Assembly (NCBI RefSeq): GCF_006345805.1
Contig: NC_043014.1
Span: 310,001-374,000, forward strand
Source: Octopus sinensis
Lineage: Eukaryota
DNA: 64,000 nt
Direction: 5' to 3'
This document shows, piece by piece, positions 1 through 64,000 of the stretch. Below the pieces are notes generated by a model, which saw nothing but the letters and a program-made list of their open reading frames with translations, ran no database searches and was not told the DNA's origin. How positions within the stretch are numbered: the first letter of the stretch is position 1; each line of letters opens with the position of its first letter. The translations under genes were made by a program, and so were the position numbers.

Positions 1-151
1 TGAGTAGAAGATTGAAATCTTCTCGAAAATCAAAATTTCGAGATATATTTCCCCGTTGAAGGTCATCTTTATATTTATTCCGAAACTCCACTTGGATGGC
101 AGTCAGAAACTTGTCGACATAGGACAGTTGTAATATCTTTTGATACGCTAC
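1..151 (-). CDS. SRPRA: SRP receptor alpha, coding exon 3 (runs off window edge)
   Basis: Acceptor ctcttacccag| then VAYQKILQLSYVDKFLTAIQVEFRNKYKDDLQRGNISRNFDFREDFNLLL, matching SRPRA longin-domain VGFQKILTLTYVDKL..FRDKY; phase 0 fits exon 2. Confidence 0.93.
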
Positions 152-624
152 CTGGGTAAGAGACAGAAAGGGACAGATGTAAACAGTGTCACAACAAAGA
201 CATACGAGAGATGTAGGCAGTATAACAGTGTGTTGCAGTAGACATACAACAGATGTATGTAATCTGTACCTCACAAGACCTATACAACATATATAGTTAA
301 TACCTCAAAGTAATCTCAATTTTAAGTCGTTACAAGCAGTTACCAAGTTTTTCCTGAAAAGTCAAGTTCTGTTAAAACCACACTGTTCTCTCAGCTCAGC
401 AATTCTGCGGAAACCAAAGCTAAATCCAAGCTTTGCAGATTATTCGCATTTTAGGATTAATTTAGCATTTAAACTGGCCATATCAAACTCAAATATTCTA
501 CTTGCTTTACATTGAAACTGGCCAGGCCCAGCCTCTCAAACTTTAGACGGAACCACTTTGGGAAATTTTGCGGAAACTGTAGGCCATAAAGAACAAAATA
601 GAATGAATAATAAAAAACCTTCAT

Positions 625-775
625 GTGGTCACTTGACCTGCTAGAAACAACAGCCAAATATCCATCAAACCATATCTTAACATTTTAAAAATGAAAGGAC
701 TTTGGAATTACACAGTGCTTCAAAAACACTGGTTTGTTCTATAAGAACTGTCCTGGAGCTAAATAACAACCACCA
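625..775 (+). repeat. Unclassified interspersed repeat; other copies ~6445, 19940, 20625, 20865, 21010, 32005, 41225, 48595, and minus ~9500, 58330
   Basis: Shared gacctgctagaaa.agcagccaaat.tc…tttgatcataggtctgct…acctggggctaaacaac segments. Confidence 0.6.
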
Positions 776-1388
776 CCAACTGAAAATCTAAAGAGTAGAT
801 GATAAATACTTCAGTACAACTGAAGTACATTTGTTGGATGTCGATCAGATGGGAAGAGAGATTTGGCCAACAGCATTAGCCATGGTTGAGTGGTTGAAGA
901 AGTTCACTGCACAAACACAAGATCTCCAAGTACAATGCTATAACACAGCACTTTGAGCAAATGTGTTTTACCTTTGCCTCAGCTCACCCCAAACCATGGG
1001 AGAGTGGAAACTGTGTGGAAGCCCACCCTATGGATGGTGTCCATTAATTCAAAGATGCAACCATGTCATACACTGTTATACTGATTCTGTCTGAGAAATA
1101 CTTAACCACAGCTCAAACAACTGAATTCTCATCATTAAAAACCAATCAAAGTATAATTAATTTGTAAAACTGACTGAAAAAACATGAAATTTTTGTTGAG
1201 ATTTTTTGTAATTTGTTGAATATTTTTATAAGGGCTCCCAAAACCCACCCGACCATACTGGATGAGATTAGGAGAAAGAGAAAGAGCTAAGTCAGAGAGA
1301 ATGGTTTGTAGATATTGCAGAATTGAAGGGAGGAACGTCAGCCTAGAAATGTTGAAAGAGAAAGAAGTATGGGAAGTTGAAGACTTAC

Positions 1389-1472
1389 CACGAATACCAG
1401 TTCGTATTCATTGTCCAAGCGATACTTTAAGGTCAGAGATTCGTGAGTGTAGGAACTACTGCCACTTCTCTC
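1389..1472 (-). CDS. SRPRA: SRP receptor alpha, coding exon 2
   Basis: ttgttattcag|84 nt|gtaagt encoding ERSGSSSYTHESLTLKYRLDNEYELVFV (cf. ERGGNNSFTHEALTLKYKLDNQFELVFV). Confidence 0.95.
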
Positions 1473-1680
1473 CTGAATAACAAAAAACAGGCATTTCACA
1501 AAAATTGATAAGGACACAAAAGAAAAAGAAAACCTAATTAAACAACTGAGATGTGGTGGTCTTCATGACTATACTCTGGACTGTTAACTCATGCATTTAC
1601 AATATTTAGCTCTAAATTAAAGTTTCAACCATCGATCCTCACCAATAATGATTAGAGATCAAACCAATCGTAACGTATTG

Positions 1681-1886
1681 ATTTCAAATTTTAGCACAAG
1701 GCCAGCAATTTCAAGGGAAGGGCTAAGCTCAATACATGAACTCCAACGTTCAACTGGTCCTTATTTTATCAATCTCCAAAGGATGAAAGGCAAAGTCAAA
1801 GTTGGTGGAATTTGAACTTTGAATATAAAGAGAGGACAAAATGCCACAAGACATTTTACCTGGCACACTAACAATTCTTGCCTGCC
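1681..1886 (-). mobile_element. tRNA-derived OR/OK-like SINE
   Basis: Family core ggatgaaaggcaaagtc…ggaatttgaact. Confidence 0.8.
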
Positions 1887-2306
1887 TAATTGTAAAATAG
1901 AAAATTATTATCATTATTTATTATATTTATCTTCCACACTGGCTGGAGTTAAACGATTTGACAATATCTGATGAGCTGAACGCCTGCCTTGAGCTCCTGT
2001 ATCTGCTTTGATAGGATTTCTTTGGCTGAATGTCCTTCCTTATGCTAACCACTTTATAGAATGCACAGAGTGGTGCCAGCACCAGTGAAATTACCAAGTG
2101 AATTGCAAGAAGAAAAAAAATATCCGTGTTGAATTAAAGGAATGAAAATTCAAGTCTTGGGATTATATATAAAACAAAAAGATAAATAAATGATGGTGAT
2201 GCACAAGTCCAGCAAGTGACTGGCTCTGAGGAAGTTTATTGAACCTGAAGTAAGAACATTGTGAAACAGTCATTCTAAACATTTAGCAAATCACTATTTA
2301 CATTCA

Positions 2307-2483
2307 CTCTTAGCATTCAAACCAACCAGATCTAACCTCTCACACCTACCCTACAATGTCATTCTCAAAATAAACAATGTCACAGCATCCAAACCTTGAA
2401 GCTATAAGATAATCCAGGATTAATTGAAAGCAATGTGAATAAATAAGGATTACGTTTGAGAGAGGAATCTGAATGCTGAAGGG
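2307..2483. mobile_element. Short piggyBac-type MITE
   Basis: ctcttagcattcaaac … atctgaatgctgaaggg|ttaa inverted ends. Confidence 0.55.
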
Positions 2484-3294
2484 TTAAATCTCATTTCACG
2501 AGATGTCAACACATCAATTGCAGAGCAGCTGTTGTAGTGTGTCAGTGTGTCAGGGACCAGGTCCCATTTGTGAGACAGAAGTCTTGAAACCTCATCAAAG
2601 TGAATTGAACAGTTTTGTTACCTTATTTCTCTTGAAACCCGTTGCCTTTGTTTCAATTAATTTATGAAAATGATGAAGTTTAATAAAAATAACTTTGTTT
2701 CTATTAAAGCTGGTGTTTGCAATATAAGTATGAGACTAAGATGGACAGCTTTAATTTAGATCAATTTAAAATATAAAGTCTGTATTAGTGACGGAGGGAA
2801 TGAACGTGAGTGGCTTGGTGTCAAAATAGTTACAAACTTTGTGTTACTGAATGGTTCTTTGACAATGTAATAGCAAAAATGAATCATTAACGATAATTGA
2901 AAACAAAAATGACTGACTCCAGTGTTTTGTGAGAAAATGAGAAAAATTGTGTTTAATTAATGTGGGAAATGATTGATTAGTGGAATTGAAATGATTAAGA
3001 CACCATCTGTTTCCATTGAATAGAAATAATGATCAAGTATCCTCTGTTTCATGATAATAATAAATCCTTGTATGTTGGATATAACGAACATGTGGTGGGG
3101 AGGGGAGAAAGTATATACCTGATGCACCCCTAATACACGAGACTCAATGGTCCATATGAAAGGCTCCCAATGAACTGCTACCAACTAAAACTGCTGATCG
3201 CTCACAGTTCTTTGTTTTATAACAAGTCAGTCCACCTTCAGTCACTTGCGGGGCGGTCGGAACCCTTCCACAACAACAACAACAATAATAATAA

Positions 3295-3500
3295 TCCTTT
3301 CTACTTTAGGCACAAGGCTTGAAATTTGGGGGTACGGGACTAGTTGATTACACTGGCCCCAGTGTTTCATTGGTGCTCAATTTATCAACCCCGAAAGGAT
3401 GAAAGGCAAAGCTGACCTCGTCAGAATTTGAGCTCAGAACATAGAGACAGGCAACATACTGCTCAGCATTTCATCCAGCATAAAACGATCCTACCAGCCT
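3295..3500 (-). mobile_element. tRNA-derived OR/OK-like SINE
   Basis: cccgaaaggatgaaaggcaaagctgacctcgtcagaatttgagctcagaac. Confidence 0.8.
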
Positions 3501-3964
3501 TAATAATAATAATAATAATAAAAAGAGATTTGCTTTACATTCAGAGAAAGTTTATTTGACTTTAAAAGGATCACAGATGTTAATATGATCCTCTTCTTGC
3601 CAACAATTAACTACAGTTTATATTCACAAGATTATGCTTCATTCAATTTGATCTCCAGTCATCAACAGGTGTTTATTTCATCGATCTATGCATGGTCTCA
3701 CAGCAGAACCTTTATTTCTAAACTATAAAAGCAGCAGTGTTCTTATTCTCAGATGCAGCACTGGGACTATATACACATCAAGGAATAATGTAGTTGATGA
3801 TGATCAAAAATCAAACTAATAATATTGAGAAACGGATTTTAATTAGTGATCACTCTCATATAATTATCATCTTTGTAAAGTTGTGGAGGCAAAACACACT
3901 AAACAGACATTATGACATTTTTATGAGAAACATTACAAACAGACCTTACCAATTGTATGATCAT

Positions 3965-5455
3965 CAGAGATAATGCAATTAAAGGTATGAAGACAGGGAG
4001 AGCCCTTGGTCCATCAGGAGTCACTGCTGAGGTGCTTAAAATATCTGGTAGAGTTGGTTATGGTCACCCAAATAGTAAATCAGGTTATTCAGGAAGGTGT
4101 AATCCCCATTGACTGGTGTAGCAGCATTATAGTCAGCTGCTACAAGACAGAAGAAATTACAGGTGTCAAACTGCTGGACCGGATGATGAAAGTTACTGAG
4201 AGAGTTACGCCCCAGTTAATTGGGAAAAGAATTAGGCAAGATGAAATGCAGTTTGGCTTTCAGCCAGGGAGAAGCACGAGTGATGTTATTTTCATAGTCA
4301 GGCAACTGTAAGAAAAGTACATAGCTAGGAATAAATCATTGTACTTGGTATTTAGGGATCTGGAGAAAGCCCTTGACAGAGTACCTTACCCTGTGATATG
4401 GTGGTTGCTGAGGAAGTAAGGGTTAAACGAATAGCTTGTGAAAGTTGTACAGGCCATGTATAAGGTGCTGTTAGTAAGGTATGGGTTAGCCATGGGCACA
4501 GTAACGAATTTAGTGCATAGGTAGGCACTCATCAAGGCTTGAACCTCAGCACCCTCCCAGGAATATAAGACTGGAAACCCATGGAAAGATCTTGCTCTCA
4601 TAGCAGAATCTGTAATAGAACTAGAAAAGAAATTCCATGTGTGGAAGCAAAACCTGGAATGAAAGGGCCTTAAAGATAATTTAGCAAAGACAAAGGTCCT
4701 ACTAAGCAAGAAATCAGACAGAACCCTACCCTCTTCAGGTAAATGGCCATGCTCAATATGTAGGAAAGGTGTAGGCAGGATTTCCATTTGGTGTATTGAG
4801 TGCAAGCTATGGACACACAAGAGGTACAATGGAAAAGTAGGAAGATTAATAGAGAAAGTAGTGTTTGTTTGTCGAAGATGTATAGGAACCATAAAATCTA
4901 CGAACACATGGGAAACTGATTTCCTCAAATGCCCTGGAGGAACTCTAGAAGTGATAGGTAATTTCTGTTACCTAGGTAACTAAATTAGTAGTGGATGAGG
5001 ATGTACCAAAAGTTCAATTTCTAGAATAAGAATAGGATGGAGAAAATTCAGAGAGCTTTTACCTGTTGGCAACCAAAGGTCTCTCTCACTGAGTGTAAGG
5101 AAGATTGTCTGATGCAGGTATACAAACAGCAATGCTACATGGTAGTGAGATGTGGGCCCAGAATGCAGAGGAAGTGTGAAAACTAGAGAGGAATGAAGTG
5201 GGTAAGCTCCACAGGATGAGCAGTGTCAGTGTACATGTGTAACGGAGCACTAATGTATTGAGAGAAAAGTTTGGCATAAGAAGAATTAGATGTCGTTGAC
5301 AAGAGAGAGGATTGCACTAGTTTGGTCATGTGATGCCTAGGAATGAGGAGAATTGCATAAAGAATTGCTGATCACAAAAAGTGGTTGGAACTTGAGGAAG
5401 AGGAAGACCAAAGAAGAGAGGAGACAAAGTACTGAAGGCCAACCTTAAGACAAAG
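3965..5455 (+). mobile_element. Decayed RTE-clade LINE (RT domain to 3' end)
   Basis: QFGFQPGRSTSDVIFIVRQL…DLEKALDRVP motifs with stops and frameshifts. Confidence 0.9.
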
Positions 5456-6929
5456 GACTAGGGACCAAGAGATATCACTCAGTCCAAGCCTCACCTCTTC
5501 TGTCCCCTCAAGGGAATGTCCTGATATAGCTCCATCATTATCTCTCTCACTATCGCTTCTAATTCCCTCTCCTATTTTCCAACTGGGGTATCTATGTATC
5601 TTCTCTACAACAAGACATGTCCCTGCCACATCTTCAATCTCTCAACTGACACCACCTTCAATACTATTTTCCATTCCACCCTTCTCAGTTGAAGGGGTTT
5701 TTGTCTTCCAAGCTACTTGGTGACCCTATAGGTGCTGGTGCCAAATAAAAAGTACCCAGTACATTGTGAAGTGGTTGGTGTTAGGAAGGGTATCCAACTG
5801 TAGAAGCAGAGCCAAAACAGGCAATGGAACCTGGTGCAGCACTTGGCCTGGCCAGTTCCTGTCGGACCACATGGTTCCAGATTCAGGTCCTCTCTGTGGA
5901 ATCTTGAGTGTCTTTTAGTAGAGCCTTGGGAGTAGATTTGGTTGAACTGAAAGACCAGTGTGTATATGTGTGTGTGCATGTATGTATATATATATATAGA
6001 CATGTGTGAGATGTGTTCCCCCCCACCACCACCACCACTGCTTGGCAACCTCCTCAACAGCAAGACATCTGTTTCTGCACCTCCTCCCCCTCCCCTCTCA
6101 AAGACATGAGGAACTGTTCCAAAGCTCTGCCATTATCTTCAGACAGGAGACCAAGTGTGAATGCTTTCTGATAAAGTAGACCACAGTAAAGATGCGCAAT
6201 GATCCAGTACTGGCAACGACAGATGTGATGAGGCTGATCTCAAAGGGAAGACATTTTTTTTAAATTTGCCAGATTCAAGTCAGCTCTCGGGTGGCAACTC
6301 CTCAGTGTTAGTCAACTAGTGATGACCTTGATCTCGGTTAAAGTCTTCATGAAGTCAGCTTATCATTACACTGACTGTACTAATCTAATACTTCACTACA
6401 TCGTTATTTTTAAACTGTTCTGATAAGGATGTTTCTATGTAGTTGGTTAACCTGCTAGAAAAAGCAGTCAGATCTCAACATCCTGCTGTCTTAAAAACAA
6501 TGACTGGGTGTCATCCTCGATACAACATACCTGGACATTATTGGACTGTCACAAAGGTTGTCATGCGATTAAATAACAACAAAGGGGAGAGATTTTACAG
6601 TAAGACAATTATCACCATTATCATTGTTTTAACGTCCATTTTTTCCCATGCCTGCATGGGTCAGAGAAGATACGCTGATATTTTCTGCAGCCAAATGCTC
6701 CTTTACAGAGTATGCTGAGTGCTTTTACATGGCACCACACAGACACTTTTACATGATTCCAAACAGACGCATTTAAATGGCGCCACATGGGCGCTTTTAT
6801 GTGGCACTACCATGAGTGCTTTTGACATGATAGGTCAATCCTCATCACCAGAGGGACCAGTTTTAACACTTCTACTGCAGAGAATAGGTCTTCATGATTA
6901 CAGCAAGGCTCAGGGTATCTTAGTCCTTT

Positions 6930-8400
6930 GTCCTCTCGCTTGAAAGGTTCGGCATCCTGAGGTTGTTCTTCAGCATTTCATCCCATGTCTTCCACTTCCA
7001 CAAGTTCCATTCATTTTGAAATAATGGCACTTCTTTATGAAACTGTCAGCATCCATCCACATCACATGACCAAACCAGCACAGTCTCTTATACACAACAA
7101 ATTCCTCTTAGGCCTAACTTCTCTCTCAGTACACTAGCACTCTACTGAACATGCACACACAAATTACACATCCAGAGGAGCATACTGGCCTCATCCCTTT
7201 CTAATTTTTGTATGACCTCTACATTCAGGGCCCACATCTCACTACCATGTAGAATTGCTGTCTGTAGACATGTATCATACACTCTTCCTTTTACTCGGAG
7301 AGAGAAACCTTTTGTAGCCAACAGCAGTAACAGTTCTCTAAATTTCTTCCATCCTATTCTAGCTATCAAACTCTCCATGCATCCTCCCCAACTACTAATT
7401 TGGTTCCCTCGGTAGCAGAAATTATCTACTACCTCTACTGATCTACCAGAGCATTTAAGAGAATCAATTTTCCAAATCTCTATAGTTTTTATGGATCCTG
7501 TGCATCTTCCACGAACGCTACCTTCTCTGATAATCTTCCTGTTAATCCACTGGACCTCTTGTGTGTGCATAGCTTACAGTGTACACTGTATGGAGTTTCT
7601 GCCTACACCTTTCCTACAAATCAAACAGTGTCACCTACCTGAAATAGGTAGGGTCTTGTTAATTTTTTGCTTACTAGAACTTTAGTCTTTGCTAAGTTAA
7701 CCTTAAGACCCTTAGATTCCAGGTTTTGCTTCCACAGCTGGAATTTCTGTTCTAGCTCTGATATGGAGTCTGCTGTGAGGGCAAGATCATCAGTGTATTG
7801 TAGTTCCCAGTCTTGAATTCCTCTGCTATGGCCGAGGGAATAATGACAAAAAGGCGGAGATGAAGGACTGAGCATTGACAAACCCCTACCTAAACACACT
7901 GTATTCGTAGTTAACTCTCACCTTACTGACAGCGTTTTTGTACATGGCCTGGACAGCTTTCACCAGCCACTGCTCCTACCCCTAGTCTCCTCAGGGCCCA
8001 CCACATCACACAGTAGGGTACTCTATCAAAGGCTTTCTCTAGATCAACAAATGCCAAGTATAATGTTTTATTCTTAGCCAAGTACTTCTCTTGCAGTTGC
8101 CTGACTATGAAAATAGCATTGGTAACGCTTCTTCCCTGGATGAAGTCAAACTGCATTTCGTCTAGCCTAATTCTGCTCCTAATTGATTAGGCTGTAACTC
8201 ACTCTGTAATTTTTATCACCGGGTCCAGGAGTTTGATGCCTCTGTAATTTCTTCTATCTAAAGCATTACCCTTACCCTTGAGCAGCTAACAATAATGCTG
8301 CTACACCAATCACTGGGTATTACACCTTCCTGAAAGACCTGGTTAACTATGCAGGTGACTAGCCTGTACCCTACCTTACCAAGCTTCCTCAACCTCCTTT
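6930..8400 (-). mobile_element. Decayed RTE-clade LINE
   Basis: QFDFIQGRSVTNAIFIVRQLQEKYLAKNKTLYLAFVDLEKAFDRVP; WELQYTDDLALTADS; AILHGSEMWAL. Confidence 0.92.
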
Positions 8401-9769
8401 TCCATATTGGTTTGCATCTCTAGACCTTTCTGGCCCTAAGTCTGAAGTCACTAACCATATATATATATATATTATACGCACACACACACAGGGTATAAAT
8501 AATGGTCATTATATATTTTTCATTTATTAGAGTAAATTTGGCTGTTAATTTCATTTCCCAATCATGTGATTTCAGGCTTAGTTCCACTATATGATAGCTT
8601 GAGCAAGTGTCTTCTATTATAATTCCCAGGCCAACGAGGGCTTTGAGAATGGATTTGAGAGATAGAAATTGAAAGAATCTTTTCGTAAATATTTGTGTGC
8701 TTATGTTACCTTGTCTGACAGTTGCAAGTGAGCATCGCAGTTGTGTTGTTTGTATCGAATCCTCCTCCATCATAACAAGGGGCAATATTCCCTTACATGG
8801 AAACGATTAAGGGCTGGCGATAGAAAGAGCATCCAGCAGTTTAAAATCTGCCTCAATGAAATTCCATCTGACCCTTGGAAACACAGACGTTAAAACGACA
8901 ATTATATATATATATTAGGTGCTTGTGATTCAGTCGAGAGTACTACAGCACATTTTGGGGTAAATTTGGCCTGATGCCAAGGGAGAAATCATTGCTAAAA
9001 TATTTTTCTAGAATTGATATATTCAACATTTTCAATAAATGAGATTAGACACGAAGCATATGTTTTTTTTCCCAGCCTGACTATTTCGGTTGGTAGCGAC
9101 AAGTTCTGCTGGTTTAGTGACACCAACGTGGAAGAACAGCTGAGAGGCAGAGAGACGGACCTACAAATCACTTTTTACGCATTATTATAAGTAACTGAAT
9201 GACACATTGGTTTTTACACTACTAAATTAACAAATGTCGAAATAAAAGATATTGGAAAGCATTCGGATGGTCAATCTTTAAATTCATTCACAATCTGGGT
9301 ACTTTTAGGGTTAGTAAACATCAAAGACTTTAAGAATTACACCCGACATCACATAGCTTCAAGACCTGTTGTTTCACTCCAGGTCTGTCCCAACCAAAAG
9401 CTTTCTGTTCGTAACAATTTGGGGATATATAAAATAATATTATGTAATATCGTTTTATTTATTGATTATTATTTTTTTAAGAGAAGTTGGGATGTGATTT
9501 CAGGAGGATTTAGCTGCTATTTTTAAGATAAAAAGCAACCACCTTGGAATTAGCAGATTTAACAACGTGACTATATTTCGGAATTGAAGAGGTGCTCTTA
9601 AATGGCCACCACCAACGACAGCAATCTTCGTGGAGGCGGAGGGGGGAGCAACGGACACAACGTAGAAAACCATATGTTGACACCAATGACTTTTAATTAA
9701 TGAAATTAAATCATAAAAGTAGACCCCAGCACCCAGTCAAACTGACCTAATTGGGATACAGAATGAAAA

Positions 9770-10090
9770 TCGACTATATATATATATACATTCATATACA
9801 TACATACATTCATATATATACATACATTCATATATATACATACATTCATATACATATATATATATATATACATACATTCATAGACATATACATATATACA
9901 CATACATTCATATATATATATATACATACATACACACACATATATATATACATACATATAATATATACATACACACATACATGCATGAGAAAGTTCGTAT
10001 ATACGTATATATCAACACACGTGTACGCGTGCGTATATTGACAAGTAGAATGAAATACATATATATATACATGTGTGTATATATATATAT
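9770..10090. repeat. Compound TA/CATA microsatellite
   Basis: Direct reading. Confidence 0.95.
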
Positions 10091-10251
10091 GTGTGAGGTG
10101 TGTTCTCGCTGCCCGCGTGTCGCCGCCTCGGTGCCCTGTCGTCGTCGTGGTCGTCGTCTGTGGAACGTCGAGACGTGTCTGAAACGGGACAGAATCAGAA
10201 AAGAAATCCTGGAAAGGAATGAAGAGAGAAAATGGAAAGAATTTCGCTCAC

Positions 10252-10368
10252 TTGTAGAAGGACGCTCTTAATTAAAGCATTAACGGATGGTGTGAACCAT
10301 TGCGATGTTCCCTGGAAGCACCACAGAACGATGCCACCTTTGCTAAAGATACTGAAGAAATCCAACAT
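10252..10368 (-). CDS. SRPRA: SRP receptor alpha, coding exon 1
   Basis: ATG at 10368; MLDFFSIFSKGGIVLWCFQGTSQWFTPSVNALIKSVLLQ then donor CAA|gtgagc; characteristic SRPRA N-terminus. Confidence 0.96.
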
Positions 10369-10558
10369 ATTGGCCAAGTTATTACAGCGACGACGGCGAA
10401 CCTCAAACTAAGGCTTTATCACTCTCTTACGCTCTCTCTCTCCCCCTCCGCCACTCGACACTTCTACGCTTTCTATTTCCATACTCACTCCAATCTATTT
10501 CTATATGTTTCTAATTTGTTTCTCTTCCCCTTCCTCCTCATTGTGTTTCAGCGTTATG

Positions 10559-10813
10559 GTGACGTTTACACACAACTCGATACCGGATGTGACGTTTACA
10601 ACATTCCCTAAATAAGTTTCCTTGTTTTGTGGAACCAACTTCGTTTATTAATCAAATATTAGATTGAATTCAGTTTTTATAATTATATTTTTACGAATAC
10701 TAATTTCATATTTTTTCGTATTATATACACAATTCTCTCAATAAAACTCTGCACTCTACTGGGCATAATTTTAACAGTGTATTTATTTGCAGTGTTTTAG
10801 TACCGGAAGTGAC
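10559..10813. promoter_or_regulatory. Putative SRPRA proximal promoter with ETS and ETS-CRE-like motifs
   Basis: TACCGGATGTGAC (10581-10593), TACCGGAAGTGAC (10801-10813) and two GTGACGTTTACA copies (10559, 10589), 190-450 bp upstream of the SRPRA ATG. Confidence 0.5.
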
Positions 10814-11889
10814 CTTTTTGTCATAAAATACCTCCAACAGTTCCAACAAAACTTCATATCTTTTCGGGTCTAGAAACTCTGCTTCTTTGTTCAAAATAGA
10901 AATAATTTATTGATTTAGTATACGCAACACTGCGTTACTCTGTTATATTGTTAAATTATTTTTGCTGTAGAAAAGCATGTTTAACTTTTAGATTCGTAAA
11001 GTATTAACAGTTATTGTCCCACACGAAAACATAGTATTAAAGATTAGTTCTCTTTTAATTCTGTTTCTGCTGCTAGATAAGAGGGGCAAGAATGTGCAGA
11101 CTTTACAGGTCATGTAGGATCCCATGCACCACTGCAGTGCATCACTGCATTCATCGTTTGCCAGTGTTTGAGTCATCCCAGACGGTATCCTGTCACCACA
11201 AGTTACTTGCTCATCCACTTTGACCATGTGCTATGTAGCAAATAAACACGGGCTATCAACCAACCACCCATACATATCCTCAGACAACATACACAGGATT
11301 GACCCTTCCTAATCATACAAGTAATTAGATGCATCCCTGTTTCTGAGTATAGTCGTTGGACACAAAATCCAACCAATGGTGACCCATAATCTTGCAAAAT
11401 GTCCTGGAACCAAAGGAGTTCCTCTGAACAATGTCCAAGCTTTTCAACAATAGAGCCAGACAGGGAAGACCAGAAACCTGAACACCTTTGTTCTGCTCAC
11501 GCATCAACAATACCAAACAGCTGTCATGATAAAGAACACTAAACATCAAAATAGTTCAAAGCTAATTGTTCTTGGATTAGGTATGATGGTAGTTGCTGTC
11601 CTGGGTTCTTTAAAGATGTTTTGTTGAATAAAATTTGTTGAAAAAAAGCTGCAATATTTATGTACCACCCCAATACACACACACACACACACATTTAAAA
11701 GGAAAGAATTTCCTGTTTTACAGAAAAAGGGTTCAACAAAATGTTCAAACTTTAATTTTTTCTAAAAAATATTGTTTTACAGAAAAGGGTTTAATAAAAT
11801 GTTGAGCCTTCAAAAGTTAGAAACTAGAATTGAAAATATTAAAAAATTTATCTGGCATTTTGTTGCACTTTTGAAAAAAAATAATAGTT

Positions 11890-12190
11890 TTAATAATACT
11901 CTCTTCTCTTCCTCCTCTTCCATTTCCTTTTTTCTCCTCCATTCTATTTTTCAATCCTTTCTCTTCATCTGGGTCATCATCCTTCTTCTCAGGCCTATCT
12001 TTCTTTCATTCTTCTCTCTCTCTCTTCTTTCTTCTTTCCCTTTTCTCTTCTTCATTCCATCATTCACCTCCTTTCATCTTTCTTCTTTAAATATCCTGGA
12101 CCTACCTTTGTTTCATATTTCTCCTCTCCTCCATCCGTCCTTTTTCTCTTCTCTCCTCCATTCCATTAATCGTCTCCTTTTGTCCTTAAT
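11890..12190. repeat. CT-rich low-complexity tract
   Basis: Direct reading. Confidence 0.85.
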
Positions 12191-13489
12191 CCCATCAAAT
12201 GCTTCTATTTGTGTTTCTAAAAGAAATTATATATTCTTTATTTACTATACCTTGATTATAAACTTTTTCCCTCTGAGCCCTTAATGTTTTCCTAGATCCC
12301 AGTATAGTTTCATAGGGTACACCCCTTTAATTGAAAATAATGACAAGAGTTAATGTCACCCCTACCTCTTTTATGGGCATTTACTGCTATCTAATTGACT
12401 CCTTCTAAAGTTTGTTTCTTTTTGTGGTGAGGGCTATTTATGGAATTAAGGAACAAGAGAAACATCTAGTAATATTTATTTATGGCCAGAAGCCAGCTCT
12501 GAGCAGTCAACTCACAATGTTCTTTATTCTCAATAAATATACTATTTTAGCCTTAGATCTTTTATTGGTGATAAGAAGGTAGATAAAAAAATTAGAAATG
12601 AATTATAACCCTTTGACCCTCACCGTGTTCTATGTCACTCCAAAATGTGACATAGAATGTTCTTCTCTTAGATTATTCTTGCTGCTATAGTGACAGCATG
12701 CAATTCTTTCATCCTCTAGCTCTGATAAAATATTTGAGAAAAATTATGTTAATATATCTTGTCTGTTGAAAATGCATGTTTATTGCAACTGAAAATAGCA
12801 CTGTGTTTAAATTGACATAATGCTTGCATTGTTCAATTAAATGGAGCCTCCGGAAACGGTCGTATTGCACTAACACTTGACATCCTGTTACTTACTTTGA
12901 TTTTATTCACCTTACTTCGAGCTGTGCGGATAATACCGGACTGACCTGGTGCCTCAACTTAAGTACCTAATTCAACTGAATCTTAATTATTTCTTGTGTG
13001 TGTGTACATGCTAATCTCTAATTGTGGAGTAATGTGTAGAAGGGGTAGACAGGAAGATGCAGAACAAACTGGTTAGATGTTGGGTCTGACAGAGATGACA
13101 AGGGACCGATACTTCTGGTGTTTTGCTGTGCTTGAGAAACTATGTTGAGCTAAGTAAACTCATGGCCGTTCTTCATATCCTGATGGGATTAATATGCTTC
13201 TTTTCTTTTACTACAAAATCTCTTTTAGCTGCAACAGACACAAAAATGTATAGACTCAAGCCTTTTTCTCTACAAATAAACTGTGCAAGTAAAGTGATGC
13301 TTTTTTTCCTTCCTTCTCACTTGTGTTATATTTGTCAAACTTACCTTATGAGTATGTACACCAATATATTTTCACTTAAACTACAATACACAGACATTAT
13401 GTGAAAACATATTTCTATTCTTATAGAATAAAAGTATTTACCCTTGTGTTAAAAAGTTAGCCTTATTTTAATGAAGCAAAAAATATATA

Positions 13490-14343
13490 CGAGATGGTAT
13501 CAAAGATCTCCTGGACTATTTCTGTAGCACACCAACAGATGGCAGCACATGATTGCATCTGCAGTGAGAGCTAGCAGTGACCTTCATGAGGCATTGTGCC
13601 AAGTGACATCACTGTTTACTTCACAAGTTGAGAAATTTGGGCTTTTATGATCATGTGAATACTGTAGTGTGCAATTTTTGTCTTGGATAGGAAGTTGAAA
13701 CAAAGAACCAATGTGAAATTTTGCATTAAACTTAGTAAGTCTGCTTCAGGCGTTGAGCATGCTTTGACAAGTTTATGGTGATGAGGCAATGGGTTGTACA
13801 CAATGTTTCAAGTGGCACTGGTGCTCCAAAAGCAGGACATCCCTGGAAGACCTGCCACAAGCATAACCCCAGAAATGTGGAGAAAACTCATCAGCTTGTG
13901 CATGAGGATCGTTGGAGGACAATCAAGGACGTTTTGAACTGTTTGAGAGAGGACATTCAGCAAAGGCAACTGGATGTGTGGAGCCTGAAGAATTAAATTC
14001 TTCATGACAATAATGTACCTTGTCACTGAGCTCTCCTCACTTGTGAGTTTCTCACAAAAAACAACAGGGTATCACTCCTGCCCTATTCACCAGATTTAGC
14101 ACTTCTCCAAGATGAAAATGCAGTTCAAAGGTCGCTGTTTTAACACCATTATTGGGATCAAGAGCGAATCATAGGAGGTCTTTGACTCACTTATGGAAAA
14201 CGACTTCTAGGCCGGATTCCAAAAGTGGCAGGCATGCTGGGCCCTGTGTATGACTGTTTTGAAGGGGATGATGTTAAAACTTAGGCAGATAAGTTACATT
14301 TTTGTAAACATAACTGGCCCAGGAACTTTTTGATACTAACTCC
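13490..14343 (+). mobile_element. Internally deleted mariner transposon with TA target duplication
   Basis: TIRs cgagatggtatcaaagatctcctggac / ggcccaggaactttttgatactaactcc flanked by TA; EQRTNVKFCIKL, HDNN and PYSPDLA remnants. Confidence 0.88.
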
Positions 14344-15411
14344 TATGTATATAAAAACTTAACACATTTTCAATTCTTTCTCAATATATTTCCTAAATAT
14401 AGATAGAACTGATAAGAGAAGGGAGATGAGAGAGTAGCTGTTTATTCAATTCGTTTGCAACTGTTTCTTGATCTTGTTAGTTATATAATAGATATTATAT
14501 CAGCATTTACATGCATATGTGTACATCTAAATATATACATATGCATGTAAATGCCCATATATACAAGGGTTCTGAGCTAATCATCAGAACAATTCATAGT
14601 CATTGAAAACATCAACATTTGTTTGGCATGAACTCCCTCACGTTACTTCTCTTCTTTGCTCTGTTTATATATATTCTCTCCACCATTGTACCTCCTGGAT
14701 TTTCAGAATGGCATCAAGGATGCACTTGGCAGAGACCTTAATGTGAGACCTGTTTGATTCCCCAAATCCCTGTTACTACTACAGATATGGATGCTTGAAA
14801 TGTAAAAGACTTTCTCACCTTCCCAAGCATTAAATTAATACACCTGTTGTTTACACACCTGTCTTCGTCTTTTGTTTTTTTCTTTTGTAAATTCCAACTA
14901 TATATATATATATATACATACATACATGAAAATATATATAAAACATGTTTACATACAATGCATTCTCTCTTTCTCTCCCACCCTCCCCTCACAGTCATGC
15001 AAACTAACCCTAACCCAGTCATCCCATCCAATCCCTGGTTCCACTTCAACTCCCGGTACTTTTAGTGCATGTCCCATCACATCTTCACATGTCCTCACCC
15101 CTCTCCATCTGAGGGAACCCTGTATCTCCTCCTCTACTGCAAGACACCTATTTCTGTCCCTTCTCATCCAACTGGCACAAAGCTACCTCCCTCAATACTA
15201 CCTAACCCATCAGTTGAGGGGTCATGTCCTGCAAGTTACTTCTTGACCAAACTGCTGCGGGTTCCACATAAAAAGCACAGAGTGTAAAGTGGGTGGCACC
15301 AGGAAGCCATCCAACCAAAGAAATCATGCCAAAGCAGACACTAGAGGTTGGTAGAGCTTCTGTCAAAGTGTTCAACCCATGCCTGCATGGAAGCAGGATA
15401 TTAAATTATGA

Positions 15412-15446
<35 letters not shown>

Positions 15447-15569
15447 AGGCTGATCTCAGGACATGGAAACTCATAGGGGAGATGATAAAGGATTCAGAGA
15501 GAAAAATACAATGCCTACAAAGACATCGATACATAAATACATGCATATATATATATATAATATATATAT

Positions 15570-15830
15570 ATCATCGTCGTTTAACGTCTGCTTTCCATGC
15601 TAGCATGGGTTGGGTGATTTGACTGAGGGTTGGCGAACCAGATGGCTGCACCAGGCTCCAATCTTGATTTGGCAGAGTTTCTACAGCTGGATGCCCTTCT
15701 TAGCGCCAATCACTTCGAGAGTGTAGTGGGTGCTTTTTATGTGCCACCATCATGGGGAGCCAGTCAGGTGGCTCTGGCAGCAACCCACACATAAATGAAT
15801 AGTGCTTATCGCATGCCACCAGTGCTGCTA
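15570..15830 (-). mobile_element. RTE 3'-tail repeat (SINE or 5'-truncated LINE); other copies ~5725, 19115, 25340, 33135, 38450, 40235, 42718, 45025, 46335, 50410, 59400
   Basis: Shared catcgtttaacgtc.gctttccatgct.gcatgggttgg…ctggatgcccttcctaatgccaacc core; adjoins RTE copies at 45350 and 46560. Confidence 0.75.
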
Positions 15831-16019
15831 ATGGCCACAACTACAATTTTCATTTGATTTTGATTTACTTGACTCAGGTCTCCTCAAGCATGGCATGTTG
15901 CCCGATGATTCAAAGGTACTTTTTAAATGGGATGGTTATGCGACACTGGTGTAGGCTACGGCTGTGATCTCACTTTCCTTCTCAATCGCAGCATATCTCC
16001 AGAGGTTTTGGTCTTTTGT

Positions 16020-17750
16020 CATTGCCTGTGTGGGGCCCAACGTTCAAAGGTCATGCTTCACCACCTCATCCTGTCTTCCTGGGTCTCCCTCTTCCATGGG
16101 TTCCTTCCACTGTTAGGGAGTGACACTTCTTCACACAGCTCTCCTCATCCATATGCAGCACATGACCATACCAGCGCAGTTGTCTCTCTTGCACACCACA
16201 TCTGATGCTACTTATGTCCAACATTTCTCTCAGGGTGCTTACACTCTGTCGTGTGTGCACACTGACATTACACATCCAGTGGATCGTACTAGCTTCATTT
16301 CTTCCAAGCCCACGCATATCTTCAGCAGTCATGGCCCATGTTTCACTGCTGTGAAGCATGGCAGTTCACACATGTGCAGGGCCATCTACCTGAAGGGATT
16401 TGTGATGTGTTCGCCTTCCTACTTGCTAGGACTTTGGTTTGTACTAGGTTAACTCTAATGCCCTTCAATTCTAAACCTTGCTTCCACACCCAAAATTTCT
16501 TCTCTAGTTCTGGTAGTGATTCCGCTATAAGAGCAAGGTCATCAGCATAGAGGAGATCCCAGGGGCAGCCCGTCTTGAATTCCTCTGTTATTACCTGGAG
16601 GACTATGATGAATATGTGGGGGCTGAGGGCTGATCCTGCAGTTGCCATATCAGGAATATAGCATCTGTGGTGCTTCTACCTGGCACAAAACCGAACTGCA
16701 TCTCATCTAAGCAGACTCTCTCCCTAATTAGTTGGGCTATGACCCTCTCTGTAACCTTCATCACCTGATTCAGTAGTTTGATACCCTTGGGTATGACTCC
16801 TTCGTGAACTACCTGGTTTACAATACGAGTAACTAGGCCATGACCCACACCACCAGATATTTTAAGCATCTCAGCAGTGATTCCTAATGGGCGGAGGGCT
16901 TTTCCTGACTTCATATCCTCAATTGCTTTATCTACCAGGGTGCTATCTATTCAGGTAGCTGGCCCCTCTACTGGGTCAACATTTGGCAGGCTCTCCTCCT
17001 CCCATTCATTCTCCACATTCAGCAGTCTTTCATAATGGCTTCTCTAAGCCTCTTTCCTTTCAGAATCATTAAAAGCAAGTGTACCAGTGTCTACGAGGAC
17101 ACATTTCTCTCCTGACATCACAATTTTCTCTCTCAGTCTTGCAATCCAAAATACTTCAGTTCGTTGGTCATCACATCACTGAACATTGGCAAACTTCTTA
17201 TTTTCTGCATCTCCCTTGACTATGTATACCTGTCGCCCAGCCTTCCTTCTGGCTATCTGGTACAGTTCCCTGCTATCCCCACTCTTCCAGGCTTGTTTCT
17301 TTGCTCTAATGGCATTGTCTACTGTATTATTCCATCACCACGTTACTCTAGGTCTGTAAGGGATTTTTGCACCAGATGCAGATTTGGTCTGTGGCACTCA
17401 GTAAGCTGTCCTGTATGAATTTCCAGTTACCCTCTATGTCTGAAATCTGTAGCTCCTCGTCCCTCTCATCAAAGTTCTGTGAGGATGTCCCTAAATCTCT
17501 AACCATGTGAAGGGTTCTTAAGCTTCCAAATTCTTCTTTTCTGGATTGATCTGTTTCTTGGCATCCTTCTGGCCTCAAGTCTACAGTCACTAATAAGTAG
17601 TCTATGCTGGGGGGTACATTCTTCACCAGGGAGGGTCTTTGTATTTAAGAGCAACCCTGCATCCTGCTGTCTGGTGAGGATGAAATCAATCTGGCTAGCA
17701 AAGTTGCCTGATTGATAGGTTATCAGGTGGCTGTCTGAAGTCAGTGTTGC
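16020..17750 (-). mobile_element. Decayed, internally deleted RTE LINE
   Basis: QFGFVPGRSTTDAIF fused to GSALSP…LLYADDLALIAESL; MLHSSETWAM…WYGHV. Confidence 0.92.
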
Positions 17751-20700
17751 AGATTAATAAGGTTTCTGTTTCCCCAAATCCAGTCAAAAGACCTTGGCGT
17801 TGACTCAGAGCTAGAATAAAAGACATTTGTGCACTATGCCAGACAGTGGGATTGAACCCGATATCTCATGGATAGGAAGCAAACTTCTTAACAACACAGC
17901 CATGCCTACACCCAATCATCATTATGCCTCATTTTTACAACTACTTTTCCATGTCAGCATGGATTAGATGAAACCTACTGAATCAGTTTTCTATAGGTGG
18001 ATGCTCTTCCCACTCGTCCACATATTCCCCTCCACTATTGGTCTTGTTTACTGAAATGTGTTTTGGAAAAGGAGTATATTGTCCTGTTCAACAAACTCTC
18101 CTATTTAATCCAATTTCAACATTTTTAGCATTTGATGAAATCAGCTGACTTTAAGTATTGCTATATTTTAAACCAACCAACCAACTGGCTAACAGGAAAA
18201 ACTAAAACCTTATGAGGCTGGTCTAACTGCCACAACTAGCAGCCAGATCTCTCTCAAAGACTCCCATAGTCAGACTGAATCAGTCCTGGAACTAAACACG
18301 ACAACCAACACAAACCAAGTAAAGAAGCATCTATGCAGTTGGACAAACCACTTGAAATAGATGCCAGATATCCTCAGTTTTAACCCACTTGATATCAACT
18401 CACTTGTGACCACCACCTCTGATTCTATGATACAAATTTCATGTTTTAAACTGATCAAATTATGCAAATTAGCAGCCCCAGTTTTCTGTAGTTACTGTGA
18501 TAGATGAGAGTACAAACAGATTGTCTATTTGTTTCTTTGACATTGGTCAAATTGATGGAGATGTCTACGATGGAAATCCAATAAGATTTGAAAACTGTGT
18601 CCATTCAACCAAGTTTTGGCGCCATCTCATTTGTCTTTCACTTGTCTCCTCTCCACCACACCTTAGTCTGCAATATCTCATGTTTAACATCTCTCCTACC
18701 ATTCTCAGCCTCATCTGATATCAATACCCATCACCTTTTTTTCTGTCCCACTCACATGTGCCTCCAACCACCATCTTTGCCTCCCCCTTTTATCCACAAA
18801 TATAATGATCCTGCTGCTCCTCACACCACCTCCAGTACTGATGCTTGTCCACTTCCATCTCCACACTGATATTTACCATCAATCACACCTTCACCCTCTT
18901 TCATCACTCTATCCACACTTTCCTTCCCTCCCAATCCAATCTATATTTGCCCTTCTAGCCATCTTTTCCTAATTTGTATGCTTTCGCACCCCCATTACCA
19001 CCATTTTTACCTCCCATCCAATTACACTCATTGACCCTCACGTAATGCTGGATGGTCATCCATCCTTGTCCCTCTATCATACTTTAGCCTTCAACACTTC
19101 ACACAAAGCCATTTCACCATCAACATTTAACATCCGTTTTCCATGCTGGCATGGGTTGGACGACATGACAGGAATTGGCAAGGCCAGGAGACACATCAGA
19201 TTCCATCATCTGTTTTGGCTTGGTTTCTATGGTTGGGTGCTTTTCCTAATGCCAACCACTTCAGAATGCAGTGGGTGTTTTTTACATGGCACCATCACCA
19301 GTGCTTTTTAAGTGGCACCAGCACCCATACCATTCCTTTCTATGTCCTGGTTTTAGAATCTCAATTCTGTTGTGGTGGGCAGGTCTTCTCAAGTACAGCA
19401 ATGCACTAAATATCTCAGTCCTCTCTCATCTCCTTCGTAAGGCTCAGCATTTTGAGATCAGCCTTCAATATTTTGTCCCATGTCTTTTCCAGAAATTCTC
19501 TCCACTTTAAACCTTTGTATGCTTCGATGTTGAAGGAAGAAAATGAGGTGTTCTTGTGATATTCAACTGTCCAGTGAATATAATTATTGTGTAAATGATT
19601 ATTATAAAATCATTTTCAGAATATTCCAAACATTCTGAGCTTAATGTCAATGTTATAAGGATGTTCAATGTCCTTGTCTGAAACTGTTAAAGACTGCTAA
19701 GCCAATGTATAGATCATAAATTTCTGGAAGGGTGTCCAAGACAATATCTTTTAGTTTGGAAACATTTGGCAAAACATAAAAATGCTTGTATGTTCTACAG
19801 TAAGCCATGTTATATGAAGACTACAGCACATTTACTGTCAACAAAAACTGAGGAATATTTCTCTAAGAAGTCTATGAAATGTTGTGCCACGTTTTAAAAA
19901 GTCATTTTGATACCAACAGGTCTGATGCTGCTTCCAGTTTGACAATACAAAACTCTCTACTTTAAAATATTTTTTTAAGACTTTAAAAAAAAATAAAAAA
20001 AAGATGGGATAGTCTGAACCTTTGATCATAGGTCTGCTGGATTAGGCCTGACCTGGGGCTAAAGAACACAACAGCTTCAAAATTTAGAGCAAATTCTTTG
20101 ATATTTGAAGATTTAGGGGGTTGTTTAGGGATAAACCTATTTTGTACTGTTACCCATAGTATGTTGGAATCAATAGGCAACTCTCGCTACTTATAAAGGT
20201 ATCTCCCCCAAAAGTCTGTAAGCAGTGGTAGCACTGTAATATTAACGAGTGTTAAATTAGTCTGCAGCAGCTTTAATTCATAGTGTAGATACAGGTCTAG
20301 CGACATAGTTTATCCCATCAGGACCAGTCATCTCCTTGTGTAGTTTGATGCCCATCTTTTGTAAAGAATCCACAAGGAAATTTGATAACAGAAGTTTTGT
20401 CTTGTTGAGGACAATACAATCTCCTCGTGCTGGTACCCAAGATAAAATGCACACTGTACACTCTGTAAGGGGATAGGAGTTAGGGAGGGCATTCAGAAAC
20501 CACGCCAAACTTGAAAACATAAGCGCGATATTGTCGAATGAGAAGGGACTCGGGCTATAACGACACATCTAACCCTTGCAGGCACGGAAAGTAGACGTAA
20601 AACAACTAAGGAACATCTACGAGTCATGTGACCTGCTAGCAATAACAGCAAAGCCAGCATCAAATCACATTCTGCATTTTCCTCCAGTGGGGAATAATAC

Positions 20701-21425
20701 CCCCCCCCACTATATATCTGCATAAAAGATGGGATGGTCATAATTGGAACCACTTTGACCATTGGTACGTTTAATCAGTGCTGACTACGTTTAATTCGCC
20801 CTCGCAATCTGAACTGTGTGTGATGTGAAGGTAGAACAGGAGACAGATATAAACAGGGATGTTTTAAGAAAAGGCTACATCAAGATAATGTACTCCTAGA
20901 TACACTATGTCTGAATAAAAGACAAGATAACGATTGAACATAGAGCAGTTGGACGAGGGAGAGAACTGGGGTTCATCTCAGAACGTGTATGGAACTTTCA
21001 GGTGGTATACAATATGCTAGAAACAGCAGCCAAATCTCTCTCCACTCAAACCATATTAGATAAGGTTATTCTAGAAAAAAAACAACGTCGGAAAATAAAG
21101 TTGAAACGGTCACGGACGGAATACATTTGATCAGATGTTTATTGTAAGCTGATCTGAGGTTAAGCAAAAACCATTAAAGGCCGTTAACCCCCTTTCAATA
21201 ACTTTGGCAGAATTGTAGACAATTTTTGACATAATTATGTTACATAAATATATATATATGAAATAAAAATACTTTGGAATCATTCATTATTTATTTTTCC
21301 CTGTCAGTAATATAGCAATGGCTCAATGCATTTACTAATAAAGGTACTTTCTAGATATGCTAACATTTGCATCTATATACAGAAAAAAAAACTTGGATAC
21401 ATGAAACATATCATTATAATGTATC

Positions 21426-21457
<32 letters not shown>

Positions 21458-21749
21458 TACAGATACGCATGTGTGTTGCAGATGGAAAATCCCCCTCTTA
21501 TCTTCCATATAATTCTCTCTCAACATCAAACGTTAGTTCCTCCTACCACCATAGCCCCTCCCCCTTTCTCTAAAATGTCCCCTCTGCCCTCTACTGCGGC
21601 TAAAAAAAAATGAAGAGTTCTTCCTCTGCCTATCACTCTTCCCCCTCCAACACTGAGATACACATAGTCGCAACAGTCACACACACACAGTTACACATTA
21701 AGTCACACACACACACACAGTTACACATGAAGACGACATATTGGAAAGC

Positions 21750-22311
21750 GAAGGCGGCCATTTGTAAACTAAACGCAACAACGACGAAGATACATTTATA
21801 CACACAAATATCTCTATATTCACATAGACGAGTATATATACAAAACAGTGTTGAATTATTAAATACAAGAGAAGACAACGAGCGTCATAAATATATCACA
21901 GAGGAAGAAGAAAAACAAATTAGCAAAAGGCTGCCATCGTCGTCGAGAGTATCCAGTGGGCATCTTTTTGCACAAAAAAATCTTCTCGAATACAAAAGAA
22001 AAACGGAAGGAAAGAACCGATTTATGAAAGGCCGATCAGTTGTTGTTGATTGTAGTAGTCACTCGCTTAATTTGCCGAGTATTTCTGATGTAATCGACGA
22101 TATTTGACTGAATAGTAGTCGTCGTGTGTGTCTCTAGGTCGGCCATTACCGTCGTTCTCCTCCTCCCACCCTTTCCTCCTTCCTCCTCCTCCTCCCTGTC
22201 ACATGTTCCTCTCTCACATGACCTGTTGTTTGGCCCCGTGATCAAACTTTCATTATTTCCTGGCAAATTCAAAAAACAACACACCACCTCCGACACTCAT
22301 ATTCTCCCCAC
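21750..22311 (+). promoter_or_regulatory. Putative USF promoter / 5' UTR
   Basis: CpG-containing region upstream of the exon 1 ATG with YY1-like GGCGGCCATTTG (~21752), GTCACATG (22198-22205) and TCACATGAC (22214-22222). Confidence 0.5.
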
Positions 22312-22343
22312 ATGGATAGTCTGGATCAGGCCCTGGAATCAAG
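22312..22343 (+). CDS. USF: USF exon 1 (MDSLDQALES-S)
   Basis: ATG GAT AGT CTG GAT CAG GCC CTG GAA TCA AG|gtaagt; resembles USF N-termini (MDMLD..LD..S); phase-2 donor in a CpG-containing region. Confidence 0.78.
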
Positions 22344-23619
22344 GTAAGTGCTCCGTCACGCAGTTATTCTCACTCGTCACCATCACACACAGATACAGAT
22401 TCTTTGCAAACGTCGAACAAATGTCGCCATTTCCGCCTCACACACACAAAAAACACAAAAAACAGCCCCAGATATTCTTCTTCCACTTTTATCAACACAC
22501 ACAACAATCCTCACCAGCAAATATTTCCTTCCCTCTCATATCTGCTCAGCTTGGGGTTTTTCCGCTCGCTTTCGTCGGTTTCTTTTCTCTTCTTCACTCG
22601 GCTCTTGTAAAAGTCTTCATAAAAACTGTTGTCAACTTGTCATCTTTATTTCTGTGTCTTTCCACTTCTGGTCCTCCACTTTGTCGACCTTTCCTTTTCT
22701 AGGTCGGTCGTTATAATAATGTATAATATAATCTAATAAACACAATACTAATACATGATTGTATAAAATATATACATACATGACAATAGATACTGATCTT
22801 CAGTGACAAAAGGTAAAGGGAACCATTATATAATATATTTATAATAATGTCTTGTGTTTGGACTTGAGCGGATTCATAAAAAGAAGGGAAGTCCCGGTGA
22901 ATATCTACATATGTATACACATCCTCGCGCGCATGGATGCAGCTATTAATATCGGTGTTTCACGTTTCCGCTCTTCATTGCTGATGAACATGTCATCCAA
23001 GTTATTCCTATTATTGTTATTACAAAAGAAGGCAGCAAAAATTACATTTATTACGACCATTATTCTACTACTTCACACACACACATCGTTTTGGTTCTAA
23101 TAAGTAATAAAACGATCGTAGGTTGAATTATTTTATTCCACTCGTGCGTGTGTGTGTAAATATTTATATATACACACATAAATTACATTGATATAAACCT
23201 ACATTCGTATACACACTCATACTTATCGGAGAACTCTGCCCCCCCCCCCAGCTACATCCAAAGAAAGGTCTCCTCCCCACCTCTACCATTGACATAAAGT
23301 TCCCCCTCACCGTTACCCTCTTCTATCAATTTCTGATCCCACAGACAGACCTGCTGTCTTCTCATCTACTCCCACTACAATGTCCTCTACTCCTTACAGC
23401 TGACTCGTCTGGTGCCATCTCTACTCGCACCCTCTCACCGGTATTGAGTCCAACACCCTCCGCCCCTGCATTAATTAACATCACCAATCCTTCCATCCCG
23501 GAATATCCTCCTTTACATATTTGTACAGCAGACTTGTAAAGCCATGGACCCCTTATTACCAAAGATTAAAAAAGAAACATCCTGTCAGATTTGTGACAAA
23601 CGATGACAGCCTCATATGT

Positions 23620-23624
23620 ACACA

Positions 23625-23677
<53 letters not shown>

Positions 23678-23740
23678 CGTGTGTGCGTATACATGTATAT
23701 AGATATACATCTATGTGTATATGTGTTAATACATACACTG
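23620..23740. repeat. (TA)n microsatellite
   Basis: Direct reading. Confidence 0.95.
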
Positions 23741-26700
23741 CTATCACATTTACATTTGTCTGGTCTTGAATCAGCAATCGTTGCAGAGTTTTGGGTTTTT
23801 TTTGTTATTAATTCTATGCTAATAGAACATCTATTTAAATATTAACCACATCCATACAATAAGTTCAGGACACCCACACATTATACATATTATCCATCCG
23901 TCCCTACACACACACATTATGTCTGATGTTTGGAGCCCCGAGGGCAAAGGGAATCGTTGTACGATGTCTTGACGAGAATTGCCGGCATCGTCTTGTAAGC
24001 AGTGCTTCCCTCCAATTAAGCCAAGTCTTCCAATTAATTCAATGAAATTAATTACTCCCCTCTCCTTCCTTATTACGTTATTAAGTCTGGTCGCGGTTAC
24101 TTGGTCTTCGTTGTTTCACCTGTTCTTTAGATTTGTGATGGTCATGCCTTTCTAGGTCATATGTATAGCAGTGTTAGTCGCTTTTTAATTAGATGCAAAA
24201 GGAATTCTAGTTCATAACGCATGTCATCTTTTTTTACTCTGTGTTGTGACATTCATGTGTTTCCCAAGGACTTCGATGATGTCATCGTCACTGCCGTGTG
24301 TCGATCTCGGTTCTTTGATTGCAGCCTGGACCACCACGCCGTCGTGAGCCAATGTGAATGTCTCTACGTCGTCACTTGGCCTGCTAAAAATAACAGCTAT
24401 ACCTCCCTGACATCGCACCTTACAGACTTAAATGAAGACTTCTTAGATACCCTCAAAAAAAAAAAAAATGACGGAATGGCCACAGATTGTGTTTGCTTAT
24501 AGGACTGATGGGTGGCGGTTGATCTACAGCAAAACAACAATAATGTGACCCAGTATTAGTTGGACTAAATACCAAACTAACACGGTTGCTACAACTAGTA
24601 TATTTCTGGCGTTTGACTGCTTCAACAGGATTTGAACTCAGAATTGAGGAGGAGAAACTAAATATTTTATAGTATTTTAGTACAAGATCTTCAACACATA
24701 AAAGTGAGGATTGAGACGGCATGGAGTTCATGCCTTTCCGGAAGACATTAACTGTGAAAATGAAATGAAATCACAATGTCTAATAGCCAAGACCTGTCCT
24801 TAGTAATAGCAGTGGTGGTAGTAGTAGTAGTGAAAAGTAGATGGATCTCACTTGATCCATTAAACTACTTCATTGTTGAATTAGCATATGAGTAGCTGAG
24901 TATTCCACAGATAGAGAATTTGTGCGACAAAACTGGATATTTGATGCAACCCATCTGATGGGACATTGCATTTTCCATCATGAAGCTTGGGTAAAGGACT
25001 GCCATGCAGTGGAATTGAACCCAGTACCTCAGTAAGGCAAGTTTCATAAGCATCTGATCAAGCCTTCATCAGTAGTAGTAGTAGAGCAATTATAAGTAGA
25101 TTGTCCGACCTTCATTAAAAGGAATAACTTTTTACTGAGATGGTAGCTGGTCACACTGAGTGTGGCAGTCACCATCCACAGAAGAGTTACAGGTTCATCT
25201 CCTGCCGTCAGCACAGCCTTGTGTCCCTCATGTATTTACACTTAACTCTCACAAGCTTCTTTGTTCTTGCTTCAACTCATGCAGTTATCATCATCATTGC
25301 TTTAACATTTACTTTCTCTTGCTTATGTGGATCAAACAGAATTTGTGGAGGCAGATTTCCTATGGCTGGATGCCCTTCCTGGTGTCAACCATCACTTGTT
25401 TCCAGTTAAGATAGTATTTCTCCAAGGCTGGATATGTTTTATACAGAAGATTGGAAACAAAGGACACTGCTTGTGTGATGGTGACTCTTATTTACAATTA
25501 TCACAGGATGCACAAGTGTACATACACAAACACAATGGGCTTCTCTCAATTTCCACATGCTAAATTTTTTTTACAAAGCTTTGTTTGGCCCTGGACTATA
25601 GTAGAAGGCACTTACCCAAGGGACTAAATACACAGCTATGTCTGCACCTAAAAATAGGATCCAAATCTAACTCAAATCACTCCTTACTGTAGTTGGCAAA
25701 ATAATGAAACCTCAAAGAATGTAGACCAAGATTTACTGTTTCTGAATAAAAGAATAAGAAATGGTGATGACCTCGGCTTAAACAACAATAGGAACAGTAT
25801 TGTGAAGTTGCCATTTCAAGTGTTGGTTGAGTGTCTCCAGGCTCAGTTGGACATCTGGACACACGGACACACACTGAGACCTTGTCCTGTTTTAGAAATC
25901 AGTATTTTCATTCTTAAAACAGTCACAGAATGGTATCCAGCCGGCAGAATTGTTAGTGTAAGAAAAAACATTATGTAATATTTATTCCTGTTGGGGTTGA
26001 GAAAATACCTGTCATATATTGGGGCGCCATCCTATCAACTAATCCCCTACCCTCCAAATTCCTGGCTTTCTGCTCAAATTCAAAACCATTCTGAGAACTG
26101 TCCCAAGATGGTAAAATCAGTGTCACACAAAATGTCTTGTGATATTTGTTTCAACTCTTTAATTCCTGAGTTCAAATACTACTGAGATCACCTTTGCCTT
26201 TCATTCTTCCAGGGCTAGTAAAATAAAGTTGCTGTTAAGTACTGAGGTTGATTTAAATGACTGACTTCTGAATTTGTGGCCTGTGATACGAGTCGCTAAA
26301 GACTGGATATTTGGATTCAGTCCTATCAATACCCCTGGCCTATACAGGTGCAATAATTGAGAAGGTAGTAAGGTGTAAATAGTTTTTCTCTAAGAATGTG
26401 AAGAGGTGAGAGCAAGAGTTGCCAAGTAGGGAAGGACACCCAGACCACTACAAAGTCACACACAAAGAAGATAGAGGCAGCTTGCAGAGGATTTTAATTT
26501 TGCAAATTATACTGATTGAATAAGCTTGCTGATGAGGTCTAATAGACTAAAACACATCCATAGTTGTCTCCCTTGCCTACAAAGACCAGGCTTTTCTTTG
26601 TGTAAACCAACTCCATTTTTAAAAATGACCTCCTCTTTTCTTTGGGTGTGACTGACAATTACCACTAGCTTTTTTTTTTTTTCTTGGTTTCTGCAATGAA

Positions 26701-27059
26701 GAATTTGCTCTTGTACCTGACATTCTGGCCCTCAGTTTATTATTTCTCTGAGGAATAAGGCTTGTAAGGAGTTGGAATGTAAAGAATTTAAAGTATATAA
26801 GGTGTGGTTGGAATTGTAAAGACAGAATTGGGATGTTGGGAACTTAGTATGGGAGAAGATGTGGAGAAGAGGGGATGGTGGAAATTTAGACTAGAACATG
26901 CTAATATGTACGTGCATTTATATATTTGTGTGTGTATATAAATATATATAATCCTAGCATGGTTCTTTCCTTGGCCTTTTGCATCTTAACTAATTGATGT
27001 TCTTCCCTCTTGATAATAGCCCTCGTCTAATTTGTATGTAAGAGTGCAGGTAGGACTTG

Positions 27060-27590
27060 GTACTCACCAGGGAAAGGGATGGAGAGATGATTGGGAATAG
27101 TTTATCGTTGATGAAGAATGTACACCCAACAGATGTAGGAGATTAGTGACTTCAGATGGACCCGGAGACAAAAGACAAATGGACGGAGGAGGATATAGAA
27201 ATTGAAAGAACCATCAAGTTGTTGTAGGTTCAGAGATGTATTACTTGAGGTAAACGACACGAGAGAGATGTAGAGAAGAACTGGAAGGACTTACGAGGTG
27301 ATCTGCTGAGAGTAATGGACCAGGTTTGTAAGGTTCCAACCCAAAAGTGAGTGACATAGTGGTGGAATAGTTTTTTGGTTAGAGTCATAAAGGCTAAGAG
27401 ATGGATCTGGAAAGACTGGAAGAAAGAGGGCATCAAGGAGTAGGAAAGAAACTAGACAATAGCAAAGGAAGAAGTCAAAAGAATTAAAATGGCTCTCAGG
27501 TTTGTGGATCAGAGGTGGGAGATATTGCAGATTGTAAGGTAGAATCTGAGAGAAAAATCATAATGCCAATGGGGAGAGATTAAGTTATTG
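27060..27590 (+). mobile_element. Old RTE LINE fragment (endonuclease/linker region)
   Basis: Similar to the pre-RT parts of other copies (tggtggaatag…aaagactggaagaaag). Confidence 0.55.
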
Positions 27591-28059
27591 GTGATTGATA
27601 CCAACTGCTGATATCGATTATTTGCATTTTTTTCTCCAATTCATGAGATAAACCTCTTTAAGAATTATTTATTACCATCCAATTGTAAGTTTATTTACAG
27701 TTTTAATTCTTTGCATCTGTTATTTAGGAACTTTAGATTTACCATTGAAAGTAATCACTTTTCCTTGCTACTCTTTTCTCTATCTGTAAATGTACAGTAT
27801 TCTACCTGTTTCTCAAATGTATCATTGAAATTTGCAAACTGTTTTGTAAATTTTTTATCTGAGGTTAATAGAATTGAATAATTTTCTTTCCCTGATGCAT
27901 TGCTGCATCTTTTTGAAGTTGATTGTGGAGTTCCTTTGTCATTGCCTCATCGAGCTGCTTTTTTTCCTGTTTCAAGTAATTTTAATTTTGATTATTATGA
28001 TTTTCTTATTCTTAACTCAGATTCCAAAGCCCAAAAAACAAGTCAGAAGGTAAAAAGCT

Positions 28060-29160
28060 CTTGAATTTACAGCAAAATTCTCAAAAGAATTTGTACTGAT
28101 TCCCAATAACTAGTTACATTGCAGATTGTGCCTCATTGATGGCAAACACAATAAAAGGCATTTTGTTGAGTTGCATAGAATGAGCAAAAACCATCATCTT
28201 AAAAGGACTATTAAAATTGAACAGCCACCCATCAGTTTAGATTTACTGAGAACACGTTTTGGAGTGCAATGGTGAGCAAAGCATTTCTTGAAGCTGGCAT
28301 TCTTTTGCACAGGCTTACTAATCCAAGTTTGAGAAGTCTCTTTGATTCTATCAAGAAGCTACTGCCATTTCAATCTACGTGCCAAAAATATGTTGATATG
28401 CTTAGTGCAAATCTGGTTGAGAATTGTAAGAGCTGCCTGGCTGATGGAAATGTATTTTTAAATGTTGATGAAAGTGAGATCAATGACAAAAAAATTGTTA
28501 ATGTATTTATTAGTTCAGTTGAAAATGCTCTTAATAGAATGCTTGCCATTTGAATCAGATCCAACTGCTACAATCCCTGCTCAAATCTTTAATGATTTGC
28601 TAAGAAGTATGAGAGTTCAAAGAGAAAATCTCCTACTATTGTCTGATGTTGCTCAGTATATGGTAGCTACTGGAGAAACATTGCAAGTTACGTACCCTAA
28701 GCTCTTCCATGTAACGCGCTTCTCCCTCCTACTGCACAATTGTGCTCTAAAAATAAAGGCTTTCTATCCTCCAGTTGATTGTCTGATTGCCACCATCAAG
28801 GCTGCTACTGTTAAAAGCAAACACTGTTGAAAGTAATTTAGCCACTTGTGACCAAGTCGGGCAGCTGGTTAGATGCCTGCATTTGCTGTAGCAAGGACCT
28901 TACACACGAGTTAGAAAAATTGTGGTTTTGAGGGCAAAAGCATTTTGGTGCAAAGAGTGGAAGAAGCTGTGGGAAATCCTAAGATCAGGACTAACCCCAC
29001 CCGAATCTGTTCCAAATATCTGCTGTTGGAAGAGTTGATTTTGGAAGCTGAATCCTTTCACCAGCCACAATGCTTACAAAAGACAGGAATTTTTGGCCTA
29101 CAAATATGAAGCATTATGACATATCAAACAAGAATCAATTTCCACAAAGTCACTTTCTTC
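28060..29160 (+). pseudogene. Decayed CGGBP1-like / DUF659 hAT-related transposase
   Basis: N-terminal HCRLC…KRHFVELH…H zinc-finger remnant; AFLEAGILLHRLTNPSLR; FLNVDES; LLLLSDVAQYMV…YPKLFHVTRFSLLLHNCA; frameshifted. Confidence 0.72.
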
Positions 29161-29319
29161 AATTGTTTTGATAATACTCGTACATCGTCAAAAACTAGAA
29201 TCTACTCCCCAATGTTTATGGACTTCTTCATTATAATAATAAGGTTAAAGAAGTATGAAAATAAGGTTAAAATCAAACAATTTTTAAGGTAAAATAAATT
29301 GCCTAACTTATTAAATTTG

Positions 29320-29560
29320 TAGATGATATAGGGAAAAACTTTGAGTCATGAAAACAAAATGTGGAATGAGGAAGCCTCACCATAAACTTAGCAGAGGTTA
29401 AAGGTTTAATTAGTAGGAAAGAAGACAGGTCCTTATCATTATCAGTGAAATGGCTCTGACAATAAGGCACATGGAAAGTAGATTCTCTCAGATGCCCAGA
29501 AGTCATTAGTTTCTATTGTTTAGGTGACCTAATTGGCATGGGAGTGGGTATTCTGAAAGC
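29320..29560 (+). mobile_element. Old RTE LINE fragment
   Basis: Resembles the aaacttagcaaagactaaag…gtaggaaagcagacagg segment of other copies. Confidence 0.5.
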
Positions 29561-30825
29561 ATAGGGGCCAAAAAATATGAATAAACTGGGTAAAATTGAA
29601 GGAGCTATTTTACCTCTGCTTGCAATAAAAAGTAGGAGGCAAGCTGTATCCAATACTCGCTTCTTTATCAATCCTTCTTCCCCTCTATTATTCGCTTTGT
29701 GCCAACAATGTCATCAGGGTAAATCATTAGCCCTCTCCGCATTCCGTCCCTCCTGTGCTATCATCCAAATCAGTTTCCTGAGGTTGAATAACAAGGAATT
29801 ACATTGGTTCTGTTGGTATCTGATATAGCCCTCTATTTAGCCCCCTGTTATACTAGCCATCACTTCCATTTCCTCTCATCACTCTCACTATTGCCATCTC
29901 AACTTACTCTCTTCCTCACTTGAAGCATTTATCACTACCTTTCTCTCTCATTATGCACCCTACCATCACTGTCTCTCCTGAGCCAAAAGAACAGAGACAA
30001 TGTAGATTAGTGAGAGCCCTTGTGTTGGGCAAAGAATCTCATTAGTAGTGGTCCTATGGAAATATGCACTTGTTACGCTGTGTGAAAGGATTGGTGAATG
30101 AGCAGAGACAAAGTAAGAGAGTGGGGTGTGGCCTGGGACCTTGATCTGTTAAGGACAGTAACGCTTTCATCACTGAGGTTCATTTATGATTGTTGTTGTC
30201 AGAATGACACAGTGTCCCTAAATAGCTCAGTCCACATACATGTAAAGAAGTACAGTTAAGTGCTGCAAGTAGTGGGGACATTGTTTAATTCGTAAATGTT
30301 TCACTAGATGGCATATCTCACCATTTAAAGAGAAAAGCAGGAGGTCAGCTCTTGCAGGCAGGACCCTAGGCTAGAAGAGATCCTTATTCAGACTTACTGA
30401 CCCTACTCATTCTCAGTCGTATTTATATCAAACAAATTATCTGTTGTCCCCTAAATCTAGTTCTAAAAGACCACCTCTGGAGATACTCCAATCTTTCACT
30501 TCCTCACCTAACAATATTGAGCCAACAATTACCGGTGGTGGTCCCTTTACCATGATTTCTCTCAATATCTAAATGTCCGTTATCCTTATGACATGCTTTT
30601 ACATGTGTTCTCTTCACAAGAAACTAACAGTTCTGTCCACACCACCACCACCACCACAGTATGTAGCCAGTTGTTGATGTATGTAATGTCAGGAATTTAC
30701 CATTACTAAGGTTTCAATGTAAAACGGAGAAGAGGGCAAGCCCTCCTCTTAGGGCCAATGGAGGATTACAAATTGGCTCTTGTACTGTCTAATATCGTAT
30801 GCAAAGTCATGAGCAACATTCTAGA

Positions 30826-30920
30826 CAACTACTGCTACTATTGCTGTTGCTTCTGCTGCTACTACTACTACTATTGCTGTTGCTTCTGCTGCTACTACTA
30901 CTAATAGTAATAATGATAAT
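30826..30920. repeat. CTA/CTG trinucleotide repeat with a 33-bp internal duplication
   Basis: ctactattgctgttgcttctgctgctactacta occurs twice. Confidence 0.9.
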
Positions 30921-30921
30921 A

Positions 30922-31219
30922 GTTTCAAATTTTGGCACAAGGAGTAAGTCACTTACATCAACCCCAGTGCACAACTGGTACTTTTATTTTATCAACCCTG
31001 AAAAGATGAAAGGCAAAGTGAATCTCAGTGGAATTTGAAGACAGATGAAATGCCACTTGGCATTTTGTTTGTCTTTACGTTCTGAGTTCAAATTTCCCTG
31101 AGGTTGACTTTGCCTTTTATCTTTGCAGGGTTAATAAAAGCACCTGTTGAGCCCTGGAGTAAATGTAATTGACTTACCTGCTCCCCTGAAATTTTTGGCT
31201 TTGTGCCAAAATTTGAAAT
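30922..31219. mobile_element. Head-to-head inverted pair of OR/OK-like SINEs
   Basis: Minus copy 30922-31054, 4-nt spacer, plus copy 31059-31219. Confidence 0.8.
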
Positions 31220-31658
31220 CGAGTAATGGTGATAATAATCTGAATCAGATTTGCTTGTCAGTTGCTTGATCTTAACCAGTCTGTCCCTTGGTGGCTGACG
31301 ATATGTGCATCTCTGATCACGAGCAGAAGTAGTTGGGAAGCATCATAGCCATATGTTGAAAGGAATTCTTTGGGGTTTGGATAATTCACCTCTGGAAACA
31401 TGGGTGTTTCATTCATCATCCTTAAACAAATCTTATTCAGAGACCTTTTGAGCAAGATAGGCTACTCACCCTAAAGAAATTCTAACTGGGCCCACCTGCA
31501 AGATCATGCACTGTTTATCTTGATATGAAATCACTGTCACACACATATATGGTTGATGCATTTACCTGGTGTCCCCTTATCAGACAGGTAGTTGTGATGG
31601 GTATGTTGGGCTTTGTATATTTGTACCCCAGTGTCACTTTGGCATGCATTGCTCTCTC

Positions 31659-31690
<32 letters not shown>

Positions 31691-31700
31691 TAATAGTAAT

Positions 31701-31912
31701 AATTTCAAATTTTGGCACAAGGCCATCAATTTCAAAAAAGGAGTAAGTCGATTGCATCAACCCCAGTGTTCAACTGGTACTTACTTGATTGAACCTGAAA
31801 GGATGAAAGGCAAAGTTGACCTTGTTGGAATTTGAACTCAGAATGTAAAGATGGATGAAATACTGCTAAGCATTTTGCCGGTGCGCTAACGGTTCTGCCA
31901 GCTGGCCACCTT
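31701..31912 (-). mobile_element. tRNA-derived OR/OK-like SINE
   Basis: Family core preceded by an (AAT)n run. Confidence 0.8.
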
Positions 31913-33671
31913 AATAATTATAATAACAATATTACTGTCATCACCATTTTTACTCTTCCTTAACTATTCTCACCAACAGTAATGGAGTGAACTAAGTAAC
32001 CTGTATACGGTTGCTCAGTCAGCTAAATATAGCAGTCAAATCTCCCCTAAATCGTACTCTACAGTTTTAAAATAACACAAATTATGTGACTCTAGATACA
32101 TTGAACAAAAGCAGAGTGGTCACGGTTAGAATGTCTTCGGTCTGCTGGATTTAAGTTAACCTGGAGCTAAACAATCACCAGTTGACATTGTTTGGTCTAA
32201 TGTCTTGGTTAAGCAGATATTCCAGTCGCAATCCCCTCATTTTTAGGGCTATCTGATGATTCAGTTCTCTAATGTGTCCTCCCTTGTTTAATCACAAAGA
32301 TCGACCTTCATCAGGCAGATTTATATGAACAAAGACTTGCCAGCTGACATCATCCATTTGTCTTTAGAGTTTATAGGAACACATTAGCTTTTGTATCCTT
32401 CCTTGTTAAGCTGTTTAAAATTAAGTGAAATTCAACTGCTGTTTCTAGTAATTTTGTGCAACCACTTAGAGGCCTTATTTGACCATCAGTAGTTTCCGTT
32501 ACATATGTAGCTACCTTTCAGCTTTCATCAGTATAATTCTGAGAGTGATGACATAGAGTATCAGTCTAGACTCTGCTCTGAGTATTTGACGTATATAATA
32601 ATATAATGTGTATATCTGCTGGTTTAACAAGGGAAATTAGATGTTTAAAATAAACTTCTCTTGTTAAAAGTAATCAATAGCCACACGAATTCCACCAAAT
32701 TATCTCTTTTCTCTGGTCTGGATAAACCTAAAATGGCTGTGAATGTTTCCATGTCTGTCCACCTACAACTAAATATAAAAACTTGTTTGGTGATCTCACA
32801 ACAGATGTAAAAGCAAATGTTAACGTCTGAAATGCAACAGAAATCCTCAAAAGCAGAAACGACATTCAAGGTTGTCATTGATTCTATTTGAAACCATTGA
32901 TCTCTGATCAATCACAATTCTATTTGTGAAATATTACTGTTTCTTTTTTCTTCACTAATAATCTTGTATATTTAAATTTAAAATTATTCAACTAAATCTC
33001 TGTTCAGTGCTGATCTCTCCACACAATCAAGTCAATCAGAAAATCTAATTAACCTTCATCAGCTAAATTACTTTTGAATTTCTCTTAAATATTTTCACTT
33101 GTGGAAATATGAAAGTTCATTGAAGTATTGCTGCTGGCGCCAGATAAAAAGAACCCAGTACACCCTGTAAAGTGGTTGGCATTAGGAAGGGTGTCCGGCT
33201 GTAGAAACCCTGCCGAAACAGACTATGGAACCTGGTGCAGCTCCTGTCAAACCATCCGACCCATGGCAGCATGGCAGACTAATGTTGAACAGCAATGATG
33301 ATCCAGCTATTGTTTTAATCCTCTGTACTGATTATCTTTGTTGTTGGGATGCTGGTTAGCAGTTGTATCCTGACACCAAAGGATTTTCTAGCTGTGTGGT
33401 TCAGAGGTTTACTTTGCAACCATCAGCTTTGGGTTTCAATCCCTCTACTTGGCATTATAAGCAAGCATTTTCTACTATAACACCTGGTTAATCAATGCCT
33501 TCTCTATTGTGGTGACCAATTATGTATGTGTGTGTGTTTTCTGTATTACTGTATGTTTTGTAGGTGTAAACCTCATGCGTATCCTCACATATAGATTAAG
33601 ATCAAAAAGAATTTAAAAGAAATTTGTGTTAACTTATTTTTTATGTACACATACACATGTGTGTGTGTGTA

Positions 33672-33705
<34 letters not shown>

Positions 33706-33712
<7 letters not shown>

Positions 33713-34949
33713 TTCCCAAACTAGTTATGATTAATGAAAAATAACTTATTTACCTAAGTTTTAACATCATCTCCTTCGAAATAGCTCCCTTGTGCAGCAA
33801 TAGACCAGTCCCAAGTGTTCCTGCCACTTTTGGACTCTGGCCTGGAAGTCATCTTCTGTGAGTCAAGAACCTGCTGTGGTTCACACTTGATCTCAACAAT
33901 GGTGTTAAAACAGTGATCTTTGAGATGGAAGACAGCAGGTGCTAAATCTTGTGAATAGGGTAGGGGTGTAAGCAATACCATGTTGGTGTCTTTGGCAAGA
34001 AACTCACGAGAGCTCAGTGACAGGGTGCCTTGTCGTCGTGAAGAACCCAATTCTTTGCACTCCACAGATTGAGTTGCTTTTGCTGAGCATCCTCTTTCAA
34101 ATGCTTCAAAACATCAGAATAGGACTCTCAGTCGACAGTCTGGGCCCAGAGAGAGGAATTCTCGATGGACAATGCTGTGGATGTCAAAAAAAGAAGAAAA
34201 ACAAACAGTGAACATGCTCTTGATTGAGCTGCTACTCTGTCGTACCTTCTTCAGTTGTGGAGATGAAACACTCTTCCATTGCGACAACTTCTGCTTTGTC
34301 TCAGGGTGGTGCCACAGACCCAATTCAGTGATGCTCCTCGACGTGAAAGATGGGTCATCAGCAGCATGCTGACGAAGATCTTAACAGATTTCATCGTGAT
34401 GTTCCTTCTGTTCAGTGGTCAGCAGTTGGGGGCCAAACGTGGCATAAACACACCACATGTTCAATTCAGACATTCAGACATTCAGATTGCCTACATGGAC
34501 CCATATGACATACCAGTGCCGTTGATTGTTCTCTGACTATCCTCATGCACAAGCTGATGAACTTTCTCCACTTCTCCAGAGGTGGTGCTCATGGCAGGTC
34601 TTCCACAGACATTCATTTGCTTTTCAACTGCCTGTGTCACCCAAAACATTGCATATGACCCATTACCTTGTTGCCATAAGTTTGCCGAAACGTGCTCAAT
34701 GTCTCTGAAGCAGACTTCCCAGGTTTAACACAAAATCTCACGTTGGCTCTTTGTTCCAACTTCCTGTCCATGACAAAATCACAGACTACAACATACATGT
34801 GATCACAAAGACATTTCATAACTTACAAAGAAGACACAGTGATGTCACTTGGTACACTGCCTCGTGAAGGTCACTGCTAGCTCTCACTGCACATGCAACC
34901 ATGTGCTACCATCTGTTGGCACACTAAAATAGTTTGGGAGCTTTTTAAT

Positions 34950-34955
<6 letters not shown>
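33706..34955 (-). mobile_element. Decayed mariner transposon, same family as the 13.5-kb copy
   Basis: MDRKLEQRANVRFCVKPGKSASET; WHHPETKQKLSQWKS; PYSQDLAP; ends aaaagttcccaaactag / aatagtttgggagcttttt. Confidence 0.9.
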
Positions 34956-34981
<26 letters not shown>

Positions 34982-35091
34982 GAAAAAACAAGTCAAAAAT
35001 AGAAAATGCTAAAATAATTTTATAGTGAACATTTCAGTACCGGTTTCGGTCATTTTGAGACCTTTTCACTGTATATATATATATATATATA

Positions 35092-35529
35092 CTAGTAGTA
35101 TAGCCCAGCGTTGCTTGGGTTTGTTTTTAGTTGCACTTAAAACAACAGACTTTAATGTCGCGTCAACAAAGTTTTGACATAGTTTCAATCTTTTTTGAAA
35201 AGTAAAAATTTTGCATTATGTAGCTTGTTATTCTCTTTAAGTGAACATTTTTCTGGTTGAAATACACTGAAAAATGGCAACACACCGGAAAAAAAATTGT
35301 AAAATATAGGGATTGTCATAGAAAAAAAGCACCTTTTTGATGTAAATAATTTTTGGTCTTAACATGGACCGATTTGAATTTTTTCTTCTACGGAATGAAG
35401 AGCAAGCCTTCTATCATACTCTCCATTTTGGTCAACTTGCGCCACAGGGTCCCGGAGGAGATAGTGTTAGTTGAAGGCTACCAAACCTGCCACACACACA
35501 AAGACAACTTCAGCTTTATATGTATAGAT
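35092..35529 (+). mobile_element. Non-autonomous Helitron-like (Lep1/HINE-type) element
   Basis: Begins actagtagtatagcccagcgttgcttggg (5' hairpin) and ends ttcagctttatatgtatagat; inserted in a TA run. Confidence 0.55.
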
Positions 35530-35624
35530 ATATATAAAATTTATAAATGTTATGTGAATGATATTTGAAAATGATGAAGACAGGTCTATTCATATATACA
35601 TACATACATACATACAACAGCTGC

Positions 35625-36070
35625 TCACTGGATGTTAACATAAAGCTGAAGATCAGTGAAAAAGAGAATACCTACCTAAACTATTGAGAAGTCTGCAGTT
35701 ACTCTATCCAGATTAAAAGTTCAAGTTTATACCTGTAATTTTTGGGGCACTGAGATTTGTAACACACTGCCTAAATACCAATCTTGAGAAATTAGGCTTC
35801 TCAAAACCAGAAAGGAGAAAGCTGATTCCAAGACTACAGATCCAAACCACTGGAACTGTAAAACTTTCTAGACTTATCTTTTAAGTATATGTCTAGACAT
35901 GAAAGTGTATGCATGAGAAGACATACATAATACAAAACTTACAAATTTGCATACATACATACAAACAAAACTACCCTGTTGTTGATGTTGAAATTCCAAT
36001 GAAGGAGCCTTGGATCTAGGTTAGAACCCAGCTCTTTCTCTATTGGCAAGGAATCTTGAAATAAAATGGA
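35625..36070 (+). mobile_element. 3' end of an RLE-type (R4/Dong/NeSL-like) non-LTR retrotransposon
   Basis: DVNIKLKISEKENTYL…FIPVIFGAL…LEKLGFSKPERRKLI..LQIQTTGTVK, typical of a restriction-like endonuclease C-terminus. Confidence 0.6.
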
Positions 36071-37774
36071 ATAATGACATACATGTGTGTGTGTGTGTCT
36101 GTGTGAAATTAGTAATTTAAATATTTTCCAATAGAAATTTGCAGTTTCAATTTAATTACAATACTACAGTTAACCTACATTTAGCATTTCTGACTGTCAC
36201 TCATTCCCACTCTGTTTGCTATTTTAGTTTCCCTCTACCAGCAGGACCAGAGTGTGAAACACATTGTGTTTTATTACATGTACAATTATTTATATATATA
36301 TATATATATGCAAAGTTAGGCCGAAGAAAAATTCGATGCAGTGTGCAAGAGAGAAGACTGTGATGGTTTGGTCCTGTGATGTGTATGAATGCGGAGAGTT
36401 ACATTACTTAATCTTTCCTTTTGTGTGTCTGGTAGTAAAAAGAGTTCAGTGAACTTGCTATGAGGAGTGAAAAATTCAACATTTTGGATTGTCTTTCTTC
36501 AGGGGAAAAGAGAGAAATAAATGAGACACAGCAAAGTTTTACATCCTCAAAGTAAAAAAAAAAGAAAAATGGTTGTGACTTTGAAGATGTAAAACTCTGC
36601 TCTGTATCGTTTATTTCTCTCCTTTCAGCTTTTTCCAAAAGTACTCTGTCTGAAATCTACTCTTTTTATTGATTTTAATTCCATAATATAAATCTTGCTG
36701 ATGCAGACCTACACCAGACTTTCTGGAGTTGGCATGATCATATGTATCATTCTTGGCTGAGAATCCATCTGAATGGTTATTTCAAATCTTTCATTTAACT
36801 CCTGTTGTTACCTTTTCTCCAAGATACTTTGCAGTCATCCATAATAACAACTTTTGCAAGCAGGAATGACCAATTGCTACCTATTATGTCTCTGCGACCC
36901 TAAGTATTTTAACTCTTTCATTATGAAGTGTTTGTTGAAGTGCGCTGTGGTTTGGTCTCTTAATTTCAAAAATAATGAAGAATTTAGTCAAATATCTTCA
37001 CCATTGTTGCTCTGGTGTTTGAAACATTAATTAGCATGAAATTTTGATGGAAACTTTTAATTTAGATTACTTTCTGTTGAGAAGTTTATATGACAGAACC
37101 AAAGGTGGTCGTAGGTGAATTGGTATGAAAAAGGCTAAACACAATAACATCCATTCGGGATTACTCTTGGTGGTTACTAACCAAGAGTTCCATGTCTTAC
37201 AAAAGTACAATCATCAATGTTGTTATGAGTGTGGCATGGAATTAGGGCCACTAACCTAACATAATTTACCTCTAGGCCTCTATTTAGACATTACTGAAGT
37301 TTTCATATTTCCAGCAGCAGTAATTAAAGATGGTAATCTCAAGGAATAATTTTTTTTTTAAGCACTCACTTGTTACAAGGTCCTTAGACCACTGAAAATG
37401 TAAGACCTTCTAGAATAAAATGGACGCTAGACAGAAGTGAAAAGGTGACGATGTACATTAGACTGAAGAGACTGGAGGTCATATTGAAGAGGAAAGACTG
37501 TGGAAGGGGATCCCAAAGTTCAGAGGTGCAAGGAAAGAAATTGGTACTGTAAAGTGCTTAGGAGTTCTTCTAGAATTTCAGGAATGCTAATTATCCTGCA
37601 TTAATTATGAATAGATCTCACCAAGGCAGAACTTGATTGCATTGTCTTTTTTGTATAATGCTTTCTACAATATTACATAAAAATAAGTATCAGTTGAACA
37701 ATGGGGTTGATGTAATTGATTTACCCCTCCTCCAAAAATTGCTGGCCTGGTGCTAAAATTCGAAACCAATATTA

Positions 37775-38383
37775 CAGGTGTCACTTCGGAGCTTTTCTGT
37801 TTGGTTGCACTTTTTCAAAATTTTAAAATTTGGTGTCAGAAGATAATTCACTTGTTCCAGAAAAAAATTTTTTAAAAAGTTACAGAGGTTTAAAGTTTAA
37901 TCATTTTTATGCAGTTAGAAAACAGGATTTGGAATCTGTCGTTTTCTGCGTGACTGTAATTGTAAGGTGACAAAACAGTAATGTCAACATTGCGATGAAA
38001 GCATGTGTTTTAAGCATTTAATAAGCAAAAAATGAGTAAACAACATATTTTGTAGTTTTAAAAACAGAAAACTGAAACAAATGAATTATGTTTTTTTTTG
38101 TAAACACTCCTAGTTTATACATGAGAGTTCCCAATGATTGGCTTGTTACTATGGAAACAGGCACCTATGTTTATGGCTTTTGAATGGCTAGAATTATCTA
38201 AAACTTGCAATCTTTAAAAGTTATTAACTCTTTATTTATTGATTTATGGTGAAAATGAATTTTATGTCAATAATGAGCATATGCAACTATATCAATACAC
38301 CAAATTTGAAATCAATTGGAACAAAATTAAAGAACTTGGAAAGTGGCAGCCAAGCAGAAAAGATCCATTGTGAATGACAACTG
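37775..38383. mobile_element. MITE with ~40-bp imperfect TIRs
   Basis: ta|caggtgtcacttcggagcttttctgtttggttgcac versus reverse complement of the right end cagttgtcattc…ggatcttttctgcttggctgccac. Confidence 0.7.
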
Positions 38384-39469
38384 ATTCAAGCCACCAAATC
38401 ACATTTTTATTGTTGTTTCTGGACTTAGTGCTTTTTACGAGGCACAAGTGAGGTCAGTTTTGGCAAGGTTTTCACAGCTGGATGCCTTTCCAAATGCCAA
38501 CCACTTTACAGTGTGGACTGGATGTTTTTTAAGTGGCACCTGCACTGAAAGGGTCACCAAGTAACCTGCAAGACAAACATCTTTTGAGAGGAGAAGGAGG
38601 GCATTGGAGGGGGTGATCTTGTGTCAGATGATGAATGGTTATAGAGAGACAGAAACAGGTGTCTTGCTGTAGAGGAGGTACAAGGTTACTTGGCCAGAAA
38701 GAGAGAGAGAGAGAGAGAGAGATCAGGAATGAGGACAAAAATAGGTGTGTTGCTGCAAAGGAGATACCTGGTTACCCAACCTGAGGAAAGTGCAGGAGAA
38801 AGAGAGAGAGAGAGAGAGTGGGAGATAGCAGGATAGAAATGGTGGCAAAGTGCTGGGCATATTCATAAGGGACAGTGATCAGAATAAAAATGGATGGTTG
38901 AGTAAAGGCAGAGGGAGGTATAAATGGTGGGAAGTGCCAGGGCATACCCTTGAGGTTCAAAGGCCATAATATAAGTGGCAGGATATTGCCAAAGAAGCAT
39001 GATCAGAGTGTGGGGAGGGGAAGTGGGTGGCGAAAACCTTGGTATATAGAATTGTGGGGAGGGGGTCTACGGATACAGAGAAATAGGGCTGTGAGGACAG
39101 GGTTGGGGAGTGAGAGGTAGGCATAGTGTATGAAGGAGGAGGAAATGTGGGGAAGAAAGATGTGAAGTGGTTTGTTGGGGGTAGGCGTGTGGAAAGTTTT
39201 CTTGTTATGTGTGGGTGGAATGCAGGTGAGGTGGGGGTGCTAGTGGATAGCAATAATACAGTGAGACAGAACCAAAAGGACGGGATTGGGGAGTGGGGGG
39301 GGGCAGTAAAGAAGTGAAAATGGGAGGAAGAAAAGAGATGCAGTTTGTTTTTTTGTGATAGAGTGTGTGAGAAGTTTTCTTTTTATGTGGGTGGGATACA
39401 GCACTTCTAGAACTCAGTTTTGCTGATGTGGGCAGGTCTTCTCAAGAACCTCATATCTCCAGACATCTT

Positions 39470-39890
39470 GGTCCATTGTCATTTCTTCTTGTGAGACCCA
39501 ACATCCTGAGATAGGTCCTTACCACTTCATCCCATGGGTCTCCCTCTTCTGTGGGTCCCATCCACTTTCAGTGATCAGAACTTCTTTATGCAGCTGCCCT
39601 CATTCAGACGTATCACATGTCCAAACCAACATAGTCTTCTCTCTTGCATGCTACATTTGATTCCTCTTATGCCCAACTTTTCTCTCAATACATTTGCACT
39701 TTGTCGTACATGTGCACTGATGTTGCACATCCAGTGGAGTATATGTTTTCTGCATTCAGAGCCCATGTCCCCCTACCATGGAGTATAGCTGGTCTGCACA
39801 CAAGTATCATACAGTCTACCTTTCGCTCTGAGAGAGAGTCCTTTTGTTGCCAGCAGAGGCAATTTGCTCTCTGAACTTCCTCCATCCTCT
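39470..39890 (-). mobile_element. RTE LINE 3' fragment
   Basis: AILHGRGTWAL; WMCNISAHVRQSANVLREKLGIRGIKCSMQERRLCWFGHV. Confidence 0.85.
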
Positions 39891-39990
39891 ACTTATTCTA
39901 GAAACAATACTTTACAATATTTTATATATAAAGAGAGAGCGAGAGAGAGATGTATGCATAATAAAATGTTATTTCACTTGAATGTTTCAG

Positions 39991-40052
39991 CCAAGATAAA
40001 ACAAATGACTCCAATGGATCAGATGATGTTCAGCTGACAGGACATGCAGAAG
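39991..40052 (+). CDS. USF: USF exon 2 (S-QDKTNDSNGSDDVQLTGHAE-G)
   Basis: gaatgtttcag|C CAA GAT AAA...GAA G|gtattt; 62 nt, converts phase 2 to phase 1 exactly as needed to join exon 1 to exon 3; QDK resembles USF2 HDK. Confidence 0.72.
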
Positions 40053-41443
40053 GTATTTCTTCACTTTCTTGCCCTTTGATCTACCTTTTCTTATTGCCAC
40101 CTACACTTATCATACTTTCTTTTGTGCATCCCCCTTAATGTCTGTAGATGTGTGTGTGTGTGTATAATCATTGTTTAGTGTCCACTTCTCCATGCTTGCA
40201 TGGGTCAAATGTGTATTTGTATCTATATTAGTTGTGGCACATGCTGGTGACACGTAACTGGCACCCATGCTGTGACACATAAAAAGCACCTTTCGAGCGT
40301 TGGAGCTCACAGAGGCAAGGTGGCCAATGCTGGTGGCATATGTAAAGCATCTTTCATGTGTTGGGCCTCATAGGGGCAATGATGAATGACCGAGACCTTT
40401 GCCATGTTTGAGAAGACGACCCATCAAGCTAAGTAAAATCCTAGTCATGGCAGATACTGGTGTCACACAAATGACACCCATGTCAGTGGCACATAAAAGC
40501 ACCCATTACAGTCTCAGAGTGGTTGACTTTAGGAAGGGCATCCAGTTATAGTAACCATACCAAATCACACTGGAGTCTGGTGCAGTCTTCCAGCTTGCCA
40601 GCTCTGGTCAAACCGTCCAACCCATGCCAGCATGGACAGTGGGCATTAAATGATGATGATACACCCATGTATGTATATGCGTGTATAAATACACACACAC
40701 ACGCAGTATAAATACACAACACATGTATGTATATGTTTCTGTTGTAAACACCATAAATAGTGTTGTAGTTGTTTTACCAGTGTTCTTGCTTTTATTTCTA
40801 ATGGTTTATTGATAGCAGCAGAAACTAAAAGAGTTGTGGAGCTGGAAATTCCACCACCAACAGCCGCTATTCATGACAGCTGACCTAAAATGCATTCCTT
40901 TCATTGCTGGAATTTTCTAAAAGAACCCAAACATTATTCATATTGTTCAATAATTCTATAAAATATAGGATCAGATCAGGACGGAATTGCAGCCCTCTCC
41001 CTGTTTTATCATTTCAACCATTTCCAGTTGGTCTGAACACTTCTTTCTTCGCTAAACAGTTTTGTCTTGTGGTTTGTTCTCTGTCACAGTCAACAGCTTC
41101 TGTTGTCGCTGTTTTATAAAACAAATGACTGTTGGCATTGTCTGCAATAGAATCATATATGTGATTACTTGACTTGCTAAAAATAGCACCCAAATCCTTC
41201 TCCAACCACATGCTTCTATCTCAACAGAGATAGGATACATTGGATAATATATATTCTGGATAGCTGTAAAGAAGGAATGGTCATGGTTGGTATATCTTTG
41301 GTTATAGGATTAAGACTCACCTGGAACTAATTATCAACTGTAAACCCCTTCACACTTGGCTGCCTCTCAGCCAAAATATTAAGATATTTAACATTTGTTG
41401 TTAGTTAAAAATGGATCTTACATCAGTTTTAATAGTATGTGGA

Positions 41444-42129
41444 AGTATTTACTGACAAAACATGAAACTGGTTGAGTATTCCTTAGTCATTTGTATAATA
41501 TACCTCATGCTGTCAAATTGTTTAACCCTATAATGCCATGTCCCCAGTATACTGAGAACAGCCTGAATGAAATCTCTGCCAGATTCCCCTTAAATCTCTA
41601 ACGAACAACACACAGAGAAAAAGCAGATAAACTTCCCTGGAACCGACAACCGATCATGTTGCAGCTTTGTAGTGGAGTGTGTTGGAGATCCATTGTTAAC
41701 GATGTTCTCCATAGCTGTTGTTTACTTTGGTCTTTAATCGGAAAAAAAGGATCCTTTGTGAAGAAATACGGGTATGAGGAATCCAGTGCTTTGTCTGGTA
41801 AACAAACAGGGCCCAGACTCTTAGCAGTTGAAGAAATTATTGATGGTATTTATTCTTTGGGTGAAGAGTTTCCACTTCTGCAGACAATGAGAGTGATTCG
41901 GACAATGAAACTGGCGAAAGCGATGAGGAAAGTAACAATTCAGATGAACAAAGATGCTGCTTGAAAGATAGGCCTAGGGTTGTTAGGGTTCTGAACCATT
42001 TTTTTTTGTGATTCTGTCCATTAATTTGTTTGCAATTATTACTCTTGAGCTGTGTATGCAACTATTTATGATTTTGCTGAGGAGCCCCAGGTGGAGGGCA
42101 AAGTTGGACACAACGGCTGAGAGAGTTAA
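41444..42129 (+). mobile_element. Non-autonomous piggyBac-like element, copy 1 (core 41526-42125 between TTAA sites)
   Basis: TTAA|CCCTATAATGCCATGTCC … GGACACAACGGCTGAGAGAG|TTAA; acidic transposase-N-terminus-like remnant SADNESDSDNETGESDEESNNSDE. Confidence 0.65.
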
Positions 42130-42157
42130 ACATTATCAATCGGTCTGTTGTCACACA

Positions 42158-42190
<33 letters not shown>

Positions 42191-43118
42191 CTGTGTTTAA
42201 CATCTGTAAATTTATATATTTTGCTTTTTCTTTGTTTATAGAAAAACAAACAACTAGAGTCCAGTAACAACAGAGATTGTTTTGTGTCAGCAGTAAAACT
42301 GTTACAAAGTCCATAAATAAGCCAAGTTTATGTTTTCTGACTAAAACAACCAGTTTAAATGCTTCTGATGAATATCTTCTTCAGAAAATTAATTTAATAT
42401 CTTTGTAATTAACTTATAAATTCTAGAAATGTCCATTTATGTTTATCGTTTCCCCATGTTGTTAGAAATACTGGGTGTGATGCTGCATGTTTAGGTATTT
42501 CTCCAGAAACTGTTATAGGTTTGGCGCTGGTCAGTGTCACCTGTTAACTGGCCATCTATCATTGGTTGTCATAGAAACTATTTCCTGCAAGAAGAGTTGG
42601 AACTAGCAATGTAATGTTTAGTCCAGGATCACAGCACAGTGGCAGTAGCAGGGTATGAACTGCTCAACCTCTGGTTGGTAGTCACACATGTACATCTGTA
42701 TACTCACACGCATACATATCATCATCATCGTCGTCATCAATTAACATCTGTTGTCCATGCTGGTATGAGTTGGACGGTTTGATCAAAGCTGGCATGCTGG
42801 GGATCTGCACTAGACTCCAGTCTGATTTGGTATGGTTTCTATGGCTGGATGCCCTTCCTAATGCCAACCACCCAGCAGAGTGTGCTGGGTGCTTTCACAT
42901 GGTACCACATGGGCTCTTTTGCTTGGCACTGTACCGGATGATGTATCAATCACACTAAAAATTGATGACAATATTGTTACTTAACTTTATTCAAGATTAT
43001 GATCATTGTTGCTGATGATGATGATGATGATGATCATCATCATCATTTCTGATGGCCAGAGGAACATGTTACATTGCTTTGTATGCATAATTAATTGACC
43101 CTAAACTTATTCTGGTAG

Positions 43119-43157
43119 ACTTTTCAGAGTTTCCAACAAATATATACTGTGGTGGAG
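43119..43157 (+). CDS. Candidate USF cassette microexon (39 nt from 43119 or 30 nt from 43128)
   Basis: ctaaac branch-like motif, acceptors ctggtag| or ttttcag|, donor GAG|gtgagg; phase 1-1; (DFS)EFPTNIYCGG. No homology support. Confidence 0.25.
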
Positions 43158-44199
43158 GTGAGGTTTGATAATTCGGTAGCTGGAGACTATAGATAGCTGA
43201 CATGTTCAATTATCTTCTTTGATTTAGTATGAACTTGCCAAATTCACACTCCCTGACAGGTCAAGAGGTCATCAAGTTTTAAAATATGTGAATAGAGAGG
43301 AAAGCAAATTATTACTGTACCTCCACTATTCTAATCAATGGCAGGGAAATATGCATAAAGGTTAAAACAGAGAAAAGAGTGAGATGTGGGGTCTACTACA
43401 TGGATATTAAAAGTATGTAAAATTCTAAGTTAAATGTCAACTTCTATAATCCATTCAAGAAATATTAGGTCTACAGTTAAATTGAATTAATCGAATAAAA
43501 ATAGAGGCAGTAGTTTAGGATTAGATTAAAGATTAATCAAGTAGGGGTGAGAGAATCCATAAGAAGAGAACTTAGGTAAATTGTTTATTTAGGATTTTTA
43601 TGTGGAAAGTTTAGGAATATTTTATTAAATAAATGTGAACTGTGGCTTAAGAACTTGTGGTTCTTTGTAATTAAGTTGAATTTACCATTGAAAATTTCCA
43701 GCACCTCCATTGCCACCTGTATTAGGAAGAGCACTATCTACATGAAATGAAGTAGTCTGTATCCATTCTTAGAGATCCCAGGTGAACTTGGCCAATTAAG
43801 TGCAGTTTCCCTTTTGTATGGTTATGTTATCTAGTCTTGCACTTTGAAGTGGTAACACCTATGTAATAACACACACTCAGGTGTTTTGACCAAGCACTTA
43901 TATAAAAGATTATTCTTCAGATATTGGTTATCTAAAGGACATTTATCATGGTGCCTACAGTTACACATTCTATTCGGTATGTAGTCATAAGAGGCCTTAT
44001 TTACTGAGAGCTATGTGCTATACTGTAAACAACACCAGCTGCAGTATAGGTAGAAGTAGTTTCTGATAGAGGGTCTTACTGTCAATTAAGGCCCTCCATC
44101 AGCTTTTGCACCTTTAATGCAGTTTTATGTATGATTTATGTTTTCTGATAAATTCTCCATTTAACCATCTTTCATTTTGTCTTTGGTTCCTTCTGGCAG

Positions 44200-44345
44200 G
44201 AATGACTGGGTCATATGAGGTCGGAGATTGTTTCTCTGCAGGTCAGGTGACCTATCGTGTTGTACAGGTGACACAAGATGGTAGTGAAGCAACTGCTCAG
44301 GTAGTGTCTACCACAGGGTTTCCCGCTGGTGCTCAAGTTGCTCAG
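44200..44345 (+). CDS. USF: USF exon 3 (…GQVTYRVVQVTQDGSEATAQVVSTTGFPAGAQVAQ); 5' boundary 44200 or 44242
   Basis: Conserved GQVTYRVVQV motif; acceptors ttctggcag|44200 and tttctctgcag|44242 (both phase 1); donor CAG|gtgggt. Confidence 0.88.
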
Positions 44346-44835
44346 GTGGGTGACATTTAGTATCCATAACCTCTCTTTCTCTCTTGCTCTCTCTCTCATG
44401 CAAACAAAAGCATTCTAATTTTGCATAAATTTCATATTTGATATTTTAAAATATTGTGTTAAGTACCATACGTAACACTAACTCCCTTCTTTATCCTTAA
44501 AACTCTTTAGCAAGAGAATGAACGTCACAACATTGTATATCTCCTCCTCCTCCCTAGTTTCCACAACCTACTAAGAAACAATTATTGTTTCTTTGAAATC
44601 CATTTAGGAACCTTTTTCAAGGGGTCACAGCTTCAAAGTTTTTTTTCTATCCACATCATCTGTATATTCTAGCTTAGTCTGTCCAACTGAAACAGGTTCC
44701 ACTTCTTGTTAACAGTAGTGGGGGGTGGGGATAGGGTTCAGCTATCTGTAATGTTTCTTGCTCCAATAATATGGACAAAAATCTATCTCCATTATATTGC
44801 TGCGAGAAACTGAATGCAAAAATTATTATTGTTAT

Positions 44836-45025
44836 TAAGGTTGCAAGCTGTTAGAGTCATTAACAAGATGCTTAATGGCATTTCTTCTCGCTCTTTACAT
44901 TCTGAGTTCAGATTCTGCCTCGGTCAACTATGCCTTTCATCCCTCCAGATTTGAGAAAATAAAGTACCAGTCAGGTACTAATTTTGATGTAATTGACTAA
45001 CTCATTTCCCTAAAATTGGTGACCT
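44836..45025 (+). mobile_element. tRNA-derived OR/OK-like SINE
   Basis: ttctgagttcagattctgcctcggtcaactatgcctttcatcc. Confidence 0.75.
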
Positions 45026-45349
45026 CATCATCATTTAATATCCGCTTTCCATGCTGGCATGGGTTGGACGGTTTGACATGAAACTGGCTTGCAGGGGGCT
45101 GTCCAGACCCCAACTCACTGTTGTGGCATGGTTTCTATGGCTGGTTCCCCTTCCTAATGCTAACCAATTAACAATGTATCAGTGCTGGGTATTTTTTACG
45201 TGCCACCCGCACTGGTACATTTTAAGTGTCAATGGCATCTGAAAAGACTAGCCTGTATGTGTGGATGACAGTGATTTTATTTAGCTTGACACTTCTCAAG
45301 TACAGCAAATTTCCACGTCTCCCAGTCCTTTGTCATTTCTTTAGTGAAG

Positions 45350-46235
45350 CTGAATATCCGAAAATCCTTTCTCATCACCTCATCCCACATCTTTCTGTGT
45401 CTACCCCTTCCACAATTAGAGCTCAGCACTTCTTTGCACAGCTGTCCTCATCCATACATACTGCATGACCAAACCAGCACACTCTTCTCTCTTGCACGCA
45501 ACATCTGAGGCTTCTTATACCCAGCTTTCCTCTTAAATCATTTACACTTTGTCGTGTGTGCACCCTGACATTACCCATCAAGTGGAGCATGCTAACTTCA
45601 TTTCTTTCAACCCTTCGCAGGTCCTCTGTAGTCAAAGCCCATGTTTCACTGTCACGTAACATAGTTGTACATACACAGACATCATACAATTTGCCTTTTA
45701 CTCTGAGGAAGTGGCCCTTACTTACCAACAAGGGTAGAAGCTCCCTGAACTTCGCCCATCCTGTTCTTATCCTGGTAGCTACACTTTCAGAAGAACTCCA
45801 CCACTGCTAACTTGGTCTCCTAGGTAACAGAAGCTATCTGCTACTTCTAATAATTTCCTGTCGTCTGTCCATTTCTAGTGCTTACTATAACACTCCACAT
45901 TTGCCACACACACAGAGACTATGTTTCCCATTAACCATCCCTTGACCTCTTATGTGTTCAAGGCTTCCACTGAGTACAATGTATGGAGTTTCTACCAACA
46001 CCCTTCTTACATATTGAACAGGGCCATCTCCCTGAAGGGACTTATGATTTGTCTGTTTTCCTACTTACTAGGACTTTGGTTTTTGCTAAATTAACTGTAA
46101 GACCCTTAATTCCAGACCTTGTTTCCACACCAGAAATTTCTTCTCTCGCTCAGTTTGTGATTCAGCTATAAGAACAAGGTCATCAGCAGAGAGGAGCTCC
46201 CAGACACAGCAGATCTTGAATTCCTCTAAGGCTTG
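45350..46235 (-). mobile_element. RTE LINE 3' half
   Basis: LRVKGKLYDVCVCTTMLRDSETWAL…RRVCWFGHAV. Confidence 0.88.
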
Positions 46236-46559
46236 GAGAACCAAGATACGCAGGAGGGGGCTGACAGCCTTGGTTGACTACAGAGTCTTTTGTGCTAAAA
46301 TTCAAAACTATTATAGGTGTATTATATGTATTGTTATCATTATTTAACATCCCTGTTTTATGCTGGTATGGTTTGGCTGTTTGACAGGACCCAGCTAGTC
46401 TGAGGGGTTGATCACCAATGACTTCTTTGCCAAGGTTTCTACAGCTGGACGTCCTTCCTAACTCCAATTCCTTTACAGCATGTACTGGATGTTTTTTTCG
46501 CATGTCACTAGCACTAGTGGTATCACCATGTAACTTGCAAGACAAGACCCTTTTCACAG

Positions 46560-47830
46560 AATGGCGTTGCAGTGTTGTATGAGATAGTTTTCTTCTTTCT
46601 AGCCTTTGCATGTCTACATTCACTGCTCAGGTTCACTACATGTAGTATTGCTATTTGTATGCAAGTATTATTCCATCTGTCTTTCATCTTCAGAGAGAGA
46701 GAGAGAGGTCTTTTGTTACCAACAGAGGTAAAAATTCTCTGAACTTTCCCCAACCAGTTTGTATTCTGGCAGCTATACTTTACGAATTAGGTTATCAAAA
46801 TAAGAGAAACCGTTTGCTGCCTTTAAGGATCCTCTTTAAGGGCATTCAACGAAACCTATTTTCCCTGTGTTCTTAGTGTTTATTACTCCTACACATCTGC
46901 CACTGACAAAGTCTACTTTCTCTGTTAACCTTCCAGTGATTCCACTCCACTTCTTGTGTGCCCGTACTTTGTATTGGGTACACTGTATGAAATTCCTACC
47001 AATATCTTTACTACATATTGAGCTGTGCCATTGTCCTGATCGATTAGGAGGCATATTACCTGTTTTCCTGTCTTCTAGCACTTAGGTATTTTATAAGTTA
47101 ACTTTAAGACCATTTGATTCCTGGCTGTGCTTCCACCCCTGGAATTTCTTTTCTAATTCTGCTACCATTTCAGCTATAATAACATAGTTATCAACATAAA
47201 CATGTTCTTACAGGTAATTGGTTTTAAACTCCTCTGTTATGGTCTGGAGGACAACGATAAACAAGATGGGGCTGAGAACTGAACCGTGGTGAAGTCATGC
47301 CAGCACACTAAATTCATTATTGCACTTTTTGCTAACTTTCACCTTTGTACATGGGTAATACAGCTCTAATCTGCCATTCATAGACTTCTAGCTTCCACAG
47401 CAAATGTCAGATCAAGGAGCAGAGGATTGTGTCAGAGGCTTTCTCCAGGTCGACAAAAGCCAAGTCCAGCAGCTTACTTTTGGTTAAATACTACTGTAAT
47501 TGCCTTGCTATAAAAAAAAGCACTGGTGATACTTCTCCCTGGTACAAAACCAAAGTGCATCTCAGCTAATCTTACTTTCTTCCTGAGTAGTTAATGGTAT
47601 AACTCTTTCTGTAATGTTCGTGGCCTGGTCCAGCAATTCAATTACTACTCTCTAAGACATCCCCTTTAATTTTGTAGCATTTGACTATAATGTTCCTGCT
47701 ACACAAGTTGTTGGATATGGTAACTCCCTGTACAACCTGACTAGGCCGTATCTCACTCTGCCAGACATTTCAAGCATCTCAGTGCTAATTCTTCTTGGAC
47801 CAGGAGATTTCAGTCTTCATGTCCTTAATC
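46560..47830 (-). mobile_element. RTE LINE fragment (RT region)
   Basis: CSICSKDIGRNFIQCTQ…; atgcactttggttttgtaccagg (MHFGFVPG) on the minus strand. Confidence 0.82.
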
Positions 47831-48227
47831 GCTTTGTGTGTGTGTGTAACAATGTGAGGTTAGCTTAGTGTACTGTAGTGATTGTGATCAGAACAAGGTG
47901 TTGGGTGACAGCTATGTTAATGATTAAAATTAATTTGGTGATACATAGCTGTCATGACTAACCAATTAGCTAAACATCATGTTGCTCTTCTAATCATAAT
48001 TAATTCAATAGCCTCAAATTTTTTGAATGTTGTGACTGATCAAGTCAGTGGCCATGACCCTCTAATAAATTGAATTAACAATCAAATTAGTTGAGGCCAT
48101 AATTTTTTAGTCACTTTTTTAATTAACCACTGTAATCCTCTAATCATCAAATTAGTTGTTTAAAAACCCCTCACTAACCGTTCTATAACATTGTTTGTTG
48201 CAATTTTTTATCTGTTTCTCTCAACAG

Positions 48228-48396
48228 GCTGTTATTCAGACCCCTTTCAGTAACGGAGGAAGTCCAACACCTGAAAGCCAGACAGAAACAAGGTTTACAT
48301 ATTTCCCAACTTCTGGGTCGACAGGAGAAAGTGCAGTAGCATCACCAGCAGAGGTGCCAACTGCCACAGCAATTGGACCTGTCACTGCAGCTGGAG
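48228..48396 (+). CDS. USF: USF exon 4 (AVIQTPFSNGGSP…ETRFTYFP…AAG)
   Basis: ctctcaacag|169 nt|gtaagt; matches USF AVIQNPFSNGGSP..EARFAYFP. Confidence 0.95.
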
Positions 48397-49264
48397 GTAA
48401 GTCTCTCTCCCCCCACACACACAGCAACAAACATTGTGTGTTTGTATCTATTGTGGTGTATAGCAATCAAAATCTGTGGATTTCAATGAACCTAACTGCA
48501 AAACAAGCCCAAGCTGTAGTACTACTGTACTTCACAGGCAAGTAGGGATCAGTAGAAGGGACACACCTAAGTTTTGAAACACAATTGTTCAATGTGTTGC
48601 TCTTTTTGTGGATGCTTAACTTCCTTGAAATAGTAGCTAAATGTCTCTCAAATTACACAGTCCCACCTTAAAAAATGAATGACTGTGTTGGAGATGCAGT
48701 CCAAGATATATAAACAGACCAGCTGATGATGGCTGGAACACTTTCTGGTTTTTGAATAGAAAACTTCTTTATTATTATTATAATGCTTGATGACAGAGAG
48801 GAGTTGTCATTTTTCTGTGGCCCCTTTTTTTAGGGGCCTTGAAGATTAATGAAAGAAAGTTATCCTCAAGTCTGTTTCCAATAAACTCTGTTCAACACAA
48901 TCCTGACCGATTAGTGATGATGGAAACTATTCACCCTCGCAGCCTCTTATTAACGAACCATTTTTGTTCAAGGCATCAACTTCATTATAGCAAAGCGATT
49001 TTACTAAATCCTGCCGGACATGAAGGCAGTTTTTCTGACCAAAGTATTTCCATTTTGATTTTTGAATCATTTTCTAATGGCTGAGAATAAGAGGGACAAT
49101 GTTAACGATCTTATTTTAAGGTCTTCACTCGTTTGTGGCAAGGAGATCTAGCTTGAATTCTTGCGACAGTCTTTTTCCCTTTCATACCTTTTAGGTGACC
49201 ACTTCAACTGGTGTTCATTGGATTGAGTCCATTGTTTTTATTTATTGTTTTTCAACGTTTTTAG

Positions 49265-49399
49265 GTCAGTTCTATGTGATGATGTCTCCTCAGGATGTCC
49301 TTCAGAGCCAACGTAATATTGCTCCCCGAACAAACTACAGCCCTAAATTAGATGGCAGATCGACACGTGACGACCGTAGGCGAGCAACACACAATGAAG
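49265..49399 (+). CDS. USF: USF exon 5 (USR region and start of basic region)
   Basis: tttttag|GT CAG TTC TAT GTG ATG ATG…AAT GAA G|gtgcac; GQFYVMMSPQDVLQSQRNIAPRTNYSPKLDGRSTRDDRRRATHNE. Confidence 0.96.
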
Positions 49400-50746
49400 G
49401 TGCACTATTTCATTTATTTTTGTTTTAATTTGTTTACAGTTTTCTATAATAGATTTCTTCTAACTCACTCTCTATGTGAGTTAGGGGACAAAAGGGGAAA
49501 AGAAAATTTTAACTGGTGAATTTAGTGTAGCAGGAAAAAAGGCAACAAAGTATTGAGGGTTCAGTAGGAAGGTGAAGGGGTTATCCGTAGCTGCCACTCC
49601 AACCTGACCCCTAAGCATGGCTGGATCACACATTGACATTCTTGCTCTGTGGGCTTCCCTTAAGCACAGGTTAAATATATGAATATTTTTCAATTCAACA
49701 TGTTGAACATACGCAAATCAGTGCAGATGATGACGGCAAATATGGCAGCTGTCATAACTTCAAGTAGGCAACTGAGGTACGGAGTTGTAAAAGACATTTC
49801 TGTACTTATCATCATCATCATCATCATCATCATGTTGGGATGGGTTTGACTAAACTTATTGAAGCCGTATCCTACAACAAAATGTCCTTCTTCTTGTCAT
49901 CAAGCTTTGTTTCCAAGTATGGCATATATTCCACTGGTCTTTCTCAGGATAAACCGCTCAATGCCCAGATATGGTTTTGTGATGATGTAAATACAGACAA
50001 TGCCACATACCCAGTGGCATTGTCTGTTTCTGGTAAATAAAGAGAAAACCCTCTCAAACAGGTGTGTGTGTGGAATCTAGCAAGTGATAAATACATAATT
50101 CAAATCTTTTGGGTGAAATTTTTTTTCAATGTATAGTGTGTGTGTGTGTGTGTATATTGTTTTAGATTTATTTTTCGTGATGTTTGGGTGAATACAGTCA
50201 TTGTCTTACAACCGGATGCTCCTTTTGTCACTAACTTTTATGTTTTTCAAGTCAGGATTTTTTTTTCCCCACTCACCTTTGAAGGTAGAGATTCAAACCA
50301 CATTTCTGTTGGCTGGGAATATCAACAAATATTGCTAATGTTTTGGTTCATTGCTTTTTCATGCACAGAACATATTGTAAACATTCACACAAACCCACTT
50401 AGATGTGTGTATATCATCATCATTGTCTGTTTTCCATGCTGACATGGGTTGGATGCTTTGATGGGAGCCGGCAAGGCAGAGCACTACACTCAGCTTTGGC
50501 GTGGTCCCTACGACTTTGTGTCCTTTCTAACATTAACTACTTTACAGTGTACTGGGGATTTTTTTTTATGTGGCCCCAGCACAGTCACCAAGTAACTTCC
50601 AAAACAAAGGCTTCTCGACTGAGAGGTGGGGTACTGGGGAAGGTGGCTTTGTGCCAAGGCATACCCTCAAGATACCCAGCGGTGAGTGGAGTGATAAAGA
50701 GGATTGGACAGGATGAGTGAGTGGTGAACATAGATATAGAGAGGAG

Positions 50747-50784
<38 letters not shown>

Positions 50785-51210
50785 TATATATATACATACG
50801 CACACACATGTGTGTGTGTTTGTATACACAACAGGTTTCCATACAGTTTGTGTTTACCAATTTCACTCAGAAGGCATTAATTGGCCCCAGGCTACAGTAG
50901 AGGACACTTACCCAAGGCATCACACTGTGAGATTAAAACTTGACCATATGTAATGAAGCAAAGTCCATGTGTGTATGACTCAGAATGGCCACCACCCCAG
51001 GGCTGACACTGGTGGAAGTAAAAGAATGTTTATTATCTTAATACACTGAATGAAATGCACTTTGCCTAAAGGGATTCTGATACAATGACATTATCATGGT
51101 CAGGTTTACTCAGCTAAATGATATGCATTTAAAAATTGGATTGGGAATGGGGATGAAAGGGACTTTGCACATGAATTTAAAAACTTGTGTTTTCATTTTG
51201 TTGAGAGCAG

Positions 51211-51305
51211 TGGAGAGACGGCGGCGTGACAAAATCAACAATTGGATTGTTCATTTATCCAAGCTGGTCCCTGAATGTGCTCAAGACCATTCCAAACAAG
51301 GACAA
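51211..51305 (+). CDS. USF: USF exon 6 (basic region, helix 1, loop); alternative end at 51314
   Basis: gagagcag|TG GAG AGA CGG…GGA CAA|gttagt; VERRRRDKINNWIVHLSKLVPECAQDHSKQGQ. Confidence 0.96.
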
Positions 51306-51404
51306 GTTAGTGCAGTAAGTGTTTCTCATTTTCTTGTTTCTAAATCCTGTTCCATGATCCATCCACGGTTTCAACACTTCCGTCTCTTTACGTGTTTCTT
51401 TCAG

Positions 51405-51626
51405 AGCAAAGGTGGAATTCTGGCAAAAGCATGTGAATATATTCAAGAACTTCGGACGGCAAATGCTCGTATGGCTGACAGCCTTAAGGAGACAGAGCGG
51501 ATATCTGTTGACTGTGACTTACATCGACAACAGTGTGAAGAACTAAAACAAGAGAACTCTATACTACGTGCTACACTTCAACAGCATGGTATTGTCATCC
51601 CAGACCTGACAGGGAGTACATCGTGA
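51405..51626 (+). CDS. USF: USF exon 7 (helix 2, leucine zipper, stop)
   Basis: tttctttcag|[73 protein letters not shown]. Confidence 0.97.
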
Positions 51627-51739
51627 GGCAGGGACAGCTGTGTCTTCACTGTCACTCTCTTTTACACCTCTCAACAAAACTATCACCACCACCCCTCCCC
51701 TTCCTCCTCACCACAAATCTATCCAACATTATTATAATA

Positions 51740-51765
51740 TACACACATGCACATATACATACACA

Positions 51766-51815
<50 letters not shown>

Positions 51816-52262
51816 TACATACATATATATACACATATATACATACATATACACACACATATATATACATGTACATATATATACACATATATACATACAT
51901 ATACACACACATATATATACATGTACACATATATACATACATATACACACATACATAAATATATATATAGACATATACACACATATACATAAATATATAT
52001 ATAGATACATACACACACACACATATATATATATATACACACATATACATAAATATATATATAGACATATACACACATATACATAAATATATATATAGAC
52101 ATATACACACATACATAAATATATATATAGATACATACACACACACACATATATATACATACATACATACATATATATACATATGCATACATATATATGC
52201 ATATACATACATATATACACACATATATATATATATATATATACACATATTTATAAAATATA
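51740..52262. repeat. ~520-bp compound CA/TA minisatellite just after the USF stop
   Basis: Higher-order unit such as acatatacataaatatatatatagacatatacac. Confidence 0.95.
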
Positions 52263-52324
52263 TATTAAATAGTGCAATACAAAAGTATTGCTATCCATTA
52301 CAAGAAAGCACCACAAGGTTAAAG

Positions 52325-52822
52325 TATAAATATAGAATAGTGGTACAACAATGCACCAATATTTAATGGGAATAGCAGTTGATGCTGTACGCTGCTGTAG
52401 TAAAGCTTCACTGTGTGGGCAGCGACCAGAAAGAATTTCATCTTACCTGTAGGAAGAACATTAGTTAAATGTATAACCCAGATGTTAATCATTTTGGACC
52501 TGAGTTTCAGAACGTTTTCAGTGTTCTCGCTTGTTAACAGTTTAGGCGTTCAGGTGAGTCTACTGGCAGAGATGTAGCAACGTTCATAATTCTATGTGAA
52601 AACTCCAGCTGCAGAGAAATCATCAAGAGATTTTGAAACCTGGATCATCCACATCTGGGATGTATATTTATTTAATGATCTTCCGACAGGTAAGATGAAA
52701 TTTTCCGGAAACATATTTGCCCGTAAATACACAGTGAAGCTTTAACAATAGCGTCGTATATTGTTGACTGCTATTTCCAGTAATAAAATGGTGCGTTGTT
52801 GTACGACTATTCTATATTTATA
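52325..52822. mobile_element. Foldback element / long-TIR MITE downstream of the USF stop
   Basis: Arms 52325-52485 and 52651-52822 are imperfect reverse complements, with a 165-bp spacer and TA-rich ends. Confidence 0.75.
52782..52787 (+). terminator. Candidate distal USF polyadenylation signal AATAAA (proximal ATTAAA at 52264-52269)
   Basis: First AATAAA I found downstream of the USF stop codon, followed by a GT-rich tract. Confidence 0.4.
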
Positions 52823-53140
52823 TATATACACACACACATACATTCATATACGTACACATGTGTGTGTGTGTATGTGTATATATGTATATATATATATGCA
52901 CACATATCTATATACATGTGTGTGTGTATATATATATATATATACACACATATCTATATACATGTGTGTGTATATATATATATATATACGTGTATATATA
53001 CATGTGTATATATATATATTCGCTGGATGATATCCCACACCAAACACCGCCATTGTCGCCTAGTGTATATATATACACATACGCGCACACACACACACAC
53101 AGAAACACGTATGTATATATATTGATCTCTTGTTCCCCTC
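52815..53140. repeat. Compound TA/TG/CA microsatellite
   Basis: Direct reading. Confidence 0.9.
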
Positions 53141-53449
53141 TAATAACTGGGTTGGTTTGTCTTGTGCACATACATACACACACACACATTTGTTATTGTT
53201 AAAACTCTTGCAACTGGTAGGAGATTGTGGAATAGGATGCCTCCTGCTTCACATTCTGTTGGGGTTTACTTTGCCTTTCATGTTTCCAGGGTTGTTTAAA
53301 CAAGTACCAGTAATTCACTGGGTTCAACTCAATCAACTGTGCCCTTCCCTTCTACATATTGGCTCTTTGCCAACTCAAAAGAAACTTTATCATTATCTGG
53401 ACTCCTTGTAGCACTACTACTATTATCATCATCATCATCATCATCACTT

Positions 53450-54030
53450 TAGAGCAGTGGTTTGGCAGAATCAGTAGAGCACCAGACAAAATGCTTTATG
53501 GTATTTATTTATAGCTCTTTATGTTCTGAGTTCAAATCCAGCTGAGGTCAACTTTGCCTTTCACTTTTCATAGGGTTGATGAATAATGGTTGTGTGAACC
53601 ATTTGTTCCTTTCCCTTCACAATTATTGGTCTTCTGCCTAAATTAGGGAACTAATTATTTTCTTCATTAAGGCAGAACCATTAGCCAAATGCCTCATCGC
53701 ATTTCATCCGTTTTCATGTTCTGAGTTAATATTCCAAGGTCATCCTATTGGGGTCAATAAAATAAATACCAGTCACCTACTGGGGGTCACTATAGTTGGC
53801 TTGCCCCTCCCCTCAGAAACTGCTGGCCCTATGTCAAAATTTGTAACCATTATTATTATTATTTATTTAGGCAGAGAGCTGGCAACACCAGGCATTTTTT
53901 CCGGGTTTGCATTCTGAGTTCAGATGTCAAAGTTTCGGGGTCGATAAATTAAGTAGCAGTCATGTACTGGAGGTTCATGTAATCAACCTTCCTCTTAAAT
54001 GTTGCTGGCCTTGTGCCAAAATTTTGAAAG
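53450..54030 (+). mobile_element. Three tandem OR/OK-like SINE copies
   Basis: Repeated ttctgagtt… cores at ~53525, ~53718 and ~53913, each ending in a …aaattt(g) tail. Confidence 0.7.
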
Positions 54031-54469
54031 TTATTTTCATCATCAGCAGCAGCATCCTTACAGTGAAAATAATATAACCATTGATAATAATAATAATAAT
54101 AATACTGTTTTCTGAAATAACTTTGGATCAAGAGAAAGAAAATTTTCAAAATATAGCAGAAAATGTTTTGTTTTTGTACCTTCATCCCATGGCCCACTTC
54201 CTGGCAGTCAACAGGTTTTTTATGACAATAACTGATTTAGACCTTCTTCGTTTGCATATAAGTGCATGCAGTGTGTGTGTTGTGGGAGATGGAGGGTGCG
54301 TGTTTAGGAAGGCAATGAAGTGTCTTGGTAAATGATGCCTCTTCGCTTGTGTGTCATAAGAGTTTATGCTTCTGTAGAAACATTACATCTTGAAAGGATT
54401 GCATGGAAATATTGGGGAGCCTTTTCGTTTTTCTATCAAAAAGAAATTTTCAACTCAATATTTACTTGC

Positions 54470-54652
54470 TATTATATGTGTGTATATATATATGGATATG
54501 TGTGTGTATATATAGGTATATGTGTATCATCATTCATCATATATAATATACATATGTGTGTGTATATGTATGTATATATATATATATATATATACCCACA
54601 CACGGTTGTGTGTATGTATGTGTGTGTATATATATATATTATATAGTTGCGC

Positions 54653-54683
<31 letters not shown>

Positions 54684-54810
54684 CGGATGTATGTATGTAT
54701 ATATATATATATATATATATATGGATGTGTATGTGTGTATATATGGATGTGTGTGTATATATATATAGAGAGAGATGTATGTATGTGTGTATATATATTT
54801 ATATAGATAT
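54470..54810. repeat. Compound TG/TA microsatellite
   Basis: Direct reading. Confidence 0.95.
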
Positions 54811-54934
54811 GTGCTTTATTGAAACCCTAAATTAGTGTTTTAATGATTTCTGATATTTCCTCGTTAGTCTTTCATATTTAAGTCGGAGTAGTAATTAAGT
54901 AAATCCATAATAATGGCCATTTTTTCGACTGTAG

Positions 54935-55128
54935 ATGCAAGGCCCGAAATTTATGCGGGGTGGGCAATGGTAGTTGATTCTATTGACCCGAGTACTTGTC
55001 TGATACATGTTTCATTGACCCCAAAAGGATGAAAGGCAAAGTTGACCTTGGTGGAATTTGAACTCAAAACTTAAAGACGGATAAAATGCCATCAGGCATG
55101 CTAGTCGTTCTGCCAGTTCACTGCCTTG
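54935..55128 (-). mobile_element. tRNA-derived OR/OK-like SINE
   Basis: aggatgaaaggcaaagttgaccttggtggaatttgaactc. Confidence 0.8.
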
Positions 55129-55446
55129 TATTATTATGATAACAACAACAACAATATAACACGAACACGGTTGTTTCTAATATGACCATCATGCCAGCCT
55201 CCCTACTATGATAGAATAAAAACACAGCGTTGGATTAACAAACAATAAGTCTAGAGTAGAAAATAGCTGGAATTGAACCCTCACACATCGATTGTCTGAT
55301 GATGCCAATTTATTTGAGAGGGACAAGATGTGGTGTCCCCGTTCCTGCTGTACCCACCAGTGATTTATGAAAGGGGCTTGTTGCTATTTTTGTATTGTTG
55401 TTTATAAACCCATCCCAGTTAATATTGTTACATCTATATACATACA

Positions 55447-55492
<46 letters not shown>

Positions 55493-56697
55493 TGTATAAG
55501 CATCAATGTAGATGTGTTTATTCAAGCTGTTTGATTCTATACTCCATAGTCACTCTTACGTTGACGTGTAACAGTTTTTAATTCCATCAAAACCCTAAAC
55601 CTGCAACTTCTGCATATTTTGATGTCTGTATGTGATACGTGCATTCAATGGTGCACCAGTTTCTCTTTTGAAAGCCCTTGTACAGTTTTGTCCGGCTCCC
55701 CCCCCCCTGACACCACATATACACCCACCCGCACACACACCAACTCTGTTACAACCATGGAAGATTCCAGAAACATCATCCGAAGAAACTTCCCCTTCCC
55801 CCTCATCGGGTTTCTTTTTGATCTTATCTCACGGATGAGCAAGAAAACTGGAAACTTGTGATAATAGATATGTATATCTATATAATGTATGTGTGTGTGT
55901 ATACACGTATGTGTACACACACACACACATGTATATACACACGCATACATATATACACGTGTGTGTATACTCCCCAGCATCATCATCATCACCACCATCA
56001 TCATCATCAACAACAACAGCAGCAGGAAGTGAGTACAGTGATTTCTCCGATCCTCTCTTCCAACAATAAATTGACTTTTTCTCTGTTAACTTCTTCAATT
56101 CATCTTTTCTTCATTTTTATTTGTTAATTATTATTTCCTTATCATTTGTTGAATTTCTACCAATGTGTGTTTGTATATTAGATGGGGAAGCTCATTCGAT
56201 TGAGTTGGGATATTCTTTGTTGAATATCCCAAGTCATACAATTCCAAATCCATTTTATAAGAAGTGTAACGTCTGTGGTGACTTTGTCGAGTACTCTGCC
56301 AGGAAGCAGAGCTTATTTTGGCACAAGAGACGGGCGACCGATTGCAGTGTGTGCAAAAGTCAGGAAAAAGATGCACTCGTATATCAATAGAGTGGCTATA
56401 TTATCTGAAGTGTACAGTATCACACTAAGGATTCAAAACAGCTCAACTCTATGAGCCTACACTTCTCTGAGGTGGCTGTAATGGAATAAACTATGGCGAC
56501 TGTTCTCTATTGTTGGAGACACGAAGTTGATGTGAAAGATGATGGAACGAAATGAGTAAGAGCTTAAGAGTTATGTCCCTTGGTACTGAAACCTTATTCA
56601 TAGAAATGTCTGCAGCGATGGGCCGTGAGGTCACAAAGTTCACTTCTGGTTGAATCTCACTGTGTGATACTTTGGGCCAAAGTCTTCTACTTATAAC

Positions 56698-56813
56698 CAC
56701 CTCACCATATTTGCAAGGATTGGATGGGGCATTTCCACTTTCACAGTCCCTTTTTTCCCCTCCAATGGGTTTAGGGATTGTAGGGTCTGTTTCCATCACT
56801 TCATCCACATTTG
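56698..56813 (-). CDS. Candidate exon of an unidentified convergent gene (FRPNVDEVMETDPTIPKPIGGEKRDCESGNAPSNPCKY)
   Basis: Pyrimidine-rich acceptor ttttcttttctgtttatgcaaactgtcag|, open frame, donor ATG|gtgagg; no family recognised; coordinates approximate. Confidence 0.3.
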
Positions 56814-56859
56814 GACGAAATCTGACAGTTTGCATAAACAGAAAAGAAAACACAATATC

Positions 56860-57880
56860 TCATGTGAAAATCAAAAAAATATCGACTTGATTGTGGCTGA
56901 GCGTTAAAAACAATTTGCTTAAGATAGTCGGACTCAAGATGGCTCCAGAACCTGGTGCGTGCGTTCCTACTGTGTCCCTTGGAAAATCTTCAAACACCTC
57001 CTTCATCTTAGCCAACAGCTTAGCCTTGGTGTTGCAGGCAGACCGGCTAGTGTCTTTCTCAACTGTGCTCCACACAGTAATCCATGGGATTATAACCAAG
57101 GGGATTAAGAGGCCAGAAATTGCAGATGGTGAGTCAGAGAAATTCTCCAATAACCACCCCTTAATCTTTTTGGAGGTATGACAATGAACTGAATTCTGGC
57201 ACTCCACATGTAGCTGTCCAGCTGGGGTTTGACCACAGCTTCACAATTGAGCCTAAGGCCCTGATCTGAGATGTGATGTGGCATGATGTCACCCTCACTG
57301 GATACACTCACAGTTGGGGCTGACTTGGTTTTCATGATAAGCTGGACACCGTACGGATTGTAAGTCAGCTGCCCATTGTCCAGGCTGGTGTTGTGTGACT
57401 GATCCTGGCAGAAGTTCTTTTCGTCCTTGTAGAACCAGATCATCTCCACTGAACAGGATGCCTCGGCTTGTTCAGGAGCTTCCGCACCTTCGTCAAGTAG
57501 TCCTCCTTGGCCCTGGTTGTCAGAATTTGTGCCTCTTGTATTAGTGGTAGCAAAGATCCTCTTTCAGGGGCAGTTTCATATTGGCAACACCAATCTCTCT
57601 CACCAAAGCCCAGATTCCCTTGCTCAGATCTTCCATTACTTTGTCCTTCAGTTATCAAATGAAATCCAAAGTGCAGTCGGGGTCAGAATGCCTGCTCTGT
57701 CCCTTCCTGTTGGCCATGGACTTTGTAGTCTCCATTGCAGCTGTCCAGCTTCTACAGCGTTCACAGAGCATTGTGCAGCAGTTATGGTGTTGGTATTTTG
57801 AGATTCCATGTGCAAATCATCCGGATACAGAGAATTCTTTACCAATATTCAAATGGTTTCCAGTCCTCCATCTCAGATAA
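56860..57880 (-). mobile_element. Decayed maT/DD37D-type Tc1/mariner transposase
   Basis: WFYKDEKNFCQDQSHN…MKTK…SSEGDIMP…QGLRLN…VVKP; WLLENF; VWSTVEKDT…NTKAKL…KEVFEDFPRDTV. Confidence 0.8.
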
Positions 57881-58709
57881 CTTTAATCTTTATGGTCCTC
57901 AAAGCCATTAACTGTTTACCAATACATGAAGTTGTTCCTGAAAAAAAGAAAGAAAAAAAATCGTCAACTTTATCCTGAATAGCAGACTACTTCTTCCATG
58001 GTTTGGCACCTTCCTCTCCAGCTGCAATCCCCGGGTTTTTCCCTCTCTTGTGCCCAACATTTACAACAAACAAGTTTTTATTTATATTTATTTTTATTAT
58101 TTACACCTGAGTGAATGTAGATACCAGTTGATGTGTTTCATGTCATTAAAATGTAAGAGAGTCTGCACCACCCCCCACTCTTGAAGAAATCTTCTCAGTT
58201 CTTCCCTATTGATATAGGTTATTGATTAATTGATTTTTAAATGTTGTTAACCTCAGATCAAAACCATTCCAGCCAGCCATGACCTGCTTCTCTTTCTTTT
58301 TCACAATTATTTTGTCAAATGTGTCCTTCAATTTTTTTTGTAGGGGAGTTGGCTGCTATTTCTACTAGGTCGAACTACCAATAGGTTTCACGCACATTAG
58401 TGTGTGATCTAATTGGCAGCGGACTTATTTCCAGCAAGCCATTATGTGGTTGCCCTGTCCCTGACATTAGTCAGGGATTCACTCTCGCTTTTCAATTTTA
58501 AACAGGAAGTTTTTGTCAATTAATTACATGGATAACCTCAAATTTACCTACAATTATTAATGTTATATTCGATCAACCAAATACACACAGACACTAACAA
58601 CAAGGATTCGTCTACAGAATTAAAAATGGACAATAAATAATCCTTTATTCTCTGGCTATTAACTTCAGGTTGCAGCCAAGCAGGGACAACATTTTAAGAG
58701 TTTCACTTG

Positions 58710-59300
58710 ATCCCATCTGTATTACTATCAAACAGAATGGCTGGTCCCTCTATTAGGTTTACATTAGGAAGACTATTTCTCCCAGTCCTTCTTCACATTT
58801 AGTAGCCTTTCAGAACAGCACTCGTCTGCTTCTTTCGTTTTGCAATCACTGAGTGCAAGAGTACCAGCATCCATCCACACACACTTCTTTCCCACATCTC
58901 ATTCCAAAATACCTCATTCTGTAGAACATTGGCAAACCTCCGCACTTCAACTTCTTCCATTGCTAAATATATTTGTCTCTCAAACTTTTTCCTCTAGCTA
59001 CTTGATATAATTCTCTTTTATCTCCAGTCTTCTAACCTCTTCCAAGCTTGGCTCTGTATACTCCACTGTTCCACCCTTACATCATCCTCCGTCCAGCTGG
59101 ATGTTTCTCATCAAATACTTCAGCTTGTAATTCCCTAAACCTCTTATTTTCTGGTGGATCTTTTTAACCTGCACATTTTCCTTTTTCAAACTGGTTTGTA
59201 TTTCTGAATCTTTCACGTTCTATGTCTGCAATCACTTACCACTAACCACTATATTGACTTGTACATTCTTCACAACCATCTGGCTTGTTTGCCTAATTAA
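58710..59300 (-). mobile_element. Old RTE LINE fragment (pre-RT linker)
   Basis: Minus-strand …LLNVKKDWEK.SLPNVNLIEGPA… resembles the 17-kb copy. Confidence 0.55.
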
Positions 59301-59779
59301 CTGGCTGGTTTCCTCAACTTAACACTCCCCGATGCAAATGATCTGCAACACTAAGAACCTTGCTCTGTCTACAGCCTCCCTGTAAGTCACCACGAAGGTC
59401 ACTGTCATTTGTTGGCTGATGCCAGTGGAATGTAAAAAAGCACCACTCAAGGTAGTGACAGGGGACAGAGACCTTTGGCGATACGCCATGCATGTGTAGA
59501 CCCGTCAAACCAAGTGAGATCATAGTTGTGGCCGATGCCAGTGGCACGTAAAAAGCACCCACTATACTCTTGGAGTGGTTGGCATTAGGAAGGGCATCCA
59601 GCTGTGGAAACCTTGCCAAATCAGATTGGAACCTGGAGCGGCTCCCCAGCTTACCAGTTTTCAGTCAAACTGTCCAACCCATGCCAGCATGGAAAGTGGA
59701 CGGTAAACGATGGTGTTGTCTGCATAAATGCATCATAAAATCAGTCCTGATTAAGTAGCATTGGTAAAGATAAATGTTC

Positions 59780-59950
59780 TTTTCTAATCTAGACACAAGG
59801 CCCAAAGTGTTTGGGGGAAGTGGGGCAATAGATTAGATTGACTCCAGTGTGCAACTGGTACTTAATTTATCGACCCTGAAGAGCAAAGTCGACCTTGGCA
59901 GAATTTGAACTCAGAACATACAGACAGACAAATTACTGTCTGCCAGCCTC
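59780..59950 (-). mobile_element. tRNA-derived OR/OK-like SINE
   Basis: gcaaagtcgaccttggcagaatttgaactcagaac. Confidence 0.75.
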
Positions 59951-61099
59951 ATAAATGTTGCTGTTGTTAGTTGCCCAGAAGAGTCCAGGCTTTATTATCC
60001 CCCTATTGCAGGCTCTCGTTACCTCAATCATTTTTGCTGACCCAGAGGAATTTATATTTACGTTCTTCGTCCTGAAGGAGTCTGACTGAGGCCCCTTGCA
60101 TGCAGCTCACGTGTACTTGCCCCTATTCTAGCATGTTAATTTCATCAAAACTACTTTTGATTGTGGCTGCCCAAACTGAACAGAAAGATTCAGCATCTGA
60201 ACAGAATGGGTTTTGCCGGAATGTTTGTCCGTGCACAACAGATCAGACGTACAAATGTTTCCATTTCCTCAAAATCCTTAACATTCGGAGCCGAGTAAAG
60301 AAATAAATAGCAGGGAGAGGTGGGAGAGTGAAAGGGGTGGGAAAATAGAGAAGGCAATCTGTGTCTTAGTGATTCATTAATTAGGACAAGTCCAGCTCTT
60401 AAAGGGTTGTGTTTTGTCTGCTTTCTCCTCCAGCAAATTCATTATTATTATTAATATTTAATTCCACTCATTCTATATATTTGTCCTCTTTCAAAAATTT
60501 ATCATCAACTTTTGTAATTACAAATTTCGTTGTTCAGACCAAAGAAATTTCATCCATTCCCGTGTAAGGTTCTTTCTGACAAATCTATGCTGTAAAATCC
60601 TAGTTTGGCCTACAAAAGTTTCTCATTTCCTCTCAGTAAGTAATTGCATTAGGCTTTGTGACCCCTAATGTGCCCAACCCACTCATCCTTACAAACTCTC
60701 TCTCCATTTTGTAACCTCAGTAAGAAAATAGCGTAAAGAGACCCCAGTCTCCCCGTTTTGTTCCGGTTGTGTATCTGCATCCTCATCAGTAGACGCATCA
60801 CAGTGTTGTCCTCTCCTCACTCAGGTTACTCTTGTAATTGTATTGCCTCTGCCTTTTAAGTCTTGCTCTCCACATGTTTATCTCAATATTCACATGGCAA
60901 TGCTGAATTCATTTAAAATGTGAAGGATTTGCAAAGAGGACTTTATTCCCACCATGTTTACTAACAACATCCAGATTCAAACTTCAAATAATATCTCACA
61001 CTTTAATTACAGTAATTGGTTTGTTATCAGTTGGGGAATGGGTAACAAGAGAAAGTAAACTAAAAGTAGAGGTCCCTATCCAATACAGGATAATCTGTT

Positions 61100-61800
61100 G
61101 AGGGCATCAAAGTGACTGACACATGGGAGTGGAATAGCTGTGGATAAAGCCATGGAGGCTCAGAGACATGTATGGAAAGACTAGCTAAAAGGGGACAGTG
61201 AAGGGCACAACCACCAAGTTGCAAGAAGGGAAGTCAGATGTTGAGTATTTCTAGCAAAAGAAGAAACCCAGAGCAAGAAGTTTGCCAATGAGGAAGGCGA
61301 GAGTTTATGATAGAATGAATTCAAAGTGAAAGTAGGGATGCGTGGGGGGGGGGCTTAGTCTGTAGCTTCTTGTTTATTTATAGTCCTCCAACTCAGAGTT
61401 GATGCAGGTTGAGACCAATTCCCCATTCGTGGGCCGCCTTCATGTTGAAGACTCGGCACTAATAGCAGAATGTGGAATTGGAAAGACTTCAAAGTGAATT
61501 AAGCAAAGACTAAGGTATTAGCAAACAGAGAAGCAGTCAGGTCCTTGTTAAGCCTTCCTTGATCTGCTAAAAAGGAGCTGGTGAGAATTCCATGCAGTGT
61601 ACCCAGGGGAAACTGGGTATACAAGAGGCATAAAGGGCTAACATTTTCACATATCATAGATGCAGAGCAACAAAAACACTTACAAAATAGACTCCATTCA
61701 ATATTCAGACGTCTCTCTACAAATAACTGGTCGATCCTGTTACCTTGGAGACCAAATTAGTGTCTTCTGAGACCATTGTTGCCAGAGAGCTTTTTTGACC
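61100..61800 (+). mobile_element. Highly decayed RTE LINE
   Basis: gaagactcggcactaatagcagaa…aaagactaaggtattag…taccttggagaccaaattag. Confidence 0.55.
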
Positions 61801-63292
61801 TCTGCTAGAAAAGGACGGTTTCTGCCTTTCCATCTCACTCATCTTCCACTTTCGCTTTCATGTTGAGGTCACTGTTTTGTTCCCAGTTCACCCGACATTC
61901 AGCCTCAGCTACTGTTTGCCATCCCCTCCACCCCATATCACTCTTCCTTCCAACACATTTTGGGCCTCTATCATCTCCCTGCAATCCTAGTCACACTACA
62001 TTAACACACACACACACATCTCTTGTTAAGTGGTAACTTGTCAATTTGATAGAGATTGACCAAATAAGTTCCACCCTGGACTTAACACTTGAGGTTGATG
62101 TGGTTAAGGAAAACCTCTCCAGGCTTGTCCCAGCTGTTGAACTAAAGGCATCTCATAAAAATGCCATTGTAGACATTCAAGATGGCTGGAAGCAGTTTTT
62201 GGAATTGACTGATTTCATTCCAAACTTCCACACTCAAACAATATTTTGTAATGTTTGTTATATGGATAAGAAAGTTAAATTCATTTTAATGGAAAACTGT
62301 TTTATGAATTTTCTAGAAATATATCTGCAGGTGTTCAAAGATCAACATAATTATTAATTTAACGATCAACAAGAACACATTCACATAAAGTTAACTGAAA
62401 GAGACTCTCTATTTTCCTGAATGACACTTGACAAATTAACAGAAATAAAATCAATGACAATTCATACATTTTGGATGACATTTAACTCCGTTCACCTTGC
62501 ATTTACACCCTCCACTGTTGTCGTTCAGACCCTGAAATTAAATAAACATATATTTAGCACACATTTAGCATATATTTTAGCAGGTCTACACATTCTGGCC
62601 CCACCATATTAGCTTGTCTACTCAGATGGATTTATGAAAATATCCACAATTGTCAATATCTTATATTGAAGGGGATTGGTGCGGCCCCTTCCCCTACACA
62701 CCTTGCCAATGAATGTTTCCCTATTAATTCTTGACTTTCCCTTCTACTTAAACTTTCTGATATTTCTACTCGATTCTAGTTTTCCTTCAAGTTGCAGCCA
62801 TGCTGGAGCACTGGCTTCTTCACAATTTGCAATCCTTAACTTTTAGTGAATGAAGGAGGTTGATGTTGGGGTCTTCATTCACTTTTCATGCCATGACAAT
62901 TGCAGATAGAATAGTTGGCAACATCTCAACTACATTTACTTGGAAATGATAAATCTATTTGATAGATACAACTCTACAACAATCACCAGACTAGTATAGT
63001 TACATTTTGGCCAACAGAGATTATAAGAATAGCTTTACCTTTGGCCCCCATCTTGGGCCTCGTGTTGCCCAGCAGATTTCAAGTTTACACACTGAACACC
63101 TCAACCAATCACAGCCATCCTTCTTTGTGACAATCACCTCACATTGGGGACATTTCATAGCATCTCCAGACTTGAGCAGGTTCTGAAATTATAAACATTT
63201 CATTTAGATTTTATTTTTCTTAACTATTTCATGGTGGTCTGGTTATTGTGTTTAAAAAATTTCATGGGGCAAAATGGCCAAAGTTGTGGTTC

Positions 63293-63997
63293 TTAAACCT
63301 CTCAGCCCTCAGCCGTTGTGTCCAACTTTGCCCTCCACCTGGGGCTCCTCAGCAAAATCATAAATAGTTGCATACACAGCTCAAGAGTAATAATTGCAAA
63401 CAAATTAATGGACAGAATTACAAAAAGAAAAAAAAAAAAAAAAGGTTCAGAACCCTAACAACCCTAGGCCTATCTTTCAAGCAGCATCTTTGTTCATCTG
63501 AATTGTTACTTTCCTCATCGCTTTCGCCAGTTTCATTGTCCGAATCACTCTCATTGTCTGCAGAAGTGGAAACTCTTCACCCAAAGAATAAATACCATCA
63601 ATAATTTCTTCAACTGCTAAGAGTCTGGGCCCCGTTTGTTTACCAGACAAAGCACTGGATTCCTCATACCTGTGTTTCTTCACAAAGGATCCTTTTTTTC
63701 CGATTAAAGACCAAAGTAAACAACAGCTATGGAGAACATCGTTAACAATGGATCTCCAACACACTCCACTACAAAGCTGCAACATGATCGGTTGTCGGTT
63801 CCAGGGAAGTTTATCTGCTTTTTCTCTGTGTGTTGTTCGTTAGAGATTTAAGGGGAATCTGGCAGAGATTTCATTCAGGCTGTTCTCAGTATACTGGGGA
63901 CATGGCATTATAGGGTTAAACAATTTGACAGCATGAGGTATATTATACAAATGACTAAGGAATACTCAACCAGTTTCATGTTTTGTCAGTAAATACT
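63293..63997 (-). mobile_element. Non-autonomous piggyBac-like element, copy 2 (inverted)
   Basis: Reverse complement of 41444-42125 with only a few substitutions, a poly-T length change and a 7-bp CTCAGCC duplication. Confidence 0.65.
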
Positions 63998-64000
63998 GGG

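What the first reader, a model, noticed from the sequence alone, without database searches (positions are those of the whole stretch)
52264..52822. Long foldback in the likely USF 3' UTR, switchable by alternative polyadenylation
Seen: 52325-52485 and 52651-52822 are imperfect reverse complements (tataaatatagaatagt.gtacaacaa.gcacca, gtaaagcttcactgtgt, aatttcatcttacctgt.ggaaga.catta, cccagatgt all pair), with a 165-nt loop, ~700 nt after the stop. ATTAAA lies just before the hairpin (52264). AATAAA lies inside the 3' arm (52782) at a point where the 5' arm has diverged (ccaatatttaa versus the required ccattttatta), so the signal would be poorly paired. Known: long 3' UTR dsRNA is a substrate for ADAR, Staufen or Dicer, and coleoids edit heavily. 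Inference: proximal cleavage gives a hairpin-free USF mRNA, while distal cleavage ends the mRNA in a ~160-bp duplex; this could be a MITE-derived regulatory switch.
Basis: partly seen in the sequence, partly recalled or inferred. Interest (0 to 1): 0.72.

Follow-up and report, generated by a model that had tools for sequence, protein, structure and literature searches.

The report
Old decaying foldback downstream of octopus USF2
The long hairpin-forming inverted repeat 0.7 kb after the octopus USF2 stop codon is real. It evolves like neutral, decaying repeat DNA, not like a selected regulatory switch, so it is most likely an ordinary relic that at most makes a passive double-stranded RNA.

Summary
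52325-52485 and 52651-52822 are inverted copies (132/159 ungapped positions identical, 3 indels) around a 165-nt spacer. As RNA they fold into a 144-bp imperfect stem (z = -17.4). The stem starts 699 nt after the USF2 stop codon. ATTAAA lies just before it and AATAAA lies in a weak spot of the 3' arm.

The window is Octopus sinensis CM016876.1:300001-364000. The element sits at the same site in O. vulgaris (2 differences) and O. bimaculoides, so it predates their split. Four results argue against selection on the structure:
- It diverges faster than the neighbouring introns (13.1% against 8.4%, p = 0.002).
- None of 181 predicted pairs shows a compensatory change.
- The two arms had already diverged before speciation.
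- The AATAAA is a derived sinensis/vulgaris feature; O. bimaculoides has AGTAAATAAT there.

The only AATAAA shared by all three species is 4.4 kb downstream, at 56065. A comparable foldback lies in USF2 intron 1.

Best reading: an old foldback or MITE-like relic. If transcribed, it would be a passive ADAR substrate. Whether USF2 mRNA reaches it, whether it is edited, and its genomic copy number could not be tested here. Low interest.

The parts
52325..52485 (+). 5' arm of the inverted repeat
   Evidence: Aligned to the reverse complement of 52651-52822 at 132/159 ungapped positions. Paired in the MFE and centroid structures. Orthologous arm in O. bimaculoides is 88% identical by substitutions. 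The O. sinensis/vulgaris copy carries a 22-nt deletion relative to O. bimaculoides.
52486..52650 (+). 165-nt spacer (loop), with only short local stems
   Evidence: It is 86.7% identical to O. bimaculoides, the same as the arms. A profile search finds no other copy in about 100 kb.
52651..52822 (+). 3' arm of the inverted repeat
   Evidence: It is 86.0% identical to the O. bimaculoides orthologue.
52264..52269 (+). ATTAAA hexamer, the first canonical poly(A) signal after the stop. It lies at the 3' edge of the upstream microsatellite, 56 nt before the hairpin.
   Evidence: Identical in O. vulgaris. Not alignable in O. bimaculoides, where the site falls in microsatellite and a 222-N assembly gap (L001 26066-26287).
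52782..52787 (+). AATAAA hexamer in an internal loop of the 3' arm
   Evidence: O. bimaculoides has AGTAAATAAT instead: no AATAAA, only the variant AGTAAA. The four-arm alignment indicates that the O. sinensis state is derived.
51751..52265 (.). (TA/CA)n compound microsatellite between the proximal 3' flank of USF2 and the hairpin
   Evidence: Tandem Repeats Finder and the sequence itself.
52823..53019 (.). (TA/CA/TG)n microsatellite directly after the 3' arm
51405..51626 (+). Last coding exon of USF2 (leucine-zipper part), stop codon at 51624-51626
   Evidence: Translation and tblastn with mollusc and Octopus USF proteins. Exact protein identity with O. sinensis and O. vulgaris USF2.
56065..56070 (+). 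AATAAA conserved in all three Octopus species, 4.44 kb after the stop. It is a candidate distal poly(A) signal that would make the hairpin internal to a long 3' UTR (inference).
   Evidence: It is the only canonical hexamer between the stop and 58000 that is identical in O. bimaculoides. It lies in a block of 94-97% identity at 55300-56100. In the alignment only single-base or short indel differences occur within about 60 nt on either side.

Best explanation
This is an old foldback-type inverted repeat of 498 bp, with two arms of about 165 nt and a 165-nt spacer. It is most likely the relic of a non-autonomous DNA transposon (MITE/foldback-like) or of a local inverted duplication. It lies between two (TA/CA)n microsatellites 0.7 kb downstream of the USF2 stop codon of Octopus sinensis (CM016876.1:352325-352822).

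It was already present, with already diverged arms, in the common ancestor of O. sinensis/vulgaris and O. bimaculoides. Since then it has decayed at or above the local neutral rate, and the pairing has not been maintained.

Mechanism (inferred, not shown): if RNA polymerase reads through it, the RNA folds into a 144-bp imperfect duplex with helices of at most 18 bp. Read-through is plausible because there is no canonical PAS before 52264 and the only conserved AATAAA is at 56065. Such a duplex would be edited promiscuously by ADAR, like the many hairpins reported in octopus introns and 3' UTRs. Any effect on USF2 mRNA is a passive by-product, not a selected poly(A) switch. The AATAAA inside the 3' arm is a recent, lineage-specific chance gain.
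For: - Real, strong foldback.
- Same site in O. vulgaris (99.65% identical) and O. bimaculoides.
- Substitution identity between O. sinensis and O. bimaculoides: 5' arm 0.882, loop 0.867, 3' arm 0.860. Introns give 0.907-0.922, the proximal flank 0.936 and 53020-53500 gives 0.931. The element is significantly faster than the introns (p = 0.0018).
- 0 compensatory pairs of 181, covariation term +2.04. Of the stem pairs, 115 are unchanged, 16 changed on one side, 15 are broken and 0 are compensated.
- Orthologous arms are 85-86% identical and paralogous arms 76-77%. In 15 columns the two left arms agree with each other and the two right arms agree with each other (left differs from right in both species), against 2 columns with the opposite pattern. 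The arms therefore diverged before speciation and there was no concerted evolution.
- AATAAA at 52782 is not shared with O. bimaculoides and is derived.
- No Rfam family and no tRNA-like part.
- Similar foldbacks are not rare at this locus. One in USF2 intron 1 (31063-31858) has z = -12.4, and several other inverted pairs lie within 5 kb of each other.
- In O. vulgaris most A-to-I editing falls in introns and 3' UTRs, which the authors attribute to hairpins there (PMC9699675).
Against: - No transcript, editing or small-RNA data could be reached, so function is judged only from evolution across three species, two of which are nearly identical.
- The element has kept both arms and a very stable fold in both lineages (O. 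bimaculoides MFE -251.7). Lineage-specific function needs no deep conservation.
- The arrangement ATTAAA-hairpin-AATAAA-in-a-bulge is suggestive, and O. bimaculoides keeps a variant hexamer (AGTAAA) at nearly the same place.
- Transposon origin is unproven. There is no second copy in about 100 kb, the TA/TA target-site duplication is uninformative in TA-rich flanks, and no empty site was found.
Confidence: 0.68

Rival explanations
1. This is the first reader's model, an alternative-polyadenylation (APA) switch. Cleavage after ATTAAA (52264) gives a hairpin-free USF2 mRNA. Cleavage after AATAAA (52782) gives an mRNA that ends in a duplex of about 160 bp, which is then edited, retained, bound by Staufen or diced. 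The choice is regulated and selected.
For: Both hexamers are present and are the first two canonical signals after the stop. The distal one sits in a weakly paired bulge followed by a GU/U-rich stretch. The same logic is established for CTN-RNA and for IRAlus controlled by APA (PMC11263572). MITEs in 3' UTRs can repress translation (PMC5338036).
Against: The distal AATAAA is lineage-specific and derived. The element evolves faster than the introns and shows no compensatory change. A deeply conserved AATAAA at 56065 suggests a different, longer 3' end. Usage of either site is unknown.
Confidence: 0.08
2. The hairpin is not part of any stable USF2 mRNA. Transcripts end upstream (for example at the weak AATATA at 51736, or at ATTAAA 52264), and the element is simply intergenic repeat DNA with no RNA-level role.
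For: The median O. vulgaris 3' UTR is only 350-380 nt (PMC9699675). The weak variant AATATA at 51736 is also present in O. bimaculoides. The evolution is neutral-like. A decapodiform USF transcript has a poly(A)-confirmed 3' UTR of about 0.67 kb (L009).
Against: There is no canonical PAS in the first 637 nt after the stop. Conserved blocks at 53000-53500 and 55300-56100, the latter with a conserved AATAAA, suggest functional sequence downstream. Another decapodiform USF contig carries at least 3.3 kb of 3' UTR (L002).
Confidence: 0.17
3. The foldback is a small-RNA locus (endo-siRNA or young miRNA-like hairpin) processed by Dicer, independent of USF2 protein output.
For: A long, stable hairpin. 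Octopods gained many new miRNAs (PMC9699675).
Against: There is no Rfam match in the hairpin. The arms are interrupted every 18 bp or less. The arm sequences are absent from the held supplements of the octopus miRNA study (files partly cut). The arms are neither conserved above background nor compensated. At 498 nt the element is far longer than a miRNA precursor.
Confidence: 0.04
4. It acts at the DNA level. The inverted repeat between two microsatellites extrudes as a cruciform and serves as a fragile site, recombination site or replication-pausing site, which would also explain its raised substitution rate.
For: Divergence is higher than in the flanks. The flanking microsatellites are unstable; the O. 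bimaculoides 5' tip has been overwritten by microsatellite and the assembly has a gap there.
Against: A 165-nt spacer and 83% arm identity strongly disfavour cruciform extrusion (general knowledge). The higher rate is equally expected for unconstrained repeat DNA next to mildly constrained UTR or intron sequence.
Confidence: 0.03

Closest known systems
Inverted-repeat SINE pairs in 3' UTRs: human IRAlus and mouse CTN-RNA (inverted B1 repeats), with inclusion set by alternative polyadenylation (review PMC11263572; Prasanth 2005 and Ku 2024 as cited there)
   Same: An intramolecular duplex of roughly 150-300 bp, imperfect (about 80-85% paired), located downstream of a stop codon. Poly(A) signals lie before and after or within it, so a short isoform could lack it. 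It is an expected ADAR or Staufen substrate.
   Different: The arms are not two independent insertions of a dispersed SINE. They form one compact 498-bp palindromic unit that is single-copy in the about 100 kb examined. No evidence for transcription, editing, nuclear retention or regulated APA was obtainable. The factors involved in cephalopods are unknown.
MITEs in 3' UTRs, for example the stowaway-like MITE in rice Ghd2 that represses translation through OsDCL3a (PMC5338036)
   Same: A small non-coding element with inverted ends that folds back, lies downstream of a coding region, and has TA dinucleotides at both borders.
   Different: MITE status is unproven: no further copies, no informative target-site duplication, no empty site. 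The arms (about 165 nt) make up two thirds of the element, which is more like foldback elements than typical MITEs with 10-40-nt TIRs. It is in an animal, not a plant, and there are no small-RNA data.
Promiscuously edited repeat hairpins in octopus introns and 3' UTRs (PMC9699675; metazoan hyper-editing of repeats, PMC5625713)
   Same: The same organism group, the same kind of structure and the same location class. It evolves neutrally, as expected for such by-product substrates.
   Different: Editing of this particular hairpin has not been shown.

Membership tests
MITE / foldback-type non-autonomous DNA transposon | Terminal inverted repeats at both ends | tested here: met
   The arms 52325-52485 and 52651-52822 pair from the very ends (52324:52823) inward.
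MITE / foldback-type non-autonomous DNA transposon | Small size and no coding capacity | tested here: met
   498 bp. The longest ORF is 57 aa, and none of the ORFs is in the protein collection.
MITE / foldback-type non-autonomous DNA transposon | Target-site duplication flanking the ends | tested here: inconclusive
   TA can be read on both sides, but the flanks are TA-rich or microsatellite, so this carries no information.
MITE / foldback-type non-autonomous DNA transposon | Multiple dispersed copies in the genome | tested here: inconclusive
   No second copy of arm or spacer was found in the 64-kb window or in the 36-kb O. bimaculoides locus, by blastn and by nhmmer profiles. No whole octopus genome is searchable with these tools. 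Two metagenome scans gave 0 hits.
MITE / foldback-type non-autonomous DNA transposon | Presence/absence polymorphism (an empty site in a relative) | tested here: not met
   The element is present at the orthologous site in O. sinensis, O. vulgaris and O. bimaculoides. Decapodiform USF 3' UTRs are unalignable.
3' UTR inverted-repeat dsRNA element with APA-controlled inclusion (IRAlu / CTN-RNA type) | Inverted repeat able to form a long intramolecular duplex | tested here: met
   144 pairs, z = -17.4.
3' UTR inverted-repeat dsRNA element with APA-controlled inclusion (IRAlu / CTN-RNA type) | Location inside the mature 3' UTR of at least one mRNA isoform | not testable with these tools
   No octopus transcript contig or UTR annotation could be retrieved. 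Only indirect hints exist: no canonical PAS before 52264, and a conserved AATAAA at 56065.
3' UTR inverted-repeat dsRNA element with APA-controlled inclusion (IRAlu / CTN-RNA type) | Poly(A) signals placed so that a short isoform skips the repeat | tested here: met
   ATTAAA at 52264 lies before the hairpin, and AATAAA at 52782 lies within the 3' arm. This is a sequence-level finding only; usage is unknown. The distal signal is not conserved in O. bimaculoides.
3' UTR inverted-repeat dsRNA element with APA-controlled inclusion (IRAlu / CTN-RNA type) | Clustered A-to-I editing of the arms | not testable with these tools
   No RNA reads are available.
Selected structured RNA / miRNA-like hairpin | Structure maintained by compensatory substitutions, or arms conserved above background | tested here: not met
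   0 of 181 pairs are compensated and the covariation term is +2.04. The arms are 86-88% identical against 91-92% for the introns.
Selected structured RNA / miRNA-like hairpin | Match to a described RNA family | tested here: not met
   The Rfam E-value scan of 50000-55000 gives only sub-threshold microsatellite hits (mir-297/466-like) outside the arms.

The most novel reading that the evidence does not exclude
In the O. sinensis/vulgaris lineage, a newly arisen AAUAAA in an internal loop of the 3' arm has created a structure-gated poly(A) site. Its use would depend on whether the 144-bp duplex forms or is loosened, for example by temperature, helicases or ADAR editing of the A-rich bulge. That would couple the choice of USF2 3' end to the dsRNA/editing state of the cell. 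It would be a young, species-specific regulatory gain that deep conservation tests cannot see.
Probability: 0.05. Interest if true: 0.6.

Novelty: new member of a known kind. Interest (0 to 1): 0.15.

Why it matters
If the hairpin is in the USF2 mRNA, it is one more example of a repeat-derived dsRNA in a cephalopod 3' UTR. It would be useful as a defined ADAR substrate next to a single-copy transcription-factor gene, but conceptually it is already covered by IRAlu/CTN-RNA biology. The comparative result is the informative part: a very stable 144-bp fold can persist across species purely by inheritance, with no sign of selection. A strong fold z-score plus well-placed AATAAA motifs should therefore not be read as regulation without transcript and covariation evidence.

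Tried and rejected
- Rfam scan of 50000-55000: only sub-threshold hits on microsatellites and nothing in the arms.
- ARAGORN on 52200-52900: no tRNA-like (SINE head) part. A near A-box (TAGAATAGTGG) in the arm tip is at chance level.
- Transcript route through the protein index. Ten start variants of the intron-spanning last-exon ORF and ten ORFs from the hairpin or downstream region are not in the collection. The exact USF2 protein occurs only on the two NCBI genome records. No octopus cDNA contig was therefore obtained.
- The first two homology searches missed the Octopus USF proteins. All hits were at most about 1.75 times the query length. Only a 275-aa spliced query found them.
- Decapodiform USF transcript contigs (L002-L005, L008-L015): their 3' UTRs share no significant similarity with the octopus downstream region, so they give no deeper conservation test.
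- Metagenome scans with a degenerate arm core and a conserved 23-mer of the spacer: 0 hits each.
- Held supplements of the octopus miRNA/3' UTR study: no USF entry, no stop-codon coordinate, no arm 12-mers. The isoform file (data S1) is not held.
- The O. vulgaris repeat-annotation paper holds no consensus library.
- GC/AT-skew profile, tried as a proxy for transcript extent: too noisy.
- My first impression that 56860-57449 (minus strand) is a mariner transposase remnant is not supported: no Pfam hit.

Full report
**1. What is there**

Positions 52325-52485 and 52651-52822 are imperfect reverse complements around a 165-nt spacer.
- A local alignment gives 132 identical of 159 ungapped positions (83%) plus three indels.
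- The repeat finder recovers the three best blocks on its own.
- RNA of 52300-52830 folds at -226.7 kcal/mol against -118.6 +/- 6.2 for shuffles. That is z = -17.4, and 0 of 100 shuffles fold as well.
- The long stem has 144 pairs, 15 of them G:U, in helices of at most 18 uninterrupted pairs.
- The unit sits between compound (TA/CA)n microsatellites at 51751-52265 and about 52823-53019.

**2. Context**

The upstream gene is USF.
- Exons lie at 22312-22341, about 39990-40048, 44199-44345, about 48228-48390, 49264-49398 and 51211-51314. The last coding exon is 51405-51626 with the stop at 51624-51626.
- The spliced 289-aa protein is identical to O. sinensis XP_029647500.1 and O. vulgaris CAI9737298.1, 'upstream stimulatory factor 2'.
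- The locus returned for that protein from GCA_006345805.1 (CM016876.1:312312-361626) is identical to window 12312-61626. The window is therefore O. sinensis CM016876.1:300001-364000.
- The 5' arm begins 699 nt after the stop.

On the plus strand there is no AATAAA or ATTAAA between the stop and 52263; only a weak AATATA lies at 51736. The canonical hexamers are:

| Position | Hexamer | Note |
|---|---|---|
| 52264 | ATTAAA | 56 nt before the hairpin |
| 52782 | AATAAA | in the 3' arm |
| 53756 / 53761 | AATAAA | not conserved in O. bimaculoides |
| 55215 | AATAAA | not conserved in O. bimaculoides |
| 56065 | AATAAA | conserved in all three species |
| 56485 | AATAAA | unaligned in O. bimaculoides |

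. In the ensemble, 52782-52785 pair with probability 0.5-0.6 and 52786-52788 are unpaired. Helices with pairing probability near 1 lie on both sides.

**3. Relatives**

The same element lies at the orthologous site in O. vulgaris (OX597833.1; L006 40362-40930; 2 differences in 569 nt) and in O. bimaculoides (CM046620.1; L001 26339-26876).

In O. bimaculoides the outer tip of the 5' arm has been overwritten by microsatellite, and the assembly has a 222-N gap just upstream. Its 5' arm keeps 22 nt that O. sinensis/vulgaris have lost. The element folds there too, at -251.7 kcal/mol.

Decapodiform USF transcript contigs from Logan have 3' UTRs of about 0.67 kb (poly(A)-confirmed, L009) and at least 3.3 kb (L002). 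They share no similarity with the octopus downstream region.

**4. Is the structure under selection?**

Substitution identity between O. sinensis and O. bimaculoides:

| Region | Identity |
|---|---|
| 5' arm | 0.882 |
| Spacer | 0.867 |
| 3' arm | 0.860 |
| Three intron segments | 0.907-0.922 |
| Proximal flank 51627-51735 | 0.936 |
| 53020-53500 | 0.931 |

- The element has 63 differences in 480 sites and the introns 214 in 2541 (Fisher p = 0.0018). It evolves faster than its surroundings.
- Of the O. sinensis long-stem pairs, 115 are unchanged in O. bimaculoides, 16 are kept through a one-sided change, 15 are broken and none is compensated.
- RNAalifold on the three species predicts 181 pairs, none with a double change, and a covariation term of +2.04.
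- In a four-way alignment of the arms, orthologous arms are 85-86% identical but the two arms of one species only 76-77%. In 15 columns the two left arms agree with each other and the two right arms agree with each other (left differs from right in both species), against 2 columns with the opposite pattern. The arms had therefore diverged before the species split, and neither concerted nor compensatory evolution has acted since. From Jukes-Cantor distances, the repeat is roughly 1.7 times as old as the split (my calculation).
- The AATAAA of the 3' arm is AGTAAATAAT in O. bimaculoides. The gap-free form is shared by three of the four arms, so the O. sinensis/vulgaris AATAAA is a derived gain. 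O. bimaculoides does keep the variant hexamer AGTAAA at the spot.

**5. Where might the mRNA end?**

This could not be tested directly. No octopus cDNA contig or UTR annotation was reachable.

Indirect evidence:
- The only canonical hexamer shared by all three species is AATAAA at 56065. It lies at the end of a block of 94-97% identity (55300-56100) and is nearly invariant for about 60 nt on either side.
- 53000-53500 is also 92-97% identical.

This pattern fits a long USF2 3' UTR of about 4.4 kb in which the hairpin is a poorly conserved internal passenger. That is inference only; the conserved block could belong to something else. In O. vulgaris the median 3' UTR is 350-380 nt, 71% of cleavage sites carry canonical signals, and most A-to-I editing lies in introns and 3' UTRs, which the authors attribute to hairpins there (PMC9699675).

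**6. Origin**

- Neither blastn nor nhmmer profiles of the arms and of the spacer find another copy in the window or in the O. bimaculoides locus, about 100 kb in total.
- Two metagenome scans found nothing.
- There is no Rfam or tRNA-like match.
- TA can be read at both borders, but that is uninformative in TA-rich DNA.
- No species in hand has an empty site.

The label 'MITE-derived' therefore remains a reasonable guess, not a finding. A local inverted duplication is equally possible.

Foldbacks are not unusual at this locus. USF2 intron 1 has another one with arms of about 150 nt (31063-31219 / 31702-31858, z = -12.4), built from a dispersed 170-185-nt repeat. Several more inverted pairs lie within 5 kb of each other.

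**7. Most likely mechanism**

Shown:
- a heritable, old, decaying inverted repeat with a very stable RNA fold;
- no selection detectable on sequence or pairing.

Inferred:
- when transcribed, as pre-mRNA read-through or as part of a long 3' UTR, it forms an imperfect 144-bp duplex;
- that duplex would be edited promiscuously by ADAR;
- any influence on USF2 is incidental.

Confidence is about 0.68. A further 0.17 goes to the closely related view that it is never in mature mRNA.

**8. Comparison with what is known**

If the switch did operate, it would work like mouse CTN-RNA and human IRAlus, whose inclusion is set by alternative polyadenylation (PMC11263572), or like MITEs in plant 3' UTRs (PMC5338036). 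It is therefore at most a new member of a known kind. It differs in being one compact palindromic unit rather than two SINE insertions, and in lacking any expression evidence.

**9. Verdict**

The feature is real and its function is probably nil or passive. Interest is 0.15.

The most novel reading still open is a young, structure-gated poly(A) site specific to O. sinensis/vulgaris (probability about 0.05).

A weak oddity remains. Among lineage-specific substitutions in the arms, plus-strand A>G outnumbers T>C by 11 to 3 (two-sided p = 0.057). This could reflect transcription-associated mutation asymmetry, but the numbers are too small to rely on.

Noticed in passing
window 55300-56100, hexamer at 56065-56070: A block of 94-97% identity between O. 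sinensis and O. bimaculoides ends just after an AATAAA that is invariant in all three Octopus species, 4.44 kb downstream of the USF2 stop. It is a candidate distal poly(A) site of a long USF2 3' UTR, or of an unannotated transcript.
   Followed up: partly
window 31063-31219 and 31702-31858 (USF2 intron 1): A second foldback with arms of about 150 nt and a 483-nt spacer (77% identity, RNA fold z = -12.4). It is built from a dispersed 170-185-nt repeat that also occurs at about 1680-1862, 15569-15756, 19115-19292, 40477-40674, 42731-42895, 45026-45206, 50397-50572 and 59541-59718. The repeat is probably a SINE.
   Followed up: partly
window 41444-42121 and 63308-63997: Two inverted copies of a 690-nt sequence at 97.5% identity, 21 kb apart. 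One lies in a USF2 intron and one downstream of the gene. This looks like a recently active repeat family.
   Followed up: no
window 4063-5408 and 6987-8359: A large inverted repeat with 1.4-kb arms (73% identity) and a 1.6-kb spacer, upstream of USF2. Related copies lie at about 39537-39904, 45410-46181 and 46633-47177.
   Followed up: no
window 56255-57400: About 1.1 kb present in O. sinensis but absent from the aligned O. bimaculoides locus (L001 31023-31278). ORFs on the minus strand (56491-57449) looked transposase-like by eye but have no Pfam match.
   Followed up: partly
window 51751-52265; L001 26066-26287: A 515-nt (TA/CA)n compound microsatellite lies directly after the proximal USF2 3' flank. 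The orthologous stretch in the O. bimaculoides chromosome assembly is an N gap, so the ATTAAA at 52264 cannot be compared.
   Followed up: yes
window 52325-52485 and 52651-52822 (arms), against L001: Among lineage-specific substitutions polarised with the four arms, plus-strand A>G (11) outnumbers T>C (3), two-sided binomial p = 0.057. This is a weak hint of transcription-associated strand asymmetry.
   Followed up: partly
window 51096-51626: The intron between the last two USF2 coding exons (about 51315-51404) is open in frame, so a mechanical 176-aa ORF spans it. Two alternative donors (after KQGQ, or after KQGQVSA) exist. The annotated Octopus proteins use the VSA form, and cuttlefish or squid transcripts use a longer one (VNAVSVQ).
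   Followed up: partly
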